A DNA stretch of 64,000 nucleotides, taken from Mobula hypostoma (Eukaryota). Below are positions 1 through 64,000 of the stretch, in pieces. How positions within the stretch are numbered: position 1 is the first letter of the stretch; each line of letters opens with the position of its first letter. The stretch is from NCBI RefSeq assembly GCF_963921235.1, contig NC_086107.1:111540001-111604000 (forward strand), read 5' to 3'. A model generated the notes under the pieces. The model searched no databases and was not told where the DNA came from. It saw only the letters and a list, made by a program, of their open reading frames with translations. The position numbers were made by a program, and so were the translations under genes.

Positions 1-427
1 ATTATTCAGTCCTTCCTCCACATTGTCAAATGCAAGCTGTCAGTTACGGAGATCAAACAGTTCCAAACTGCATTAATGCACTTTAAAGAAGTGATTGAGT
101 AACTGGGGCTGATAATCAGGCCTCACACGCAATCTGCTTCTTGTTTAGGAAGCTCCACAATTGCTTGCAAATATCTACGTGTGCATACTGGGTAAGCTAT
201 CCAAGACCTTTTATAGAAAACAATTAGCTTTATTTCCTCTTCAAAAAGACTCCAAATTAGATTAACTTTATTTGTCCCATGTAAATGAAACATAGAAGCA
301 TACAGTGAAATGGGTCAAGATTTAGGTTTATTTTGCACATTTACATCAAAACATACAGAAAAGTGCGTTGTTTGTGTTGAAAACCAACATAACTAAGTGT
401 TGTGCGTTCAATATTTCAATACTATTT

Positions 428-621
428 GGGGTGTATGGAGTGTCAGGGAGGGGTAGCACCTCTGGTGGGGGAACATGTCGCGTCCTTTTCAGGGCGGTTA
501 GTCCACCTTTGGTCCCCACCTGGCACTCAGCTCTCACCTGTGGCTCCCCGTAGCTATTTGCATACGACAGCGGCCACACCCCGGGCAACGGCTTCGACAA
601 GCCGGCTAAACCAGGTGAGGG
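428..621 (+). ncRNA. Putative HDV-like self-cleaving ribozyme with long J1/2 and an L3 hairpin insertion
   Basis: P1 GGGGUGU 428-434/ACACCCC 576-582; P2 531-541/610-621 (one bulge); P3 GGC 542-544/GCC 573-575; L3 starts UCCCCGU; P1.1 CC 546-547/GG 583-584; GCAA; P4 CGGCUU/AAGCCG; J4/2 GCUAA with candidate catalytic C606. Folded by eye. Confidence 0.65.
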
Positions 622-985
622 TAGCCGACGGGTCTCAAACCCTCGGTGAGATAGGGAGTTGTCTATCCCAGCATGTGAAGACAGACTCCGGCGGATTGAG
701 CGGACGAGACCTATAGAAGGTCCAACGGTCAAGAAGGCGGTCTCTGCAAGCGTTGTGGAACGTGTAGAGCACGACAAGACACGGAAGACGTCCTGATCAT
801 CCACTGCGCCTAGTCCCATCTCCAGCCATCTCGACTCTGTCTTGCCACTGGATCCAGATGGGAATTGGGAAGAGAGAGTGAGGCTGACGCTGCGCATCTC
901 TCCCTCACTTAAATCCAAATCTCGCGCTAGTCTCGACACCATCAATGGTGTCAAGGTCTTCATCGACGACGACGATGGACGAACA
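428..985 (+). mobile_element. Non-autonomous retroposon (RTE-type 5'UTR-derived), full length with TSD
   Basis: TSD actattt(g) at 421-427/8 and 986-992/3. GC-rich structured 5' part, short-repeat tail (gac)n...gaacaa, no credible ORF. RTE assignment is inferred from the architecture. Confidence 0.7.
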
Positions 986-1044
986 ACTATTTGTGTGATA
1001 TCATAAACTTATTGTTTGATTAAGCATTTTTTATAATAATAAAA

Positions 1045-1310
1045 TCACACCGTGGGTTGGCAATGTTTTACAGTGCAGGTGACCCGGGTTCAATTCCCAA
1101 TACTGCCTGCAGGGAGTTTGTACGTTCTCCCCGTGACCGCGCGGGTTTCCTCCGGGTGCTGCACAGTGCAAAAGCGCACCGGTTGGTAGGTTACTTGGTC
1201 GTTGTAAATTTTCCTGTGATTGGGCTGGGGCTAAATCGGAGATTGCTGGGTGCCGTGGCGCGAAGGGCCAGAAGGATCTATTCCACGTTTTTATCTCAAT
1301 TAAATAAGCT
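1045..1310 (+). mobile_element. tRNA-derived V-SINE (HE1-like); related copies at ~21220-21510 (+), ~31100-31345 (+), ~38690-39390 (+, interrupted), ~60960-61170 (-)
   Basis: B-box-like ggttcaattcc; V-domain ggagtttgtacgttctccccgtgaccgcgcgggtttcctccgggtgct; CR1-like 3' tail ending in (taaa)n. Confidence 0.75.
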
Positions 1311-2552
1311 TTTAAAAAAGCAAGGTCGGGTACTGGTCTTATCGTGGCCACGGAGTCCGAGAGCAAGGAACAACCTGATGCTTGGACAGTTTAAAAGCTG
1401 GGCCAGATTGAAATGGTCGGGGTGTCAGGGTTGGAGGCGAGTGAGGGGCTGATTCGATTTGCTGCTCCACAGGGTTTGCTCAAACCTGTGCTGGACTGAG
1501 GCCGTGGCCTGCACCCAGGAGGCTCTGGATCAGCTGCAGCGATGTCTGGCATTGCGAACTTCAGTTCTGAATGCTGATTGCTTGCTTTTATTGTTTGCAC
1601 AATTTGTTTTTTTCTCTCTCTCCACACATTGGGTGTTCGACAGTCTCCTGTTGTCTTTACAGAGTTCTATACATGCTTTGATAACTATACATATTTTGAT
1701 AATTAATGTGCTTTAAACTCTGATTCATTGCGGGACGGATGTAAAAGTACGTGAATTGCGTATGTCATGAGTCTAACATGTGATAACTGCGTACTTCATT
1801 TAAAGTAAGAACAAAGGTAGACTTGCCTTCCCGGCTCCTTAGTTTTCCCTGGAATTAGTTTTTATGTTTTGGAGTTATGAAACATAACACTGAGGCTGTT
1901 CTAAGGGCAGCCTGCAAGTGCTGATACATCTTCTGGAGCCAACATAGCTCACTCACGATGCTCGGCTGAACAATGCAGAACACAAGAAACAACAGCACAA
2001 CAACCACAAAACAAGCCCCCGTCCTTCCTCCTAACTATGTGCATATGCGCGCACACACACACACAGAGTCCCCCTAACCCCCAAAATAGGCCGTCTTCTT
2101 CAGCCTCCAGCGGACTGGGAGTCAGGCTAGGACGTGCAGGCACTACCCCAGCAGACTTGCGGCCATTTGTGCCAACGACCAGCACAGCCCGAGGAGGTGC
2201 TGGGGGCAGACGTCGCCATGCTTCTGTTGCCAGCATAGAATGACCACAAGAACCTTAAACACTACCTGGCAGATCAGGTGGCTCTCAGTAACAGACAGCA
2301 ATTGCAATTTATAAACACAAAACTGGGAACCGGCTTACAAAGAATGGGATCTAAAGCTGTAACAAAATCATTCTTTGTTATTCACAAACAAAGGAGGCAC
2401 TATACAACTGTTGATGTTATTTTAATCCTACTTTAGGAAATATGTAAACCACTCATTAACCACTTCACTAAAATACAGAAGGAGCAATCAGTTAATCAAC
2501 TGATCTAATACAATGGCTGAGATTCACTCAGTCCCCAGTCACTTCTACAGTT

Positions 2553-2865
2553 CTCTCTCTCCCTCTCTCTCTCTCACATTCTTTCTCTCACCTTCTCCCC
2601 TCTACCTTGCTCTCTCTCACTGTCTTTTTCTCACGTTCCTTCGTTCTCTCTCTTACATTTCTTCCTCACCCTTTATCTCCCTCTCTCCTTCTATCCCTCT
2701 CCCTCTCTCCTCCTTCTATCTCTCTCCTTTTCCCTCTCCCCCCTCTCCTTCTCTCTCTCCTCCTCTCTCTCCCCCTCTCTCTTCCTCTCTTCCTCTCTCC
2801 CTCCCTCTCCCTCCCCCTCCCTCCTCCCTCTTGCTCTCTCTTTCTTTCTTTCTGTCTCTCCCTCC

Positions 2866-2909
<44 letters not shown>
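2553..2909. repeat. CT-rich low-complexity/(CT)n microsatellite
   Basis: Directly visible pyrimidine tract ending in pure (CT)n. Confidence 0.95.
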
Positions 2910-2911
<2 letters not shown>

Positions 2912-5850
2912 GTGTCGGTCTATATTGGTCTATTTTTTAGCACTGGTCGCAACTCCAACCTAAAGCGAGGTTCATATCTGCACTAAAATTGATTTATTTT
3001 TAAAACCTTTCAAAACTCCTTACCCTAGTACTTTTTCCATCACACTAGGGTTGTTATCCTTAACTCCTGCGGCCTTCAATCTGAGCACACAACTTTAAGA
3101 CAGCGATGTCAGGTTTTGCAGAAAAATGTATTTTATTGTTACCTACCCTCAAGGCGATGCACCAGCAGTCCAGTACATGGTCAAAACATTGACGCATTCC
3201 AAGTGGGCACCATTTTGTCTTGTAATAACAACTTCATGCTACACACTACTTTTGCAAATACTGTGGAGAAATCAAATACAATGCCTGAAAAGTTAACCCT
3301 CTCCTTTCTAAGCCAGAATCTGTTTCTTAAAACATTCAGATTTGCAAAGATTCATCCGGATCACAAGTTCAGGATTTTCCCAGCCTGCTGGCTAAGTAAA
3401 GTATTTGCATGTTAACAATGATTTGAAGAGTGAACGGGAAATTTCCCACACCTTGTTGATAGCAGTAGGAATTAGAGGAGAAGTTTTATGGGTTGATAAA
3501 TTCACAAAGTGCTTGTCTAACACGTCATTGCTCTTTAGTGTTTATTCATACTTCATTTGCTGTGAAATAGCAGATGGAATTGAACATTGAGCAATTATCA
3601 GCGCCAATCCTCACTTCTGAGCTAATGATGGAACACCCACCACCCTCTGATGTGTAGAGTTACAGAGATTTACAGTCCTCTGCGTGAAGGAAATTCTCTG
3701 AACTCCAGCCCTAACCCGAAACTCTCCCCCTGAATTTGCCATGGCAAATCCTGTGTCAAAGTTCAAAGTAAATTTATTATCAGAGTTAATATGTGTCGCC
3801 CATAGACAACCCTGAGATTCATTTTCGTGCGGGCATACTCCCTAAATCTACAGAGTCATAACCATAGCAAAATCAATGAAAGACCGCCGAACTTGAGTAT
3901 TAAACCAGAACGTGGAAGACAACAAACTGTGCAAATACAAAAAGAAAGAATTAATAATAATAAATATATAAGCAATAAATATCGAGACCATGAGGTGAAG
4001 AGTTCTTGAAAATGAGTCCAGAGGTTGTGGGAACATTTCAATGAAGAGGCAAGAGAAGTTATCCCTTCAGTTCAAGAATCTGCTGGTTGAGGGGTAATAA
4101 CTGTTCCTGAGCCTGGTGGTGTGAGTCCTGACGCTCCTGAACCATCTCCCTGATGGCAGCAGTGAGGAAAGAATGAGTAGGGAGAAGAGAAGTCTATGAA
4201 GATGCTGGAGGAACTCAGCCGGTCAGGCAGCTTCTACGGAGAGGAATAAACAGTCGACATTTCGGGCTGACACCCTTCATCAGGTTCAGCAGTCCGAAAC
4301 TGGCGAGGACAGATAGGGAGTGATTTCATACAGAGCTCAGGGCTAACTTCTTTCCACAGAGGGCAGTGAGTAACTGGAATGAGCAGGTGCAGTGTCAAAA
4401 CCCAAGAGAGGTGCTTTGGAAAGGTTTGTGGAGAGGGAAGGCAGAGAGGATTATGAGCTGAACTCAGGCAACTGGCATTAGCAGGGAGAGATGCTGTGGA
4501 TGTGCTGGGATCTGTGTTGACCTGTTGGGCCATAAAGGACTTTTAGAAACATAGAAACATAGAAAACCTACAGCACAATACAGGCCCTTCGGCCCACAAA
4601 GCTGTGCCAAACGTGTCCTTACCTTAGAAATTGCCTAGCTTTTTCCCTGTTATATTTTTCTGTGATTCTATATGATATTATTGTGGCTAGCTCCACCACT
4701 TCCCCTGGCAACTCGTTCTGTATAAGCACCAACCCGTAGGTTAAGAAGTTGTCCTTCAGATCCTTTTTAAATCCTACCCATCTTGTGCTGACACGGCAAC
4801 ATCTTTGGTCGGACATTTGATCGCCTCAGTGGCTCGTGGCGGTGGACAGACTTTCGACTGTGGTTTGATGTTTAGTGTCCTCAGCGCTGAACGTGCTTTA
4901 CTAATTTTCACGATTTGATTGAGGTACTTCGGCGTGGAACTGATCCGTGGCTGAGGCCTGCAGCCATTGACGTAGCTCTGAACTGACTGAGCTGGTGACA
5001 TTGGCTCCTGGACCGGCCTCACTCTCCCCAGTAGCTCGTGGCTGTGGACTCATGCCTGGGGACTCTGTGACTCGATATTTAATGCTCTGTGTATTATTTG
5101 TTTGTGTTTTGATGTTAGTACAATTTTTTCTTCTTTTGCAAGTTTAATGGTCTTTGTTGTGTGGGGTTTTTCTTTAACTAGGTTCCATGGTGTTTCTTTG
5201 TTTTGTGGCTGCCTGCAGGAAGACAAATCTCGAGTTGTATACTGTATACATACTTCAATAATAAATGTACTTTGAACTTTGAAAGTAAGAATGTGCTGAT
5301 TTTAACTCTGGATCATTTTGTTATAACTATCAATTATCTGTAGGCTCTTATGCAATGGAAAATTTCATGCTTGGAGAGTTGAGGTTAATTGGCAGTGCTC
5401 CTTCACTGTTGTCAGATAGCAAGCTTCAGCCTACTGCCTGGCCAAGTGCAAACTTAGAAGTTTGTGCAGATTTGGCATGTCATCTAAAACTTTAACAAAC
5501 TTTTACAGATGCACAGTGGAGACTGGTTGCATCATGGCCTGGTATGGAAAAAGTAGTGGACACAGCCCAGTCCATCACAGGCAAAGCCCTCCCCACCACT
5601 GAGCACATCTACAAGGAATGCTGTCGCAATTAAGCAGCCTCCATCATCAAGGATCCCCGCTGTCCAAGCCGTGCTCTCTTCTTGCTGCTGCCAACTGGGA
5701 AGAAGGTACAGGAGCCTTAAGTCTCACACCACCAGGTTCAGGAACAGATATTACACGACAATCATCAGGCTCCTGAACCAATGTGGATAACTTCACTCAC
5801 CTCCACACTGTACTGATTCCACAACCTATGGACTCACTTGCAAGGTCTCT

Positions 5851-7357
5851 AAGACCATAGACCATAAGATATAGGAGCAGAAGTAGGCCATTCAGCCCAT
5901 CAAGTCTGCTCTGCCATTCAATCATGGGCTGATCCTATTCTTCCAGTCATCCCCACTCCCCTGCCTTCTCCCCATACCCTTTGATACCCTGGCTAATCAA
6001 GAACCTATCTATCTCTGCCTTAAATACACCCAATGATGGCCTCCACAGCTGCTTGTGGCAACAAATTCCACAAATTTACCACCCTCTGACTAAAGTAATT
6101 TCTCCGTATCTTAGCTCTAAATGGACGTCCTTCAATCCTGAAGTCATGCCCTCTTGTCCTAGAATCCCCTACCATGGGAAATAACTTTGCCATTATCTAA
6201 TCTGTTCAGGCCTTTTAACATTCAGAATGTTTCTATGAGATCTCCCTTCATTCTCCTGTACTCCAGGGAATACAGCCCAAGAGCTGCCAGACGTTCCTCA
6301 TAACGTAATCTTTTCATTCCTGGAATCATTCTCGTGAATCTTCTCTGAACCCTCTCCAATGTCGGTATATCCTTTCCAAAATAAGGAGCCTAAAACTGCA
6401 CACAATACTTCAAGTGTGGTCTTACGAGTTCCTTATAGAGCCTCAACATCCCTGCTCTTATATTCTATACCTCTCGAAATGAATGCCAACATTGTATTCA
6501 CCTTCTTCACCACCAACTCAATCTGGAGGTTAACCTTTAGGGTATTCTGCACAAGGACTCCCAAGTCCCTTTGCATCTCTGCATTTTGAATTCTCTCCCC
6601 ATCTAAATAATAGTCTGCCCATTTATTTCTTCCACCAACGTGCATGACCATACACTTTCCAACATTGTACTTCATTTGCCACTTCTTTGCCCATTCCCCT
6701 AAACTATCTAAGTCTCTCTGCAGTCTCTCTGTTTCCTCAACACTACCCACTCCTCCACCTATCTTTGTATCATCAGAAAATTTAGCCATAAATCCTTTAA
6801 TACAGTAGTCCAAATCATTGACATACATCGTAAACAACAACAATCCCAACACCAGCCCCTGTGGAACTCCACTGGTAACCAACAGCCAGCCAGAATAGGA
6901 TCCCTTTATTCCCGTTCTCTGTTTTCTGCCGATCAGCCAATGCTCCACCCACGCTAATAATTTCCCTGTAATTCCATGGGCTTTGATCTTGCTAAGCAGC
7001 CTTATGTGTGGCACCTTGTCAAAGGCCTTCTGAAAATCTAAGTACACCATGTCTACTGCATCTCCTTTGTCTACCCTGCTTGTAATTTCCTCAAAGAATT
7101 GCAGTAGGTTAGTCAGGCAGGAATTTCCTTTCAGGAAACCATGCTGGCTTTGGCCTATCTTGTCATATGCCTCTAGGTACTCCATAATCTCATCCCCAAC
7201 AATCGATTCCAACAACTTCCCAACCACTGATGTCAAGCCAGCAGGACTATAGTTTCCTTTCTGCTGCCTCCCACCCTTCTTAAATAGCAGAGTAACATTT
7301 GCAATATTCCAGTCATCCGGTAAAATGCCAGAATCTATCGATTCCTGAAAGATCATC
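5851..7357 (-). mobile_element. CR1-clade LINE, 3' portion (RT pseudogene plus tail)
   Basis: ORF 6433-7359 has CR1 RT motifs (QHGFLKG, YLDFQKAFDKVPH, SGVPQG, KFSDDTK); frameshifted C-terminus; short-repeat 3' tail at 5851. Confidence 0.95.
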
Positions 7358-8465
7358 ATTCATCAAATTAATTTAGTCAAATTAATTTCTCCAATTCCAG
7401 TCTTCGTACTAATATTAATTTCTTTGTGCACCCCATTTATTCTGAGCCTGTCTGTAGTCCACTTCGATTTCTAGCAGGTTTACTGTGTCTTCTTCCATGA
7501 AAAGAAACAGTAAATAAAATATTTATTTAATATCACTGCTTTTTCCTTATTTCTCAATATAATTTCTCCTTTCACATTAACTAGCTTTTTTTTTCATTTC
7601 TACATACAATCAGTTTTTTTTGGTTTTTCAGTAACTTATTCTTGTATTTTACTTTCTCTTTCCTCATTAATGCCTTGCCCTCCTTTTCTGAATTCTGAAA
7701 TCTTCCCATTCCTCAGGCTTACTGTACCTTTTGGCAACTTCAGAGAACCATTTTCTATATTCTTATACTGCCTTTAACTTCACTGACAACAATAGCTAGG
7801 CCATTTATCCTGCTGGGATTTCTTGCCTTAAACGGATACATACTACTTGCAAACTATGTAATAGTTCTTCAAAAGCTGGACATTGTTTACAGTTATACTT
7901 TGTAATGTAGTATCTCACAAATGCTTTATCCCTCCACAATTTGCTTGATTAACCCTATCTCATTACTTAACATTAGATCTAAGATAGCATGCTACCTCAT
8001 TGGTTGGAAAATGAAGGCCGATCTAGAAAACAAGTTTGCCATATTATATAAAAACGTAACAACTGGAATTCTGCGGATGCTGGAAATTCAAGCAACACAC
8101 ATCAAAGTTGCCGGCGAACGCAACTACATCTACATCTCATGTGCTCAGTATTATTTATTTATTTATGGTATTTTCACATTGGCTGTCTGTCTTTGTATGT
8201 AGTTTTTCATTGATTATATTGTATTCCTTTGTTTTACTGTGAATGCCCACAAGAAAAGGAATCTCCGGGTAGTATGTGGTGACATATACATACTTTGATC
8301 ATAAACTTACTTTGAACTTTGGAAGCAACAAGTTGATGCCTTGTCCTTGATTTCCGAAGAACCTTTGGATCGCAAAAGCAGCAGGATCCAATGGGTAGAT
8401 TAATTGGTCACATGGATGTAATGGGGGGAGGGCCGCGGACTCATTGGACTGGATGGCCCTGTTAG

Positions 8466-9919
8466 TACTGTTCCGTCTAAGCTGTACGGGTGCGCGGTCG
8501 CCCAGTATCTGAAATGCACCCGCGCCTATAGCCTTTGTAACTGTGCAGCTGGAATTTTCTGTTATGTACCGCACTGTGCAAAAGTCTTAGCCACGTAACG
8601 GTAGCTAGGGAACCCAACACTTTTGCACAGTACCCTATTTGACGCTGCGGAGCGGAGAGTGAGTTTGTAAATCTGGCAGGAGCAAAGGGTGTTTGGAATG
8701 GCGAGGGTGGAGCGCTGCGGGAGGGGTGAAGGACGGGTGGCAGAGAAGGAGTGCCAGGGGCAGGGGGTGGTGTGGGTGCAGACACACCCAACCTTCAGAT
8801 GCCAGGCAAGGTCATTTGATTCTAAACAGTTGGTTTATTGATCATTACAGAATGTTTCTCTGGTGCTTCCAGCTCTCTCCCCTCTCCCTTCCCCTTTTCC
8901 TAACCATGATTCCCCTTCCCACCCTCAGTCCACAATAGAGACCCATATCTGAATCAGGTTTATCATCACTCACATAGGTCATGCATTCTTCTTTGCTACA
9001 GCAGTACAGTGTAATACATAAAATTACTACAGTACTCTACAGAAGTCTTAGGCACCCTAGTGATATATACGTACCTAAGACTTTTGCACAGTACTGTATA
9101 TTGAAAGCATTGCCCCAAAAATATCGCAGCAATCCTTGATTTCAAATATGTCATTTCTGAGAAAGACTGGTTCAGTTAAGATGTTCACTGATATGTTGAA
9201 CTAAGTGCTTAGAAAAGAAGAATTTGAAGAACTGTCAATTCTTGTTGACATTGTTGGAACATTTCAAGCTTCTAGTGCTGACTGCAAATGTGGATTCAGT
9301 TTTATGAATCCAGTCATACGTAAATCCTGAAACAGACTGGAAGTGAAACGTTTTCATCTGGATGCAAAATTAATCTGGACAGAGTTTATTGACAGTGGAT
9401 TTGTAATAAAGACAGGTGAGGAAAAAGTTTATGAAACCTAAAAGATTTTATTTGCTGTATTGTATTTAATAAAATTAATAAATCAATAAATAAAATCAAG
9501 AGCATGCGATTTTTCAGCTTTCATTCTGAGTACTCAGAGTATGCCCATTACAAAAGAAAAATTAAAGTGCCACACAGTTTTCAGGCCATGTAAAAATTTC
9601 CTACTCAGAGCAAAGGTTGGTCCGTGCAGCTGTAAAAAAAACTCTGCAAATTCTCCTCCAGGGATGCCTGCCCTGAAGAAGTTTAAGTCTTCCCTTCGAT
9701 GGGAGTTCAGTGAAACCTTCTCTTACTGCTACCTATCACCTACCACTTTGCACCTCTTCCTCCACTCCCCCACCTTCTTACTTTGACTTCTCCTCTTCCT
9801 TTTCAGTCCTGACGAAGGGTTTCGGCCTGAAACATTGACTGTTTACTCTTCCCCATCAATGCTGCCTGGCCTGCTGAGTTCCTTCAGCATTTTGTGTGTA
9901 TTATGTAGAGGGAATGTTG
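8466..9919 (+). mobile_element. Internally deleted hAT DNA transposon with nested insertions
   Basis: TIR-like ends tactgttccgtctaa / tagagggaatgttg; 8-bp TSD cctgttag (8458-8465)/cctgttat (9920-9927); ~9210-9345 reads LRKEEFEELSILVDIVGTFQASSADCKCGFSFMNPVIRKS*NRLEV, resembling the hAT C-terminal dimerisation motif. Confidence 0.8.
8569..9096. mobile_element. Tc1/mariner-type MITE with palindromic ends
   Basis: TIR ..actgtgcaaaagtcttag / ctaagacttttgcacagtactg, TA on both sides (8567-68, 9097-98). Confidence 0.8.
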
Positions 9920-10999
9920 CCTGTTATTGCGCTCTGCCGCATAAATAAATAAAGACACACATAAACAGATTTCAGAAGGCAGACTGTTATGGGCGGGCTG
10001 GTTGGATCAAGAATGTGCTTGTTGCTAGTGTCAGATTCTGAAAGAAGCTCATGACCCTTTGTTGTAGATTTCATTCAGTGAATGATCCCTCAGGCATGTG
10101 TAACAGATGCCACACAAGCTGTGAGGAACAGTATTCCTTTGTTACTAGGACTGGTGAGCTGCAGGGTGCTCAGCTGGGAACTGGCTGGTTAACACTGCTC
10201 TGGGCTTGGGGCTGTTCCCAGACATATACCAAGACAAGCTTCAAGTGGAATTTCCAACTTCTGAAAAATGCCGGCTTCCTCCCGCTTCCTTTCCAGTCCT
10301 GGTAAAGGGTCTCATCCCAAAACCTTGAATGTTTATTCCTCTCCATAGATGCTGCCTGACCTGCTGAGTATTTTTTCCAACATCTGCAGAATCTCTTGTG
10401 TTTAGCATCAAGTGCTGCTGGACGGACATCAGCCTGGTGAAGGACACACCCTGGTCACTCATTATCCTTAACAATCATTCTTTGATAATAATAAATGTAC
10501 TTTGAATAGCTGCTGGCAGGTCCATGCCCGGCTGCAGGAGTATGTAAACACAGGAAATTCTGCAGATGTTGGAAATCCAGAGCAACGCACACAAAATGCT
10601 GGAGGAACTCAGCAGGTCAGGCAGCATCTGTGGAAAAGAGTCAACAGTCGACGTTTTAGGCCCGAGACCCTTCTTCATACCTCGCAGGAGTTATGTGCTC
10701 AAGGATGTTCCGAAACTTGGAGATGTGCAGCTAAAACAAAGGCTTATATTTATTTATTTATATTTATTTTATTGTAAGTTATAGTAAATTTTTATGTCTT
10801 GCACTCTACTGCTGCCACAAAACAACAAATTTTGCGGCATACGTCTGTGCTAATAAACCTGATTCTGAAATGTTACAATGTACTTGCACGGATATGTACA
10901 AAACAATCACCAGATAATGAGAGCAATAAAGTTAAAAGCACAAAATAGTGATTGACTGATAGGCAACTATCAACTAGTTTTATAGCCTAATTGAGACTC

Positions 11000-12850
11000 A
11001 AGACTCAAGATTATTTAATGTTGTTTCCTGTACAGGTGTAAGAACATAATAATTGTTACTGAAGATCTTATGCAGCACAAAAAACACAGCAATAATAATA
11101 AAAAACATAATAAATATAAATACATAAGATAGCTTACATACCTAGATTGATTGTACGTCCATAAAGTGAGACTGGACTGAACACAAGGTGACTGGTGGGA
11201 AATAATGAAGTAGTGGTGGAGTCAGTGAGTGGAGGTGTTGATCAGCCTTAATGCTTAGGGAAGGGAACTGTTTTTGAGTCTGGTGGTTCTGGTGTAGCTG
11301 TTACGTAGCCTCCTCCGTGATGGGAGTGAGACAAACTGCAGGCTGTGCGGAATCCTTCATTGTGTTGCTGGCCCTTTTCCGGCACCTTTCTGTATACATG
11401 TCCTCGATGGTGGGTAGGCCAGTGCTGCTGATGGTTTGGACAGCTTTGACCACCCGTTGTAGAGCCCTCCTGCCCACCACGGTGCAGTTTCCATACCAAG
11501 CAGTGATGCAGCTTGTTAGGATGTTCTCTTGTAGCATATATGTCCAATGATGTGAGTATGGGTGTGCAAAATTCTAAGTAAATTTATTGTCAAAGTATAA
11601 GTATGTCACCATATACAACCCTGAGATTCATTTTCTTACAGGTATTCACAGTAGGTACAAGAAACACAATAGAATCAATGAAAAACCAACAAGACGAGAC
11701 AATAACTAATGTGCAAAAATTAACAAACTGTGCAAATAAGAAAAGAAAGAGGGAAAAAAAACAATAATTAATAAACAACAAATATCAAGAAGATGATATA
11801 AAGAGTTCTTGAAAGTGAGTCCAGTTCAGTGGGAACAATTCTGTGATGGTTGAGTGAAGTTATCCTCTTTGGTTCAAGAGCCTGATGGTTGAGGGGTAAC
11901 AACTGTTCCTGAACCTGGTGGTGTGAGTCCTGAGGCTCCTGTACCTTCTTCCTGATGGCAGCAGTGAGAAGAGAGCATGACCCGGATAGTGGGGGTCCTT
12001 GCTGATGGATGCTGCTTTCCTACCACAGCGCTCCGTGTAGATATGCTCAATGGTGGGGAGGACTTTATCCCTGATAGACTGGGATGTATCCACTACTTTT
12101 TCAGCTCTTTATACTTTATACTTTATACTTTATTGTCGCCAAACAATTGATACTAGAGCGTACAATCATCACAGCGATACTTGATTCTGCTCTTCGTGCT
12201 CCCTGGAGTACAAATCGATAGTAAATATTAAAAATTTAAATTATAAATCATAAATAGAAAATAGAAAAATGGAAAGTAAGGTTAGTGCAAAAAAACCGAG
12301 AGGCAGGTCCGGATATTTGGAGGGTACGGCCCAGATCCGGGTCAGGATCCGTTCAGCAGTCTTATCACAGTTGGAAAGAAGCTGTTCCCAATTCTGGCCG
12401 TACGGGTCTTCAAGCTCCTGAGCCTTCTCCCGGAGGGAAGAGGGATGAAAAGTGTGCTGGCTGCGTGGGTCGTGTCCTTGTTTATCCTGGCAGCACTGCT
12501 CTGACAGCGTGCGGTGTAAAGTGAGTCCATGGACGGAAGATTGGTTTGTGTGATGTACTGGGCTGTGTTAACGATCTTCTGCAGCTTCTTCCGGTCTTGG
12601 ACAGGACAACTTCCATACCAGGCTGTGATGCACCCTAGAAGAATGCTTTCTACGGTGCATCTATAAAAATTAGTGAGGAGTACTCTTCAGTATTCCTCAG
12701 CATTCTCAGAAAGTAGATGCATTGCTGAACTTTCTTGCCTGTGTAGGATGTTTTTCTGGGACCAGGGGTTTGAAACTACTTGCAGGTTCCACTGCTGTGA
12801 CACTGATGAAAAGAGGGGTGTGAGTGGTGAGAATCCTTCCGAAGTCAATT
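11000..12850 (-). mobile_element. Cluster of nested Rex1/Babar-clade LINE 3' fragments
   Basis: Minus-strand ORFs with typical C-terminal motifs (ILTSCITAWYGNC, ALQRVV, LLPSGRRYRS, NSFFP.VIRLLN) and tails ending in short repeats. Confidence 0.8.
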
Positions 12851-13604
12851 GCATGTCCTGCAAATATCAATCATCCTGACTAGACATCAACAATGAGAGA
12901 AATATGACCGTTGTCATAGTGATATTTAACTTGCAGTGTTAAATCATGTTTTTTTTCCCTTCAGCAGAGTACTTTGTAGGCTCTGTATTGTTAGACACAG
13001 ATGCTGCAGGACAATTGAGACCAGCGTAAGGAAGGAATTATTGAGAAATTATCCCGAGTACACCGAACTGACATGGAACTCCAGCCATTTCTAACCACTA
13101 CCTGGCCCACTCTTCTATCCCCACCAACCACTCCCTTTCTCACGGTGACTTACCTTGTAATTTTGATATTTTTCAGATTAGCTTTATGAAACACACAGTG
13201 AAATGTGTTCTTTGCGTCAATGACCACGCCAGCCGCCACACGGAACACCGACCCTTTCAGATTTCCCTCAACAGCCTTCCCAGAGGATCAAAAGACCACT
13301 TTGCAAGGCACCTGTATTCAGTCCGCAGAGCTGATCCGATCGTTCCAGATGACCGCCACTTGAATTTTCCATCCCATTCCCACACTGAACTCTCTGTAAT
13401 AAACACACGAGATTCTGGCGATGTTGGAAATCCAAAGCAGTAGACACAAAATGCTGGAGGAACTCAGGTCCAGCAACATCTATTTCAGACTGAGACTCTT
13501 CTTTAGGACTGGAAAGGACGGGGGAAAGATGCCAGAGTAAGAAGGTTGGGGGCGGGGGGAGGTAGGGGAAGGAGAAGTAGCTAATGGATGATAGGTGAAG
13601 ACAT

Positions 13605-14010
13605 GCTCCTCCAAGAGGACCACAGGGCCCTTCATGGCATGCCTCAATGACCCGGAGAGCTATGTTGCTGGAGTCAGGGTTTTACGCTTTGGCTCCTGGT
13701 AGGGTCACCCATGCCAAACAGGTCAAAGAGTAGAGACCAGTCTAAGAACAGTCCACTGGCCCCCCAGGTTCAAGGGTTCAGCTCAGGGCTTACAACCCTG
13801 ACTAGTCACACAAAATTGTTACAGAAACAGCAATGAGGAATCCTACATCTGAGTGCGACAGTACACCCGAGCCTCCACCCGGGACTTGCATGACTGACAG
13901 CAGTGAAAACTGAGAGGAAGCTACTGACATGATGAAGGAAGCCGTGAACACCACCAGAGATGGAGGACATTCATTGCTGCCCTAAACGCTAGTGGTGTAG
14001 TGGGTAAAAG
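13605..14010 (+). mobile_element. Bipartite RTE (Rex3/Expander-like) non-autonomous element; copies at 38714-39137 (-, TSD tagcagtt) and ~56835-57130 (+)
   Basis: 5' block cctcaatgacccggagagctatgtt...ggtagggtcacccatgccaaacaggtc resembles the Rex3/Expander 5'UTR, fused to an RTE 3'-end-like agagatggaggacattcattgctgccctaaacgc; three homologous copies in the window. Confidence 0.7.
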
Positions 14011-14705
14011 GCAGAAAGCGAAGACATGGTCAAAGAGTTGGAGGGCAGCAGAGATCACAAAGGAAGAGCAGTAAGAGTGTATATCACTGAATTCCGTCAA
14101 AGAGAAGATTTACATTTCCTCGGGGTTGATTATCTCTCAAAGAGACTTTGCAGTGGAGCAGCAATTCATAAACACATGAGATTCTGCAGACACTGGAAAT
14201 CCAGAGAAGCACACACAAAATGCTGTGCCTCAACATTTATTCTTGGGCCTCAACATTAAATTTCAGATAACCTGTCTTTCCAGTTTGTGTAACACTAAAT
14301 CAGGGTTTCTTCCACAGCTCTTGTTATCTGACCTGCTTTGTGGCTCAACCATTCTCTTGCTCTGATCTACAGTTGCAACATTGTGCATTGTCTCTTTCCT
14401 CTCTCCTCTGTTCTCATCTGCCTAATTTACAAGGTATTAACAAATTATTACCACCTATGTGTTTATCATTATACACACAGCTGTCAGCCTGGTGGCCTCC
14501 CATTTTAATTCTACTTCCCATTCCCATTCCAATATGTTGGTCTATGGCCACAATGAGGCCACTCTCAGGTTAGAGACGTACCTTATATTCTCTCTGAGTA
14601 GCCTCTAGCCTGATGGCATGAATACACTGATTTCTCTCAGATTCTGGTAATTTCTCTCCCTTCCGCTTCTCTCTTTTTTCATTCCCCATTCTGTCTTCCC
14701 TCTTA

Positions 14706-15226
14706 AGTCTGATTTGTACTTCTGTGTCAACGCATTGCCGTAAGTACCGCGTCGCCGCAAACCCTACGCAAAGCCGACGCGGAACCCTATGCGAGAGCCT
14801 GCGTTGCTGCGACGCACACCTCTCCCATAGTGTAACCGCGTATCGCAGCAACGTAGAGCGCAACAGCTGTGATTGGTCCGCTTGGTAGCATCGCATTTCA
14901 TCCTACGCTGCAATAACTGCCCATTGGGTGACCGAAGGGCAGGGAAGGAACTCTGGCTGCAATGCTTTCCATAAAGCTTTACAGACCTCTGAAATTATGG
15001 AGGACACATTTCGCTTTTACAAAAAAAGACGCTTGCATCTTGTTTACCCCGAGAAAGACTACCATGACCATGAAGCCTTGCACGGGCAGGTGTGTGCGCA
15101 TGCATGACGTGCGCGATTTGCAGAGCGACGCAGACACACCAACGCAAAAGTATAAATGCTCTCAACGCGCGTAGGCCACTTGCGTAGGTTACGACATCCA
15201 GTTAACGCAGAAGTATAAATCAGGCT
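14706..15226. mobile_element. PIF/Harbinger-type MITE inserted in a Penelope-like repeat
   Basis: 22-bp TIR agtctgatttgtacttctgtgt / acgcagaagtataaatcaggct (19/22 match); 3-bp TSD TTA at 14703-14705 and 15227-15229. Confidence 0.85.
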
Positions 15227-15894
15227 TTACCCCTTCCCGTCTCCTCACCTGCCTATCGTCTGCCTCTGGTTACCCTGCCTCCCACTTCCTTTCTTCCCTG
15301 GTCTATCCTCTTAAATCCTGGACATAGGCATATAATTAGGCCATCTGGTCCATCATATCTGCTCTACCATTCCATGATGGCTGATTCTTTTTCCCTCTCA
15401 ACCTCAGTCTCCTGTCTTCTCCTCATCACCCGTTGGCTTCCTCCAGCATTTTGTGTGTTGCATTAAACAGTTTTCCCTTTGGTCTTCACACTCTCACAGA
15501 TACGCTCTCCACTTTCTCCACCAAGCTCTCCTTCACTCCATTATTTCATCCTCTAAGTTTTCTTTGAAAGGTTCATCAACCAGAGACATTATTTCTTTTT
15601 CCATGGGTGCGATTTCTGTTTACACACGTAAAGAATTTGCTCAAAGGACTTTTCTTCTTTCAACATGGGAATAGATCCTGAGGAAATGAGTTTGATGTCA
15701 GAAGGAAGTCTAAGCCTGCAATAGAATAGATGGGCCAAGTTAAACTTGGTGCAATCAAATGGCTCTTGGCTCTCTGTACACTCATTACATAGTTTGAAGG
15801 TCAGGTTTCCTCATCTTCGTTCTCGGGCTTAACAATGGCCTGACTCTTCAAAAATTTTAATAATCCTGTGCGGTTAATATTGCTCTACACCTCC

Positions 15895-17137
15895 AGAACT
15901 AAATGTTGATGCCAATTGTCATGAATTGCTTTGAATGGCTGATATTGGCACGTATCAGAAACCTCATTCCTACCACCTTGGATGCTCACCAATATACCTA
16001 GCAACAGAACCACTGTACGACAGATGCTCTGGAATTTGTCATATTACACGGAATACACCTAGAAAATAAGGGGACTTGTCAGAATGTTGTGTCTGGATTT
16101 CAGTTCTGAATTCAACACTATAGTCCCACAGATCGTGGTGAACAATCTCCTACTCCTCGGTCCAAATGGATCGCTCTGCAACTGGGTTTTGGACTTCCTA
16201 ACCAACAGACCTCAGATAGTCAGGATGTGGAACCGTTCCTCCCTCCCCATCATCCTCAATATGGGTGCCCCCAGAGCGATGAGCTGAGTCCTTTGCTGTA
16301 CACTCTGCTCAGACATGACTGCATGACCAAACACCAGAGCAATCACATCGTTAAGTTCGCTGATGGACGCAACAGTGGTGGGGCTCATCACCAACAAAAA
16401 TGAGGCGTCCTATAGAGAGGAGGTGGAAGAGCTCGAGGCCTTGGTGCCAGGCAAATAACCTCTTCTTCAGTGTTATCAAGACTGAGGAGATGATTATCGA
16501 CTTCAGGAGAATTCACACCACCCACACTCCCCGTTACATCGATGGCTCAGCAGTGGAAACTGCAAACAGTTTCAAACTTATAGGAGTGCTCATCACACAC
16601 TCACTCTCATGTCCCAGAACACATCCTACACAGTCAAGAAAGCTCACCAACACCTCTGCTTTCTGAGGAGGAGGAAGAAAACTGGAGAGCTGGAAAAGTA
16701 GTGGATATGGGTAAGGCCCTCCTCACCACTGAACGCATCTACGTAGATCGTGAAAGCAGCATCCATCATCAGGGACCTCCACCACCCAGGCCATGCTCTC
16801 TTCTTATTGCTGCCATCAGGAAGAAGGTACAGGGGCCTCATGACCCAGACCACCAGGTTCAGGAACAATTATTACTGCTCAACCATCAGGCTCTTGAACC
16901 AAAGGGGATAACTTCATTCAACTTCACTCACCCCATCATTGAAATGCTTCCACAACCAATGGGCTCACTTTCAAGGACTCTTCATCTCATGTTCTTGATA
17001 TTTATGTTTATTTATTTATTATTATTATTTCTTTTTTCTTTGCTGTGCTATTTGCACAGTTTGTTGTCTTTTGCACATTAGTAGTTTGTCCGTCCTGTCG
17101 GGTGTGATCTTTCATTGAATCTGTTGTGTTTCATGTG
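15895..17137 (+). mobile_element. Rex1/Babar LINE RT remnant plus 3' tail (tail resumes at 18759 after the Tc1)
   Basis: LDFSSEFNTIVP, LCNWVLDFLTNRPQ.V, GAP, KTEEMIIDFRR motifs with stops and frameshifts. Confidence 0.85.
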
Positions 17138-17470
17138 CAGTGGTATGTAAAAGTTTGGGCACCCCTGGTCAAAGTTTCTGTTACTGTGAATAGTTAAGTG
17201 AGTAGAAGATGAACTGATCTCCAAAAGTCATAAAGTGAAAGATGAAACATTCTTTTCGATATTTTAAGCAAGATTAGTGTATTATTTTTGTTCTGTACAA
17301 TTTTAGAGTGAAAAAAGGAAAGGAGCACCATGCAAAAGTTTGGGCACCCCGAGAGATTTGAGCTCTCAGATAACTTTTACCAAGGTCTCAGACCTTAATT
17401 AGCTTGTTAGGGCTACGGCTTGTTCACAGTCATCGTTAGGAAAGGCCAGGTGATGCAAATTTCAAAGCTT

Positions 17471-17478
17471 TATAAATA
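17471..17478 (+). promoter_or_regulatory. TATA box of the Tc1 transposase promoter
   Basis: tataaata located 46 nt upstream of the transposase ATG. Confidence 0.5.
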
Positions 17479-17516
17479 CCCTGACTCCTCAAACCTTGTC
17501 CCAACAATCAGCAGCC

Positions 17517-18537
17517 ATGGGCTCCTCTAAGCAGCTGCCTAGCACTCTGAAAGTTAAAATAAATGATTCCCACAAAGCAGGAGAAGGCTATAAGAAGATA
17601 GCAAAGCATTTTCAAGTAGCTGGTTCCTCAGTTCGTAATGTAATTAAGAAATGGCAGTTAACAGGAACGGTGGAGGTCAAGTTGAGGTCTAGAAGACCAA
17701 GAAAACTTTCCAAGAGAACTGCTCGTAGGATTGCTAGAAAGGCAAATCAAAACCCCTGTTTGACTGCAAAAGACATTCAGGAAGATTTAGCAGACTCTGG
17801 AGTGGTGGTGCACTGTTCTACTGTGCAGCGACACCTGCACAAATATGACCTTCATGGAAGAGTCATCAGAAGAAAACCTTTCCTGCGTCCTCCCCACAAA
17901 ATTCAGTGTCAGAAGTTTGCAAAGGAACATCTAATCAAGCCTGATGCATTTTGGAAACAAGTCCTGTGGACTGATGAAGTTAAAATAGAACTTTCTGGCC
18001 ATAATGAGCAAAGGTATGTTTGGAGAAAAAAGGATGCAGAATTTCATGAAAAGAACACCTCTCCAACTGTTAAGCATGGGGGTGGATCGATCATGCTTTG
18101 GGCTTGTGTTGCAGCCAGTGACACAGGGAGTATTTCACTGGTAGAGGGAAGAATGAATTCAATTAGATACTAGCAAATTCTGGAAGCAAACATCACACCA
18201 TCTGTAAAAAAGCTGAAGGTGAAAAGAGGATGGCTTCTACAACAGGATAATGATCCTAAACACACCTCAAAATCCACAATGGACTACCTCAAGGTGCAAG
18301 CTGAAGGTTTTGCCATGGCCCTCACAGTCCCCAGACCTAAACATCATCAAAAATCTGTGGATAGACCTCAAAAGAACAGTGCATGCAAGTCAGCCCAAGA
18401 ATCTCACAGAACTAGAAGCCTTTTGCAAGGAAGAATGGGCAAAAATCCCCTAAACAAGAATCGAAAGACTCTTAGCTGGCTACAGAAAGCATTTACAAGC
18501 TGTGATACTTGCCAAAGGGGGTGTTACTAAGTACCGA
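17517..18537 (+). pseudogene. Tc1 DD34E transposase pseudogene
   Basis: ATG 17517; N-terminal HTH region, [33 protein letters not shown](E>K)N, GGVTKY. Stop at 18171, frameshift ~18290, stop at 18451. After repairing the frameshift the D-to-E spacing is 34. Confidence 0.95.
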
Positions 18538-20029
18538 CCACGCAGGGTGCCCAAACTTTTGCTTTGGGCCCTTTTCCCTTTTTGTTATTTTGAAACTGTA
18601 AAAGATGGAAATAAAAAAAGTAATCTTGCTTAAAATATTAAAGAAATGTGTCATCTTTAACTTTATCCCTTTTGGAAATCAGGTCATCTTTTACTCGCTT
18701 AGCTATCCACAGTAACAGAAATTTTGACCAGGAGTGCCCAAACCTTTGCATGCCAGTGTATTTACTGTGTATGCCTGCAAGAAAGTGATTCTTAGGTGAC
18801 TTTGGTAACAACCTTACTTTGAACTTTGTACATCTGTACTCACATCATTTGACATACAGTGTGCGTTGTAGAGAGTGTGCTAACAAGCTGCAACACTGTT
18901 TGGGATGGAAAATGCACTGTGGCAGACAGGCAGGCTCTACAGTGGGTGGTAGTTAATACTGCCCAGCCTACCCATCATCAAGATGTTCAAAATGGCAGCA
19001 GTAAAAACGCAACCAATGGCAACGTCCTGCAGACAGATCACAAAACTACTTCTTTTACTTCTTCTTCTTTCAAATATGATTCTGCGACTGAGCTGCATGC
19101 AATTGTAACCTTTTGATGGGGCGTTTTTGGGCCGATTGAGCGATCTGGCACTTTGCCAGCTCCGAGGGAGTTTGGTGAGGTCTGGAACGGAGGGTGCGGT
19201 CCTGGAGGCCCGGTAACCAGGAGACCGGGCCCGAGCCCATGAACAACTCCATTGCTTCTCTCTGAATGAGGCTTCAAGCAAAGTCGAATTCGATGAGGAC
19301 AGGAGCGGAGAACGGGCAGGTAATCGGTGCCGCCTGCCAGTGTTTGACCGAACTTCCTCTCCCTCTCGCTGGCTGCTGTTGGAGGAAAGTGCAGGAGTCT
19401 TGTGATCCACGTTACCAGAAAATCTATCATGAAAGGTGCCCACCATCCGGGTCATGCCATCTTCTCACAGCTACCATCAGGCAGGAGGTACAGAAGCCTG
19501 AAGACTCACACCACCAGCTTCAAGAACAACTACTGTACTTCCCTTCAACCATTCAGTTTTTGAACCAACCTGTGCAACTGTTCACTACGGTGGTCTTTTT
19601 TTTTGTTCTAAGTGTGTTTCTTTTATTATTTTGTATAATGATGTTTAATTAATGTTCTTCTTGTGAGTGTTGTGTATCTTATTCTATGAGCCAGTGATCC
19701 TGCTGCAAGTATGATTTTCATTACTCATGGATTTGTATGTATAGGGCAATAAACTCAACATTGCCCTTTGATTCAACTGACTAAGCAATTAGAACAAGAT
19801 CCAAACTAGCACAGTGGAGAAATATATGATGATGAATTTGTTCCACAAGCAGCCACCAAAGAGTAGAGGTGTCCACAGGGTGTGAGTCAGGATATCACAC
19901 ATTCTTCAGATCAAAAGATACGTCCACCACAAGTGACCTGAACACAGTGAAGAAGGCTTGTGTCTGTGGAAGCCAGATAACTTATATGAAACACTATTTT
20001 TGAGAGAAAAACCAGAATAGTCCTGTATC

Positions 20030-20536
20030 TGAGTGAAAGTTCCTGGTTGTCTGCTGCTGTATGCTCATCCACTTCAAGGCTTGACGTATTGTACATTCGG
20101 AGATGCTTTTCTGCACACCACTGCTGTAACGTGTGGTTATCTGAGTTTCTGTTGTCTTCCTGTCAGCTTGAACCAGTCTGGCCATTCTCCTCTGACCTCC
20201 CTCATTAACAAAGTGTTTTCACCCACATACCTGCTGCTCACTGGAATTTTTTTTTGCACCGTTCTCTGTAAACTCTAGAGACTGTTGTGGATTAAAACCC
20301 TGGGAGATCAGCAGTTTCTGAGATACTCAAACCACCCTGTCTGGCACCAACAATCATTCTACAGTCAAAGTCACCTAAATCACATTTCTTCCCCATTCTG
20401 ATGTTTGCTCTGAACAACAACTGAACCTCCTGACCATGTCTGCATGCTTTTATGCATTGAGTTGCTGCCACATGATTGGCTGACTCGATATTAGCATTAA
20501 TGAGCAGGTGTAAAGGTGTACCTAATAAAGTGACCA
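20030..20536 (-). mobile_element. Non-autonomous Tc1-like element (transposase N-terminus only); partial copies at ~34250-34490 and ~41660-41745
   Basis: MGKKCDLGDFDCRMIVGARQGGLSISETADL...RMARLVQADRKTTETQITTRY, a paired-like HTH region; end motif gtacctaataaagtg. Confidence 0.8.
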
Positions 20537-20935
20537 TCTTAATGAAAATGAATCACGTTTGCGTGGGTGCAGCACTGCGAACGGATGCACGAAATGAACA
20601 CAGATGGTTGTTGATAAGTTCTGAAATTCCTGATATCTGTTGGGGATCTCTCTTCAAGATATCCAGCTGTGTAATGGTGGCTAACAGAGAGAAAAAATCA
20701 ATGGACATTGTTGCTGTTTAACAATTCACCTCACTGAGCTGAAGTAAGGCATTTTCCTGGCACAGGCATATGGGAAACACATGCTGTGTTGTGGGGAATC
20801 CCAAAATCCAGTCAATCTGCAGTGCTCTCTGCCTCTCATACATTTCTCAATAGGAAATTATATACAATCATTAGTCAACAGATACCTGAGGCAAACCAAA
20901 GATGGATTCAAAGATTCAATGTATGTATGAAATAT

Positions 20936-21141
20936 TGTTGTCGTTCCTCTCCGTGCCTTGTAGCGCATCGAGTGTCAACCTTGCCATTTCTTTAGCGTTT
21001 ATCTATTTTTACGAGGCTGATTCGTTAGCTCAACACTCAACTCAGCACGGATGGAGAGCGTGCAAGGAGCCGGCCAGATTCGAACCGGGGACCATTCTCT
21101 TCGATGCCCAGTGCAGGTACCACTGCACCACCGGGCGGCCC
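20936..21141 (-). mobile_element. tRNA-derived SINE with RTE-like body/tail; second copy 33646-33847 (-) with TSD atccactct(a/t)tct
   Basis: Minus strand gggccgcccggtggtgcagtggt (A box) ... ggttcgaatct (B box), (caa)n tail; two homologous copies. Confidence 0.75.
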
Positions 21142-22369
21142 ATGCATGCAGTATACAACCCTTAAATTCATCTTCCCACAGACAGAAGGAATATGGGCCT
21201 TAGGTGTTATGGTTGCGGGGGTACCACGGTAGCGACGCGGTTAGCGTGATGGTGTTACGGCTCAGACAGTCGGTGTTCAGAGTTTGATTCCAGCATCCTC
21301 CAGAAGGAGTCTCTGTGCGCCCTCCCTGTGTGTTTTCTCCGGGTGCTCTGGCTTCCTCCCACAGCCCAAAGACATACTGGGTAGGTTAATTGGTCAGTGT
21401 AAATTGTCCCATGATTAGGATAGGGTTAAATCGGGGTTGTCAGGGGTTGCTGGGCAGTGCTGCCCAAAGAGCCAGGAGGGGCTCTAAATGCTGCTGCATT
21501 TCTAAATAAACAAATAGATAATGGTTAATAAATCCCGGGGACTGGATGAGGCCTATCGCAAGTTGCCATGGGAATCAGAGGAGGAGATAGGTGGGGCTCT
21601 GACACCTATCTCCTCCTTGAAGGCGAAATGTTTAAGGGGAACATGAGGAGGAGCTTCTTCACTGGGAAATTGGAACAACCTGTCAGTGAAAGTGGTGGAT
21701 GCAGTCTCAATTGCAAAAGTTAAGAGAAATTTGGATAAGTACATGGATGGGGATGTGTATTGAGGGCTATGGCTCTAGTGCAGGTCGATGGGACTAGGCA
21801 GAATAATAGTTCACCATGGACTAAATGGGCTGAAGGGCCTGTGTTGGTGCTGTACTTTCAAGGATCCAAAATATCAATGCATGTGCAAAGAAGGCAAGAC
21901 TGTGGCAATGTTTCATTAGGAGTTTGAGGAGATTTGGTCTGTCACCAAAGACACTCGCAAATTTCTACAGATGTATAATGGAGAGCATTCTAACTGGCTG
22001 CATCATCGTCTGGTATGGGGAGGAGGGTCCCCTGCACAGGATCGAAATAAGCTGCAGAGAGTTGTCAGCTTAGTCAGCTCCATCATGGACACCAGTCTCC
22101 GTAGTACCCCGGACGTCCTCAAGGAGCAATGACTCGAAAAGGCAGCGTCCATCAGTAAGGACCCCCCCCATCACCCAGGTCATGCCTTGTTCTCATTGCT
22201 ACCATCTGGAAGGAGGTACAGGAGCCTGAAGGCACACACTCAACGATTCAGGAACAGTTTCTTCCCCTCTGCCATCCGATTTCTAAATAGACATTGAACT
22301 CATGAACACTACCTCACTACTTTGTTATTTCTAATTTTGCACTATTTATTTAATTTAATTTAACTATTT

Positions 22370-22421
<52 letters not shown>

Positions 22422-22430
22422 ATATATATA

Positions 22431-22467
<37 letters not shown>

Positions 22468-22468
22468 C
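22370..22468. repeat. (CA)n/(TA)n compound microsatellite; further (CA)n at 35630-35722 and 60912-60958, (TAGA)n at 55468-55494
   Basis: Directly visible. Confidence 0.95.
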
Positions 22469-23719
22469 TTACTGTACAGAGCTTCTTTTCCTCTATTATT
22501 ATGTATTGCTTTGTACCGCTGCTGCAAAGACAACAAATTTCACAACATATACCGGTGATATTAAACCTCGTTCTGATTCCAATTCTTATTATTGTTTGGT
22601 TTTTTTTGTATTTGCACAGTTCGACTTCTCTTGCACATTGGTTGTTTGTCTGTCTTTGACTGTGTGTAGATTTTCATTGGTTCTATTGTACTTCATTGTT
22701 CTACTGTACATGCCCTCAGGAAAATGAATGTCAGGGTAATGGATGGTGACAGATGTGCACTTTGCTAATACAATTACTTTCAACTTCAAACTTCGAAGTG
22801 TTTGACGACTCCTTGACAGAGATTATTATATCTTCATTAGCTTTAGGTGAGGTGCCAGAGGAATATTGGAAAACTAACATCATTACTTTATTTAAGAAGG
22901 GCAGCCAGGATAAGGCAGGTAGCAACGCGTCAGTGAGATTTATATCTGTGGTTAAGAATTTATTGGAGGAAACACTAAGGACAGAATTTACATTTTGACA
23001 ATGAAGGGCTGTCAGTGATCATCAGCTTTGCTCTGTGTGGTAAGGGAAATTCCTGGCTCGCTAATTTTACTGAGATTTTTGAGGAAGTAACTAAAACTAT
23101 TGAATCAGGATGATAGATGTTGTCTTTGTGGACTTTGGCAAGGCATCTGACAGGTGCCACATGGCTGGTCCAAAGGTTAAGGTACAATGTATTCAAAATT
23201 GGGCTGGTGATGGGAGGCAGAGGGTAATGGTGGAGGGATGGTTTGTTGATTGGGACACTGTGACCAGTGGAGTACCACATAGATCAGTTCAGGAATCCTC
23301 AAGGTGCTGGAGATCTTAAAGGGCTGGATTCATTGAAGCAGTGAAGCCCCTGAAGTGTTGGAGGCCTTGAAGAGCAGAAGGCTTTGAAGTACTTAGATAA
23401 CTGTTCACAATACTCCCAAGCGCAGACTGACCATGCCTTAATAAAGCCTTAGATTTACATCCTTGCTGCTACATTCTAGTCCTCTTGAAATGAATGCTAA
23501 CATCGCATTTGTCTTCCTTACCACCAACTCAACCTGCAAGTTAACCTTTAGGGAATCCTGCAGGAGGACTCCCAAATCCCTTTGCACCTCGGATTTAAGC
23601 ATATGATGTACTTACCTTCATTTTCTTTGAGTATAAACGTCGGGATGTTCTGTTGTAATTTTATCAAACTCTGGTTAGACAGGACTGCGTGCAGTTCCGG
23701 TCATCACATCATAACAAGA

Positions 23720-26700
23720 GTTTAAACTAGTTTGGCAGGAGGATGGCAACCAGAGTGACGTGGCTGAGGATGGGGCAGTTGGTACCAGATGCGATGTGTA
23801 GTGAGACTGTGAGGAAGAATAGGCAGATGATAGGGCAAAATTGCAGTCGGGGGGATGAGTTTAAATGTAGCAGTGGGGCAAACCTCAAAAAGTGGATGAA
23901 TACAGGACTGAAGGTGTTATATTTGAATGCACACAGTATACAGAATAAGGTAGATGATCATGTAGCACAGTCAGAGATTGGCAGGTATGACGCTGTGGGC
24001 ATCTCTGAGTTGTGGCTGAAAGAAGATCATAGTTGGGAGCTTAACATCCAAGGGTACACATGGAATCGAAAGGACAGGCAGATAGGCGGAAGGAATGGAG
24101 TGGCTCGGTTGGTGAAAAAATGAAATCAAATCCTTAGAAAGAGGTGACATAGGATCAGAAGATGTAGAATCCTTGTGCATAGAGTTATGAAACTGCAAGG
24201 GTAAAAAGACCCAGATGGGAGTTACATACAAGCCTCCGAACAGTAGCCAAGATGACGGCTACAAATTACAATGGAGATAGAAAATGCACGTCAAAAGGGC
24301 AACCTTATGATAGTTGTGGGGGATATCAATATGCAGGTAGATTGGGAACATTAGGTTGGTGCTGAATCCCAAGAGAGAGAATGTGTAGAATGCCTGTGAG
24401 ATGGCTTTTTACAGCAGCTTGTGGTTGAGCCCAGCAGGAGAAAGGCGATTCTGGATTGGGTGCTCCGCAATGAACTAGATTTGATTAGGGAGCTTAAGGC
24501 TTAGGAACCCTTAGAAGGCAGTGACCATAATATGATAGATTTCACCCTCCAGCTTGAGAGGGAGCGGCAAAAGTCAGATGTATCAGTATTACAGTGGGTA
24601 AAGGGAATTATAGACATGTGAGAGAGGAGCTGGCCAAAGTTGCTTGGAGGGGAACTCAAGAAGAGATCATGGCAGAACAACAGTGGCTGGAGTTTCGAGG
24701 GAAAGTTGGAAGGAACAATAGACAATAGACAATAAGTGCGGGAGTAGGCCATTTGGCCCTTCGAGCCAGCACCACCATTCACTGTGATCATAGCTGATCA
24801 TCCACAACCAGTATCCAGTTCCTGCCTTATCCCCATAACCTTTGATTCCGCTATCTTTAAGAGCTCTATCCATCTCTTTCTTGAAAGCATCCAGAGACTT
24901 GGCCTCCACAGCCTTTTGGGGCAGAGCATTCCATATATCCACCACTCTCTGGGTGAAAAAGTTTTTCCTCAACTCCATTCTAAATGGCCTACCCCTTATT
25001 CTTAAACTGTGGCCTCTGGTTCTGGACTCACCCATCAGCGGGAACATGCTTCCTGCCTCCAGCGTGTCCAATCCCTTAATAATCTTACATGTTTCAATAA
25101 AATCCCCTCTCAGCCTTCTAAATTCCAGAGTACACAAGCCCAGTCACTCCAATCTTTCAACATATGACAGTCCCGCCATCCCGGGAATTAACCTTGTGAA
25201 CCTACGCTGCACTCCCTCAATAGCAAGAATGTCCTTCCTCAAATTTGGAGACCAAAACTGCACACAGTACTCCAGGTGTGGTCTCACCAGGGCCCTGTAC
25301 AGCTGCAGAAGGACCTCTGCTCTTATACTCAGTTCCCCTTGTTATGAAGGCCAGCATGCCATTAGATTTCTTCACTGCCTGCTGTACTTGCATGCTTGCT
25401 TTCAGTGACTGATGTACAAGAACACCTAGATCTCGTTGTACTTCCCCTTTTCCTAACTTGACTCCATTTAGATAATAATCTGCCTTCCTATTCTTACCAC
25501 CAAAGTGGATAACCTCACATTTATCCACATTAAACTGCATCTGCCATGCATCTGCCCACTCACCCAGCCTGTCCAAGTCACCCTGCATTCTCATAACATC
25601 CTCCTCACATTTCACATTTCCACCCAGCTTTGTGTCATCGGCAAATTTGCTCATGTTACTTTTAATTCCCTCATCTAAATCATTAATATATATTGTTATA
25701 AGATAGACAAATCCAAAGAAGAAAAAGTATTTTAAAGACAGGATGACACAACCGTGACTGACAAGGGAAGTCAAAAACAACATAAAAGCCAAAGAGGGAG
25801 TATATAATACAGCAACGAATAGTGGGAAGTTGGAGGACTCGGAAGCTTTTAAAAACCAACAGAAGGCAACTAAAAAGCCATAAAGAGGGAAAAGATGAAG
25901 GTAAGCTAGCCAACAATATCAAAGAGGATTGTTTTTCAGTTATATAAAGTGCAAAAGAGAGGTGAGAGTGGATATCGAACTGCTGGGAAAAATGCTAGAG
26001 AGGTAGTAATGGGGGACAAGGAAATGGTGGACAAATAAAATAATTATTTTGCATCTGTCTTCACTGGAAAATACTAACAGTATGCATGAAATTCAAAAGT
26101 GTCAGGGAGCAGAAGTGAGTTCAATTGCTATTACTAGGGAGAAGGTGCTTGGGAAGCTGAAAGATCTGAAGATAAACAAATCACCTGAACCAAATGGTTT
26201 ACACCACAGGGTTCCAAAAGAGGTAGCTGAAGGAATTGTGGAGGCATTGGAAATGATCTTTCAAGAATCAATGGATTCTCACTTTGTTCCAGGGGACTGG
26301 AAAATATCAAATGTCACTCCACTCTTTAAGAAGGGAGGGAGGCAGAAGAATGGAAATCATAGGCCAATTAATCTGACCTCAGTGGTTAGGAAGATGTTGG
26401 AATCGATTGTTAAGGGTGAAGTCTGGGGGTACTTGATGGAAAAGTTAAAATTGGCCAAAGTCAGTAAGGTTTCCTTAAGGGAAAATCTTGCATGATGAAT
26501 TTGTAGAAATCCTTTGAGGAAATAACAAGCGGGATAGATACAGGAGAATCAGTGGATGTTGTGTACTTGGATTTTCAAAAGGCCTTTGACAAGATGCTTA
26601 GCAAGATAAGAGCCCATGGTATTACAGGAAAGTTATTAACATGGATAAAGCATTGGCTGATTGGCAGGAATAAATGGAGCCTTTTCTGGTTGGATGTCAC

Positions 26701-27712
26701 TGACTAGTGGTGTTCCACAGGGGTGTATGTTGGGACCAATTCTTTTTACATTGTTTGTCAATAATTTGCATGACAGAATTGATGACTTTGTGGCCAAGTT
26801 TGCAGATGGTATGACGAAAGGTGGAGCGACAGGTGGTGCTGAGGAAGCAGAGGGGCTGGAGAAGGTCTTAGACAGATTAGGAGAATGGGCAAAGCAGAGG
26901 CAGATGGAATACAGGGTCATGCACTTTGGTAGAAGCAACGAAAGTGGAGACTATTTTCTAAACAGGCAGAAAGTTCAAAATTCCGAGATGCAAAGCGGCT
27001 TGGGAGTTCTCGTGTATGACCCCCTAAAGGTTAATTTGCAGGTTGAGTCAGTGGTGAGGAAGGCAAGTTCAATGTTAGCATTCATGTCAAGAGGACTAAA
27101 ATATAAAGGCAAGGATATAATGTTCAGGCTTTATAAGGCACTGGTGAACATTTCTGGGCCCTTTATATGAGAAAGGATGTGCTGACATTGGAGAGGGTTC
27201 AAAGGAGGCGCACGAGAGTGATTCCAGGAATTATTGTGTGAGGAGCATTATCGTATGAGAGATAACTCTGGGCCTTTGTTTACTTGAATTTAGAAGCATG
27301 AGGCGGGGGGGCGGGGAGGCGGGGGCAAAATCTCGTTGAAACCTATGGAATGTTGAAAGGCCTTGACAGAGCGGATGTAGAGCGGATGTTTCCTATGGTG
27401 CGATGACTAGGATCAGAGGACACAGTCTCAGAATACAGAGATGTCAATTTAGAATGGAGATGAGGAGGAATTTCTTTAGCTGGGGTGATGAATCTATGGA
27501 ATTCATTGCCATGGGTGGTTGCCGAGGACAGGTCATTGGGTGTATTTATGTCATAAGTTAATAAATTCTTGATTAGTCAGGGCATGAAAGCTTATGGGAG
27601 GAGGGCAGGGGAATGGGATTGAGAGGGAAAATGGATCAGCCATGATGAAATGGTAGTCACGCTCGATGGGCCAAATGGCCTAATTCTGTTCCTACCTCTT
27701 ACGGTCTTATGA
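23720..27712 (+). mobile_element. Long decayed CR1 LINE (APE endonuclease plus RT plus tail)
   Basis: LKVLYLNAHSIQNK...GISELWL (APE), WKISNVTPLFKKG, SGVPQG, KFADG, CR1 3' tail at ~27660-27712; many stops and frameshifts. Confidence 0.92.
24715..25696 (-). mobile_element. Younger CR1 3' fragment nested antisense in the older CR1
   Basis: (acaatag)n tail at 24715; ORFs 25217-25792 and 24667-25137 with IYINDLD, KFADDTK, FFTQRVV. Confidence 0.92.
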
Positions 27713-27714
27713 CC

Positions 27715-28990
27715 GAGTTTACAACTTTCTGTAGCTTTTTCCAATTCTGTGCAGTGGTCCCTCCTTGGTAGTCGGTGATGCAACAAGTTAGAATGCTCTC
27801 CTTGGTTCATCTGTAGAAATTTGCAAGAGTCTTTAGTAACAGACAAATTCTCTTCAAACTCCTAATGAACTATAGCCATTGCCGTGCCTTCTTTGTAATT
27901 GCATCAACATGTTGGGCCCAGGATAGATCCTCAGAGACGTTGACACCCAGGAACTCGAAATTGCCCATCTTTTCCACTTCTGATTCCACTGGTGTGTGCT
28001 CCCTTGTCTTTCCCCTTTCTGAAGTCCACAGTCAGTTCCTCAGTTTTACTGACGTTGAGTGCAAACTGCTGCTGTGACACCACAACCAGCTGATCTATCT
28101 CCCTCCTGTACGCCTCTTCATCACCATCTGAAATTCTGCCAACAGCTGTGTCACTGGTAAATTTAGAGGTGACATTTGAGCCGTATCTAGCCACTCAGTT
28201 GTGGGTGTAGAGAGAGTAGAACAGTGGACTAAGCACTCATCCTTGAGGTGCACCAGTGCTGATTGTCAGCAAGGAGGAGATGCTATTTCTAGGATTGCAC
28301 AGTCTATGGTCTCCCTGTGAGGAAGCCAAGGAGAGGGAAGTACAGAGGCCTAGGTTCTGAGCCTGTTGATTGTGTTGAACGCTGACCTGTAATCGATAAA
28401 CAGCAGCCTGACGTAGACATTATGATTGTCCAAGTGCTCCAAGGCCAAGTGGGAAGCCAGTGAGATTGTGTCCACTGTAGATCTATTGTGGCAGTAGGCA
28501 GGTTGCAGCTGGTCCTGGTTTTTGCTTAGGTAGGAGTTGATTCTGACCATGACCAACCCTTTATGACCATGACCAACTATGACCATGACCAACCCTTTAT
28601 GACCATGAACAACCCTTTATGACCATGACCAGCACTTTATCACAGTAGATATGAATGCCACTGGGGGATAGTCATTGACGCAGCTCACCCTGATCTTCTT
28701 GGGCACTGGTATGATCGTTGCCCTTTTGAAGCAGGCAGGAACCTCCGACCGCGGCGGTGGGAGATTGAAGGTGCTCCTGAATACTCCTGCCTGTGGGCTG
28801 GTGCAGGTACACCATCAGGGCTTGATGCCTCGCCTCCTGAGAGATGTCCTGACATTGGCTTCCAAGACAGAGGTCTCGGGGTCACTGGATGTTGCAGGGA
28901 TTTGCAGAGGTGTCATTTTATTCTCCTTTTCAAAGAGTGCATCAAAGGTGTTGAGCTAACCTGAATGTGAAACATCACAGCCATTCAGTA
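27715..28990 (-). mobile_element. Rex1/Babar LINE RT remnant containing a (gaccatgaccaaccctttat)-type tandem repeat at ~28545-28630
   Basis: DQLQPAYCHNRSTVDTISLASHLALEHLDN..YVRLLFIDYRSAFNTI; LNVSKTEELTVDFRK. Confidence 0.88.
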
Positions 28991-29056
28991 TTCCTCTGCT
29001 ACTGGACAATGAAACAATTACTTCACTATTAACAGTTCCAGTCAACAGAGAAATGT

Positions 29057-29635
29057 AAGGCCTCCACTGGTCAGGGTCGACCTTGGATGTTGTGTCCTAG
29101 CTGCCTTGGTATGCAAACCTGGGCAGTACAATATGGAGAGCAAGCTGTTGCCCATGTAACAAGCTCCCCCTCTCCACTAATCTGATGAACCCAAAGGAAT
29201 AGCAGAGACTGAACTATAGTTTGGCACCCCCAGCCTTGCAGGAGTCGCCAGTCAGCATTGAACTCAATGTAGGACTGCCTTAGGGACTCCAACTCCAGAT
29301 TTTTTTGTCTGGGTTTACTCCCGGAGTCTTCCCCATGAATGAGTATAGCCGCAAGGCAGCGGAGGTTTGCGATAAGAGTTTTCCTTCTCCTAGATGAGCT
29401 GCCAGCCACAGCTGACAAGCTCCATCTGCCCGAAGTGACTGGTTTTAACGCGCAAGTAAACTCGCACCTTAAGGTTGCTATAGCCGAGAATAGTAATGGG
29501 AATAAGCTCCCAATAGCGTGGGCCTCAAAAACCCTTTGACAACCAAGCCCAGCTCCTGGCCTTCACGTGTAGCTTGGCTACCATGCCTGGTGGAACTGTT
29601 TCTACTTACAGGAGAAACGACAAAGGCAGGTTACT
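29057..29635. mobile_element. RTE-type non-autonomous element with 5' inversion (same family as 31898-32465 and 44087-44669)
   Basis: TSD aacagagaaatgt (29044-29056)/aacagagaaatat (29636-29648); 3' part on the minus strand to ~29465, 5' part on the plus strand ~29467-29635. Confidence 0.8.
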
Positions 29636-29865
29636 AACAGAGAAATATGCTGGTATTAAACCTAAAACCTGCCAAATCAGTGCATACCTCTGCCGAAGGA
29701 GGTTCTCTATTTATGTGGTATGTCGTTGTTACAAGAGCCTCAGGACTTGCACCACCAAGTTCAAGAACAGTTCCTAACCCACAGCCATCAGACTCTTGAA
29801 CAAAAGGGGATAACTACACTCACTTACCCATCCATTGAGATGTTTCCACAACCAGTAATCTCACT

Positions 29866-30340
29866 CACAACACGCTGGAGGAACTCAGCAGGTCGGGCAG
29901 CATCCGTGGAAACGAACAGTCAACGTTTTGGGCTGAGACCCTTCGTCAGGACTGTAGAGGGAAGGGGCAGAGGCCCTATAAAGAAGGTGGGGAGGGAGGT
30001 TGGGAAGGAGAAGGCTGGTAGGTTCCAGGTGAAAAACCAGTAAGGGGAAAGATAAAGGGGTGGGGGAGGGGAGGCAGGGAGGTGATAGGCAGGAAAGGTG
30101 AAGAAGGAATAGGGGAAAACACAATGGGTGGTAGAAGGAGGCGGAACCATGAGGGAGGTGGTAGGCAGCTGGGGGAGGGGCAGAGTGAAACTGGGATAGG
30201 GGAAGGGAGGAGGAGGGAATTACCGGAAGTTGGAGAATTTTATGTTCATACCAAGGGGCTGGAGACTACCTAGACAGTATATGAGATGTTGCTCCTCCAA
30301 CCTGAGTTTATCCTCATCATGGCAGGAGAGGAGGCCATGT
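29866..30340 (-). mobile_element. Penelope-like element 3'/pLTR fragment with mutated hammerhead motif (29917-29954)
   Basis: Reverse-complement homolog of 45937-46275; encodes the end of the GIY-YIG ORF (LEEQHLIYCLGSLQPLGMN). Confidence 0.8.
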
Positions 30341-31344
30341 ATGGAAATAATGATCTCACTTTAAGGACTCTTTATCTCATGTTCTCATTATTTATTGCTA
30401 TTTATTTATATTTGTATTTGCGCAGTTTGTTGTCTTCTGCACTCTGGTTGATCTTTCATTTATCCTGTTATAGTTATTATTCTATAGATTTGCTGAGTAA
30501 GCCCACAGGAAAATTAATCTCAGGGTTGTATATGGGGACATACTGTATATATACTTTGATAATAAATTACTTTGAACTTTGAACATTGCAGGAAACTTTA
30601 TTTGTAAAATATTAAACTGGGAGCTTAGAAAAGTTCCTTCCAATCTTGGTGTCTGATACCATAGATATATATACATCATTTATTTTAACTATCTATAATG
30701 ACTCCTTAAGTTTGAAAATGGTGCTGACTGCAAAATTAATGGGAGCCAGATTTCCAGAGGCGTCAGCTAAAATTCCCCGAATTAATCTTTCAAACAGGCT
30801 CTGTGGGATTTTTTTCTCATTACTTTGATATTGATCCAATGTCACATAAAAGTCTATGCAAACACAGTTAGTCATAAAAGATCAGGCTGGTTCAGAGTTG
30901 ATGTGTCGTTTCACAGCCGCAACTTTGCAGTCAAAAACCTCAGGACTTTCCCAGGAAGTGATTGGTCACCTCGCTTTGCCAAGTAGAGAAAATCACCAGC
31001 CCAGCTCTTTGCACTATCACTTGTTCAGCTTGCAGCGCTGGATCCTGATGCTATCGCCATCTAAATGTGCTTCGGAGATTAAGAATGAGGCATCAAACCG
31101 GGGCGCCATGGTGGTGCAATGATATCACAGCTTGGGGTGTCGGAATTTGGAGTTCAATTCCGACGTGATCTGTAAGGAGTCTGTATGTCCTCCCTGTGGA
31201 GTGTGTGGGTTTCCTCTCACAGTCCAAAGACGTATCAATTAATTAGTCATTGTAAATCGTCCCGTGATTAGCTTAGGGGGTTTTGCTGGGCAGTGTGACT
31301 TAAAGGGCCTGAAGGATCTATTCCACACTGTATGTCCAAATAAA

Positions 31345-31840
31345 TAACCATATAACCATGTAACAATTACAGCACAGAAACAAGCCATCTCGGCCCTTCT
31401 AGTCCGTGCCGAACTCTTACTCTCACCTAGTCCCACCGACCTGCACTCAGCCCATAACCCTCCATTCCTTTCCTGTCCATATATCTATCCAATTTTACTT
31501 TAAATGACAACATCGAACCTGCCTCAACCACTTCTGCTGGAAGCTCGTTCCACACAGCCACCACTCTCTGAGTAAAGAAGTTCCCCCCTGTGTTACCCCT
31601 AAACTTTTGCCCCTTAATTCTCAAATCACGTCCTCTTGTGTGAATCTCCCCTACTCTCAATGGAAAAAGCCTATCCACGTCAACTTTATCTATCCCCCTC
31701 ATAATTTTAAATACCTCTATCAAGTCCCCCCTCAACCTTCTACGCTCCAAAGAATAAAGACCTAACTTGTTCGACCTTTCAATAAAGACCTAACTTGTTT
31801 GACCTTTCAATAAAGACTTAACTTGCTCAACCTTTCCAAA
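31345..31840 (-). mobile_element. CR1 3' fragment with triplicated aataaagacctaacttg unit at its 5' junction
   Basis: ORF 31427-31750 ERRRLRGDLIEVFKIM...FFTQRVV; three tandem copies at ~31753-31835. Confidence 0.9.
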
Positions 31841-31897
31841 TAAGCTTGTTGCTTACATATGTTTTTTTCCAGTGTTATAAGGACAAAGAAACTTTAA

Positions 31898-32465
31898 GGT
31901 GCATTAAGGTTGTTATAGCTGGGGGTGGTAATGGGGGTAAGCTCCCAGCACCTATTAAATGCCCCCAATGGCGTGCGCCTCAGATAGTCTCTGGCAACCA
32001 ACCCCAGGTCCTGGCCTTCATGTGGGGCTTAGCTACTGAGCCCGGTGGAACCATTCCTACTGACAGGAGAAGGGGCAAAGACGGGTTACTGGCACCTTCA
32101 AACCAGTCCCTTTGGGCAAATTGGGGCTCATCAGCTGTGGCTGGCTGCTCACCCAAGAGAAGGAAAACTGATCTGAAACCTTCCCGGCCTTGCGGGCTTA
32201 TCAGCTCAGGGGGAAGGCTTCGGGGGTAAACTCCAAGGGGAAAAGTCCGGAGCTGGAGTCCCTTAGGCAGTCCTATGCTCTGTTCGACGCTGACTGGCAA
32301 CTCCTGGTGCCAGCCTCTTTCGGTCTCTGCTGCTGGTTTGGGTTCATCAGATGCGTGGAGAGACGGAGCCTGCTATATGGGTAACAGCTTGCTCTCTATA
32401 TTGTACTGCCCTATCTAGACAGCCAGGCTGTGACGTCCGTGTTCAACCCTGACTGACAGAGTCGT
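31898..32465 (+). mobile_element. RTE-type non-autonomous element carrying a putative HDV-like ribozyme (31898-32068)
   Basis: Colinear with the reverse complement of 44087-44669. P2 TCCTG/CAGGA, P3 GCC/GGT, L3 TTCATGT, P1' GGAACC. Confidence 0.75.
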
Positions 32466-32779
32466 CAGAAGCACAAAGAATAGAAAGGAAGAAGAGGCAC
32501 GGTGATGTGGTTACCAGACTACTGATAATGGTAAATTTCATTGAAATTCCAACAGATAACAGCTAACCAATCAAATAGCCAGATTCAAGTAATGTGATGC
32601 CTGCCACTGAAAGCAAAAACTTTCCAGAAGAATACAGAGGCAATGGCAACCTCTGAAATACTGAACAATTATGTGTACATACATGATTCTATAAAAACAC
32701 AAATGAGTATAAGAAAGTTGAACTACAAGAATAGTAACTATTCTACAGCCCAATCCAACAACATCAACAAGATGAATTT

Positions 32780-33096
32780 TTATAATTAAGGCATCCGTTA
32801 GTCTTGCGAGACCATGGATCTGCGCCTGGAAAGTCTTCACTCTCCAGGACGCAGGCCTGGGCAAGGTTGTATGGAAGTCCGGCAGTTGCCCATGTTGCAA
32901 GTCTACCCTCTCTACGATACCGATGTTGTCCAAGGGAAGGGCAAAGGCCGATACAGCTTGGCACCGGTGTCGTCACAGAGTACTGTGTGGTTAAGTGCCT
33001 TGCTCAAGGACACAACACTCTGCCTCGGCTGGGGCTCGAACTCACGACCTTCAGGTCGCTAGTCGAATGCCTTAACCACTTGGCCACTTGCCCACG
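32780..33096 (-). mobile_element. tRNA-head SINE with CORE-like domain and RTE-type tail
   Basis: Minus strand gtggccaagtggttaaggc (A box), gagttcgagccc (B box), gtgtccttgagcaaggcacttaacc (CORE-like); TSD caagatgaattt (32768-32779)/caagatggattt (33097-33108). Confidence 0.8.
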
Positions 33097-33297
33097 CAAG
33101 ATGGATTTAGAAAGTATTAAAAGTTAAGGTTCAAGGTTCAAAGGTTCATTTCAAGGTACATTTATTATCAAAGTATACATGCATACTTTGATAATAAATG
33201 TGTACAACTCTGAGATACGTCTTCTGAATCATCTATGCCATCATCCTATTGACGGGGTAAATGTCATAGGATGAAGCAGTAAAAATTCAACTTCTGT

Positions 33298-33880
33298 AAG
33301 ACCATAAGACATAAGAGCAGAATCAGGATATTTGGCCCATCGAGCCTGCTCTTCCATTCTATCATGGCTGACTTATTATCCCTCTCCAGCCCATTCTCCT
33401 GCCTTCTCCCCATAACCTTTGGTGAACTTACTGAACAAAAGCCTACCAAACTCCGCTTTAAGTATACTCAATGATTTGGACTCCACAGCCGTCTGTGGCC
33501 ATGAATTCCACAGATTCACCAGCCTTTGGCTAAAGAAATTCCTCCTCAACTCTGTTCTAGATGGATGTCCCTCTATTCTGAGACTGTGCCCTCTGGTTCT
33601 GGATGCCCCCACTATGGGAAACATCCTCTCCACATCCACTCTATCTTGTGTTGTTCTTTTTCATGCCTTGCGGCACCATTTTTACCATTTCCTTAGCACT
33701 TGTCTGTTTTTTTTATACAAGGTCGAGTTGCTAACTCAAAGCTCAACCCAGCATGGATCTAAAGCATGCAAGAAGCCAGCCGGATTCGAACTCAGAACCA
33801 TTGCCCTCAAACTCTGGTCCTGATGTTACTACACCGCCAGCGGGCGAATCCACTCTTTCTAGGCCTTTCAATATTCCAAC
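33298..33880 (-). mobile_element. CR1 3' fragment interrupted by a SINE
   Basis: ORF 33376-33639 with FFSQRLVNLWNS; (taagaccataagacataag) tail. Confidence 0.88.
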
Positions 33881-34489
33881 TTTGATGGGGATGGTTGGAT
33901 CTTAAAGGCTTATGGAACTGGATATTTGTTATAGAGCCAAAATATCATACAGCTCAAGTGTTGTACACTTTCCACCTCATACAACTTCTCTGCTACTCAT
34001 ATTTTAAATCTTTTTATTAATTATTATTGAAAATTGACAACAAAGAAAAATACATTAAAATAATCAAGTCAATATATCAATCAGTATAAGAGTCAAACTA
34101 TTAACCAAAGTAAACAGTATATCAATAATAATAATTAAAAAAAAACAAAATGTTAAAGCTAAATATTTTTTTGAAAAAAGAAGAAAAAAAGAAACCCTAC
34201 TAACTAAAAAAAAAACCAACTAACAAACAAAAATAAACTAGAAAAAAAATGCTCTTCTGCACACCACTGTTGTAACACAGGGTCATTCGAGTTACTGTCG
34301 CCTTCCTGTCAGCTTGAACCAGTTTGGCCATTCTCCTCTGACCTCTCTCATTGACAAGGCACTTTCACCCACAGAATTGCCGCTCATTGGATCTTTTCTG
34401 TTTTTCTCACCATTCTTGACTACATCTGCATGCTTTTATGCATTGAGTTAGTGCCACATGATTGGCTGATTAGATAATTGCATTAACGA

Positions 34490-35047
34490 TAGTCATAGTC
34501 ATAGTCATAGTCATACTTTATTGATCCCGGGGGAAATTGGTTTTCGTTACAGATGCACCATAAATAATAAATAGTAATAAAACCATAAATAGTTAAATAG
34601 TAATATGTAAATTATGCCAGTAAATTATGAAATAAGTCCAGGACCAGCCTATTGGCTCAGGGTGTCTGACCCTCCAAGGGAGGAGTCGTAAAGTTTGATG
34701 GCCACAGGCAGGAAAGACTTCCTATGACGCTCTGTGTTGCATCTCGGTGGAATGAGTCTCTGGCTGAATGTACTCCTGTGCCCACCCAGTACATTATGTA
34801 GTGGATGGGAGACATTGACCAAGATGGCATGCAACTTAGACAGCATCCTCTTTTCAGACACCACCGTCAGAGAGTCCAGTTCCATCCCCACAACATCACT
34901 GGCCTTACGAATGAGTTTGTTGATTCTGTTGGTGTCTGCTACCCTCAGCCTGCTGCCCCAGCACACAACAGCAAACACGATCACACTGGCCACCACAGAC
35001 TCGTAGAACATCCTCAGCATTGTCCGGCAGATGTGAAAGGACCTCGA
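34490..35047 (-). mobile_element. Young Rex1/Babar 3' fragment; near-identical copy at ~62718-63085, short copy ~55470-55655
   Basis: Open MLRMFYESVVAS...SFLPVAIKLY frame; (tagtca)n tail; the two long copies differ at few positions. Confidence 0.88.
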
Positions 35048-35267
35048 GCAGGTGTACTTATAATGGTATATACACTCAGCGCATATCTCAGTTAAGCACT
35101 GTGTCAAATAAAGTCATACAGCTCATCAGTTATACAGCCTGTTGGTACTATAACTTAATGATACAAACCACCTGAAATAAATTGAAAATAGACCTGAGTA
35201 TATAACATATAAGATTAAAATAAGCAGGTACATTAAGGATCTAGTGCTTTCCTGGCATATGGGACGA

Positions 35268-35406
35268 ATAAACTCTTCTCGGGCTTCCAGCTGGATGCGG
35301 ATATCAATTATAACTGACGTTACGATGTCAAACTCTGCCACATTGTCATTGAAATGTCGATTGTAATCGATACCGGTACCCGGCTGGAAGCCTGAGAAGA
35401 GTTTAT
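35268..35406. repeat. Imperfect palindrome (~65-bp arms, ~10-nt spacer)
   Basis: ataaactcttctcgggcttccagc... / ...gctggaagcctgagaagagtttat; arm differences are mostly transitions. Confidence 0.9.
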
Positions 35407-35633
35407 AAGCAGGTGTATTATTGGTGGAGTGCAAAATAGGTATACTTAATACGATTGAGTCTTCTAGTTTTAGGTAGCCTTCCCCTATCAGCACCACTCC
35501 TTCCTTTTATTCTCCCCTCTCCCTCTCCCCATCCTTTCTGATCCTCCCATTTTTGTCCCTTTTCCCTCAAAAGCCCCTCCCCTTCACTCATTCTGGCCAC
35601 TCCCCCTCCTGATGCTATCCATCCACTGTGCGT

Positions 35634-35669
<36 letters not shown>

Positions 35670-37559
35670 ACACACACACACACACAGACACACACACACA
35701 CACAGACACACACACACACACTCACAGTTCACCCACAGGTTTCCCCCTCCCCTCAACTGGTTCTCATTCCAACTGCCATTAATCTATCCCCTAATGGCTC
35801 ACACTTCCATGCTTACCTGCTTGACTTTGTGTTCAAGAAGTAGTTGTCTCTAGTCTTCACTCCTCCATTTTCTCTCTCTCTCTCTCTGTCTGTCCTCAAC
35901 TATCATTCACCTTCCTCTGTCTCCCAACTCCAACCCCTGTTCACCTCCCCTACTTGGCACAATATGCTTGCCATCTCACCCACCTCCTCAGTCCATCAAT
36001 CACCTTGGACTCCTGTCCCTCCACTCCCCACCCCCTCATTATACTGCCCATCTCCCCGTGGTTTTGACCTGAAACACTGACAGTTCCATTCCTTCCACAG
36101 ATGCTACTTGCCCTGTTGAGTTCTTCCAGCAAATTATTTGTTAGTGTGTATTCCTTAGAGGGTGTAACACGGACAGACAATCCACCCTCACTTGGAGGGC
36201 AGAGCTTAGGTAAGAGGGTGCCTAATGTCAACTCCTTTGCTTGCTGCTTCGGAAACAGCTCTAAAGGGCTCATATCCTTATTTTTCCCTTTTCCCTCTCG
36301 GGGTTCATTTGAAGACCCTGACCTGGAGTTACACGCTGACTTCGGTTCTTTGCGGGAATGGGACCCGCTCTCGTGATTTCGTGACTGGCCGTTATCCGAC
36401 ATGCCAAGGGCGTGGCCTAAGCGTTCGGCTCGCCTTTGGAGGCCGAGGATCTCGGGGCTCTGGAGACGGGCGGATCGAAGGTGGGTGTCCTGACAGACCG
36501 GTGTGTCGTGGGAGCTGGAAGATCTTTGGCTGTGTGCCCAGAGACCTGAGATCTTTGGGCACAGAGCACAGAATGAGTGATGCAACGGACTTTTAACGTC
36601 GTCAACCAGCGAGTTGCTTGTTATGTTTCCTCTCTCGCTGTGAAACTGAGACATCTCTTTCTCCCTTATTAGGGAGAGAGAGAACCTGTGGTATGTCAAA
36701 TACCGGGTGAATGCACAGTCTTTGGGGCAACTGCAAGTCTGTGTCTTTGCTTTTGCTTTGCTCACACTTCAGTGCTCGGTGACGGGTGCCGATGCTTTTT
36801 CTCGCCAGTGGGGGGAGGGGGGATCGTGCTTGCTGCCGCTTATGTGGGGGAGGGAGGGGAGCTGGGGGTACTTTGTGGTTCTAATATTTAACTGTCATTC
36901 ATTCTTTGGGGTACTCCTCTCTTCGTGGATGGTTGTGAAGAAAAAGAATTTCAGGATGTATATTATATACATTTCTCTGACATGAAATGCACCTGTGAAA
37001 CCTTTGACTCACTTTGGCCCTTTGTGAAGTTATATTTCACCTTAACTCTACTTATTTCTGCTCTTACAGATAGAGAAACAAAATGCTCTGTTGGATGTTA
37101 CTAAGAACCAAAAGTTCAGTCAGATTGAGGAACAGGTAACTTACGAGAATGCTGCCAGTGCTCGAGCGCCTGAGTTATAGGGAGAGGTTGGGCAGGTGAG
37201 GACCTCATTCTAAGGGGTGACTTTACGGAGGTGTATAAAATCATGAAGGGCATAAAAAGGGTGAATACATATAGTCTTTTGAGAAAAGAGAAGGTGGAGG
37301 GGCTTCAAAGGGAGGTGATGAGCTGGTGAGGAGAAGCGAAGGGGTAAGAGGGGAGCCAGGATGGGGAAGGGAAAAAGAGAGAAGGGGGAGGGTGGAAAAA
37401 TTGCAGAAAGTTAGAGAAATCAATGTTTATGCCATCAGGTTGGAGGATACCCAAACGGAATATGAGATGTTGCTCCTCCAACCTGAGTGTGGCCTCATCA
37501 TGGCAGTAGAGGAGGCCATGGTGCGACATGTCCTTCACTGATAGATAGGGTTGCAAAGA

Positions 37560-38185
37560 AAGTTCTTGGAACATTGGCCTTCATAAATCAATGCATTGAG
37601 TGCAAAAGGTGGGATGTTATGTTGAAAGTTGTATCAGACGTTGGTAAGGCCTAATTTGGTGTATTGAGTCTCACTTTGATCACCTACCTACAGGAAAAAT
37701 GTGAACAGGGTTGAAAGAGTACAATGAAAATTTACAAGGACATTGCTGGGTCTAGAGGACCTGAGTTATATGGAAAAATTGAATGGGTTAAGACTATTCT
37801 TTAGAACATCGAAGATTGAGAGGAGATTTGATAGAGGTATACAAAATTATGAGGGAGATAGATAGGGTAAATGAAAGCAGGCTTTTTCCACTGAGGTTGG
37901 GTGGGACTACAACCAGAGATCACGAATTAAGGGTGAAAGATGAAAAGGGGAACATGAGGGGAAACTTTTTCACTCAGAGGGTCTGGGATGAGCTGCTAGC
38001 GCAAGAGGTCCGTGCAAGCTCGATTTCAACATTTAAAAGAAGTTTGATAGGTACATGGATTGTAAGGTTATGGCGGGCTACGCTCTAGGTGCAGATCATT
38101 GGGAGTAGGCAGTTTAAATGGTTTTGGCATGGACTAGATGGGCTGAAGGGCCTGTTTCTGTGCTGTGCTTCTCTATGACTCTATG
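37560..38185 (+). mobile_element. CR1 3' fragment; other CR1 fragments at ~21520-21860, ~22795-23300, ~45260-45860, ~52795-53425 (-), ~57130-57970
   Basis: RGDLIEVYKIM, NFFTQRV, EYCVQFWSP motifs and CR1 tails. Confidence 0.85.
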
Positions 38186-39639
38186 TTGGAATGTGAACGG
38201 GCTGAGGAATTAAAATGGGAAGGTGAATTGTCTCAGCCTGAAACATCGACGGTTTATTCCCACCTATAGATGCTGCCTGACCTGCTGAGCTCCTCCAGCA
38301 CATTGTGCGTATCGCTCTAGATTCCCAGCATCCGCAGAATCTCTCGTGTTTATAATTTGGGAAACTGCTCAAGTACTATTTGCAGTTTTGGTGTGCCCAT
38401 CACAGGCAGAACACAGGAAAGGTTAATTGAAAACTAAAGAAACATTGTGCATGTTGCAAATCCAAAAATGAAAGCAGAATATGACAGGAAAACTCAACGG
38501 TGATGGATAGAGAAACGACAACACCATTTTAGGTCGATGGCCCTTCATTAAAATAAGCTTAGAAAGCAGAGCAGGAAACTGTGGGGTGTAAACCGAACAA
38601 GTGGAAGATCTGATAGGTTGCAGAGGTGTACCACGATTTACAGAGTCATCTGTTTTATAGATTAATGAGGGTTAGACACAGAACAAATGGGCACCACAGT
38701 GGGATTAGCAGTTCTGCCTCTTCTCCTTTTGCCCATTACTCTGCTGGCATTTAGGGCAGCAATGAGGGCTCCCCATTTCTGGTGGCGTTCACGGCTTCCT
38801 TCATCATGTCAGTAGCTTCCTCTCAGCTTTCACTACTGTCAGCCACGCAAGTCCCAGGTGGAGGCTCAGGAATACCGCCACACTCAGATGTAGAAGGAGT
38901 TTCCGTAACAGTTGTGTTTGACCAGTTAGCATTGTCAGCCCTGTGCCGAACCCCCAAAACTGGAGGAGCAGTGGACCACTCTTAGTCTGGCCTCTACGCT
39001 TTGACCTGTTTGGCATGGGTGACCCTACCAAGAGCCAAAGCATAAAGCCCTGACTCCAGCCAACATCGCTCTCCGGGTCATTGAGGTACACAAGCCTCCA
39101 AACCCAACAACAAATTTGTGGTCCTCTTGGAGGACAGTAGCAGTTAGCGTGACGCTATTACAGCTTGGGGCGTCAGAGTTCATAGTTCAATCCTGGTGTC
39201 CTCTGTAAGGGGTCTCTGTACGTCCTTCCTGTGGAATGAGCGGGCATCCTTCCACAGTTCAAAGAGATACTGGTTAATAGGTAAATTTTCCCATGATTTG
39301 GTCAGAGTTACTCGGAGATTGCCGGGCGGGACTGGAAGGACCTAGTCCACATTGTATCTCTAAATGAGTAAATTATAAATAAATAAGTAAACACATCAAG
39401 CTGAGAAATCAAGTCAGAGCGACTGCAAGAACTTGAAACCAAAAGGAGATTGTTGGAAATTCCCAGCAGGTCAGGTGGTGTCTGAGGAGAGCGATTATCA
39501 TAGATAATTTGATCTGGGCATATTGGAGACTTTATGACTCAATAACAAACAGGACGATCCCATCTTAGTTTCTTTTTCTGTTTGTATCATAAGCGACTTT
39601 CTGCCTTCAAGCATTTGCATACCTCCCGTCACTTAATCA

Positions 39640-40345
39640 TCGCAGGCGGCCAAAGTGCTACGCCTCCACCCTCACCTCCGTTCAGGTCCCCAAACAGTCC
39701 AGGTGGGCAACACTTCACCTGCAAATTTGTTGGGGTGGTCTATTGTGTCCGATAGTCCTGACACGGCCTTCTCTACATTGGTGAGCCTTGTTGTGAATTG
39801 GGGGTGGGGCACTTTGCTGAGCACTTCCGAGCCATCTGCCGAAAGCAGTACCTCCCAGTAGCCATACATTTTAATTCTGATTCCCATTCCTGTTCCAACA
39901 TGTTAGTCCATGGCCCCATCTTGCCACAAGAGGAGGCCACCCTCAGGGTGAAGAAGCAACATCTTATATTCCAGCTGGGTAGCCTCCAACTTGATGGCAT
40001 GAATGTCCATTTCTCCTTCTGGTAAAAATAACTTTCCCTCACCCCTCCCCTCTTCTGCTATTCCCCACTCTGACGTCTTACCTCTTCTCACCTGTCTATC
40101 ACCTCCCCCGGGGTCCCCTCCCCCTTTCGTTTTGCCTATGGTCCACTCTCCTCTCCTATCAGATTCCTCCCTCTCTAGGGCTTTTCATCTCTTACCCACT
40201 TGACTTCACCTTCTCGCTATCCCCCTTCCCCTTCCTCCACCTCTTTGTTCTGGTGTTTTCCCCCTTCCTTTCCAGTCCTGAAGAAGGGTCTCGGCCCAGA
40301 ATATCGACCATAGGTGCTGTTTGACTTGCTGAGTTCCTCCAGCAT
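39640..40345 (+). mobile_element. Penelope-like retroelement fragment: GIY-YIG endonuclease remnant plus pLTR with hammerhead-like motif (40273-40308); related pieces at ~9740-9903, 14480-15460, 37265-37530, 41945-42383, 43120-43990
   Basis: From 39711: HFTCKFVGVVYCVR*S*HGLLYIGE (GIY-YIG-like), then FAEH..., PVAIHFNS, HLIFQLGSLQLDGMN; downstream cagtcctgaagaagggtctcggccc. Confidence 0.85.
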
Positions 40346-40524
40346 TTGTGTGTGTGTTACATGTCCCTACACCTTTTTTCTTTAGTCCACCTGCCCTCAT
40401 TATCCTATAAAACAAACATGTACAGATTGGCTGATGACACCACTGTTGTTGGACAGGTCACAGGTGTCAAAGAATCAGTGTAGAGGGGTGAGAGAGGCAC
40501 CTGGATGAGTGATGCCACAACAAC

Positions 40525-40727
40525 CTCCCTCCCTCTCCTTCTCTCTCCCTCCCTCTCTCTCTCTCTCTCCCTCTCTCTCTCTCTCCCTCTCTCCCTCTCT
40601 CTCTCTCCCTCACTCTCTCTCTCCCTCTCTCTCTCTCTCCCTCTCTCTCTCCCTCTCTCTCCTTCTCTCTCTCCCTCTCTCCCTCTCTCTCTCTCCCTCA
40701 CTCTCTCCCTCTCTCTCTCCCTCTCTC

Positions 40728-40763
<36 letters not shown>

Positions 40764-40807
40764 CCTCTCTCCCTCTCTCTCTCTCCCTCACTCTCTCTCT
40801 CCCTCTC

Positions 40808-40841
<34 letters not shown>

Positions 40842-40875
40842 CCTCTCTCTCCCTCTCTCTCTCTCTCCCTCTCTC

Positions 40876-40906
<31 letters not shown>

Positions 40907-40979
40907 CCCTCTCTCCCTCTCTCTCTCTCTCACTCTCTCTCTCTCTCTCTCTCTCTCCCTCTCTCTCCCTCTCTCTCCC

Positions 40980-41023
<44 letters not shown>

Positions 41024-41086
41024 CCTCTCTCTCTCTTTCTCTCTCTCTCTCTCCCTCCCTCTCTCTCTCTTTCTCTCTCCCCCTCC

Positions 41087-41122
<36 letters not shown>

Positions 41123-41137
41123 TTCTCCCTCTCTCTC
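40525..41137. repeat. ~610-bp (CT)n-rich polypyrimidine tract
   Basis: Directly visible; accounts for the SLSLSL/RERERE ORFs. Confidence 0.97.
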
Positions 41138-43167
41138 AACTTCAGTAAAAATAAAGAACAGATTGTTGACTCAGAAAGGGGAAGGTGGATGAACATATGC
41201 CAGACTACATTGGAAGTCGGCAGTGGAAAAGGTCGGTAGCTTTAAATTCTGGACGTTACCATAACGGAAGACTCCATTTTGATTCCGTGAGTCACCGAGG
41301 AAGATCGAGACACCGAGGCGAATGCGGAAGGCGAGCAAGACTTTGGCGGCGACTGCCAGCCTTTCGATCGCTGCCAGAGAAGGAGACTGTGAACACTATA
41401 TTGCTGTGTGGCTTGCGGATAGGCCTCTCTGCGTTCGTGTGGTGACCCTCTCTTTTGATGATGTTGGTAATGTCGGAGGATGCTACCGTGGTTCTATGTT
41501 TAATCTTGGACAATTGCGTTTAAGGACTGTGAACCATTTCTGTCTTATGATTTTTATACTCTCTAATTTTTGCCTGTTCCTTTTCCATTTTGTTGTGCCA
41601 CGGGGAACAGGTTTGGGGGAGTTGATGCTCTTGTTGTGTCCTGTACAACAACTGCACCACTTGACCATGTCTGCACGCTTTCATACATTGAGCTGCTGCC
41701 ACGTGATTAGTTGATTGGACGAGCAGGTTTACAGGGGCACCTAATACAGTGCAAGCTGGTGTACTTGTACCTCCCAGCAGTTTGCCTGCTACCTCCATTT
41801 CTGTGTCAGATTGTTCAGAGTTCCTCCCTTTGCACATTTCAGTATGTCCCACAGCTGGAACATCACTGAATTCCTCGCAGCAGAAATGACAGTTCTAGTC
41901 AGAAAGCAATTTCCCCTCAGAAACAAGGGCAACCTGTTCACAAACACATATTGGAAATCCAAAGCAACACACAAAAAAATGCTGGAGGAACTCAATAGGT
42001 CAGGAAGCATCTACTGAAATGAACCAACTGGCAGCGTTTCGAGCCAAGACCGTTTATCGGGACGGGAAAGGTGCCAGAAAAAGAAAGTTGGGACAAGGGG
42101 AGAAAGACAAGCTAGAAAGTGATAGGTGAATTCATGTGGATGGGGAAGGGGATGAAATAAGAAGCTGGGAGCTGATAGGTGGAAAAGGTAAAGGACCAGA
42201 GAAGAAGGAATCTGATAGGAGGGGAGAGTGGACCGTGGGACAAGGAGAAGTTGTGGGGCACTGGGGGCGGGGAGGGGGTGTGATAGGCAAGTGAGAAGAA
42301 GAGGTAAGAGGATGGCCAGAGTGGGGAAAGGAAGGATAGAGAAGGGAGAGAGGGAAGAAAATGGAAAAATCAATGTCCATACCTGTCACAATGTGCGCTG
42401 GCAATGTCAGAACCCAAGTGCAGAGGAAAGAAAGACCCCATTGTAGAGACAGTGACCAGAGATTATCCATAAGGATTCCAACAGAACATCAGCGGATTGG
42501 CCAAGCAACACCGTGAGACATAAAACATTCTCAAAACCGGGACCCTATGATTAGCTTTAATCAGGCGTCCATTAAATAATACAAGTAACGCAGAGTCCTC
42601 GAGCCTATATCAAAATAAACTTAACAGAAGGCATCACAAAGAGTGAGTGGCTCAAGAGAAAAACATGAGGAACTCTAAACGATTAGTCACCCTCGTTAAA
42701 CAACAATTAACCATTCAGATGCTCTTAAAAACCTTGGAGCCCAGTACTGTCTTCTCCCCGTACTAGCCTGAAGAGCTCATTGCAATACCTGTTCACAATT
42801 GCAACTTGGATGGACAGTACTGCATTAGTAATCCCAGACTCTGTTTTAGTGATGCAGGGCTGAAAGTTCCAGTCCCATGATGAAGCTTGGGAAGTACAAA
42901 TCAACAAACTAATGCACAGTGAGTGTTCGACAGCCTTCTTTCTTTCACAGGTTTTTTTTTGGGTTCTTTGTTTCACGGCTGGCTGTTGGGATACGAATCT
43001 GAAGGTTGTATTATGCATACATACTTTGATGATAAATGTACTTTGAACTTTGAAATTTTAAAGACTAATGCTAGTCTGTAAAATATGGGATTGTTGTAGA
43101 AATCTAGCTGATTCATAACTACAAGAGATTCTGCAGAGGCTGGAAGGATGTAAGAGGAAATCAGCAG

Positions 43168-43484
43168 CAACGTTCCCTATAAATTTTTTTCACAGTTGCT
43201 CTGAACAGGAAATTTTTACATGGCTTGAAAACTCAGTGACACTTTTTCTTTGTAATATGCACGCTATGAATATTTAGAATGAAAATTGAAAAATCTCATA
43301 CTTGTCATTTTATTTATTAATTGAAGGGTATAATGAAATAAAGTACACCAAAGAAAATTTTTTACGTTGTGTAGATTTATTTTCGCCTGTCTTTATTCCA
43401 GCGCTGCAGCAACAAAGGCTATGTATGTGGGAGCATTTTAGTTAGTTCGCGGCCACGTACCTGTGCCGCTTAGAGGGAACGGTG
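43168..43484 (-). mobile_element. hAT MITE, same family as 8466-9919
   Basis: TIR caacgttccctataa / ttagagggaacggtg; 8-bp TSD atcagcag/ctcagtag; ~43200-43300 is the reverse complement of ~9500-9610. Confidence 0.85.
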
Positions 43485-44086
43485 CTCAGTAGGTCAGGGA
43501 ACATCTATGGAAAGGAAATAAACAGGCCGAGGCCCTTCATCCGTACTTGAAAGGGAGGAAAACGCCAGAAAAGGAAGACTGGGGGAGGGGGAGGAGTACA
43601 AGCTGGAAGGTGAAGGTTGAGACCGGGTGAGGCGGGGGGAATGAAGTGAGAAGCTGGGAGGTGTTAGGTGGATAAGGTGAGGGGCTGAAGAAGAAGGAAT
43701 CTGATAGGAGAAGAGAGTGGACCATGGGAGGAAGGGTAGGAGGAGAGGCACCAGTGATGATAAGCAGGTGAGGAGAAGAAGGGAGCCAGAATGGGGAAAG
43801 GAAGAGGAGAGAAGGGGGGTGGTTGAGAAATTGCCAGAAGCTGGAGATACTGATGCTCATGCTGTCATTTTGGAGGCTACCCACATGGAATATGAGATGT
43901 TGATCCTCCAACCTGAGAGCGGCCTCATTGTGCCAGTAGAGGATGCCAAGTCGGAATGGGAAAAAAGGGAAAGGAATTGAAATGGTTAGGCCTGATTTAC
44001 AATGGTATCTAAGCAGCAGACACTGTTGACTTTATGAAAGCTGACTGTATGCAGCTCCAGGCCTACTTTAATGCAATTAATTTAAC

Positions 44087-44669
44087 GGAGGCCCTCCATT
44101 GATCAGGGTCGACCATGGGTATTGTGTCCTAGATGCCTTTGTGATACGCAAGCCGGGACAGTACGATATGGAGAGCAAGCTGTTGCCCGTGCAGCAGGCT
44201 CACCCCTCCATGCATCTGATGAATCCAGAGGAACGGCGGAGGTCGATACGGTTTGGCACCAGCGGCATCACGGGATTCGCCAGTCAGTGTCAAACTCAAT
44301 GTAGGGCTGCCTTAGAGACTCCGGCTGGGGATTTTGCCCTCCCTGTGAGTGGGTGTAGCTGCAAGGCAGTGGAGGTTGGAGATCAGAGTTTTCCTTCTCC
44401 TGGATCAGCTACCAACCATGGCTGACCAACCCCATCTGCCCAAGGCGATGGTTTTAAGGTGCCAGTAACCAACCTTTGCCCGTTCTCCTGTCAGTGGAAA
44501 CAGCTCTGCCAGACTTAGTAACTTGACACACGTGAAGGCCAGCAGCTGGACTTAGTTGACAGAGGCTATTTGAGACACACTCCACTGGAGAATTTAAGGG
44601 GTGGTGGGAACTTATCCTCTCTAACCCCTCCCTCCACCTCACCACCAGCTAGAACAACCTTAAGGAACC
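44087..44669 (-). mobile_element. Full-length RTE-type non-autonomous element starting GGTTCC
   Basis: TSD aattaatttaac (44075-44086)/aactaatttaac (44670-44681); homologous to 31898-32465. Confidence 0.82.
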
Positions 44670-45865
44670 AACTAATTTAACTAATTAATTTAAGTGAAAT
44701 TCACTTGCAAATTAAATCTGAGGCAGTAACCAATACCTCATCCTCATCTCTTTCTTTGAAAATCCCCATCACCCTCCCTCTGCAGCCAAAGTCCAGGGTG
44801 CTTTCCTTGCTGATCTCACCATTCCCAATCTAACCACATCATCAGTTGCAAGTGCCTCCTCATTCTCAGTTACTTGAACCTCCCCCACTTTCGTGGATCT
44901 TCTTGACCCGTTCATTACTTTCAACTTCTATCTTAACTCCCTTTGCCCACACACGTGGCCATCGTCATTTCTAGCATGTCATCTGATGGCTTAACTGACA
45001 GGAACTTGGAAGACCAATTCAATGCCCCACAGAACTTGTTCTAGCAACACAAATGTACTTTTCACATAGCCATCTTGGTTTACCATTCCACATGAATTTT
45101 CTGTGACCCCCCTCCTCTGCATTGAAGATTTCTGCAAAATGCCATCTATGCATCTAGCATGGCCTCTTCTGACTTTCTCGAAGCAATCCCCATGATGCCG
45201 GAGAAATTCTTCTCTCAGCTACCATCGTGCAGGAGGTACTGAAGCCTCAAGTCCCACACCACCAGTGGGACTTGGCAGTGTGGAGGAACTGAGAGATCTT
45301 GGGGCAGTGTGGAGGGATTGAGAGATCTTGGGGTCCGTGTCGATAGGACACTCAAAGCTGAAGTGCAGGTTGAGAGTGTTGTTAAGAAGACATATGATGT
45401 GTTGGCATTCATCAACCATGGGATTGGGTTCAAGAGCCGTGAGGTAATGCTACAGCTATATAAGACACTTGGAGTACTGTGTTCAGTTCTGGTCACCTCA
45501 TTACAGGAAGGATGTGGATACTATAGAGAGAGTGCAGAGGAGATTTACAAGGATGTTGCCTGAATTGGAGGGCATACCTTATGAGAATAGGTTGAGTGAA
45601 CTTGGCTTTTTCTCCTTGGAGCAATGGAGGATGAGAGGTGACCTGAGAGAGGTGTATAAGATGATGAGGGGCATTGATCATGTGGATAGCCAGAGGCTTT
45701 TTCCCAGGGCTGAAATGACTAACACGAAGGGGCATAGTTTTAACGTGCTTGGAAATAGAGGATGTCAGGGGCAAGGTTTTCACACGGAGAGTGGTGGGTG
45801 TGTGGAACGCACTGCCAACGGTGTTGGTGGAAGCAGATACAATAGGGGCTTATAAAAGGCATATA

Positions 45866-46275
45866 TGATAGGCAGCTGGGGGAGGAGGCAGAGTGACATA
45901 GGGATAGGGGAAGGGAGAGGGAGGGAATTACCGGAAGCCTATCACCTCCCTCATGGTTCCGCCTCCTTCTACTACCCGTTGTGTTTTCCCCTGTTCCTTC
46001 TTCACCTTTCCTGCCTATCCCCTCCCTGCTTCCCCTCCCCCACCCCTTTATCTTTCCCCTTACTGGTTTTTCACCTGGAACCTACCGGCCTTCTCCTTCC
46101 CACCCTCCCCCCACCTTCTTTATAGGGCCTCTGCCCCTTCCCTCTTCAGTCCTGACGAAGGGTTCCGGCCCGAAACGTCGACTGATCGTTTCCACGGATG
46201 CTGCCCGACCTGCTGAATTCCTCCAGCGTGTTGTGAGTGTTGCTTTGACCCCAGCATCTGCAGATTACTTTGTGT
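45866..46275 (+). mobile_element. Penelope-like pLTR fragment with inverted 5' segment
   Basis: 45866-45937 is inverted relative to 45937-46275 when compared with the copy at 29866-30340; shared 8-mer tgataggc/gcctatca. Confidence 0.8.
46146..46185 (+). ncRNA. Minimal type I hammerhead ribozyme motif (Penelope-associated)
   Basis: UCAGUC-CUGACGA-A-GGG(UUCCGG)CCC-GAA-ACGU-C-GACUGA: 6-bp stem I, full core, stem II, palindromic ACGU stem III, GUC cleavage triplet. Confidence 0.8.
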
Positions 46276-47838
46276 TCCTGAATCATGGAGCATGTGCCTT
46301 TTGGCTTCTTTACCTCCTTCCTGACGGTAGCAATGAGAAGAGGGCACATCCTGGGTGATGGGGGGCCGTTAATAATGGATGCCACTGTTGTGTGAGGCAC
46401 CGCTCCTTGAAGATGTCTTCGATGCTACAGAGTCTAGCACTCATGATGGAGCTGTTGAATTTTACGACTTTCTGTGGCTCCCTTCGATCCTGAGCAGTAG
46501 TAGCCCACCCCCAACCCGATACCTTACGGTGATGCCGCCAGTCAGAATGCTCCTCACAGTACATCTGTAGAAGTTTTTGAGTGGTTCAAGAGCAGATGAT
46601 TCCCTTCAACCATTCTTGAACCAACCTGCTGAGCCTCAGACCGCCTGATGAAGATTCAAAAGGGGTGACAGTCAGCGGCCAACTATGCGATCGAATTTTA
46701 GACCTTGGCCCAGGAGAGTGGTTGGAACAGGGAGGCCTTGGCCATGCTATACCGCCACAGACTCCAAGATGAACTGAAGGATGCCCTCACCTTGGGAGGG
46801 CTGGCAGAAAACTTAGAGGTTCTCACAGACCAATCCATCTGTCTTGATAATCGTCTGGCCAAGCGAAAGTGGGATCATTTCAGGTGGTTGAAGAGAGCCG
46901 GTCCAAGCCCGGTCCCTACACATCTCAGTTCCACTCCCCAACCTCGGGCCATCACCAGCCCGTCGCCTGTGCAAGATCCCGTCGAGCCCACGCAGGTTGG
47001 TTGCACTAGACCCTCCGCCGACGAGAGGTCTCGGTGTCGGAGTCAATGCTGCTTTTACTGTGGGGTAGCAGGTCACCTGCGGGCCGAATGTCTGAAGCTG
47101 CAGCCAGCTGGGGAACTGCTAAGTGTCAGGAGGGCTGTGGCAGTAGCAGCCACTATGCCCAATCCCATGGATCCTGGTTTTGTGCTGAAGGAGGAGTTCG
47201 CCTGGGGTAAGAACTTGAGGCCTTTGGGGGCAGCGAGTAATTCTCTGGATTTAGAAACCATCCCTCGGCTCGACATACCACTGCAAGATTTGAGCCAGTC
47301 ATTGCCCACTAGGTTCCAGGCAGATTCAGCAACAAACTGCAGAATTACAAATGGGGAAAGGGGATCATGTGGAAGACATTAGTTTCTACATTATTGACTC
47401 TCCACTCATCCCCCTGATCCTCAGGCACCCTTGGCTGTCCCAGCATAACCCATCCATGGATGGAGAGAGGGAAGAATCATCGCTTGGTCCAGACATTGTG
47501 AGAGGCTTTGTTTACAGCGTGGTGTTCTGACACCCAGACTCTTTGGTGTCCAACGACCTATAAGGGGTCAGCCTTCGGTGCAAGGAAGCCTAAGTCCTTC
47601 TGGAGACCTAGTCCAGTCCTCAAGAGCAGACAAGCCGGTTCTGACACAGGACAGTGCCAGTCCTGACACAGTCTAGTCATAATCCCACAGGACCCAGAGA
47701 GAGGGAATTTCTAGGTCAGGAGAAGTCCAAGGACATGCCAGGCAGTCTGGGAGACTTGCCGCTGAGCTGAAGGGAACCAGCTGCCAGGTCTTGAGGAAGG
47801 GAAAGTCTCCTTTACGCCGATCCCATAATCACATAATA

Positions 47839-48466
47839 GGCGGGAGGAGAAGATGGCAGTGCGCCACGCGTGCGGAGCTCTCCGGTGAAAAATGATGTCG
47901 TATCTGTTAAATAGGGGCTGTGGACAATTCTGATTTGATGGAGAGTGGACGTGAAAGCACAGAGGAACATCTGGAGAAATTTCTGAAACGCTTGTCCGCT
48001 ACTGTTGTTACTGTGTGGTCGGGAATCTTTCGGAGGGTAGGCCTCAAAATCCCCGGCCTTGCCTGCTTTTGGTGACCGAGAAGGAGGTCGAATCGTTCGG
48101 CAGAGATGCCGCTCAGCACTCGGTGTCGGAGAGCTGATCAGAGCTCAAAGTTTTCAGATGACTCAGAGTCGGATTGTGGTCGGCATGGCAGGGAGAGTTT
48201 TTCTTCCCTCTCCCGTCTGCGTGAGATGTGGGACATTTGAGAAACTTTGAACTTTACTGTACTCACGGACTTCTTCATCAAGTTATGGTATTGTTACACT
48301 GTTTGTAACTATATGTATGATTATGTGGTTTTGTCAGTTTTTTCAGTCTTGGTATGTCCTGTGTTTTGTGATATCACACCGGAGGAAATATTGTATCATT
48401 TCTTAATGCATGCATTACTAAATGACAATAAAAGGGGACTACGTGTCTTCATAATCTAATAATCTA
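47839..48466 (+). mobile_element. Non-autonomous LINE-tail element inserted in Gypsy pol
   Basis: Starts ggaggagaagatggc, ends aataaa...(taatc)n; interrupts the Gypsy sequence. Confidence 0.65.
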
Positions 48467-51400
48467 ACCCACTTTCCCAGCGATGCAAGAACGCTCTGTA
48501 AGGCCTTGCTGCCGCTGCCTGTGGACGCAGACGGGGAGTCGGGCCCTGACTTGGCCATTGTTTGCACAGATGAAGTTTGTGAGCTCAAGGAGAGATCTCT
48601 GAAACCTGTCGAAGCATCCCGTCACCAAACAAGGCTCAGTAGTCGCCCTTAAAGGAAGGTCCCGATGAGACTGCAATACCCAAACCGGCTGAAATCCCCT
48701 CTGTTTACAAGGACCCGTAGAGGAGGTCTTCAGCAAGGGAAAGGCCGCACTGACCCTATGACTGCACCATAGACCAGCTGCCCGGTACTTGTCCTCTGCA
48801 GGGTTGTTTGCACGCGCTCTTAGGCCCACAGAGAGACACCATGGAGGAATATATAAAGGAAGCTCTTGTCACGGGCTTCATTCAGCCCTCCAGCTTTCCC
48901 ACTAGCACAGGTTTTTTCTTCATACAGAAGAAAAATGGGAGCCTGCTTCTTTGCATCGATTACAGGGGATTAAACCACATAATGATCAAGAATCGCTACC
49001 CTTTTCCTCTTATTATCTTGGAGGTGTTCCTAAGGGGGAGGGGATTCACAAAATTAGACCTCCAGAGTGCCTACAATCTGGTCTGTATGAGGGAGGGCGG
49101 TGAGTGGAAGACAGCATTCAATACACTGACAGGGCACTATGAGTACCTGGTTATACCCATTGGCCTTTTGAATGCCTCAGCCATTTTCCAAGCCTTTATA
49201 AACGACGTGCTCCGGGATGCTCTCCATTAGTATGCCTTTGTTTACCTGGGTGATATCCTAATCTTCTCGAAGTCCACGGAGGAGCACATCGCTCATGTCA
49301 GAGAAATTCTAAAGAGGCTTCTAGCCCATGGGCTTTTCGTCAGGTTGGAGAAGTCCGAGTTTCATGTGACGACTGTTTCATTTTTGAGTTTCATTATCTC
49401 TCATGGTAATCTCGAGATGGACCTTACCAAGACCCAGGCAGTCAGAGACTGGCCACCACCATCCAGCATCAAACAGGTCCAACAATTCCTGGGGTTTGCT
49501 AAATTCTACCGGAAGTTTGTCAGGAACGTCAGCTTGGTGGCGGGTCTGCTGGTGGCCCTAAGAAATCCCTTTTGTCTGGACTGCTGAAGCAGAGGTTTCT
49601 TTTCCAGAGATTAAACAGCAGGTTACTGCAGCTCCCATCTTGGTTTCTCCTAACCCAGACCTTCCTTCCATTGTCAAAGTGGATGCCTCAGACATTGGAG
49701 TAGGTGCCGTCTTGTCTGAACAATCACCTTTGGACAGTAAACTGCACCCGTGTGCATTCTTCTCTGGGTGGCTATTCCCGGCAGCGAGGAACTATGACAT
49801 TGGGAATCAGGATTTTCTTGCAGTTAAATCAGCTTTGGAGGAATGGCATCTCTGGCTGGCGGGGGCCAAGAACCCTTTCACTGTTGGGACTGACCATAAG
49901 AACCTGGCCTATATTCAGGAGGCCAAGAGGCTGAATTCCAGGCAGGCCAGGTGGTCTTTGTTTTTTAACCGGTTTCATTTCATCCTGACCTATTGACCGA
50001 GGTCTGAGAACCAGAAGCCAGATGTTCTGTCCTGTCCATTTGACGAACCGGAATGTGAGGAGCAGCCTTCCATTGTTTTGTCCCAAGCCAGGATGGTAGT
50101 GCCAATTTGTTGGGGAATCAACACCCTTAATCACAAGGCCCAAGCACAAGGGGGGATTCCTGCGAACAGTCCTGTGGGTTGACTGTTTGTCCCTAGTCCC
50201 ATCCGGTCCCAGCTACTGCAATGGAGGCATTTGTCAAGAATGACCTCACACCCAGGGATTGCTGAGACCCTCGGGTTTATCAAGAGGATGTGCTAGTGGC
50301 CTGGAATGACAAGAGAAGTTTGGCAGTACAGGCAGGCAACGAGGCGTGTGCCCAGAACAAGGAGTCCCATATCTGACCTCAAGGGCCCCTCCATCCCCGA
50401 CTGGTTCCAAAAAGACCTTGGGCACACACCTTGATTTCTCGCCATTCTAAGGGGAAGTCAGTCATCATGGTGGCTTTTGATTAGTTTTCAAAAGCCTGCA
50501 AGTTCATTGCCTTGGAGAAGCTACCTTCTGTGCCAGAGGTGGCCCAGGTTGTCCTGGACCAGGCCTTCATGGTCCACAGATTCCCAGTGGGCGTTGTCTC
50601 TGGTCATGGTCCACAATTCTCATCACATTTCTGGAAGGCTTTCAGTAAGCTGACTGGGGCAACAGCAAGCTTTTCCATTGAGCTTCACACACTGTCCAAC
50701 AACAAGACAGAGCAGATCAACAAGATTTAGAGCGTACCTTGAATGCCTGATCTCAGAAAGACCAGATGAGTGGTGCGGCCATTTGATGTGGGCTGAGATC
50801 GCCCACAACACCTTGCAGCATTTGGTGCACGGGATGTCTCCGTTTGAGTGCCGAATCGGTTATCTTCCATGTCTCTTTTCAGAACAAGAACTTGAGGTGG
50901 GGGTCCCTGCTGCAGAAGATTTTGTCCAATGCTGCATGGAGAAATGGTTGAAGGTAAGAGAGATTTTGCTGGCCTCTACCTGGAGAGCAGAGACTAAGGC
51001 AAACTGAAGGAGAAGTCTGGGACTCGCATTGCAACCTGGGCAACAGGTCTGGCTGCCTTTTCATGATATACCTCTCCATGAAGAATCTAGAAAGTTGGTG
51101 CCCAATTTCATTGGTCCCTTTAAGATCCTGAGGAAATTAAACCTGGTGGCTTATACCTTGCAGTTCCCCAAGACTCTAAAGATCAACCCCACCTCCCGCA
51201 TCTCTAATTTAAAGCCTGACTTCAGCAGCACCTTAGCCCTGCCACCAGCAGCCCCACTACCACCCAGCTTTATCGATGGGAGCAGGTCTTCTTGGTGAAA
51301 AGACTCTTGGACTCGCATACTGATTGAGGTGTTCAGCAATACCTAGTGGACTGGGAGGAATTCGGACTGGAGAAAAGGTGCTGGGTGCCCAAAGTGACAT

Positions 51401-51478
51401 CTTAGATCCAACTCCCATCCATGATTACCATCACCACCTCTCCAAGCAACTAGGAGTCAGCCATAGGGGAGGGGGTCC

Positions 51479-52360
51479 TGTTACGAGACACTCCCGACCT
51501 TGTCAGCTTCTGAGATTTAAATGCTCTAACTTTCTGGAGTACAGATAGCTAGAGCAGCCTCTTTAAGGGCTTAGGACATTCCTGTTAATTGATAGAAACA
51601 TAGAAACATAGAAAATAGGTGCAGGAGTAGGCCATTCGGCCCTTCGAGCCTGCACTGCCATTCAGTATGATCATGGCTGATCATCCAACTCAGAACCCTG
51701 TACCTGCCTTCTCTCCATACCCCCTGATCCCTTTAGCCACAAGGGCCATATGTAACTCCCTTTTAAATATAGCCAATGAACTGGCCTCAATTGTTTCCTG
51801 TGGCAGAAAATTCCACAGATTCACCGCTCTCTGTGTGAAGAAGTTTTTCCTCATCTCAGTTCTAAAAGGCTTCCCCTTTATCCTCAAACTGTGACCCCTC
51901 GTTCTGGACTTCCCCAATATCGGGAACAATCTTCCTGCATCTAGCCTGTCCAATCCCTTTAGAATTTTACACGTTTCAATAAGATCCCCCCTCAATCTTC
52001 TAAATTCCAGAGAGTATAAGCCTAGTCGATCCAGTCTTTCATCATATGAAAGTCCTGCCATCCCAGGAATCAAGCTGGTGAACTTTCTTTGTTCTCCCTC
52101 TATGGCAAGAATGTCTTTCCTCAGATTAGGGGACCAAAACTGCACACAGTCATGATAATCATGTTTTGGGTGCCAAGGACTGAGTATTTAAGGAACACCT
52201 GAACATAGGTTCAGTGCTCAGTCATAAGGTTACCAGTGATTTTGTCTAGCATTTGCTTTATGCTCTGATTCTCGAACCCATTTGAGACCGTGTCTTAATC
52301 CCAGCCTCAGGTACTCCAGCATTAGGGTCGAAGACATCCTCATGAAGAACTCCCGTCACA
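51479..52360 (+). repeat. 3' LTR of the Gypsy element, split by a CR1 insertion
   Basis: Follows purine tract aggggaggggg; begins tgttacgag, ends cccgtcaca (7/9 inverted match); TATA-like tatttaa ~52185. Confidence 0.75.
51592..52150 (-). mobile_element. Young CR1 3' fragment inside the LTR
   Basis: (atagaaac)n tail; open ORF 51690-52145; very similar to 63750-64000. Confidence 0.92.
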
Positions 52361-55300
52361 CAAGTTTTCATTGTGCTTGTGAATGGTACAATGGTCCCAT
52401 TTACTATCAGAGAATGTATCCAGTATACAACCTGATATTCTTATTCTTCACAGACAACCAAAAAACAGAGGAAAGCACCAAAGAGTGAATAACAGAAAAA
52501 CGTTAGAACTCCACTGCACACCCCCCCACCACACTGTCACATACGCAGCAACAAAGCATCAGCCTCTCCCCCCTCCCTCCCCCCCCCATTTGTTCCAGCA
52601 GGAAGCATCAACTCCCATCACCCCCGCCGAGTAAGCAACAGCAAAGCCCCCAAAGAGCCCATGATCTGCACTCCAACAAAAATTACAGTCTCTAACCCAG
52701 CACTTTGACATGTCACAGGCTCTCTCTCTCTCTCTCTCTCTCTCTCCCCCCCGCCTCTCTCTCTCTCACTGTGACTCTGTTCTTCAGCGAACAGATCATA
52801 GAATACAAAACATGAAAATCTACAGCACATTACAGGCCCTTCGGCCCACAATGTTGTGCCAACCATTTAACCTGTTCTAGAAACTGCCTAGAATTTCCCT
52901 AGCACATAGCCCTCTATTTTTCTAAACTCCATGTACCTATCTAAGAGGCTGTTAAAAGACCCTGTTGTATCCGCTTCCACCACCGCCACCGGCAGTGCAT
53001 TCCACATACCCACCACTCTCTGTGTGAAAAACTTACCCCTGACGTCCCCTCGGTACCTATACCTATGCCCCCCCCCCCAAGTTAGCTATTGCAGAGCTGG
53101 GAAAAAGCCTCTGGCTATCCCCACAATTAATGCCTCTCATCATCTTATACACCTCTATCAGGCCACCTCTCATCCTCCATCGCTCCAAGGAGAAAGGGCC
53201 AAGTTCACTCAACCTATTCTCATAAGATACGCCCTCCGATCCAGGAGGACTTGACCTACCAAAATGAACCACTTCACACTTATCTGGGTTGAAGCCCAGC
53301 TGCCACTTCTCGGGCCAGTTCTGCATCCGATCGATGTCCCGCTGTAACCTCTGACAGCCCTCCACACTATCCACAACACCCCCAGCCTTGGTGTCATCAG
53401 TAAACTTACTAACCCACCCTTCTACTTCTTCGTCACTGTTTCAATGTTGCAATCTGAGACGATGCTTATTCGCCTGACTCAAGAACCAGCAGACTCTCTG
53501 CCCTCAACCCCCATTGAGAGACAGAGAGACAGAAAGAGAGAGAAAATGAGTGAGCCACCTCCCAAGTGCGGAGTCCTCTGACAGCCTCTGCACTCATGTG
53601 TGTGTGTACTTGTGCATATGACAATAAACTTGACTTTGACCACAACTCTTTAACCAGCCTCATCCTCCATATTAGCTTTCATCAGTCGTGTTGTCTATTC
53701 GAACGTGACTGTCCATACCTTTAAGCACCATTGGGCACATCTACAAGCTGTACTGCCTCAAAAGAGCAACATCCATCATCAAAGGTCATCACCCAGACCG
53801 TGCTCTCTTCTCACTGCCGCCATTGGCAAGAAGCCTCAGGACCCACACCACCAGGTTCGGGAGAAATTATTACCCTTCAGCCATCAAAGTTCAAATTACA
53901 CAGTACAGTTATTTTTGGAGGATGTATACTATATACAGCTCTGAGATTTGTGTCCTTGCAGGCAGCCACAAAACAAAGAAACTCAATAGAACCCATTAAA
54001 AAAAACTGTCAAATGCCAAATATGCAAACAAAAAACAAATTATCAGACAATAAGCCGTAAGAGAATAACATTCAGAACTAAAGTTCACACAAGTGAGTTC
54101 ACGGCCGCGAAGCCAGTCTCAACCAATCCGGAGCCCATTAATTGCAGGCCACAGGCTCAGTTCAGCGCCGAGATGGGTAAGCCTCCCAAACACTCACCTG
54201 TCCCTTGCCTCCGGCCCCACCAGACTGACTTTCTCAATCTGGCCTGGCATTTAAATTGGCTAAACCTCGGCTTGTTCCCCACGCTTGGACCCGGGCCCCA
54301 CTGCTTTGATACGCTCTCGAGAGGCCCCCACCACCTTGGCTCACCTCACCTCCGATCCGTCAATTCAAATTGGCTCCAAGTCCACTCCAGCAGTGACCAT
54401 ACATCTGCTCGTTCCTCGCTTTCGGGCCCAGATCCCATCGCCTCAATTCGGCCCGTACACACCACGCTGCAATTGTCCAGCACCTTCGAGACTTACTGCA
54501 AAAATGCCAGGTTGTACAGGTGGGAACTGAAAGGGAAGTTACAGGCTCTTGACTACGGAGATTGTTTTCCAGAAAAAGTGTGATTAATAAAGTAGTAGTT
54601 TTGTTTGCTGCCAGTAAGTTGTCACTGTATTTCACCAGTGCCATCAGGCTCCTGAACCGGCGTGGATAGCTTCATTCACCTCAACACTGAACCGATTCCA
54701 CAACCATGGACCCACTTTCAAGGATTCTACAACTCATGTTCTCAATATTATTTATTTACATTTTTATTTATTGTATTTTTTGTACTTGCATGGATTGCCT
54801 TATTTTGCATATTGGTTGTTTTCAAGTCTTTGCTTGCGTGTAGTATTTCATTGGTTCTATTGTATTTCTTTGTCTTGCTGTGAATGCCTGTGAGAAAATT
54901 AATCTCCAGGTCATATATGGCGACATATTCATACTTTGATAATAAATTTACATTGAACTTTAGGATATGTGTGTACTGGACATGTCACTCAATATATTGT
55001 TATAGCAGCACTGCTGTTAGAGTTCATTATCTTCAATAAACTCTATCCTTATTACTTGATTTACTGAACATGACTCATTAAAAATCCCTCCACCCACAAC
55101 CACAACCTCATTCAACCTGTCATCTGAGAGATGAGACACATGGCAACATCTTTTGTCCATGCACTGCTGCAGTATATTAACGTCTGAGTGAGGAACCGCA
55201 AGGCTATCTGTGTCACCCACGGCCTAACCGGTCTAGATGACTGCCTGGCTGGTCTCTGCATCACCTACGCAATCATCTCTTACATCTTGGCCCCAAAACA

Positions 55301-55912
55301 CCAGCGTACAGAAAAGAGGTTGGAAGTAGTTAGAGAAGAATCTCTTAATGGCACCACAAAGAAGTTCTCCATAGCCTACTGTTGGATCTCTGTTTAATTT
55401 CTGATCCAGAGTTCATCCAGGAGTCAAGAATGAACGAATGACACCTGGCTGCTGAGCTCCATGCCTGCTAGATAGATAGATAGATAGATAGATATACTTT
55501 ATTAATCCCGAGGGAAATTTGGTTTTGTTACAGCCGCACCAACCAAGAATAGAGCGTAAATATTGCAATACAAAAAACCCCAACAATCAAACAACAAAGT
55601 GCAAAACTATGCCAGACGGAAAATAAGTCCAGGACCAGCCTATTGGCTCAGGGTGACCCTAATATGACAAATTGATAAGTGAGGCTTTGGGCCTACTCTG
55701 GGCTGCCCTGAGGTTCAGATCTAAAGACTGAATTTTGGTTCGGAATGCTGTTGTTCACTTCAGTTGTTTGCATGATTTGTATTTTTTTGCTCTCGTGCAT
55801 CAAATGTTGTTTTTTAATTTTAATTTATTCTTTTTTTTCTTTAATTGGGTTCATTTGGGTTTCTTGCTTTGTGGCTACCTGCGAGCAAGCAAATCTCAAG
55901 GTGGTAAAATTT

Positions 55913-56155
55913 ATCATCATCACCATCAGGTGCCATGCCCAGCTTGAGCTTTGACTGCCATGGCCCACACACTCCTGTTTCAGGTCAAGTGGATCAATTC
56001 ATTGGTATTCATTTCCAGTTCTCTGGCTGCTGTCTCCATCATCATAAGTGTTTGTCTTCCTCTTGCTTTCTTCCTTTCAATCTTTTCCATAATTACCATG
56101 CATTCTAACTCCTCTTTCCTAATCACATGTCCAATGAAGACACATTGCCTTTTAT
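55913..56155 (-). mobile_element. RTE-clade LINE 3' end
   Basis: Minus strand reads FIGHVIRKEELECMVIMEKIERKKARGRQ...W, followed by a (tga)n tail. Confidence 0.75.
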
Positions 56156-58380
56156 GTTTACGTATAAATTTATATTATATAATTTATATTATATAACTTT
56201 ATAATTTATATAAAGTTGCATTTATGTATAAATGTATAATTTATACATTCTTTGATAATAAATGAACTTGATTCGTGAATGCAGTCTTAATTCTAAGATT
56301 TCAATTCATTTTAGAGTACAAACAAACATACGGATCGTAAGAAAACTAAATAAAGAGCTGAGAAACAATGCTAAGAGGTGTAAGACAAAAGATTAAAGAG
56401 AAGAAACCAAAATGGCACCTCTGAAAAATCTATCACTTTTATAGATAAGATATTCCTTACATTAAGAATGAATTTGTTAATAGGCTACATAATTAAAACA
56501 ATTACATCATGTGGGTAATGTGCTAACACTTAGCCAATGAAAAATGAGAAAGGTGACAAACTGTCAGTTTAATTGTTATACCGCTTTCTGCCAGTGAGTG
56601 TGGAAAGCATATGAGTTTGTTAAGAAGTACAAATCTTATTAAAATGATAAATCTTATTGAATGATAAAGGTGTGGGAGGTATAGGGTGTCCGCAGCAGTC
56701 TATGCAAGGGGATGTACCAGAAAAGCTCACAGGAGACACAATCTTTACAAAACAAGACAAGACTGACTATAATAGTGAGAGAGGGGTCACATGCCTGACT
56801 GCTTAATTCCTTAAAATTGCCACGTAAGTTGATAGCCTCCGAGAGGAACACAACCTTGTTGTACAGTTTAGTGGCTTGTGTGCCTCAGTCACCCTGGCTG
56901 GAGTCAGGGTGACTCTTAGTGGGGTCACCCATGCCAAACAGGTCAAAGGGTAGAGGCCAGACTAAGAGTGGTCTACCATCCTCCAGTTTCAGACGTTCAA
57001 TTCAGGGCTAACAACCCTGACTGGTCAAACAAAACTGTTAAGGAAACAGTGATGAAGAATCCTTTTATATCTGTGTACAACAGTATGGTCAAGGATAGAC
57101 GAAGATGGAGACCAGCAGTGTAATGAGCAGTAAGGAAGCAGGTTGATAAGGTGAAGAAGACTCGTGGAGTATTGGCCTTCATTAGTTGGGGAACTGAGTT
57201 CAAGAGCTGAGAGCTAATGTTGCAGCTCTATAAAACTCTAGTCAGACTATATTTGGAGTCTCTTGAAGGTCCCTAATGGATTTGTCTCTACCACTGCCCC
57301 TTCTGGTCTCTTTGTAAAGAAACTTCTGACATCACCCCCATTATGCTTCCCTGTAATCACCATTAAATTATGCCCTCATGTATTAACCATTACCACCCTG
57401 GGAAAAGGTAGCTGGCTAGTCACTCTAGTTATGCCTCTTACCATCTATGAAGTCATCCCTCAACCTCCTTGCAAGAGTCTGAAAGTATGGAAAGAAACTC
57501 CACTAAATCAAAGGCAGAGTACAAAGTTCTTAGCAGTGTGGAGGAACAGAGAGATCTTGGCGTCCACATCCACAGATCCCTCACAGTTGCCATGCAAGTT
57601 GAGAAGGTGTATGGTGTGCCAGCCTTCGTTAGTTGGGGGATTGAGTTCAAGAGCCAAGAGGTAACGTTGCAGCCCCATAAAACTCTGGTTAGACCACACT
57701 TGGAGTATTGTGTCCAGTTCTGGTCACCTCATTATGGGAAGGATGTGGAACCTTCAGAGAGGGTGCAGAGATTTACCAGGATGCTGCCTGCATTGGAGAG
57801 CGTGTCTTATGAGGATAGATTGAGCGAGCTAGGGTTTTTCAATCTGGTGCGAAGGAAGATGAGAGGTGACTTGATAGAAGTGTATAAAAATTATAAGAGG
57901 CATAAAAGACTGAACAGCCAGAGACTTTTTCCTGGGGTGAAAATGGCAAATACAAGGGGGCATAATATAGGGGTCCTGGGTAATGGGGGTCCTTAAAACC
58001 CTTTTGGTGGTGTCCTCAATGTTGGGGTGGCTAGTGCCCATGATGGAGCTGGCTGAGATAACAGCTTTCTGTACTGCTTTCCAATACTGTGCGGTGGCCA
58101 CTCCGTACCAGATGGCGATGCAACCAGTTAGGATGCTCTCCACGGTACATCTGTAGAAATTTGCTTTGGCAACCTGCCAACTCTCCTCAAACACCTAGTG
58201 GAATATAGCCGTTGTTGTGCCTTCTTTGCAACTGCAGATAGATCTTCAGAGATGTTGACACCCAGGAAGTTGAAAATGCGCACACCTCCCTCACAGTTGA
58301 TGCAGCTGGGAATATTTGGAGGGCAATATCTAAGTCTGTTGGGCAGCATGGTAGTGTAGCGGTTATCATAATCAGTGGTC

Positions 58381-58783
58381 GCCGGAGCACTCTGGAACAC
58401 GTCCGGGACCTCTTTAAGAAAAAAGCCGAAATAAACAAGTTAATGAATTAGGTGCCCCAGGGTGATTTGAGTACCTCAGAAACTGCTGATCTCCTGGGAT
58501 TTTTACGCACAACAGACTCTGGAGTTTACAAAGCATGGTGCCAAAAACAAACAAAAAAAAAACCCAGCGAGTGGATTTAACACGATGTTTTCACTCACAG
58601 AACAGCCACTCGCTGGATTTTTTTTGTTTTTGGCACCATTCTTTGTAAACTCCAGAGTCTGTTGTGCATAAAAATCCCAGAAGATCAGCAGTTTCAATCA
58701 CCCTGGGTGGCACCTAATCAATTAGCTCATTTATTTCGGTTTTTTCTTAAAGAGGTGCCAGACGCGTTCCAGCGTGCTCCGGC
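58381..58783. repeat. Composite foldback (arms 58381-58574 and 58606-58783)
   Basis: Arms are reverse complements; the inner ~110 bp is Tc1 transposase-derived sequence homologous to ~20230-20320. Confidence 0.92.
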
Positions 58784-58879
58784 TACAACACTTTCATAAC
58801 ACCTTCCAGCATCAGTGGAGGATCAGGTTTCGATGCCCTCTGCCATCTGTTCTCTCCATGTCTATATGGGCATTTCAAA

Positions 58880-60452
58880 AACGTGCAGATTATGGTTCTG
58901 CCCCCTACGGTTCTGAAAGAGGTAGTGTTAGAGATTGTGGTGGCATTAGAAATGACGTTTCAAAAAAAATCATTGCACTCTGGCATGGTGCCAGAGGAGT
59001 GGAAAATTGCAAATGTCACTCCACTCTTTAAGAAAGGAGGAAGGCAGCAGAAAGGAAACTGTAGACCAGTTAGTCTGACCTCAGTGGTTGGGAAGATGTT
59101 AGAGTCAATTGTTAAGGATGGAGTGATGGAGTACTTGGTGACACAGGACAAGGTAGTATGAAGTCAGCATGGTTTCCTTAAGGGAAAATCCTGCCTGATG
59201 AACCTGTTGGAATTTTTTGAGGAGATTACAAGTAGGATAGATAAAGGGGAGGTTGTATATTTGGACTTTCAGAAGGCCTTTGACAAGGTGCCACACATGA
59301 GGCTGTTTACCAAATTAAGAACTCATGGTGTTTCACAGGAAAGTTACTAACATGGTTAGAGCACTGGCTGATTGGTAGGAGGCAGCGAGTGGGAATAAAA
59401 GGATCCTTTTCTGGTTGGCTACCAGTGACTAGTGGTGTTCCACAGGAATCAGTCTTGGGACCACTTCTTTTTATGCTGTATATAAATTATTTAGATAATG
59501 GAATAGACGGCTTTGTTGTCAAGTTTGCAGATGATACAAAGATTGGTGGCGGGGCAGGTACTGTTGAGGAAACAGATAGGATGCAGAAGGATTTAGACAG
59601 ATTAGGAGAATGGGCAAGAAAGTGGCAAATGAAATACAATATTGGGAAATGCATGGTCATGCACTTTGGAAGTATAAATAAGTGTGCTGACTATTTTCTA
59701 AACGGGGAGAAAATCCTAAAATCTGAGATGCAGAGGGGCTTGGGAGTCTTTGAGCAGAACACCCTAAAGGTTAACTTGCAGGTTGAATCAGTGGTGAGGA
59801 AGGCAAATGCCATGTTAGCATTCATTTCAAGAGGTCTAGAATACAAGAGCAAGGATGTGATGCTGAGGCTTTATAAGGCTCTAGTGAGGCCTCACCTTGA
59901 GTATTTTGAACAGTTTTGGGCCCTTCATCTTAGAAAAGATGTGCTGGCATTGGAGAGGGTCCAGAGGAGGTTCACAAGGATGATTCCAGGAATGAAAGGA
60001 TTATCATACGAGAAATGTTTGATGGCTCTGGGTCTGTACTCACTGGAATTCAGAGGGATGAGGGTGGATCTCATTGAATGTTGAAAGGCCTAGACAGAGT
60101 AGATGTGGGAAGAATGTTTCCCATGGTGGGAGAGTCTAGGACAAACGGGCACAACCTCAGGATAGAGGGGCACCCTTTCAAAACAGAGATGCAAAGAAAT
60201 TCCTATAGCCAAAGGGTGGTGAATTTGTGGAATTTGTTGCCACATGCATCTGTGGAGGCCAGGTCGTTGGGTGTATTTAAGGAAGAGATGGATAGGTTCT
60301 TGATTGGAAATGGAATCAAAGGTTACAGGGAGAAGGCTGGGAACTGGGGTTGAGGAAAAGAGAGAAAAAAAGCATCAGCCATGATTGAATGGTGGAGCAG
60401 ACTCGATGGGCCAGATGGCCTGATTCTGCTGCTATGTTTTATGGTCTTATGG
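58880..60452 (+). mobile_element. CR1 LINE 3' 1.6 kb (RT pseudogene)
   Basis: ORFs 58883-59161, 59389-60084, 60078-60353 with CR1 RT motifs; tail tatggtcttatgg. Confidence 0.95.
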
Positions 60453-60910
60453 GTTAGTGAATTGTGGGTGTGCTATGTTGGAGCTAGAAGCATGGCGACT
60501 CTTCCGGGCTGCCTCAGCACACCTTGGGATGTGTTGGTCATTACCACAAAGCAAACACATCCCATTGTTTATTTTGACACACGTGTGACAAATAAAGCCA
60601 ATCTTTCATCTTTAAACCATTGTCAGTTGCACATGAGATGCTGTGCCATTCTCTCAACATCTGCAAGCCAACTACCCTTTTCCACAAGCACAGGAAATTC
60701 TACAGATGCTGGAAATATCGACGGTTTATTCCTCTCCATAGATGCTGCCTGGCCTGCTGAGTTGCTCCAGCATGCTGTGTGTGTCCTTTACCAGACAGAC
60801 CCAGCCTCGGAAAATCCAGGTTCATAATGTAGCAAAGTCCCAAAAAAGTGACCCATTTCTGCTTTCTCTAGTTTCTCCTCTCAGGAAAGGCGGGCAACCA
60901 TAATGGTACA

Positions 60911-60960
<50 letters not shown>

Positions 60961-62100
60961 TTATTTATTTATTGAGATACAATGTAGAATAAGTCCTTCT
61001 GTCCCTTCGAGCCACGCCACTCAGGAATCCCTGATTTAATCCTAGCCTAATCACAGGACAATGTACCAATTAATCTACCAACTGGTACATCTTTGGACTG
61101 TGGGAGGAAACTGGAGCCCCCGGAGGAAACCTAAGCAGTCACGGGGAGAATGTACAAGCTTCTTACAGGCAGAGGCAGAATATCTATACAGTGTATTTAA
61201 GTTAAAAAACTAATGCAAAAAGAGAGGGGAAAAATACTGAGTTCATAGGTTCACTGTCCATAATTTTTATTGTGTTTTATTTTTATGCCACATCATATCC
61301 AGAGTAACAACCATTTTTTTTTCATTTCATTCTCCTTAACACTTATGCACTGTTGAATGACAATAAGCAATCTCAAATCTTGAAGCTTGAATCTTTTCCT
61401 CAAAAATCATGGGTTCATTGTCCATTCAGAAATCTGATGGCAGAGGGGAAGAAGCTGTTCCTGAACTGTAGGGTGCGAGTCTTCAGGCTCTTGTGTCTTG
61501 TCCTTAATGCTAACAATGAGAATAGGGCACGTCATAATTTTCTTACTGTAATTTATAGTTTTTTATCATTATGATTTACAATGTACTGGTGCCACAAAAC
61601 AACAAATTTTACAACACACACCGGTGATATTAAACCTGATTCTGAAAGTCGTTATGCCTTCAGGAAGCCAGCACAGACTTAGTTTATTGTGGGAAAGGTA
61701 ATTTGAAGATCAGGAGATCACACCAGAATTTGTACTTCCTTAGGAGTCTGCAAGGATTTGGCATTACATCAAAAAATTTGACAACCTGTTAAAGATATGT
61801 AGTAGAGATTGTATTGACTAGTTGTATCACAGCCCGGTATGGAAACACCAATGCCTTCGAACAGAAAATCCTACAAAAGGTAGTGGATTTGGCCCAGTAC
61901 ATCATGGATTAAACCCTCCCAACTATTGAGCACATCGAAGTGAAATGCTGCCATGGGAAAGCAGCATCCATCCTCAGAGATCCTCATCACCCAAGCCACG
62001 CTCTCTTTTCACTGCTGCAATCACATAGAAGGTACAAGAGCCTCAGGACTCGCGCCACCAAGTTCAAGAACGGTTACTACCCGTCCAACCATCAAGCTCT

Positions 62101-62525
62101 TGTCACAACCATGGTTTCGGCAGCTCAAGAGATGCGGCAATTGCTCTTGTGAATTTGCACGTGTCAGCTAATTATTATTTAATTGCGGTAGTATTTAACT
62201 CCATACTTGTCGTCGTAGTACTTGTCGAGACTTGGACAGCGCATAGCAACGCTTTGCTGCTGTTTTGCTTTCGGCCTTCCCTAAGATGTTGGACTTTCAA
62301 GCCCACTGACACTGAAGACTAGTGATATTCGTTTAATGTCTAGCTGTTTTTTTCAGCCGCAGTGTAGGCTTCGTGTTCCTTTTGAGAGTTTTAGTTAACG
62401 GCCTTGTTTGGCCTAGTGTTTATTCTTTATTTTCCCTTTAACACTGTTCTTATTAAAGTCCGAACCATCGACCTGCTTCAGTGTCTCTCACTCCGCACTT
62501 GGACCATTTCTGAACCTGGTAAACA
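62101..62525. mobile_element. Solo LTR (425 bp) inserted in a Rex1 tail
   Basis: TG...CA ends; perfect 5-bp TSD gctct (62096-62100, 62526-62530); attaaa signal ~62452; removing it restores accatcaagctcttgaac. Confidence 0.85.
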
Positions 62526-63544
62526 GCTCTTGAACAAAAGGGGATAACTACACTCGCTTGCCCCATCATTGAGGTGTTCCCACAACTAATGATCTCACAT
62601 TAAAGACGCTTTATCTTGTTATCTCACGTTCGCATTATTTATAACTATTTATTTATATTTGCATTTGCACAGTTTGTTGTTTTCTGCACTCTGGTTGATC
62701 TTTGATTGACTCTGTTATAGTCATAGTCATACTTTACTGATCCCGAGGGAAATTGGTTTTCGTTACAGTTGCACCATAAATAATTAAATAGTAATAAAAC
62801 CATAAATAATTAAATAGTAATATGTAAATTGTGCCAGGAAATAAGTCCAGGACCAGCCTATTGGCTCAGGGTGTCTGACCCTCCAAGGGAGGAGTTATAA
62901 AGTTTGATGGCCACAGGCAGGAATGACTTCCTATGACGCTCTGTGTTGCATCTCGGTGGAATGAGTCTCTGGCTGAATGTACTCCTGTGCCCACCCAGTA
63001 CATTATGTATTGGATGGGAGACATTGTCCAAGATGGCATGCAACCTGGACAGCATCCTCTTTTCAGACACCACCGTCAGAGAGTTACTATTCTTTAGATT
63101 TGCTGAGTAATAATATTAATAATATTAGGGCAGTGGAGTGATTAGCACAGCATCAAAACTCATAACTTTCTGTAGATGTGTAGTTGAAAGCATGCTAAAA
63201 AGCTGTGTCCCTATGTGGTATAGAAACTGCAGGAAAGCTCTACTACAGGGAATTAAAACTACCCAACGTATCACCAGCAGCTTACTCAACATCAAGAACT
63301 TTTATAAAGAAAGGTGCCAGAAGAAGGCTAGCCATATCATAAATGATTCGACCCATCCCAAGCAGTTCATGGACTCATCGGGGAAGAGGCTACGTAACAT
63401 CCACGCCAGGACCACAAGACTCCAAAACAGTCCCTTTCCTCAAGCAGTAAGGCTGATCAACACCTCCACCCACTAACCCACCTCTACTTTATTATTTCCT
63501 GTCAGTCACTTTATGCGCAACCTAGTGTCACTTTATGGGTATAC

Positions 63545-64000
63545 AATCAGCCGATTAGGAAAAGGGGAGGTGCAATGAGACCTGGGTGTCATTATACACC
63601 AGTCATTGAAAGTGGGCATGCAGGTACAGCAGGCGGTGAAAAAGGCGAATGGTATGCTGGCATTTATAGCGAGAGGATTCGAGTACAGGAGCAGGGAGGT
63701 ACTACTGCAGTTGTACAAGGCCTTGGTGAGACCACACCTGGAGTATTGTGTGCAGTTTTGATCCCCTAATCTGAGGAAAGACATCCTTGCCATAGAGGGA
63801 GTACAAAGAAGGTTCACCAGATTGATTCCTGGGATGGCAGGACTTTCATATGAAGAAAGACTGGATGAACAGGGCTTGTACTCGTTGGAATTTAGAAGAT
63901 TGAGGGGGGATCTGATTGAAATGTATAAAATCCTAAAGGGATTGGACAGGCTAGATGCAGGAAGATTGTTCCCGAAGTTGGGGAAGTCCAAAACGAGGGG
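63545..64000 (+). mobile_element. CR1 RT C-terminal fragment running off the window
   Basis: LVRPHLEYCVQF*SP, RRFTRLIPG, RLRGDLIEMYK motifs. Confidence 0.92.

What the first reader, a model, noticed from the sequence alone, without database searches (positions are those of the whole stretch)
428..621. HDV-like ribozyme at the exact 5' end of a retroposon, with an unusual hairpin inserted in L3
Seen: the TSD (actattt) places the element start at G428. GGGGUGU (428-434) pairs perfectly with ACACCCC (576-582). That strand is followed by GG-GCAA-C, a 6-bp P4 and G-GCUAA, very close to the HDV core. P2, P3 and an L3 starting UCCCCGU are in the correct nested order, and the 96-nt J1/2 is closed by a 10-bp helix (438-447/519-528). 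Established: HDV-like ribozymes process the 5' ends of R2, RTE and L1Tc retrotransposons, cleaving just 5' of G1. Unusual: about 20 extra nt (553-571, GCUAUU...GACAGC hairpin) lie between the L3 consensus and P3', near the dispensable U27 position of genomic HDV. Inference: this is a structural variant that standard fixed-L3 descriptors would miss. I cannot verify that it is unpublished.
Basis: partly seen in the sequence, partly recalled or inferred. Interest (0 to 1): 0.88.

Follow-up and report, generated by a model that had tools for sequence, protein, structure and literature searches.

The report
Self-cleaving ribozyme heading a retroposon
The first 194 bases of a short, high-copy retroposon fold like the hepatitis delta virus self-cleaving ribozyme, probably cutting the element's RNA free at its first base, and carry an extra hairpin in a core loop that I did not find described.

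Summary
Window 428-985 is one copy of a ~557-nt non-LTR retroposon (family A). A 28-mer from its body matches 4453 places in the 3.48-Gb genome. It has target-site duplications, a variable short-repeat tail (often AAC repeats), random 5' truncations and a sharp full-length start at G428.

Bases 428-621 thread onto the HDV-like double pseudoknot (P1, P2, P3, P1.1, P4) with a catalytic-position C606.

The same genome holds two diverged relatives. Family B is 66-78% identical. Family C is ~459 nt, together with its ~3.4-kb reverse-transcriptase-encoding parent LINE. All start at the same G.

Between families, P1, P2 and P4 carry compensatory changes on both strands. P3, P1.1 and the C are invariant.

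Family C and its LINE have an ordinary 7-nt L3. Families A and B have the same L3 start plus a 4-5-bp hairpin before P3'. The hairpin is therefore a lineage-specific insertion into L3.

No cleavage or RNA evidence exists, no Rfam model matches, and the parent LINE of family A was not found. A ribozyme at the 5' end of LINE-derived non-autonomous elements is known. The L3 hairpin was not found in print.

The parts
421..427 (+). 5' copy of the target-site duplication ACTATTT. U427 is the -1 nucleotide of the predicted cleavage site.
   Evidence: The same 7-mer recurs at 986-992.
428..434 (+). P1 5' strand GGGGUGU. G428 is the first base of the element and the predicted 5' product end.
   Evidence: Pair 6 is G-C in families A/B and A-U in family C.
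435..530 (+). J1/2, 96 nt. A long imperfect hairpin closed by the 10-bp helix 438-447/519-528 (a P1.2-like peripheral domain).
   Evidence: MFE; 20-21 of 21 paired per position in family A. Family C also folds J1/2 into a long hairpin.
531..541 (+). P2 5' strand CUCUCACCUGU.
   Evidence: C538-G614 in A/B becomes G-C in family C.
542..544 (+). P3 5' strand GGC.
   Evidence: Invariant at consensus level in all families.
545..552 (+). Conserved 5' part of L3, UCCCCGUA. C546 and C547 form P1.1. U545 and G550 sit at the positions of the reverse-wobble pair.
   Evidence: Descriptor in PMC6326823, section 16.
553..571 (+). Hairpin inserted in L3. The family consensus stem is GCUGU/ACAGC. The window copy carries two private changes, A556 in the stem and A564 in the loop; A556 weakens the stem.
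   Evidence: Absent from family C and its LINE.
572..575 (+). G572 linker and P3 3' strand GCC (573-575).
576..582 (+). P1 3' strand ACACCCC.
583..588 (+). P1.1 3' strand G583 G584, and J1/4 GCAA.
   Evidence: GG is kept in all families. The rest varies (GGGCAAC, GGUACAC, GGUAAAC).
589..604 (+). P4 hairpin CGGCUU-CGAC-AAGCCG.
   Evidence: Compensatory changes at 590-603, 592-601 and 593-600.
605..609 (+). J4/2, G-C606-U-A-A. C606 is at the position of the catalytic cytosine.
   Evidence: C and AA are kept in all family consensuses. The base after C is U, or C in subfamily B2.
610..621 (+). P2 3' strand A-(C611 bulge)-CAGGUGAGGG.
622..985 (+). Body and 3' module of the non-autonomous retroposon. 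It ends ...GAUGGACGAAC plus a minimal tail.
986..992 (+). 3' copy of the target-site duplication ACTATTT.

Best explanation
Window 428-985 is a copy of a ~557-nt non-autonomous non-LTR retroposon. Its first 194 nt encode an HDV-like self-cleaving ribozyme.

Inferred mechanism:
1. The element has no recognisable promoter of its own and is transcribed as part of a longer host or read-through transcript.
2. The nested double pseudoknot folds. The structured J1/2 hairpin brings P1 and P2 together.
3. C606 in J4/2, with the L3/P1.1 core, catalyses scission between U427 and G428.
4. The released RNA begins exactly at G428.
5. A LINE reverse transcriptase acting on the 3' module copies it by target-primed reverse transcription. 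This gives the duplications, the short-repeat tail and frequent 5' truncation.

Shown here:
- the retroposon anatomy;
- the sharp 5' end;
- the fold's conservation and covariation across three families;
- for sister family C, a parent LINE that carries the same ribozyme at its 5' end.

Inferred, not shown: catalysis, co-transcription, and that the L3 hairpin of families A and B is compatible with activity.

The hairpin is a lineage-specific insertion at the 3' end of L3. Its stem is kept while its loop changes. I read it as an outward-pointing extension helix.
For: Retroposon anatomy
- A 28-mer of the body has 4453 matches at 3 mismatches or fewer, against 0 for the reversed control.
- In 40 copies sampled by that 28-mer, the alignment starts at position 1 in 17, at 2-3 in 5, at 6-14 in 4, and at scattered points 31-430 in 14.
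- Upstream flanks of the truncated copies are unrelated, apart from one duplicated locus.
- A duplication of 6 nt or more is flush with G1 in 14 of 21 full-length copies.

Fold
- All helices are present in the window copy.
- In family A, 16-21 of 21 copies pair at every core position.

Relatives
- Family B: 1428 pattern matches. 18 of the 20 fetched are 66-78% identical to A over roughly the first 380 nt.
- Family C: 1058 candidates, ~459 nt.
- 14 of 14 fetched 5' ends of the parent LINE of family C carry the family-C ribozyme; most start at the same G, and several have changed first bases.
- The LINE has RVT_1 at E = 3.7e-13, 50.1 bits.
- The family-C element equals the first ~375 nt of the LINE plus its last ~65 nt.

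Covariation
- P1 pair 6 is G-C in A/B and A-U in C (23 GC and 31 AU of 65).
- P2 538-614 is C-G in A/B and G-C in C (30 CG, 23 GC, 10 GU).
- P4 590-603 is G-C in A and C-G in B and C.
- P4 592-601 and 593-600 are doubly changed in subfamily B2.
- Tool count on P1 plus P4 over 65 sequences: 87.3% of cells paired, against 82.6 +/- 0.5 shuffled (0 of 500 reach it). 50 doubly changed cells, against 22.6 +/- 4.4 (0 of 500). Slid controls give 30-61%.
- All 28 core pairs in my structural mapping: 93.6% against 89.8 +/- 0.33. 82 doubly changed cells against 39.8 +/- 5.5 (0 of 500 each).

Invariant core and L3
- P3, the CC/GG of P1.1, C606 and A608-A609 are invariant at consensus level.
- L3 is UCCAAGC (7 nt) in C and its LINE. 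It is UCC(CC/AA)GUA + hairpin + G in A and B.
- The hairpin stem is kept in A, B1 and B2 while the B2 loop differs.

Literature
- RTE, R2, Ingi and other LINE clades carry 5' self-cleaving ribozymes, and their bipartite non-autonomous derivatives keep the LINE 5' end (PMC5786205, passages).
- A structured J1/2 helix activates large HDV-like ribozymes (PMC4908430, abstract and passages).
Against: - No cleavage assay exists and no RNA run was on record.
- No Rfam family matches families A, B or C, even at E up to 10.
- The plain MFE is not unusually stable (z = -1.62; 16 of 200 shuffles fold as well).
- The compensatory changes amount to about five events among three or four lineages. The sequences are related, so the shuffle statistics overstate independence.
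- MAFFT misaligns family C in P2/P3/L3. P2 and P3 counts rest on my own structural mapping.
- 3 of 21 family-A copies have G433A without a compensating change.
- Families B and C, and the LINE, have A where published descriptors fix a C in L3 (U..C-G; PMC6326823 section 16). An R2 ribozyme with C-to-A and G-to-A at the conserved L3 sites was inactive in vitro (PMC3774820, figure legend).
- J4/2 is C-U-A-A (C-C-A-A in B2), whereas that descriptor asks for C-R-R-A.
- In contigs of two other coded organisms, 593 T>C is fixed and no change at its partner 600 is listed. The table was truncated.
- L3 is part of the catalytic core (PMC4908430). A 19-nt hairpin there could impair activity, and I found no precedent.
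- The parent LINE of family A was not found.
Confidence: 0.75

Rival explanations
1. The sharp 5' end is a transcription start site of an internal promoter (Pol III as in classical SINEs, or Pol II). The HDV-like threading is then incidental, or an inactive relic inherited from a LINE 5' UTR.
For: A precise common 5' end with flush duplications is equally expected from a fixed start site. L1Tc combines an internal promoter with a ribozyme in the same 77 nt (PMC3383444, abstract). No RNA evidence is available here.
Against: - No tRNA was found.
- No tRNA, 5S, 7SL or snRNA match was found.
- Family A has a TTTT run at 486-489 inside the head. By general knowledge this would tend to terminate Pol III.
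- Compensatory changes on both strands of P1, P2 and P4, with P3, P1.1 and the C unchanged, indicate selection on the RNA fold and not on a DNA promoter.
- The fold begins at exactly G1 in three families that are 66-78% identical or less.
Confidence: 0.1
2. The canonical-length version (family C and its LINE) is or was an active ribozyme. The hairpin-bearing version of families A and B is catalytically dead or very slow. Their 5' ends would be made another way, for example by a host nuclease recognising the fold.
For: The insertion lies in L3, which forms the catalytic core together with J4/2 (PMC4908430). No L3 insertion was found in print. The hairpin stem shows conservation but no clear compensatory change between families.
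Against: - The hairpin-bearing families are the most successful, with 4453 and 1428 matches.
- Family A is the least diverged, at about 4-12% from the window copy.
- Every core feature is kept across A, B1 and B2.
- Family A has the canonical U-C-C-N-C-G start of L3.
- The insertion sits at the 3' end of L3, after the conserved nucleotides.
Confidence: 0.13
3. Chance resemblance. A GC-rich structured 5' region happens to be drawable as an HDV-like fold.
For: The MFE z-score is unremarkable. There are no Rfam hits. The descriptor was fitted by eye.
Against: Covariation in two helices that cross each other (P1 and P2) plus P4, invariant core nucleotides, and the coincidence of G1 with the element start in three families and one LINE.
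Confidence: 0.02

Closest known systems
HDV-like ribozymes at the 5' end of RTE-clade LINEs and their bipartite non-autonomous derivatives (Ruminski et al. 2011, not held here, cited through PMC5786205 passages)
   Same: The ribozyme's G1 is the first base of the element. The non-autonomous derivative keeps the LINE 5' end plus the 3' end, shown here for family C. Tails are short repeats, not poly(A).
   Different: Families A and B carry a hairpin inside L3. The parent LINE of family A was not found. The RTE assignment of the family-C LINE rests on RVT_1, a weak endonuclease hit and motifs that I recognise from memory.
R2 ribozyme and its non-autonomous SIDE elements (PMC3774820, sections 15-16; PMC3414825, abstract only)
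   Same: A 5' HDV-like ribozyme frees the element RNA from a co-transcript. J1/2 is large and P4 variable. Non-autonomous elements retain the ribozyme.
   Different: R2 is site-specific in 28S rDNA and often cleaves upstream in the 28S. Here insertions are dispersed with varied duplications, and cleavage is predicted at the junction.
L1Tc/NARTc ribozyme of trypanosomes (PMC3185411 and PMC3383444, abstracts only)
   Same: An autonomous LINE and its non-autonomous partner share a 5' HDV-like ribozyme.
   Different: L1TcRz is 77 nt and doubles as a promoter (Pr77). No promoter function is shown or suggested here. The host is a vertebrate-sized genome.
Genomic and antigenomic HDV ribozymes
   Same: Nested double pseudoknot, 7-bp P1, 3-bp P3 and 2-bp P1.1. 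L3 starts U-C-C-N-C-G. GGGCAAC follows P1', and J4/2 is C-U-A-A. The last two likenesses are recalled from memory, not tested against a held sequence.
   Different: G1 pairs with C, not U. J1/2 is 96 nt and structured. There is a 19-nt hairpin before P3', and the P2/P3 junction has a bulged C.
Large HDV-like ribozymes with a P1.2 helix in J1/2 (drz-Agam-2; PMC4908430, abstract and passages)
   Same: A helix closes J1/2 close to P1 and P2 (438-447/519-528; 3 nt from P1 and 2 nt from P2).
   Different: The peripheral domain described there lies in J1/2. An extra helix in L3 is not described there.

Membership tests
HDV-like self-cleaving ribozyme | Nested double pseudoknot in the order P1-J1/2-P2-P3-L3-P3'-P1'-P1.1-P4-J4/2-P2' | tested here: met
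   (window copy, all helices perfect). (kept in 65 sequences of three families, with compensatory changes in P1, P2 and P4).
HDV-like self-cleaving ribozyme | Cleavage site 5' of G1, with G1 paired to a pyrimidine at the base of P1 | tested here: met
   G428-C582. G1 coincides with the element's first base. Feature as listed in PMC6326823, section 16.
HDV-like self-cleaving ribozyme | P1.1: two C-G pairs between L3 and the bases after P1' | tested here: met
   C546-G584 and C547-G583. 61 of 65 and 55 of 63 cells are CG, the rest CA at a CpG.
HDV-like self-cleaving ribozyme | L3 of 7-8 nt with conserved U, C and G (U..C-G) | tested here: inconclusive
   The window copy and family A have U545, C549 and G550. 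Their L3 is 28 nt because of the hairpin. Families B and C have A at the C position. Family C has the usual 7-nt length.
HDV-like self-cleaving ribozyme | J4/2 with the catalytic C followed by R-R-A | tested here: inconclusive
   C606-U-A-A. C and AA are invariant. The base after C is U or C, not a purine. From memory, the antigenomic HDV ribozyme also has C-U-A-A.
HDV-like self-cleaving ribozyme | Match to a curated covariance model (Rfam HDV-like families) | tested here: not met
   No match at the gathering threshold or at E up to 10 for families A, B and C. These models do not hold the pseudoknot or a 96-nt J1/2, so this counts for little.
HDV-like self-cleaving ribozyme | Self-scission dependent on divalent metal and the catalytic C | not testable with these tools
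   Needs an in vitro transcription and cleavage assay.
Bipartite non-autonomous LINE (5' end plus 3' end of a parent LINE) | Both ends shared with an autonomous LINE in the same genome | tested here: inconclusive
   Met for sister family C. For family A, which holds the window copy, no parent LINE was found.
Non-LTR retroposon mobilised by target-primed reverse transcription | Target-site duplications, variable 5' truncation, 3' tail, dispersed copies | tested here: met
Classical Pol III SINE (tRNA, 5S or 7SL head) | Head derived from a small RNA gene with an internal Pol III promoter | tested here: not met
   No tRNA. No Rfam match in 300-1100. A TTTT run lies inside the head.

The most novel reading that the evidence does not exclude
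Families A and B represent an undescribed structural subclass of HDV-like ribozymes. An extra helix is inserted into the catalytic L3 loop, turning L3 into an asymmetric internal loop, and the ribozyme is fully active. The helix could serve as a handle for a protein or for regulating cleavage. Fixed-L3 descriptors would then have missed such ribozymes in large genomes.
Probability: 0.4. Interest if true: 0.7.

Novelty: new variant of a known kind. Interest (0 to 1): 0.55.

Why it matters
HDV-like ribozymes are usually searched for with descriptors that fix L3 at 7-8 nt, because L3 and J4/2 build the active site. A natural, evolutionarily successful lineage that tolerates a helix in L3 would widen the definition of the family. 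It would also give a natural test of how much the core loop can be remodelled, and justify new genome searches with an optional L3 helix.

The finding also documents a ribozyme-headed retroposon superfamily in a vertebrate-sized genome: three high-copy non-autonomous families plus a parent LINE. Parts of it appear in contigs of four other coded organisms. Part of a large genome's repeat load therefore depends on RNA self-cleavage rather than on an internal promoter.

If the hairpin version proves inactive, this is one more member of a known class.

Tried and rejected
- Rfam at the gathering threshold on the whole window, and at E up to 10 on 300-1100 and on loci of families B and C: nothing relevant.
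- ARAGORN on 380-1400: no tRNA.
- Earlier findings of this scan: none.
- RNA evidence: no RNA holder listed. All four runs laid were contigs, which cannot show RNA starts.
- Parent LINE of family A was sought three ways and not found.
  - Shared sequence upstream of 5'-truncated copies: none.
  - P2' followed by non-family sequence: 10 hits. These led to family C but not to a LINE for family A.
  - The end of the shared 380-nt module followed by non-family sequence: 192 hits, mostly subfamily B2. That last pattern would by design miss about two thirds of possible continuations.
- One search used locus L071 in the wrong orientation and hit an unrelated repeat. The loci asked for could then not be cut.
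- MAFFT alignments of all three families (A1, A2) place the L3-hairpin gap wrongly for family C. The pair-counting tool was therefore run only on P1 and P4. P2, P3 and P1.1 were counted with my own mapping.
- Pfam on the first open frames of the LINE gave nothing. Smaller pieces gave RVT_1.
- Ruminski et al. 2011 (PMC3308841) is not held.
- The claim that U27 of HDV is dispensable could not be checked in the papers read.
- I considered an alternative in which the hairpin itself is P3 and its loop is L3. I rejected it because the loop has no CC to form P1.1 and differs between A and B2.

Full report
**What is in the window**

The sequence at 421-992 reads ACTATTT | GGGGTGT...GATGGACGAAC-A | ACTATTT.
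- P1: 428-434 with 576-582.
- GG-GCAAC: 583-589.
- P4: 589-594 with 599-604.
- G-C606-UAA.
- P2: 531-540 with 612-621.
- P3: 542-544 with 573-575.
- L3 begins UCCCCGU at 545.
- The J1/2 closing helix 438-447/519-528 also appears in the MFE fold.

I add one refinement. U541 can pair with A610 if C611 bulges. C606-U-A-A then runs straight into P2', as C-N-A-A does in HDV.

The plain MFE is not unusually stable (z = -1.62), and it cannot represent the pseudoknot. No Rfam family matches.

**It is a high-copy retroposon with a sharp 5' end**

The window holds one copy. The 3.48-Gb genome holds many.
- 4217 first-look candidates. All 40 scored align from within the first 8 bases, 29 of them from base 1.
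- A 28-mer from the body (860-887) has 4453 matches at 3 mismatches or fewer, against 0 for the reversed control.

I sampled 40 copies by that 28-mer, that is, without regard to the 5' end.
- 17 align from position 1.
- 5 align from position 2-3.
- 4 align from position 6-14.
- 14 are truncated at scattered points (31-430).

This is the pattern of target-primed reverse transcription. The flanks upstream of the truncated copies share nothing except one duplicated locus.

Among 21 full-length copies (the window copy and 20 of the sample), 14 have a duplication of 6 nt or more that ends exactly at G1. Tails are variable short repeats, often AAC repeats.

There is no tRNA and no small-RNA match. 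The head of family A contains a TTTT run. It is not a classical Pol III SINE.

The window copy has private changes at 439, 556 and 564. In the family consensus the 'L3 hairpin' is a 5-bp stem, GCUGU/ACAGC.

**Diverged relatives give the comparative test**

Contigs of four other coded organisms carry relatives at 80-95% identity. In two of them L3 reads UCCAAGU.

Searching the own genome for that variant gave 1428 matches. Of 20 fetched:
- 18 form family B. They are 66-78% identical to family A over roughly the first 380 nt and start at the same GGGG. An older subfamily B1 and a subfamily B2 can be told apart.
- 2 are family-A variants.

A pattern asking for P2' followed by non-family sequence led to family C.
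- It is ~459 nt with 1058 candidates. All 39 non-self matches scored are 89-95% identical to the query.
- 20 fetched 5' ends start GGGGTATA next to unrelated flanks.

One family-C-like locus continued into coding sequence. That sequence has 116 candidates in the genome.

A longer copy (L125) is a ~3.4-kb LINE.
- RVT_1: E = 3.7e-13, 50.1 bits.
- Endonuclease: a weak hit, E = 0.017, below the cut-off.
- Its motifs look RTE-like to me. This is recalled, not tested.

All 14 of 14 fetched LINE 5' ends carry the family-C ribozyme; most start at the same G, and several have changed first bases. The family-C element equals the first ~375 nt of the LINE plus its last ~65 nt. That is a bipartite non-autonomous LINE as described by Kojima (PMC5786205, passages).

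**Covariation**

At consensus level:

| Feature | Family A | Family B | Family C |
|---|---|---|---|
| P1 | GGGGUGU/ACACCCC | as A | GGGGUAU/AUACCCC |
| P2 pair 538-614 | C-G | C-G | G-C |
| P4 | CGGCUU/AAGCCG | B1: CCGCUU/AGGC(G)G; B2: CCGUCU/AGACGG | CCGCU/GGCGG |

- B2 shows three doubly changed P4 pairs relative to A.
- In B1 the CpG is decayed to CA or TG in individual copies.
- P3 (GGC/GCC), P1.1 (CC/GG), C606 and A608-A609 do not change.
- J1/4 and the base after C606 do change.

The pair-counting tool was run on the MAFFT alignment of 65 sequences, for P1 and P4 only, because those are the only helices MAFFT aligned correctly.
- 87.3% of cells paired, against 82.6 +/- 0.5 in shuffles (0 of 500 reach it).
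- 50 doubly changed cells, against 22.6 +/- 4.4 (0 of 500).
- 30-61% paired when the 3' partner is slid.

With my own structural mapping of all 28 core pairs (1803 cells):
- 93.6% paired, against 89.8 +/- 0.33 (0 of 500).
- 82 doubly changed cells, against 39.8 +/- 5.5 (0 of 500).

These sequences are related. The real number of compensatory events is about five, in three or four lineages. They fall in two helices that cross each other (P1 and P2) and in P4. That is what a double pseudoknot predicts.

**The L3 hairpin**

- Family C and its LINE read GGC-UCCAAGC-GCC, an ordinary 7-nt L3.
- Families A and B read GGC-UCC(CC/AA)GUA-[GCUG(U)...(A)CAGC]-G-GCC.

The hairpin is therefore an insertion at the 3' end of L3, after the conserved nucleotides, and is specific to the A/B lineage.

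The stem is kept in A (19-20 of 21 per pair), in B1 and in B2. The B2 loop differs in sequence and length. I saw no clear compensatory change between families in the stem.

An alternative in which the hairpin is P3 fails, because its loop has no CC for P1.1.

L3 belongs to the catalytic core (PMC4908430). Two full-text searches found no report of an HDV-like ribozyme with a helix in L3. The R2 survey mentions only altered spacing in L3 of one wasp element (PMC3774820, section 16). I could not read Ruminski et al. 2011 or repeat libraries.

**Points against, or open**

- There is no cleavage or RNA evidence.
- Rfam misses all three families, including the one with a normal L3. The miss therefore says little either way.
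- Families B, C and the LINE have A where descriptors fix a C in L3 (PMC6326823, section 16). An R2 ribozyme with changes at the conserved L3 sites was inactive (PMC3774820). Family A, which holds the window copy, has the canonical U-C-C-N-C-G.
- J4/2 is C-U-A-A rather than C-R-R-A.
- 3 of 21 family-A copies carry an uncompensated G433A.
- In two other organisms 593 T>C is fixed without a listed change at 600, in a truncated table.
- The parent LINE of family A was not found.

**Verdict**

The best explanation is an HDV-like ribozyme that defines the 5' end of a non-autonomous, LINE-mobilised retroposon. This is a known kind (RTE, R2 and L1Tc precedents).

The J1/2 helix matches the known P1.2-type peripheral domain (PMC4908430). 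The helix in L3 is, as far as I could check, a new variant.

- Confidence in a selected HDV-like fold: about 0.85.
- Confidence that the hairpin-bearing version cleaves at 427/428: about 0.7.
- Overall confidence stated: 0.75.

Noticed in passing
L027, L033, L034, L067 (own genome, contig C1): Composite subfamily. Family-A elements end at element position 517/518, inside the 3' stem-loop, and continue into a tRNA-like SINE module (GCCAGCTGGTGGCGCAGTG...GGTTCGAATCC-like) with an A-rich end. This is 3 of the 40 sampled copies plus one more.
   Followed up: partly
window 1040-1300 (+) and 21006-21100 (-): Other SINE-like repeats lie in the window. The stretch at 21006-21100 is 72% identical to the tRNA-like module of the composite subfamily. 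The one next to the finding (about 1040-1300) was only seen by eye.
   Followed up: no
window 346-1008, minus strand: A 220-codon stop-free frame runs antisense through the whole element. It is probably a compositional accident. Conservation in other copies was not checked.
   Followed up: no
G000 C9:96115864, 96122810, 96129756: Three B2-type elements lie exactly 6946 bp apart, which suggests a tandemly repeated unit that contains the element.
   Followed up: no
L044 and L045 (C1:42751625 and C1:42781470): Two 5'-truncated family-A copies have identical flanks about 30 kb apart. This is a segmental duplication, not two insertions.
   Followed up: no
L125-L138 (LINE 5' ends): 4 of 14 LINE copies (L125, L127, L137, L138) share GGGGTAC, a C at P1 position 7 opposite A. 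This is a LINE subfamily with a mismatch at the top of P1.
   Followed up: no
run X11 (coded organism E): Contig depth is about ten times higher over window 510-553 than elsewhere, with contigs that stop fitting the window copy at 504 and 547. Some contigs skip 465-591. That organism holds more diverged or rearranged relatives (mostly B1-like), and possibly variants that lack the core.
   Followed up: partly
L069 (C5:110187083-110193403): This LINE copy is 5'-truncated by about 40 nt. It lacks about 390 nt that other copies have between query positions 320 and 323.
   Followed up: no

What the first reader, a model, noticed from the sequence alone, without database searches (positions are those of the whole stretch)
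31898..32068. A second, unrelated family shows the same L3-hairpin HDV-like architecture but lacks P4
Seen in three copies (31898+, 29467+, 44669-): P2 (C)UCCUG/CAGGA(G), P3 GCC/GGY, and L3 UUCACGU in two copies, identical to the CPEB3 ribozyme L3 (UUCAUGU in this copy). An inserted hairpin follows (8 bp here, GGGCUUAG 32025-32032/CUGAGCCC 32036-32043), then P1' GGAACC, a short loop in place of P4, and C-U-G-A before P2'. The same insertion site in two families with different sequence argues for a real ribozyme subclass rather than chance. Each individual copy carries mutations, so the fold is a composite reconstruction.
Basis: partly seen in the sequence, partly recalled or inferred. Interest (0 to 1): 0.82.

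Follow-up and report, generated by a model that had tools for sequence, protein, structure and literature searches.

The report
Possible self-cutting RNA heading a SINE
The front end of an old, very abundant jumping-DNA family in this vertebrate-like genome carries every hallmark letter and pairing of a hepatitis-delta-type self-cutting RNA, placed exactly where it would trim the element's own start, but it has an extra hairpin not described for that ribozyme class and no laboratory proof yet.

Summary
The three copies belong to a ~590-bp, high-copy, LINE-mobilised SINE-like retroposon (thousands of candidates; target-site duplications; sharp 5' end). The majority consensus of 60 copies restores GGUUCC at element nt 1-6 and GGAACC at 150-155. 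It meets every sequence constraint of the published HDV-like ribozyme descriptor: L3 UUCACGU (TYYHCGY, identical to mouse Cpeb3 nt 20-26), J1/4 GU, J4/2 CUGA (CNRA), P2 6 bp, P3 GCC/GGC. Two relaxations are needed: a 104-nt J1/2 domain, and a 20-nt insert (7-bp hairpin) between L3 and P3'. P4 is a 5-nt linker. With P1 anchored at nt 1, 1 of 1,000,000 shuffles matches. The relaxed descriptor hits nothing outside this family in 602,768 bases.

Against: no Rfam hit, no covariation or extra conservation in the decayed copies, a competing plain hairpin, no RNA-end data, no cleavage assay. All three window copies are mutationally dead.

Verdict: probably (~0.55) a real, structurally unusual HDV-like ribozyme that defines the 5' end of a retroposon with no detectable Pol III promoter. 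That would be a new variant of a known kind.

The parts
31898..32463 (+). Copy 1 of the ~590-bp SINE-like retroposon (consensus nt 1-586); decayed
   Evidence: blastn of 30-copy consensus: nt 1-584 = 31898-32461, 82.6%; 40 scored genome matches of 7678 candidates
31898..31903 (+). P1 5' strand = first 6 nt of the element (GGUGCA here, mutated; consensus GGUUCC); proposed cleavage 5' of 31898
   Evidence: family boundary at nt 1-2 with unrelated flanks
31904..32007 (+). J1/2 domain (104 nt), closed by an 8-bp stem, consensus nt 11-18 / 95-102 (31908-31915 / 31992-31999); holds a G-rich tract of variable length
   Evidence: RNAfold; stem 91.1% of cells paired in 60 copies; closing helix of 8 bp or more in 229 of 5000 shuffles
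32008..32013 (+). P2 5' strand (consensus CUCCUG; GUCCUG here, 5 bp left)
   Evidence: 92.5% paired
32014..32016 (+). P3 5' strand GCC
32017..32023 (+). L3 (UUCAUGU here by CpG decay; consensus UUCACGU, which fits TYYHCGY and equals Cpeb3 nt 20-26)
32024..32043 (+). 20-nt insert between L3 and P3': hairpin 32025-32032 / 32036-32043 (7 bp in consensus, nt 129-135 / 139-145, loop CUA)
   Evidence: 92.9% paired; present in all 60 aligned copies apart from small deletions in three of them (L003, L026, L030)
32044..32046 (+). P3 3' strand (GGU here; majority and ancestral GGC)
32047..32052 (+). P1 3' strand GGAACC
32053..32054 (+). J1/4 (AU here; majority GU), which would form P1.1 with L3 (C122-G156, U121.U157)
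   Evidence: CPEB3 P1.1 = one G-C plus one U-U
32055..32059 (+). 5-nt linker in place of P4
   Evidence: fits the loose-P4 element (4-54 nt) of the published descriptor
32060..32063 (+). J4/2 CUGA (CNRA); C32060 = proposed catalytic cytosine (consensus C163, unchanged in 60 of 60 copies)
32064..32069 (+). P2 3' strand CAGGAG
29467..29636 (+). Copy 2, 5' piece only (consensus nt 5-194), inverted relative to the rest of that copy
29058..29459 (-). Copy 2, remainder (consensus nt 189-588), head-to-head with 29467-29636: a twin-priming-like 5' inversion
   Evidence: (87.1% over 402 nt)
44087..44669 (-). Copy 3 (consensus nt 1-590): P1 5' strand GGUUCC intact at 44669-44664, but P1' (AGAGCU) and P2 5' (CUGCUG) are mutated; G-rich tract expanded
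44670..44681 (-). 5' target-site duplication of copy 3 (12 nt, 1 mismatch to 44075-44086), abutting G1 directly
44075..44086 (-). 3' target-site duplication of copy 3, after a 3-nt tail

Best explanation
The ~170-nt head of this ~590-bp SINE-like retroposon is, in the family's ancestral or master sequence, an HDV-like (CPEB3-like core) self-cleaving ribozyme.

Proposed mechanism (inferred, not shown):
1. The element has no recognisable Pol III promoter, so it is transcribed as part of longer host or read-through transcripts.
2. The RNA folds into a nested double pseudoknot:
   - P1: nt 1-6 with 150-155
   - P2: nt 111-116 with 167-172
   - P3: nt 117-119 with 147-149
   - P1.1: C122-G156
   - J4/2: C163-U-G-A
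3. C163 catalyses scission immediately 5' of G1. This gives a 5'-OH RNA that begins exactly at the element's first base.
4. A LINE reverse transcriptase that recognises the 3' stem-loop and tail copies this RNA into new sites by target-primed reverse transcription.

The fold departs from canonical HDV-like ribozymes in three ways:
- a 104-nt J1/2 domain closed by its own stem (a P1.2-like pinch);
- no P4, only a 5-nt linker;
- a 7-bp hairpin inserted between the 3' end of L3 and P3'. I infer that it branches from the bulge-like exit of L3 and may take over the stabilising role of P4.

Shown here: the sequence features, the position at the exact 5' end, retroposon status, and improbability by chance. 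Inferred: folding, cleavage, tolerance of the insert, co-transcription.
For: 1. Retroposon with a sharp 5' end. There are 7678, 2709 and 1676 first-look candidates for three queries. Homology starts at G1 in 60 copies and the flanks are unrelated. The same boundary appears in contigs of 4 public runs. 11 of 39 copy rows examined have an exact duplication of 8 nt or more. One copy shows a twin-priming-like inversion.

2. The consensus of 30 and of 60 copies has GGTTCC at nt 1-6 and GGAACC at nt 150-155. The 60-copy majority reads GGC GGAACC GT TTCTA CTGA CAGGAG.

3. The published RNAbob/RNAmotif HDV-like descriptor is: P1 R......Y of 5-8 bp; P2 6-8 bp; P3 3 bp; L3 TYYHCG(N)Y; RN; 4-54 nt; CNRA (PMC4870747 Additional file 1). 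Every sequence constraint is met.

4. With J1/2 allowed up to 130 nt and an insert up to 25 nt, there are 3 hits in 602,768 bases, all inside this family. Anchored at nt 1: 1 of 1,000,000 shuffles. Unanchored: 7 of 200,000. Looser descriptors of my own gave 11 of 20,000 and 2 of 400,000.

5. L3 is identical to mouse Cpeb3 ribozyme nt 20-26, taken from a primer that starts 18 nt from the cleavage site (PMC10919898). The P1.1 of one G-C plus one U.U matches CPEB3 (PMC4836649).

6. Both other departures have precedents. Structured J1/2 domains activate large HDV-like ribozymes (PMC4908430). Minimal HDV-like ribozymes lack P4 (bioRxiv 10.1101/2023.06.13.544163).

7. No Pol III head was found. ARAGORN finds nothing in the window or the consensus, and there is no A/B box. 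There is no tRNA, 5S or 7SL Rfam hit inside the element in 16 copies, while the tRNA head of a neighbouring SINE is detected.

8. The RNAfold MFE of CpG-corrected nt 1-175 contains P1.

9. HDV-like ribozymes are known to define the 5' ends of non-LTR elements and of their non-autonomous derivatives (abstracts of PMC3185411 and PMC3414825 as listed).
Against: - No cleavage assay and no RNA 5'-end data. No RNA holder was listed and only contigs were available.
- No Rfam HDV-like or CPEB3 hit, even at E up to 10. This is expected given the inserts, but it is still a failed test.
- The 60 copies give no covariation: score 0.107 against 0.108 in shuffles, with 292 of 500 shuffles as high.
- Non-CpG divergence of the core is not exceptional: 0.060 against 0.078, p = 0.07, rank 66 of 518 windows.
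- A competing local hairpin pairs L3 with P3'/P1' (UUC/GAA plus CGU/GCG) and is equally well kept, at 90.4% paired.
- The J1/2 domain is not unusually stable (z = -1.26).
- T is over-represented at position -1. Some copies carry extra bases between the duplication and G1, which a clean cut 5' of G1 does not predict.
- Only 1 of 60 copies (L058) still passes the whole descriptor.
- My relaxations of the descriptor were chosen after seeing the sequence.
Confidence: 0.55

Rival explanations
1. Chance look-alike. The head is an ordinary structured 5' region of a SINE-like element. Nt 111-172 simply form a long imperfect hairpin, and the 5' end is set by a transcription start from an unrecognised internal promoter. 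No RNA catalysis is involved.
For: The loose HDV-like architecture is very common: 537 hits in the window. The plain hairpin model is as well kept as the pseudoknot model. There is no covariation, no extra conservation and no Rfam hit. An A-box-like TAGCC...GGTGG motif at nt 19-31 lies at a plausible distance from nt 1 (my reading). The consensus has no TTTT in its 590 nt.
Against: All sequence constraints of the published descriptor are met, with P1 at the exact first base: 1 of 1,000,000 shuffles, and no hit outside the family in 602,768 bases. L3 and P1.1 are identical to CPEB3. There is no B box, no tRNA-like fold and no Rfam small-RNA hit.
Confidence: 0.25
2. Relic ribozyme. The head descends from a genuine HDV-like ribozyme (for example of a LINE 5' UTR), but the L3-P3' hairpin insertion and the loss of P4 inactivated it. 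The family then spread using another way of defining its 5' end.
For: The core motifs are too complete for chance. Yet an insert at this site is not in the published descriptor. The local alternative hairpin would trap L3.
Against: All 60 copies carry the insert and still start at G1. So whatever defined the 5' end worked with the insert present. No other end-defining signal was found.
Confidence: 0.12
3. Alternative register. A canonical HDV-like fold without the insert, with P3 = GCC/GGC (nt 129-131), a 9-nt L3, P1' = UUAGCU (nt 132-137) and P1 = AGCYGG at nt 20-25, cleaving 19 nt inside the element.
For: Two descriptor hits in copy L006 use this register.
Against: It needs T at nt 23, whereas C is the commonest base there (17 of 30). 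That gives a C.A mismatch plus two G.U pairs. The cut would not coincide with the family's 5' end.
Confidence: 0.03

Closest known systems
HDV-like ribozymes at the 5' ends of non-LTR retrotransposons and their non-autonomous derivatives (L1Tc/NARTc, R2 and R2 SIDEs, RTE)
   Same: A nested double pseudoknot whose P1 starts at the element's first nucleotide, so that self-scission of a co-transcript would create the element's exact 5' end. It also occurs on short non-autonomous derivatives (abstracts of PMC3185411, PMC3383444 and PMC3414825 as listed).
   Different: The host here is a vertebrate-like genome and a ~590-bp SINE-like element whose LINE partner I could not identify. The fold has a hairpin between L3 and P3' and no P4. 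No activity has been shown.
Mammalian CPEB3 ribozyme
   Same: L3 UUCACGU is identical to Cpeb3 nt 20-26. Both have a P1.1 of one G-C plus one U.U and a 4-nt J4/2 with the catalytic C first.
   Different: CPEB3 is a single-copy intronic ribozyme with a P4 hairpin and a short J1/2. The P1, P2 and P3 sequences differ. The Rfam models give no hit. Shared ancestry is not shown.
Minimal HDV-like ribozymes (metagenomic drz, theta ribozymes)
   Same: No P4 domain (passage in bioRxiv 10.1101/2023.06.13.544163).
   Different: Those are compact and microbial or phage-borne. This one has a 104-nt J1/2 domain and an L3-P3' hairpin, and it sits on a retroposon.
Large HDV-like ribozymes with a structured J1/2 (drz-Agam-2-1, P1.2 helix)
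   Same: A J1/2 insertion closed by a helix that would pinch P1 and P2 together (PMC4908430 passages; 8-bp closing stem here).
   Different: drz-Agam-2-1 keeps a canonical L3/P3 junction and a P4. The closing stem here is only modestly unlikely by chance (229 of 5000 shuffles).
tRNA-derived SINEs of the same genome (for example window 32785-33095, minus strand)
   Same: They share a ~72% similar central domain (this family's nt 420-535) and a similar 3' end: ATCCATGGTC, then a stem-loop, then GCC. So they probably share the LINE partner.
   Different: That SINE has a tRNA head that Rfam detects. This family has a ~400-nt non-tRNA head.

Membership tests
HDV-like ribozyme (published RNAbob/RNAmotif descriptor, PMC4870747 Additional file 1, Figs S11/S36) | P1 of 5-8 bp, first base R paired to Y, with the cleavage site at the first base of P1 | tested here: met
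   GGUUCC (nt 1-6) with GGAACC (nt 150-155), 6 Watson-Crick pairs, G1-C155. Nt 1 is the element's first base.
HDV-like ribozyme (published descriptor) | J1/2 of 1-51 nt | tested here: not met
   104 nt, folding as its own domain closed by an 8-bp stem. Larger structured J1/2 domains are known to be active.
HDV-like ribozyme (published descriptor) | P2 of 6-8 bp, crossing P1 (outer pseudoknot) | tested here: met
   CUCCUG (nt 111-116) with CAGGAG (nt 167-172); 92.5% of cells paired in 60 copies.
HDV-like ribozyme (published descriptor) | P3 of exactly 3 Watson-Crick pairs directly 3' of P2 and directly 5' of P1' | tested here: met
   GCC (nt 117-119) with GGC (nt 147-149) in the 60-copy majority consensus. 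C149 is a decaying CpG.
HDV-like ribozyme (published descriptor) | L3 = TYYHCG(N)Y | tested here: met
   UUCACGU.
HDV-like ribozyme (published descriptor) | L3 closes P3 directly, with no further element between L3 and P3' | tested here: not met
   A 20-nt insert (GU, 7-bp hairpin, C) lies between L3 and P3' in all 60 copies.
HDV-like ribozyme (published descriptor) | J1/4 = RN, giving P1.1 with L3 | tested here: met
   G156-U157 in the 60-copy majority; C122-G156 is possible (CG in 30 of 60 copies at a decaying CpG).
HDV-like ribozyme (published descriptor) | P4 region: 4-54 nt (loose version) or a 5-6 bp stem (strict version) | tested here: inconclusive
   The 5-nt linker UUCUA passes the loose version and fails the stem version. 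P4-less ribozymes are known.
HDV-like ribozyme (published descriptor) | J4/2 = CNRA directly 5' of P2' | tested here: met
   C163-U-G-A; C163 is unchanged in 60 of 60 copies.
HDV-like ribozyme | Site-specific self-scission giving a 5'-OH product that starts at G1 | not testable with these tools
HDV-like ribozyme / CPEB3 ribozyme (Rfam covariance models) | A match to an Rfam HDV-like or CPEB3 model | tested here: not met
   No such hit at gathering score or at E up to 10, in the window or in 14 better-kept copies.
CPEB3 ribozyme | L3 UUCACGU and P1.1 of one G-C plus one U.U | tested here: met
tRNA-, 5S- or 7SL-derived SINE (Pol III head) | A recognisable small-RNA-derived head with A and B boxes | tested here: not met
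   ARAGORN finds nothing, there is no B box, and there is no Rfam hit in the element. The tRNA head of a neighbouring SINE scores 22.6 bits.
LINE-mobilised non-autonomous retroposon | Dispersed copies with defined ends, target-site duplications and a 3' tail shared with other retroposons | tested here: met

The most novel reading that the evidence does not exclude
A new structural subclass of HDV-like ribozymes. A helix is inserted at the exit of L3, before P3', and P4 is dispensed with. This subclass serves as the 5'-end-defining head of a SINE that lacks a Pol III promoter and amplified to thousands of copies in a vertebrate lineage. Its active-site strands (L3, P1.1, J4/2) are the closest retroelement match yet to the mammalian CPEB3 ribozyme, which would hint that CPEB3-type ribozymes descend from vertebrate retroposon ribozymes.
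Probability: 0.4. Interest if true: 0.8.

Novelty: new variant of a known kind. Interest (0 to 1): 0.62.

Why it matters
HDV-like ribozymes are known to trim the 5' ends of several invertebrate and protist non-LTR elements. A high-copy vertebrate SINE-like family whose head is such a ribozyme would show three things:
- SINEs can dispense with a Pol III promoter and rely on read-through transcription plus self-cleavage.
- The HDV fold tolerates a helix at the L3/P3' junction in place of P4, which widens the descriptors used to search genomes.
- There is a retroelement whose catalytic-core letters are identical to those of the CPEB3 ribozyme, making the open question of where that mammalian ribozyme came from testable.

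If the fold is inactive, the case is a useful calibration of how closely non-catalytic sequence can mimic the descriptor.

Tried and rejected
- Rfam at gathering score and at E up to 10, on the window, on 29300-32400 and on 14 better-kept copies: no HDV-like, CPEB3, hammerhead, tRNA, 5S or 7SL hit in the element.
- ARAGORN on the window and on the consensus: nothing.
- Covariation on 60 copies, for the pseudoknot model and for the plain hairpin model: neither exceeds the shuffles. RNAalifold finds essentially no consensus fold (-1.77 kcal/mol). The copies are neutrally decaying, so these tests cannot decide.
- Regional conservation after CpG masking: the core is not an outlier.
- RNA evidence: no RNA holder was listed. 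Laying four runs gave contigs only, so no starts or ends of molecules could be read.
Only low-complexity or isolated hits came up, including two unrelated repeat families.
- Alternative register with P1 at nt 20-25: rejected (see rival explanations).
- Literature: no paper in the library links HDV-like ribozymes with sharks or with vertebrate SINEs. 'Lacking P4' as a phrase found nothing.
- Earlier findings of this scan: nothing for this place, sequence or topic.

Full report
**What is at the coordinates.**
They are copies of one dispersed repeat. A 403-nt query from 31898 gave 40 scored matches, at 80-83% identity apart from the query's own locus, out of 7678 first-look candidates in the window's own 3.48-Gb genome. 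Comparing 30 fetched loci shows an element of about 590 bp whose homology begins at the base equivalent to 31898 and ends in ...CUCUGACCGACAGAGGCC plus a short CTCA-like tail.

A blastn of the 30-copy consensus against the window places the copies as follows:
- Copy 1 at 31898-32461 (82.6%).
- Copy 3 at 44669-44087 on the minus strand (78.2%).
- Copy 2 is only nt 5-194 (29467-29636, +). It lies head-to-head with nt 189-588 of the same copy (29459-29058, -), which is a twin-priming-like 5' inversion.

11 of 39 copy rows examined have an exact flanking duplication of 8 nt or more. By my own rough estimate, chance would give about one. Copy 3 has a 12-nt duplication with one mismatch that abuts G1 directly. 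So this is a LINE-mobilised, non-autonomous retroposon.

Its nt 420-535 and its 3' end resemble those of a young ~310-bp tRNA-derived SINE at 32785-33095 on the minus strand. The two probably use the same LINE partner.

**The observation.**
The fold was a composite of mutated copies, so the key test was the family consensus. In 30 copies the first six positions read G (20), G (18), T (24), T (27), C (22), C (25).

The majority consensus of 60 copies reads as follows:
- GGTTCC at nt 1-6
- CTCCTG at nt 111-116
- GCC at nt 117-119
- TTCACGT at nt 120-126
- GT
- hairpin GGCTTAG-CTA-CTAAGCC at nt 129-145
- C
- GGC at nt 147-149
- GGAACC at nt 150-155
- GT
- TTCTA
- CTGA at nt 163-166
- CAGGAG at nt 167-172

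The T/C at nt 149 and the A/G at nt 156 seen in smaller samples are decaying CpG sites.

**Is it more than chance?**
The bare architecture is cheap. A loose descriptor hits 537 times in the window. A stricter one with CNRA and P1.1, and with unlimited G.U pairs, still gives 52 hits at about 25 distinct sites.

I then took the descriptor that the Luptak group's searches use, as printed in PMC4870747 Additional file 1, Figs S11 and S36:
- P1 R...:...Y, 5-8 bp
- J1/2 1-51 nt
- P2 6-8 bp
- P3 3 bp
- L3 TYYHCG(N)Y
- RN
- 4-54 nt
- CNRA

The consensus meets every sequence constraint. It fails only on J1/2 length (104 nt) and on a 20-nt insert between L3 and P3'. With those two relaxations:
- The descriptor has 3 hits in 602,768 scanned bases (window plus 72 loci, both strands), all inside this family.
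- It matches 1 of 1,000,000 mononucleotide shuffles when P1 is anchored at the element's first base.
- It matches 7 of 200,000 shuffles unanchored.

My own earlier descriptors gave 11 of 20,000 and 2 of 400,000. The position of P1 at the exact family boundary is nevertheless an independent fact, established from 60 copies and from contigs of four public runs.

**Resemblance to CPEB3.**
[quoted passage not shown]. So Cpeb3 L3 (nt 20-26) is UUCACGU, identical to the family's L3. This agrees with the U20, C22, A23 and G25 named in passages of PMC4836649. That paper also says that CPEB3's P1.1 is one G-C plus one U-U, and that J4/2 is a 4-nt linker containing the catalytic C. The family has C122-G156 plus U121.U157, and C163-UGA.

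**The departures.**
- *Long J1/2.* Nt 7-110 fold as a separate domain closed by an 8-bp stem (nt 11-18 / 95-102). This is the kind of 'pinch' shown to activate large HDV-like ribozymes (PMC4908430 passages). The domain is not unusually stable (z = -1.26), and such a closing stem appears in 229 of 5000 shuffles.
- *No P4.* Minimal HDV-like ribozymes lack P4 (passage in bioRxiv 10.1101/2023.06.13.544163).
- *Hairpin between L3 and P3'.* I found no precedent. From my recollection of HDV ribozyme structures, the last L3 residues bulge out between the G25.U20 pair and P3'. If so, a helix branching there could point to solvent or lie where P4 would. This is inference only.

**What argues against.**
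- No Rfam family matches the element, even at E up to 10, in the window or in 14 better-kept copies. The tRNA head of a neighbouring SINE is detected in the same run.
- The copies are about 15-20% diverged and decay neutrally. The pseudoknot model shows no covariation: 0.107 against 0.108, with 292 of 500 shuffles as high.
- The core is not better conserved than the rest once CpGs are masked: 0.060 against 0.078, p = 0.07, rank 66 of 518.
- A competing local hairpin (UUC/GAA plus CGU/GCG extending the inserted hairpin) is equally well kept. However, the nested MFE of the CpG-corrected nt 1-175 uses P1.
- T is enriched at position -1, and some copies have extra bases before G1. I cannot explain this.
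- No RNA-end data could be obtained.
- All three window copies are dead. Copy 1 has GGUGCA for P1 and a C-to-U change in L3. Copy 2 lacks nt 1-4. Copy 3 has a mutated P1' and P2.
- Only 1 of 60 copies (L058) still passes the whole descriptor.

**What defines the 5' end otherwise?**
There is no tRNA-like fold, no B box and no small-RNA homology. An A-box-like TAGCC...GGTGG motif sits at nt 19-31, but it stands alone. Thousands of copies nevertheless start at the same base, and an extra G (a cap signature, as I recall from L1 biology) is not enriched at -1. A self-cleaving head explains this most simply. It also has direct precedent in L1Tc/NARTc and in R2 and its internally deleted derivatives (abstracts listed).

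**Verdict.**
The head most likely (~0.55) was a functional HDV-like ribozyme of unusual build. Chance (~0.25) and an inactivated relic (~0.12) are the main rivals. The claim that a second family in the window has the same insertion site, and the suggested link to RTE, are not supported by anything I could find. If it is real, this is a new variant of a known kind. The decisive test is a simple in vitro cleavage assay of the consensus head with C163U and helix-swap controls.

Noticed in passing
window 32785-33095 (minus strand): A young ~310-bp tRNA-derived SINE. Genome copies are mostly 92-95% identical, with 5612 first-look candidates. It has clear A and B boxes, and its tRNA head is seen by Rfam in another copy (L052:2803-2871, 22.6 bits). 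It shares a ~72% similar central domain and a similar 3' stem-loop tail with the family studied here.
   Followed up: partly
window 29058-29636: One copy of the family is split head-to-head: nt 5-194 on the plus strand and nt 189-588 on the minus strand. This is the pattern expected from twin priming during LINE-mediated insertion.
   Followed up: partly
element nt ~24-30 (window 31921-31927; expanded at about 44646-44620 in copy 3): A G-rich tract inside the J1/2 domain varies in length between copies. Several of the 60 copies carry insertions of up to about 25-30 nt of GGGGT-like repeats.
   Followed up: no
position -1 of the element (for example window 44670; loci L004, L008, L014 and others): T is the commonest base just before G1: about 20 of 35 copies with an intact GG, and T-G ends the consensus of flank letters in three runs. 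In some copies the T belongs to the target-site duplication; in others (L008, L041) it is extra. Unexplained.
   Followed up: partly
locus L006:1520-1700: Copies with T at element nt 23 can also be drawn in a canonical, insert-free HDV-like register: P1 at nt 20-25, P3' at nt 129-131 and a 23-nt P4 region. C is the commonest base at nt 23 and would give a mismatch.
   Followed up: yes
window 60887-61048 (minus strand): Sub-threshold Rfam match to SCARNA7: 32.4 bits against a gathering score of 65, E = 0.00079.
   Followed up: no
window 17454-18173 (+); 6433-7359 (-); 25217-25918 (-); 26661-27170 (+); 59284-60084 (+): A Tc1/mariner-type (Sleeping Beauty-like HTH) transposase open frame, and four reverse-transcriptase fragments of LINE-like elements. 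None was linked to the family studied.
   Followed up: no
window about 13700-13830, 38940-39090 (minus strand), 56850-57000: Three copies of another repeat that share ...GGGTCACCCATGCCAAACAGGTCAAAG... It surfaced as descriptor noise and shows no convincing ribozyme fold.
   Followed up: partly
public runs X1, X10, X21, X22 laid on L048:1451-1750: The family is present, with the same 5' boundary and a similar variant profile, in contigs of runs carrying four different organism labels. One label (run X10) shows a different mix of variants, for example G-to-A at element nt 151 in 31% of depth.
   Followed up: partly

What the first reader, a model, noticed from the sequence alone, without database searches (positions are those of the whole stretch)
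44484..44681. TSD-defined 5' end coincides with the predicted ribozyme cleavage site
The 12-bp TSD (44075-44086/44670-44681) makes 44669 the first base of the minus-strand element. That end reads GGTTCC, the exact complement of the P1' GGAACC preserved in the 31898 copy. Together with 428, two independent insertions start at a predicted G1. Inference: these elements need no internal Pol III promoter; they would be cut out of read-through transcripts by the ribozyme and mobilised in trans by RTE proteins.
Basis: partly seen in the sequence, partly recalled or inferred. Interest (0 to 1): 0.72.

Follow-up and report, generated by a model that had tools for sequence, protein, structure and literature searches.

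The report
Ribozyme-headed short RTE retroelement, decayed copy
This is an old, mutated copy of an abundant short jumping element that starts at, or within ten bases of, the predicted cut site of a hepatitis-delta-type self-cutting RNA, a known way for such elements to free themselves from host transcripts, here with an unusual extra hairpin in the predicted catalytic loop.

Summary
Partly confirmed. 44087-44669(-) is a decayed copy of a high-copy, non-coding element made of the two ends of an RTE LINE, without Pol III boxes; family homology stops at the 44669 junction. The duplication is 11/12, not exact, and extends over 44669 itself. GGTTCC does complement GGAACC, but only across copies: the window's two other copies begin GGTGCA and CGCACC, one has 7 extra bases, and a rival strand at position 11 pairs 5/6 in all three. 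So G1 = position 1 is likely, not shown. The 428 element, a different RTE lineage, is clean: a perfect 7-bp P1 starts at its junction (0 of 60 shuffled windows). A 5'-inverted third copy runs to within a few bases of the same end. Ribozyme release of promoterless non-autonomous LINEs is published (R2 SIDEs, RTE, Perere-3). Unusual: both lineages carry a 19-21-base insert after L3, missed by Rfam and not found in my searches; this scan noted it, and RTE 5' inversions, elsewhere in this genome. Cleavage, read-through and the partner LINE are untested.

The parts
44087..44669 (-). Non-autonomous bipartite RTE-derived element (family X), full-length decayed copy, 72-76% identical over its head to the two other window copies
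44670..44681 (.). Upstream TSD copy (11/12; extendable over 44669; rival exact 11-mer at 44683-44693)
44075..44086 (.). Downstream TSD copy
44664..44669 (-). GGTTCC, predicted P1 5' strand; predicted G1 = 44669
44654..44659 (-). Rival P1 5' strand (element positions 11-16), 5/6 pairs in 3 of 3 copies, one G-G mismatch
44530..44543 (-). Predicted P2 5' strand (decayed), P3 5' strand GCC and 7-base L3 identical to that of CPEB3
44511..44529 (-). 19-base insert between L3 and P3' (7-bp hairpin in the 31898 copy; 4/7 here)
44501..44510 (-). Predicted P3', P1' (decayed to AGAGCT at 44507-44502) and the P1.1 G at 44501
44469..44500 (-). Predicted P4 hairpin, catalytic C at 44478 followed by AAAG (invariant in 3 of 3 copies), P2' (2/4 here)
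44380..44442 (-). [quoted passage not shown]
44087..44135 (-). 3' tail with a short predicted hairpin, shared with the SINE at 32785-33095; inferred RTE 3' end
31898..32468 (+). Second family X copy; P1' GGAACC at 32047-32052; begins GGTGCA; TSD 31879-31890 / 32469-32480 with 7 extra bases (31891-31897)
29055..29635 (-). Third family X copy with a 5' inversion: 3' part 29055-~29463 on minus, head 29464-29635 flipped; exact 11-base TSD 29044-29054 / 29636-29646
428..985 (+). Unrelated bipartite RTE element (RTE-3_AMi / RTE-3_PM / WALLSI type); P1 428-434 with 576-582, L3 545-551, 21-base insert 552-572, GG 583-584, catalytic C 606; TSD 421-427 / 986-992

Best explanation
The element at 44087-44669 is a decayed copy of a non-coding retroelement built from the two ends of an RTE-type LINE, whose first ~200 bases are predicted to fold as an HDV-like ribozyme that likely cut the ancestral RNA out of host transcripts at position 1 before an autonomous RTE protein would have inserted it. 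Shown: element limits, TSD, high copy number, RTE-type UTR domain, no Pol III boxes, 5' inversion of one copy. Predicted from pairing: the HDV fold (P1, P2, P3, 7-base L3, P1.1 G, P4, C-A-A-A) with a ~20-base hairpin between L3 and P3'. Inferred: self-cleavage at G1, co-transcription from host promoters, TPRT in trans, untemplated or target-derived extra bases at some 5' junctions (7 in the 31898 copy), and twin priming for the inverted copy. This copy is likely dead (P2 2/4, P1 with one mismatch and two wobbles).
For: Family 5' limit at 44669 by TSD, pairwise alignment and depth in 4 of 4 runs. Core kept across three copies 72-77% identical: P3 3/3 in all, L3 unchanged in 2 of 3, P4 4-5/5, C-AAAG invariant; L3 and the G-U after P1' equal the CPEB3 core. 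P1' variants fit CpG decay of GGCGGAACCG, and the majority base at 44504 in 3 of 4 runs restores the second A (66%, 86%, 92%; 40% in X16). GGTTCC/GGAACC is by far the best duplex tried (-8.0 vs -2.6 to -3.7 kcal/mol). The 428 element passes a strict HDV descriptor with G1 = 428; 0 of 60 shuffled windows give any hit. The inverted copy's flipped arm reaches position 2-5. The UTR domain lies upstream of an endonuclease ORF in L017, whose longer homologues are ~1000-residue EN+RT proteins. 10-12 bp is the TSD peak of RTE elements.
Against: No single family X copy passes the strict descriptor; the loose one paired the 44669 and 29464 cores with other upstream strands and missed 31898. Only 1 of 3 copies reads GGTTCC; a rough star-tree estimate gives the ancestral positions 3-4 as CG 0.71, TT 0.03 with all copies, and TG 0.45, TT 0.45 without the junction-bound inverted copy. 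The position-11 strand pairs as well or better within copies. One of two non-inverted copies has 7 bases upstream of position 1. No Rfam match. The nested folds of the three family X cores are no more stable than shuffles (z 0.38, -0.27, 1.23; only 428 reaches -2.64). Two extra bases lie between C-AAA and P2'. No autonomous partner was found.
Confidence: 0.6

Rival explanations
1. The ribozyme is real but P1 uses the strand at positions 11-16, or both strands alternately; position 1 would then be a transcription start or a second cut site, and the exact GGTTCC of this copy partly luck.
For: Position-11 strand pairs 5/6 in 3 of 3 copies; TG/CA pattern at positions 3-4 of the other two copies looks like CpG decay; an earlier scan note speaks of a 'doubled cut-site strand' (e1-7813318; unchecked).
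Against: It carries a fixed G-G mismatch (-3.0 to -3.7 kcal/mol); all three copies extend to position 1-5, none starts at 11; in the 428 lineage G1 is the first base.
Confidence: 0.17
2. The 5' end is set by an internal Pol II promoter in the RTE 5' UTR (as in L1, or together with a ribozyme as in trypanosome Pr77), so read-through is not needed.
For: PMC5786205 holds that bipartite LINEs are very likely Pol II transcripts and that LINE 5' extremes drive transcription; Pr77 activates transcription and L1Tc has an HDV-like ribozyme.
Against: A promoter alone does not explain a 7/7 P1 beginning at base 1 of the 428 element with a complete HDV core; RTE elements are described as promoterless in PMC6765202. 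I did not test for Pol II promoters.
Confidence: 0.15
3. Family X has no HDV-like ribozyme; the fold is read into decayed copies.
For: No strict descriptor hit, no Rfam hit and unremarkable folding z-scores for family X; only three copies, no covariation test possible.
Against: All core elements occur in HDV order with a CPEB3-identical L3, and an unrelated RTE element in the same window has the same layout with a same-sized insert.
Confidence: 0.08

Closest known systems
Bipartite non-autonomous RTE LINEs (RTESINE1/2, WALLSI3, MAR4_MD, RTE-N1/N2_Lch, Bov-A; PMC5786205, main text parts 1-4 of 5 and supplement passages read; PMC7245038, passages)
   Same: 5' UTR plus 3' tail of an RTE, no ORF, no RNA-derived head, keeps the LINE's 5' end; the paper already links this to a 5' ribozyme. 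By eye, the 428 element matches printed stretches of RTE-3_AMi and RTE-3_PM, and family X matches RTE-7_AMi 235-280, RTE-3_BF 325-414 and RTE-12_AMi 134-237.
   Different: No ribozyme fold is given for these in what I read; the parent LINE of family X was not found; host lineage differs.
R2 SIDEs and R2/R1 hybrid SIDEs of Drosophila (PMC3414825, abstract and Discussion read; PMC3774820, passages and section 16)
   Same: HDV-like ribozyme plus LINE 3' end, released from a co-transcript, mobilised in trans; 5' junctions often carry extra bases that are not inherited.
   Different: Site-specific in 28S rDNA with Pol I co-transcription; cleavage shown by experiment; no L3 insert mentioned in what I read.
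HDV-like ribozymes at 5' ends of RTE, Baggins, R4 and L1Tc elements (Ruminski et al. 2011, not held; known only through PMC6765202, PMC3774820, PMC5786205)
   Same: Same clade, same position, same proposed role.
   Different: Described peripheral domains are in J1/2 and P4; here there is an added ~20-base hairpin after L3.
Twister T-variants of Perere-3 (RTE clade), Schistosoma mansoni (PMC8501958, passages read)
   Same: Uses the very argument of this finding: TSDs abut the cleavage site in a randomly inserting RTE.
   Different: Twister, autonomous elements, activity tested.
CPEB3 ribozyme (bioRxiv 10.1101/2022.09.22.508989, passages read)
   Same: Same 7-base L3 and G-U after P1' with a single G-C pair in P1.1.
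   Different: Single-copy, compact, 7-base L3 closes directly on P3; no insert.

Membership tests
Bipartite non-autonomous RTE LINE | 5' part homologous to an RTE 5' UTR | tested here: met
   ~60-base domain at 78-81% identity to metagenome loci, upstream of an EN ORF in L017; motif occurs 76 times in the PMC5786205 supplement
Bipartite non-autonomous RTE LINE | 3' tail shared with an autonomous RTE | tested here: inconclusive
   428: matches RTE-3_AMi 3854-3893 by eye. Family X: tail shared with a SINE in the window, but no autonomous partner seen
Bipartite non-autonomous RTE LINE | No ORF, no Pol III head | tested here: met
   No sense-strand coding ORF recognised; best B box has 3-4 mismatches against 1 in control SINEs (recalled consensus); no tRNA gene
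Bipartite non-autonomous RTE LINE | TSD of about 7-15 bp | tested here: met
   12-13, 12, 11 and 7-8 bases in 4 of 4 insertions; RTE range
HDV-like ribozyme | P1 of 6-7 bp starting at the cleavage-site G | tested here: inconclusive
   428: 7/7. Family X: 5/6, 4/6, 3/6 within copies, 6/6 across copies, rival strand at position 11
HDV-like ribozyme | P2, P3, P1.1 and P4 in nested double-pseudoknot order | tested here: met
   P3 3/3 in 3 of 3; P2 4/4 in 2 of 3; C22-G38 in 2 of 3; P4 4-5/5; complete in 428. Pairing counts only, no covariation test
HDV-like ribozyme | L3 of 7-8 bases closing directly on P3 | tested here: not met
   Descriptor with 0-2 extra bases finds nothing; inserts are 19, 20 and 21 bases
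HDV-like ribozyme | Catalytic C in J4/2 | tested here: met
   C-AAAG invariant in 3 of 3 copies; C606 in the 428 element
HDV-like ribozyme | Match to Rfam HDV/CPEB3 models | tested here: not met
   No such hit at E up to 1 in the whole window
HDV-like ribozyme | Self-cleavage leaving 5'-OH | not testable with these tools
   needs bench assay
SINE (Pol III, RNA-derived head) | Internal A and B boxes | tested here: not met

The most novel reading that the evidence does not exclude
Vertebrate RTE lineages carry an overlooked, active subclass of HDV-like ribozyme with a ~20-base hairpin inserted into the catalytic L3 loop. It is invisible to standard models, is shared by at least two unrelated RTE lineages, sets the 5' ends of thousands of promoterless insertions, and in family X may choose between two cut-site strands ten bases apart; twin-primed copies record the cleaved RNA end independently of the TSD.
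Probability: 0.35. Interest if true: 0.62.

Novelty: new variant of a known kind. Interest (0 to 1): 0.38.

Why it matters
The coincidence of 5' end and cut site only adds a vertebrate example to a published mechanism. If the fold with an insert after L3 is active, it widens the HDV-like family at a loop regarded as compact core, means that descriptor and Rfam searches undercount self-cleaving RNAs in vertebrate genomes, and implies that young intronic copies could cut host pre-mRNAs.

Tried and rejected
No whole genome is held, so copy starts could not be plotted. Family-specific patterns found 0 matches in metagenome contigs, prokaryote genomes and viral contigs. A UTR motif gave 120 metagenome and 2 viral loci; these share only a ~60-base domain (15 and 35 BLAST hits for two of six queries, none for the other four), 0 of 122 had an HDV descriptor hit upstream, and the two viral loci look like chance matches inside an unrelated ORF. 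Empty site: not found; contigs of organisms B, C and G span both junctions, and none of the 15 joints shown (980 not shown) skips the element. Loose ends at 44669 were not among the 24 rows shown (3921 not shown). No RNA holder listed. No RTE coding remnant in the window by tblastn with the L017 ORF (one hit, E 0.68). An alternative fold without the insert (P3' two bases after L3) was rejected by inspection: no G follows to form P1.1 and the cut base would be U. The bacterial promoter scan is irrelevant to this host. Ruminski 2011 could not be read. Look-ups of earlier notes by sequence returned nothing.

Full report
What is there. 44087-44669 on the minus strand is one of three copies of a repeat (family X) in the window; the others are 31898-32468 (+) and a rearranged copy at 29055-29635. 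Their heads are 72-77% identical. The element at 428-985 is a different family (no BLAST match). Earlier scan notes call the host a cartilaginous fish (not checked). Contigs of four runs from four organisms pile up on 44059-44670, up to about 290,000 summed depth against 17 in unique flank in X1, so the family is highly repeated; the tool warns that this is no copy number. Contigs from organisms B, C and G span both junctions, so this insertion is older than their split and no empty site was seen.

The TSD. The repeat extends over 44074/44669, so the predicted G1 is ambiguous between target and element; the same holds for G428. An exact 11-mer at 44683-44693 is a rival upstream copy that would leave 13 extra bases. 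The repeat is beyond chance: 3 of 3000 random and 26 of 1370 AT-matched pairs reach the score. Homology fixes the same end: the local alignment with the second copy starts at 44669/31898, and depth drops 14- to 74-fold between bins 44620-44670 and 44671-44721 in 4 of 4 runs. The second copy's TSD ends 7 bases before position 1.

The ribozyme. In HDV order the family X copies show P2, P3 (GCC with GGC/GGT), a 7-base L3, an insert, P1', a G for P1.1, a P4 hairpin and an invariant C-AAAG. L3 and the G-U after P1' equal the CPEB3 core as numbered in bioRxiv 10.1101/2022.09.22.508989. The P1' variants (AGAGCT, GGAACC, GGAACT) with their neighbours fit CpG decay of one ancestral string (inference), and family majority letters restore one A of P1' in 3 of 4 runs and the P2 C at 44543. 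No single family X copy passes my strict descriptor. The 428 element does: 7/7 P1 from G428, with 0 hits in 60 shuffled windows, but only when a 21-base insert after L3 is allowed; with a canonical loop nothing in the window is found, and Rfam finds no HDV or CPEB3 match. The descriptor is my own, from recalled HDV features, and was shaped after seeing these elements, so the shuffle result is somewhat flattering.

The weak point. GGTTCC is the only exact complement of GGAACC from -300 to +125 and the strongest duplex tried, but only 1 of 3 copies has it; the others read GGTGCA and CGCACC. TG and CA at positions 3-4 look like CpG decay: a rough estimate gives CG 0.71 and TT 0.03 with three copies, TG 0.45 and TT 0.45 if the inverted copy, whose first bases lie in a junction, is left out. 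A second strand at positions 11-16 pairs 5/6 in all three copies, with a fixed G-G mismatch. Position 1 stays the better guess because all copies reach it, none starts at 11, and the 428 lineage starts at G1, but three copies cannot settle it and no further family X heads could be fetched.

A third witness. The copy at 29055-29635 has an exact 11-base TSD, a normal 3' part and a flipped head, the anatomy of twin priming (PMC2912911). Its flipped arm runs to position 2, or to 5 on a more cautious reading of the junction. If the second cDNA ran off the template, this records an RNA end at about position 1 without using the TSD (inference).

RTE ancestry and promoter. Positions ~228-290 match the conserved RTE 5'-UTR domain of PMC5786205 (by eye) and, at 78-81%, metagenome loci; in L017 the domain precedes an endonuclease ORF (Pfam PF03372, E 1.2e-11) whose 50 longer homologues are mostly ~1000-residue EN+RT proteins. 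The 428 element matches printed RTE-3_AMi and RTE-3_PM stretches at both ends by eye. Neither has Pol III boxes, while control SINEs in the window do. An internal Pol II promoter was not tested and is not excluded. No RNA evidence was obtained.

Mechanism. Most likely the ancestral RNA was transcribed as part of a host Pol II transcript, cut itself at G1, and was inserted by an RTE protein recognising its 3' tail, with variable 5' joining. All three steps are inferred. This copy is likely inactive.

What is known. The model is in print: for R2 SIDEs (PMC3414825), for RTE and Baggins elements and some non-autonomous elements (PMC6765202), for cleavage at RTE 5' junctions (PMC3774820), for bipartite RTEs keeping their 5' ends (PMC5786205), and with the TSD argument for Perere-3 (PMC8501958). 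The insert after L3 did not turn up in three searches or in the parts read of PMC4908430 and PMC3774820; Ruminski 2011 and its supplement, the likeliest place, could not be read. This scan noted the insert three times and RTE 5' inversions twice elsewhere in this genome; these are unchecked notes, not support.

Verdict. Observation partly confirmed; interpretation plausible but known. The element works like an R2 SIDE and files as a bipartite non-autonomous RTE (partner not found). Its ribozyme is predicted to work like HDV/CPEB3 but fails the compact-L3 feature, hence a new variant of a known kind. Interest 0.38.

Noticed in passing
window 29044-29646: Family X copy with a 5' inversion, exact 11-base TSD, a 5-6 base overlap at the inversion point and a possible 2-base microhomology: twin-priming anatomy in a trans-mobilised RTE derivative. 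PMC4245944 and PMC2912911 (passages) describe 5' inversion as mostly L1 and rare in trans-mobilised elements; earlier scan notes report it for RTE LINEs of this genome.
   Followed up: partly
window 552-572, 44511-44529, 32024-32043: 19-21 base insert after L3 in two RTE lineages with unrelated sequence; perfect 7-bp hairpin in the 31898 copy.
   Followed up: partly
window 32785-33095 (-): SINE with A and B boxes followed by a stretch homologous to the 3' third of family X (score 84, shuffle maximum 32 of 200): head plus ribozyme-less RTE piece, as PMC5786205 predicts.
   Followed up: partly
window 44670-44693: The upstream target sequence is present twice in tandem (12-13 and 11 bases); either a second duplication at the 5' junction or a pre-existing repeat.
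   Followed up: no
window 421-428 and 44669-44681: In both elements the predicted G1 equals the last base of the extended TSD (1-base microhomology at the 5' junction).
   Followed up: no
L004, L006, L009-L011, L016, L021, L022, L097, L107 and others, 100-200 bases upstream of the motif: Short repeated elements with the same RTE UTR domain and fairly uniform G-rich 5' starts in animal-like contigs of metagenomes; no hit with my HDV descriptor.
   Followed up: no
L017 1-2401 (-): 5' part of an RTE-like LINE: UTR domain followed by an open endonuclease frame whose reading begins upstream of the first ATG.
   Followed up: partly
window 17454-18173, 46702-49230, 5855-7359 and similar: By eye, a Tc1-like transposase remnant, Ty3/gypsy-like gag/pol remnants and many CR1/L2-type RT fragments; identities recalled, not searched.
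   Followed up: no
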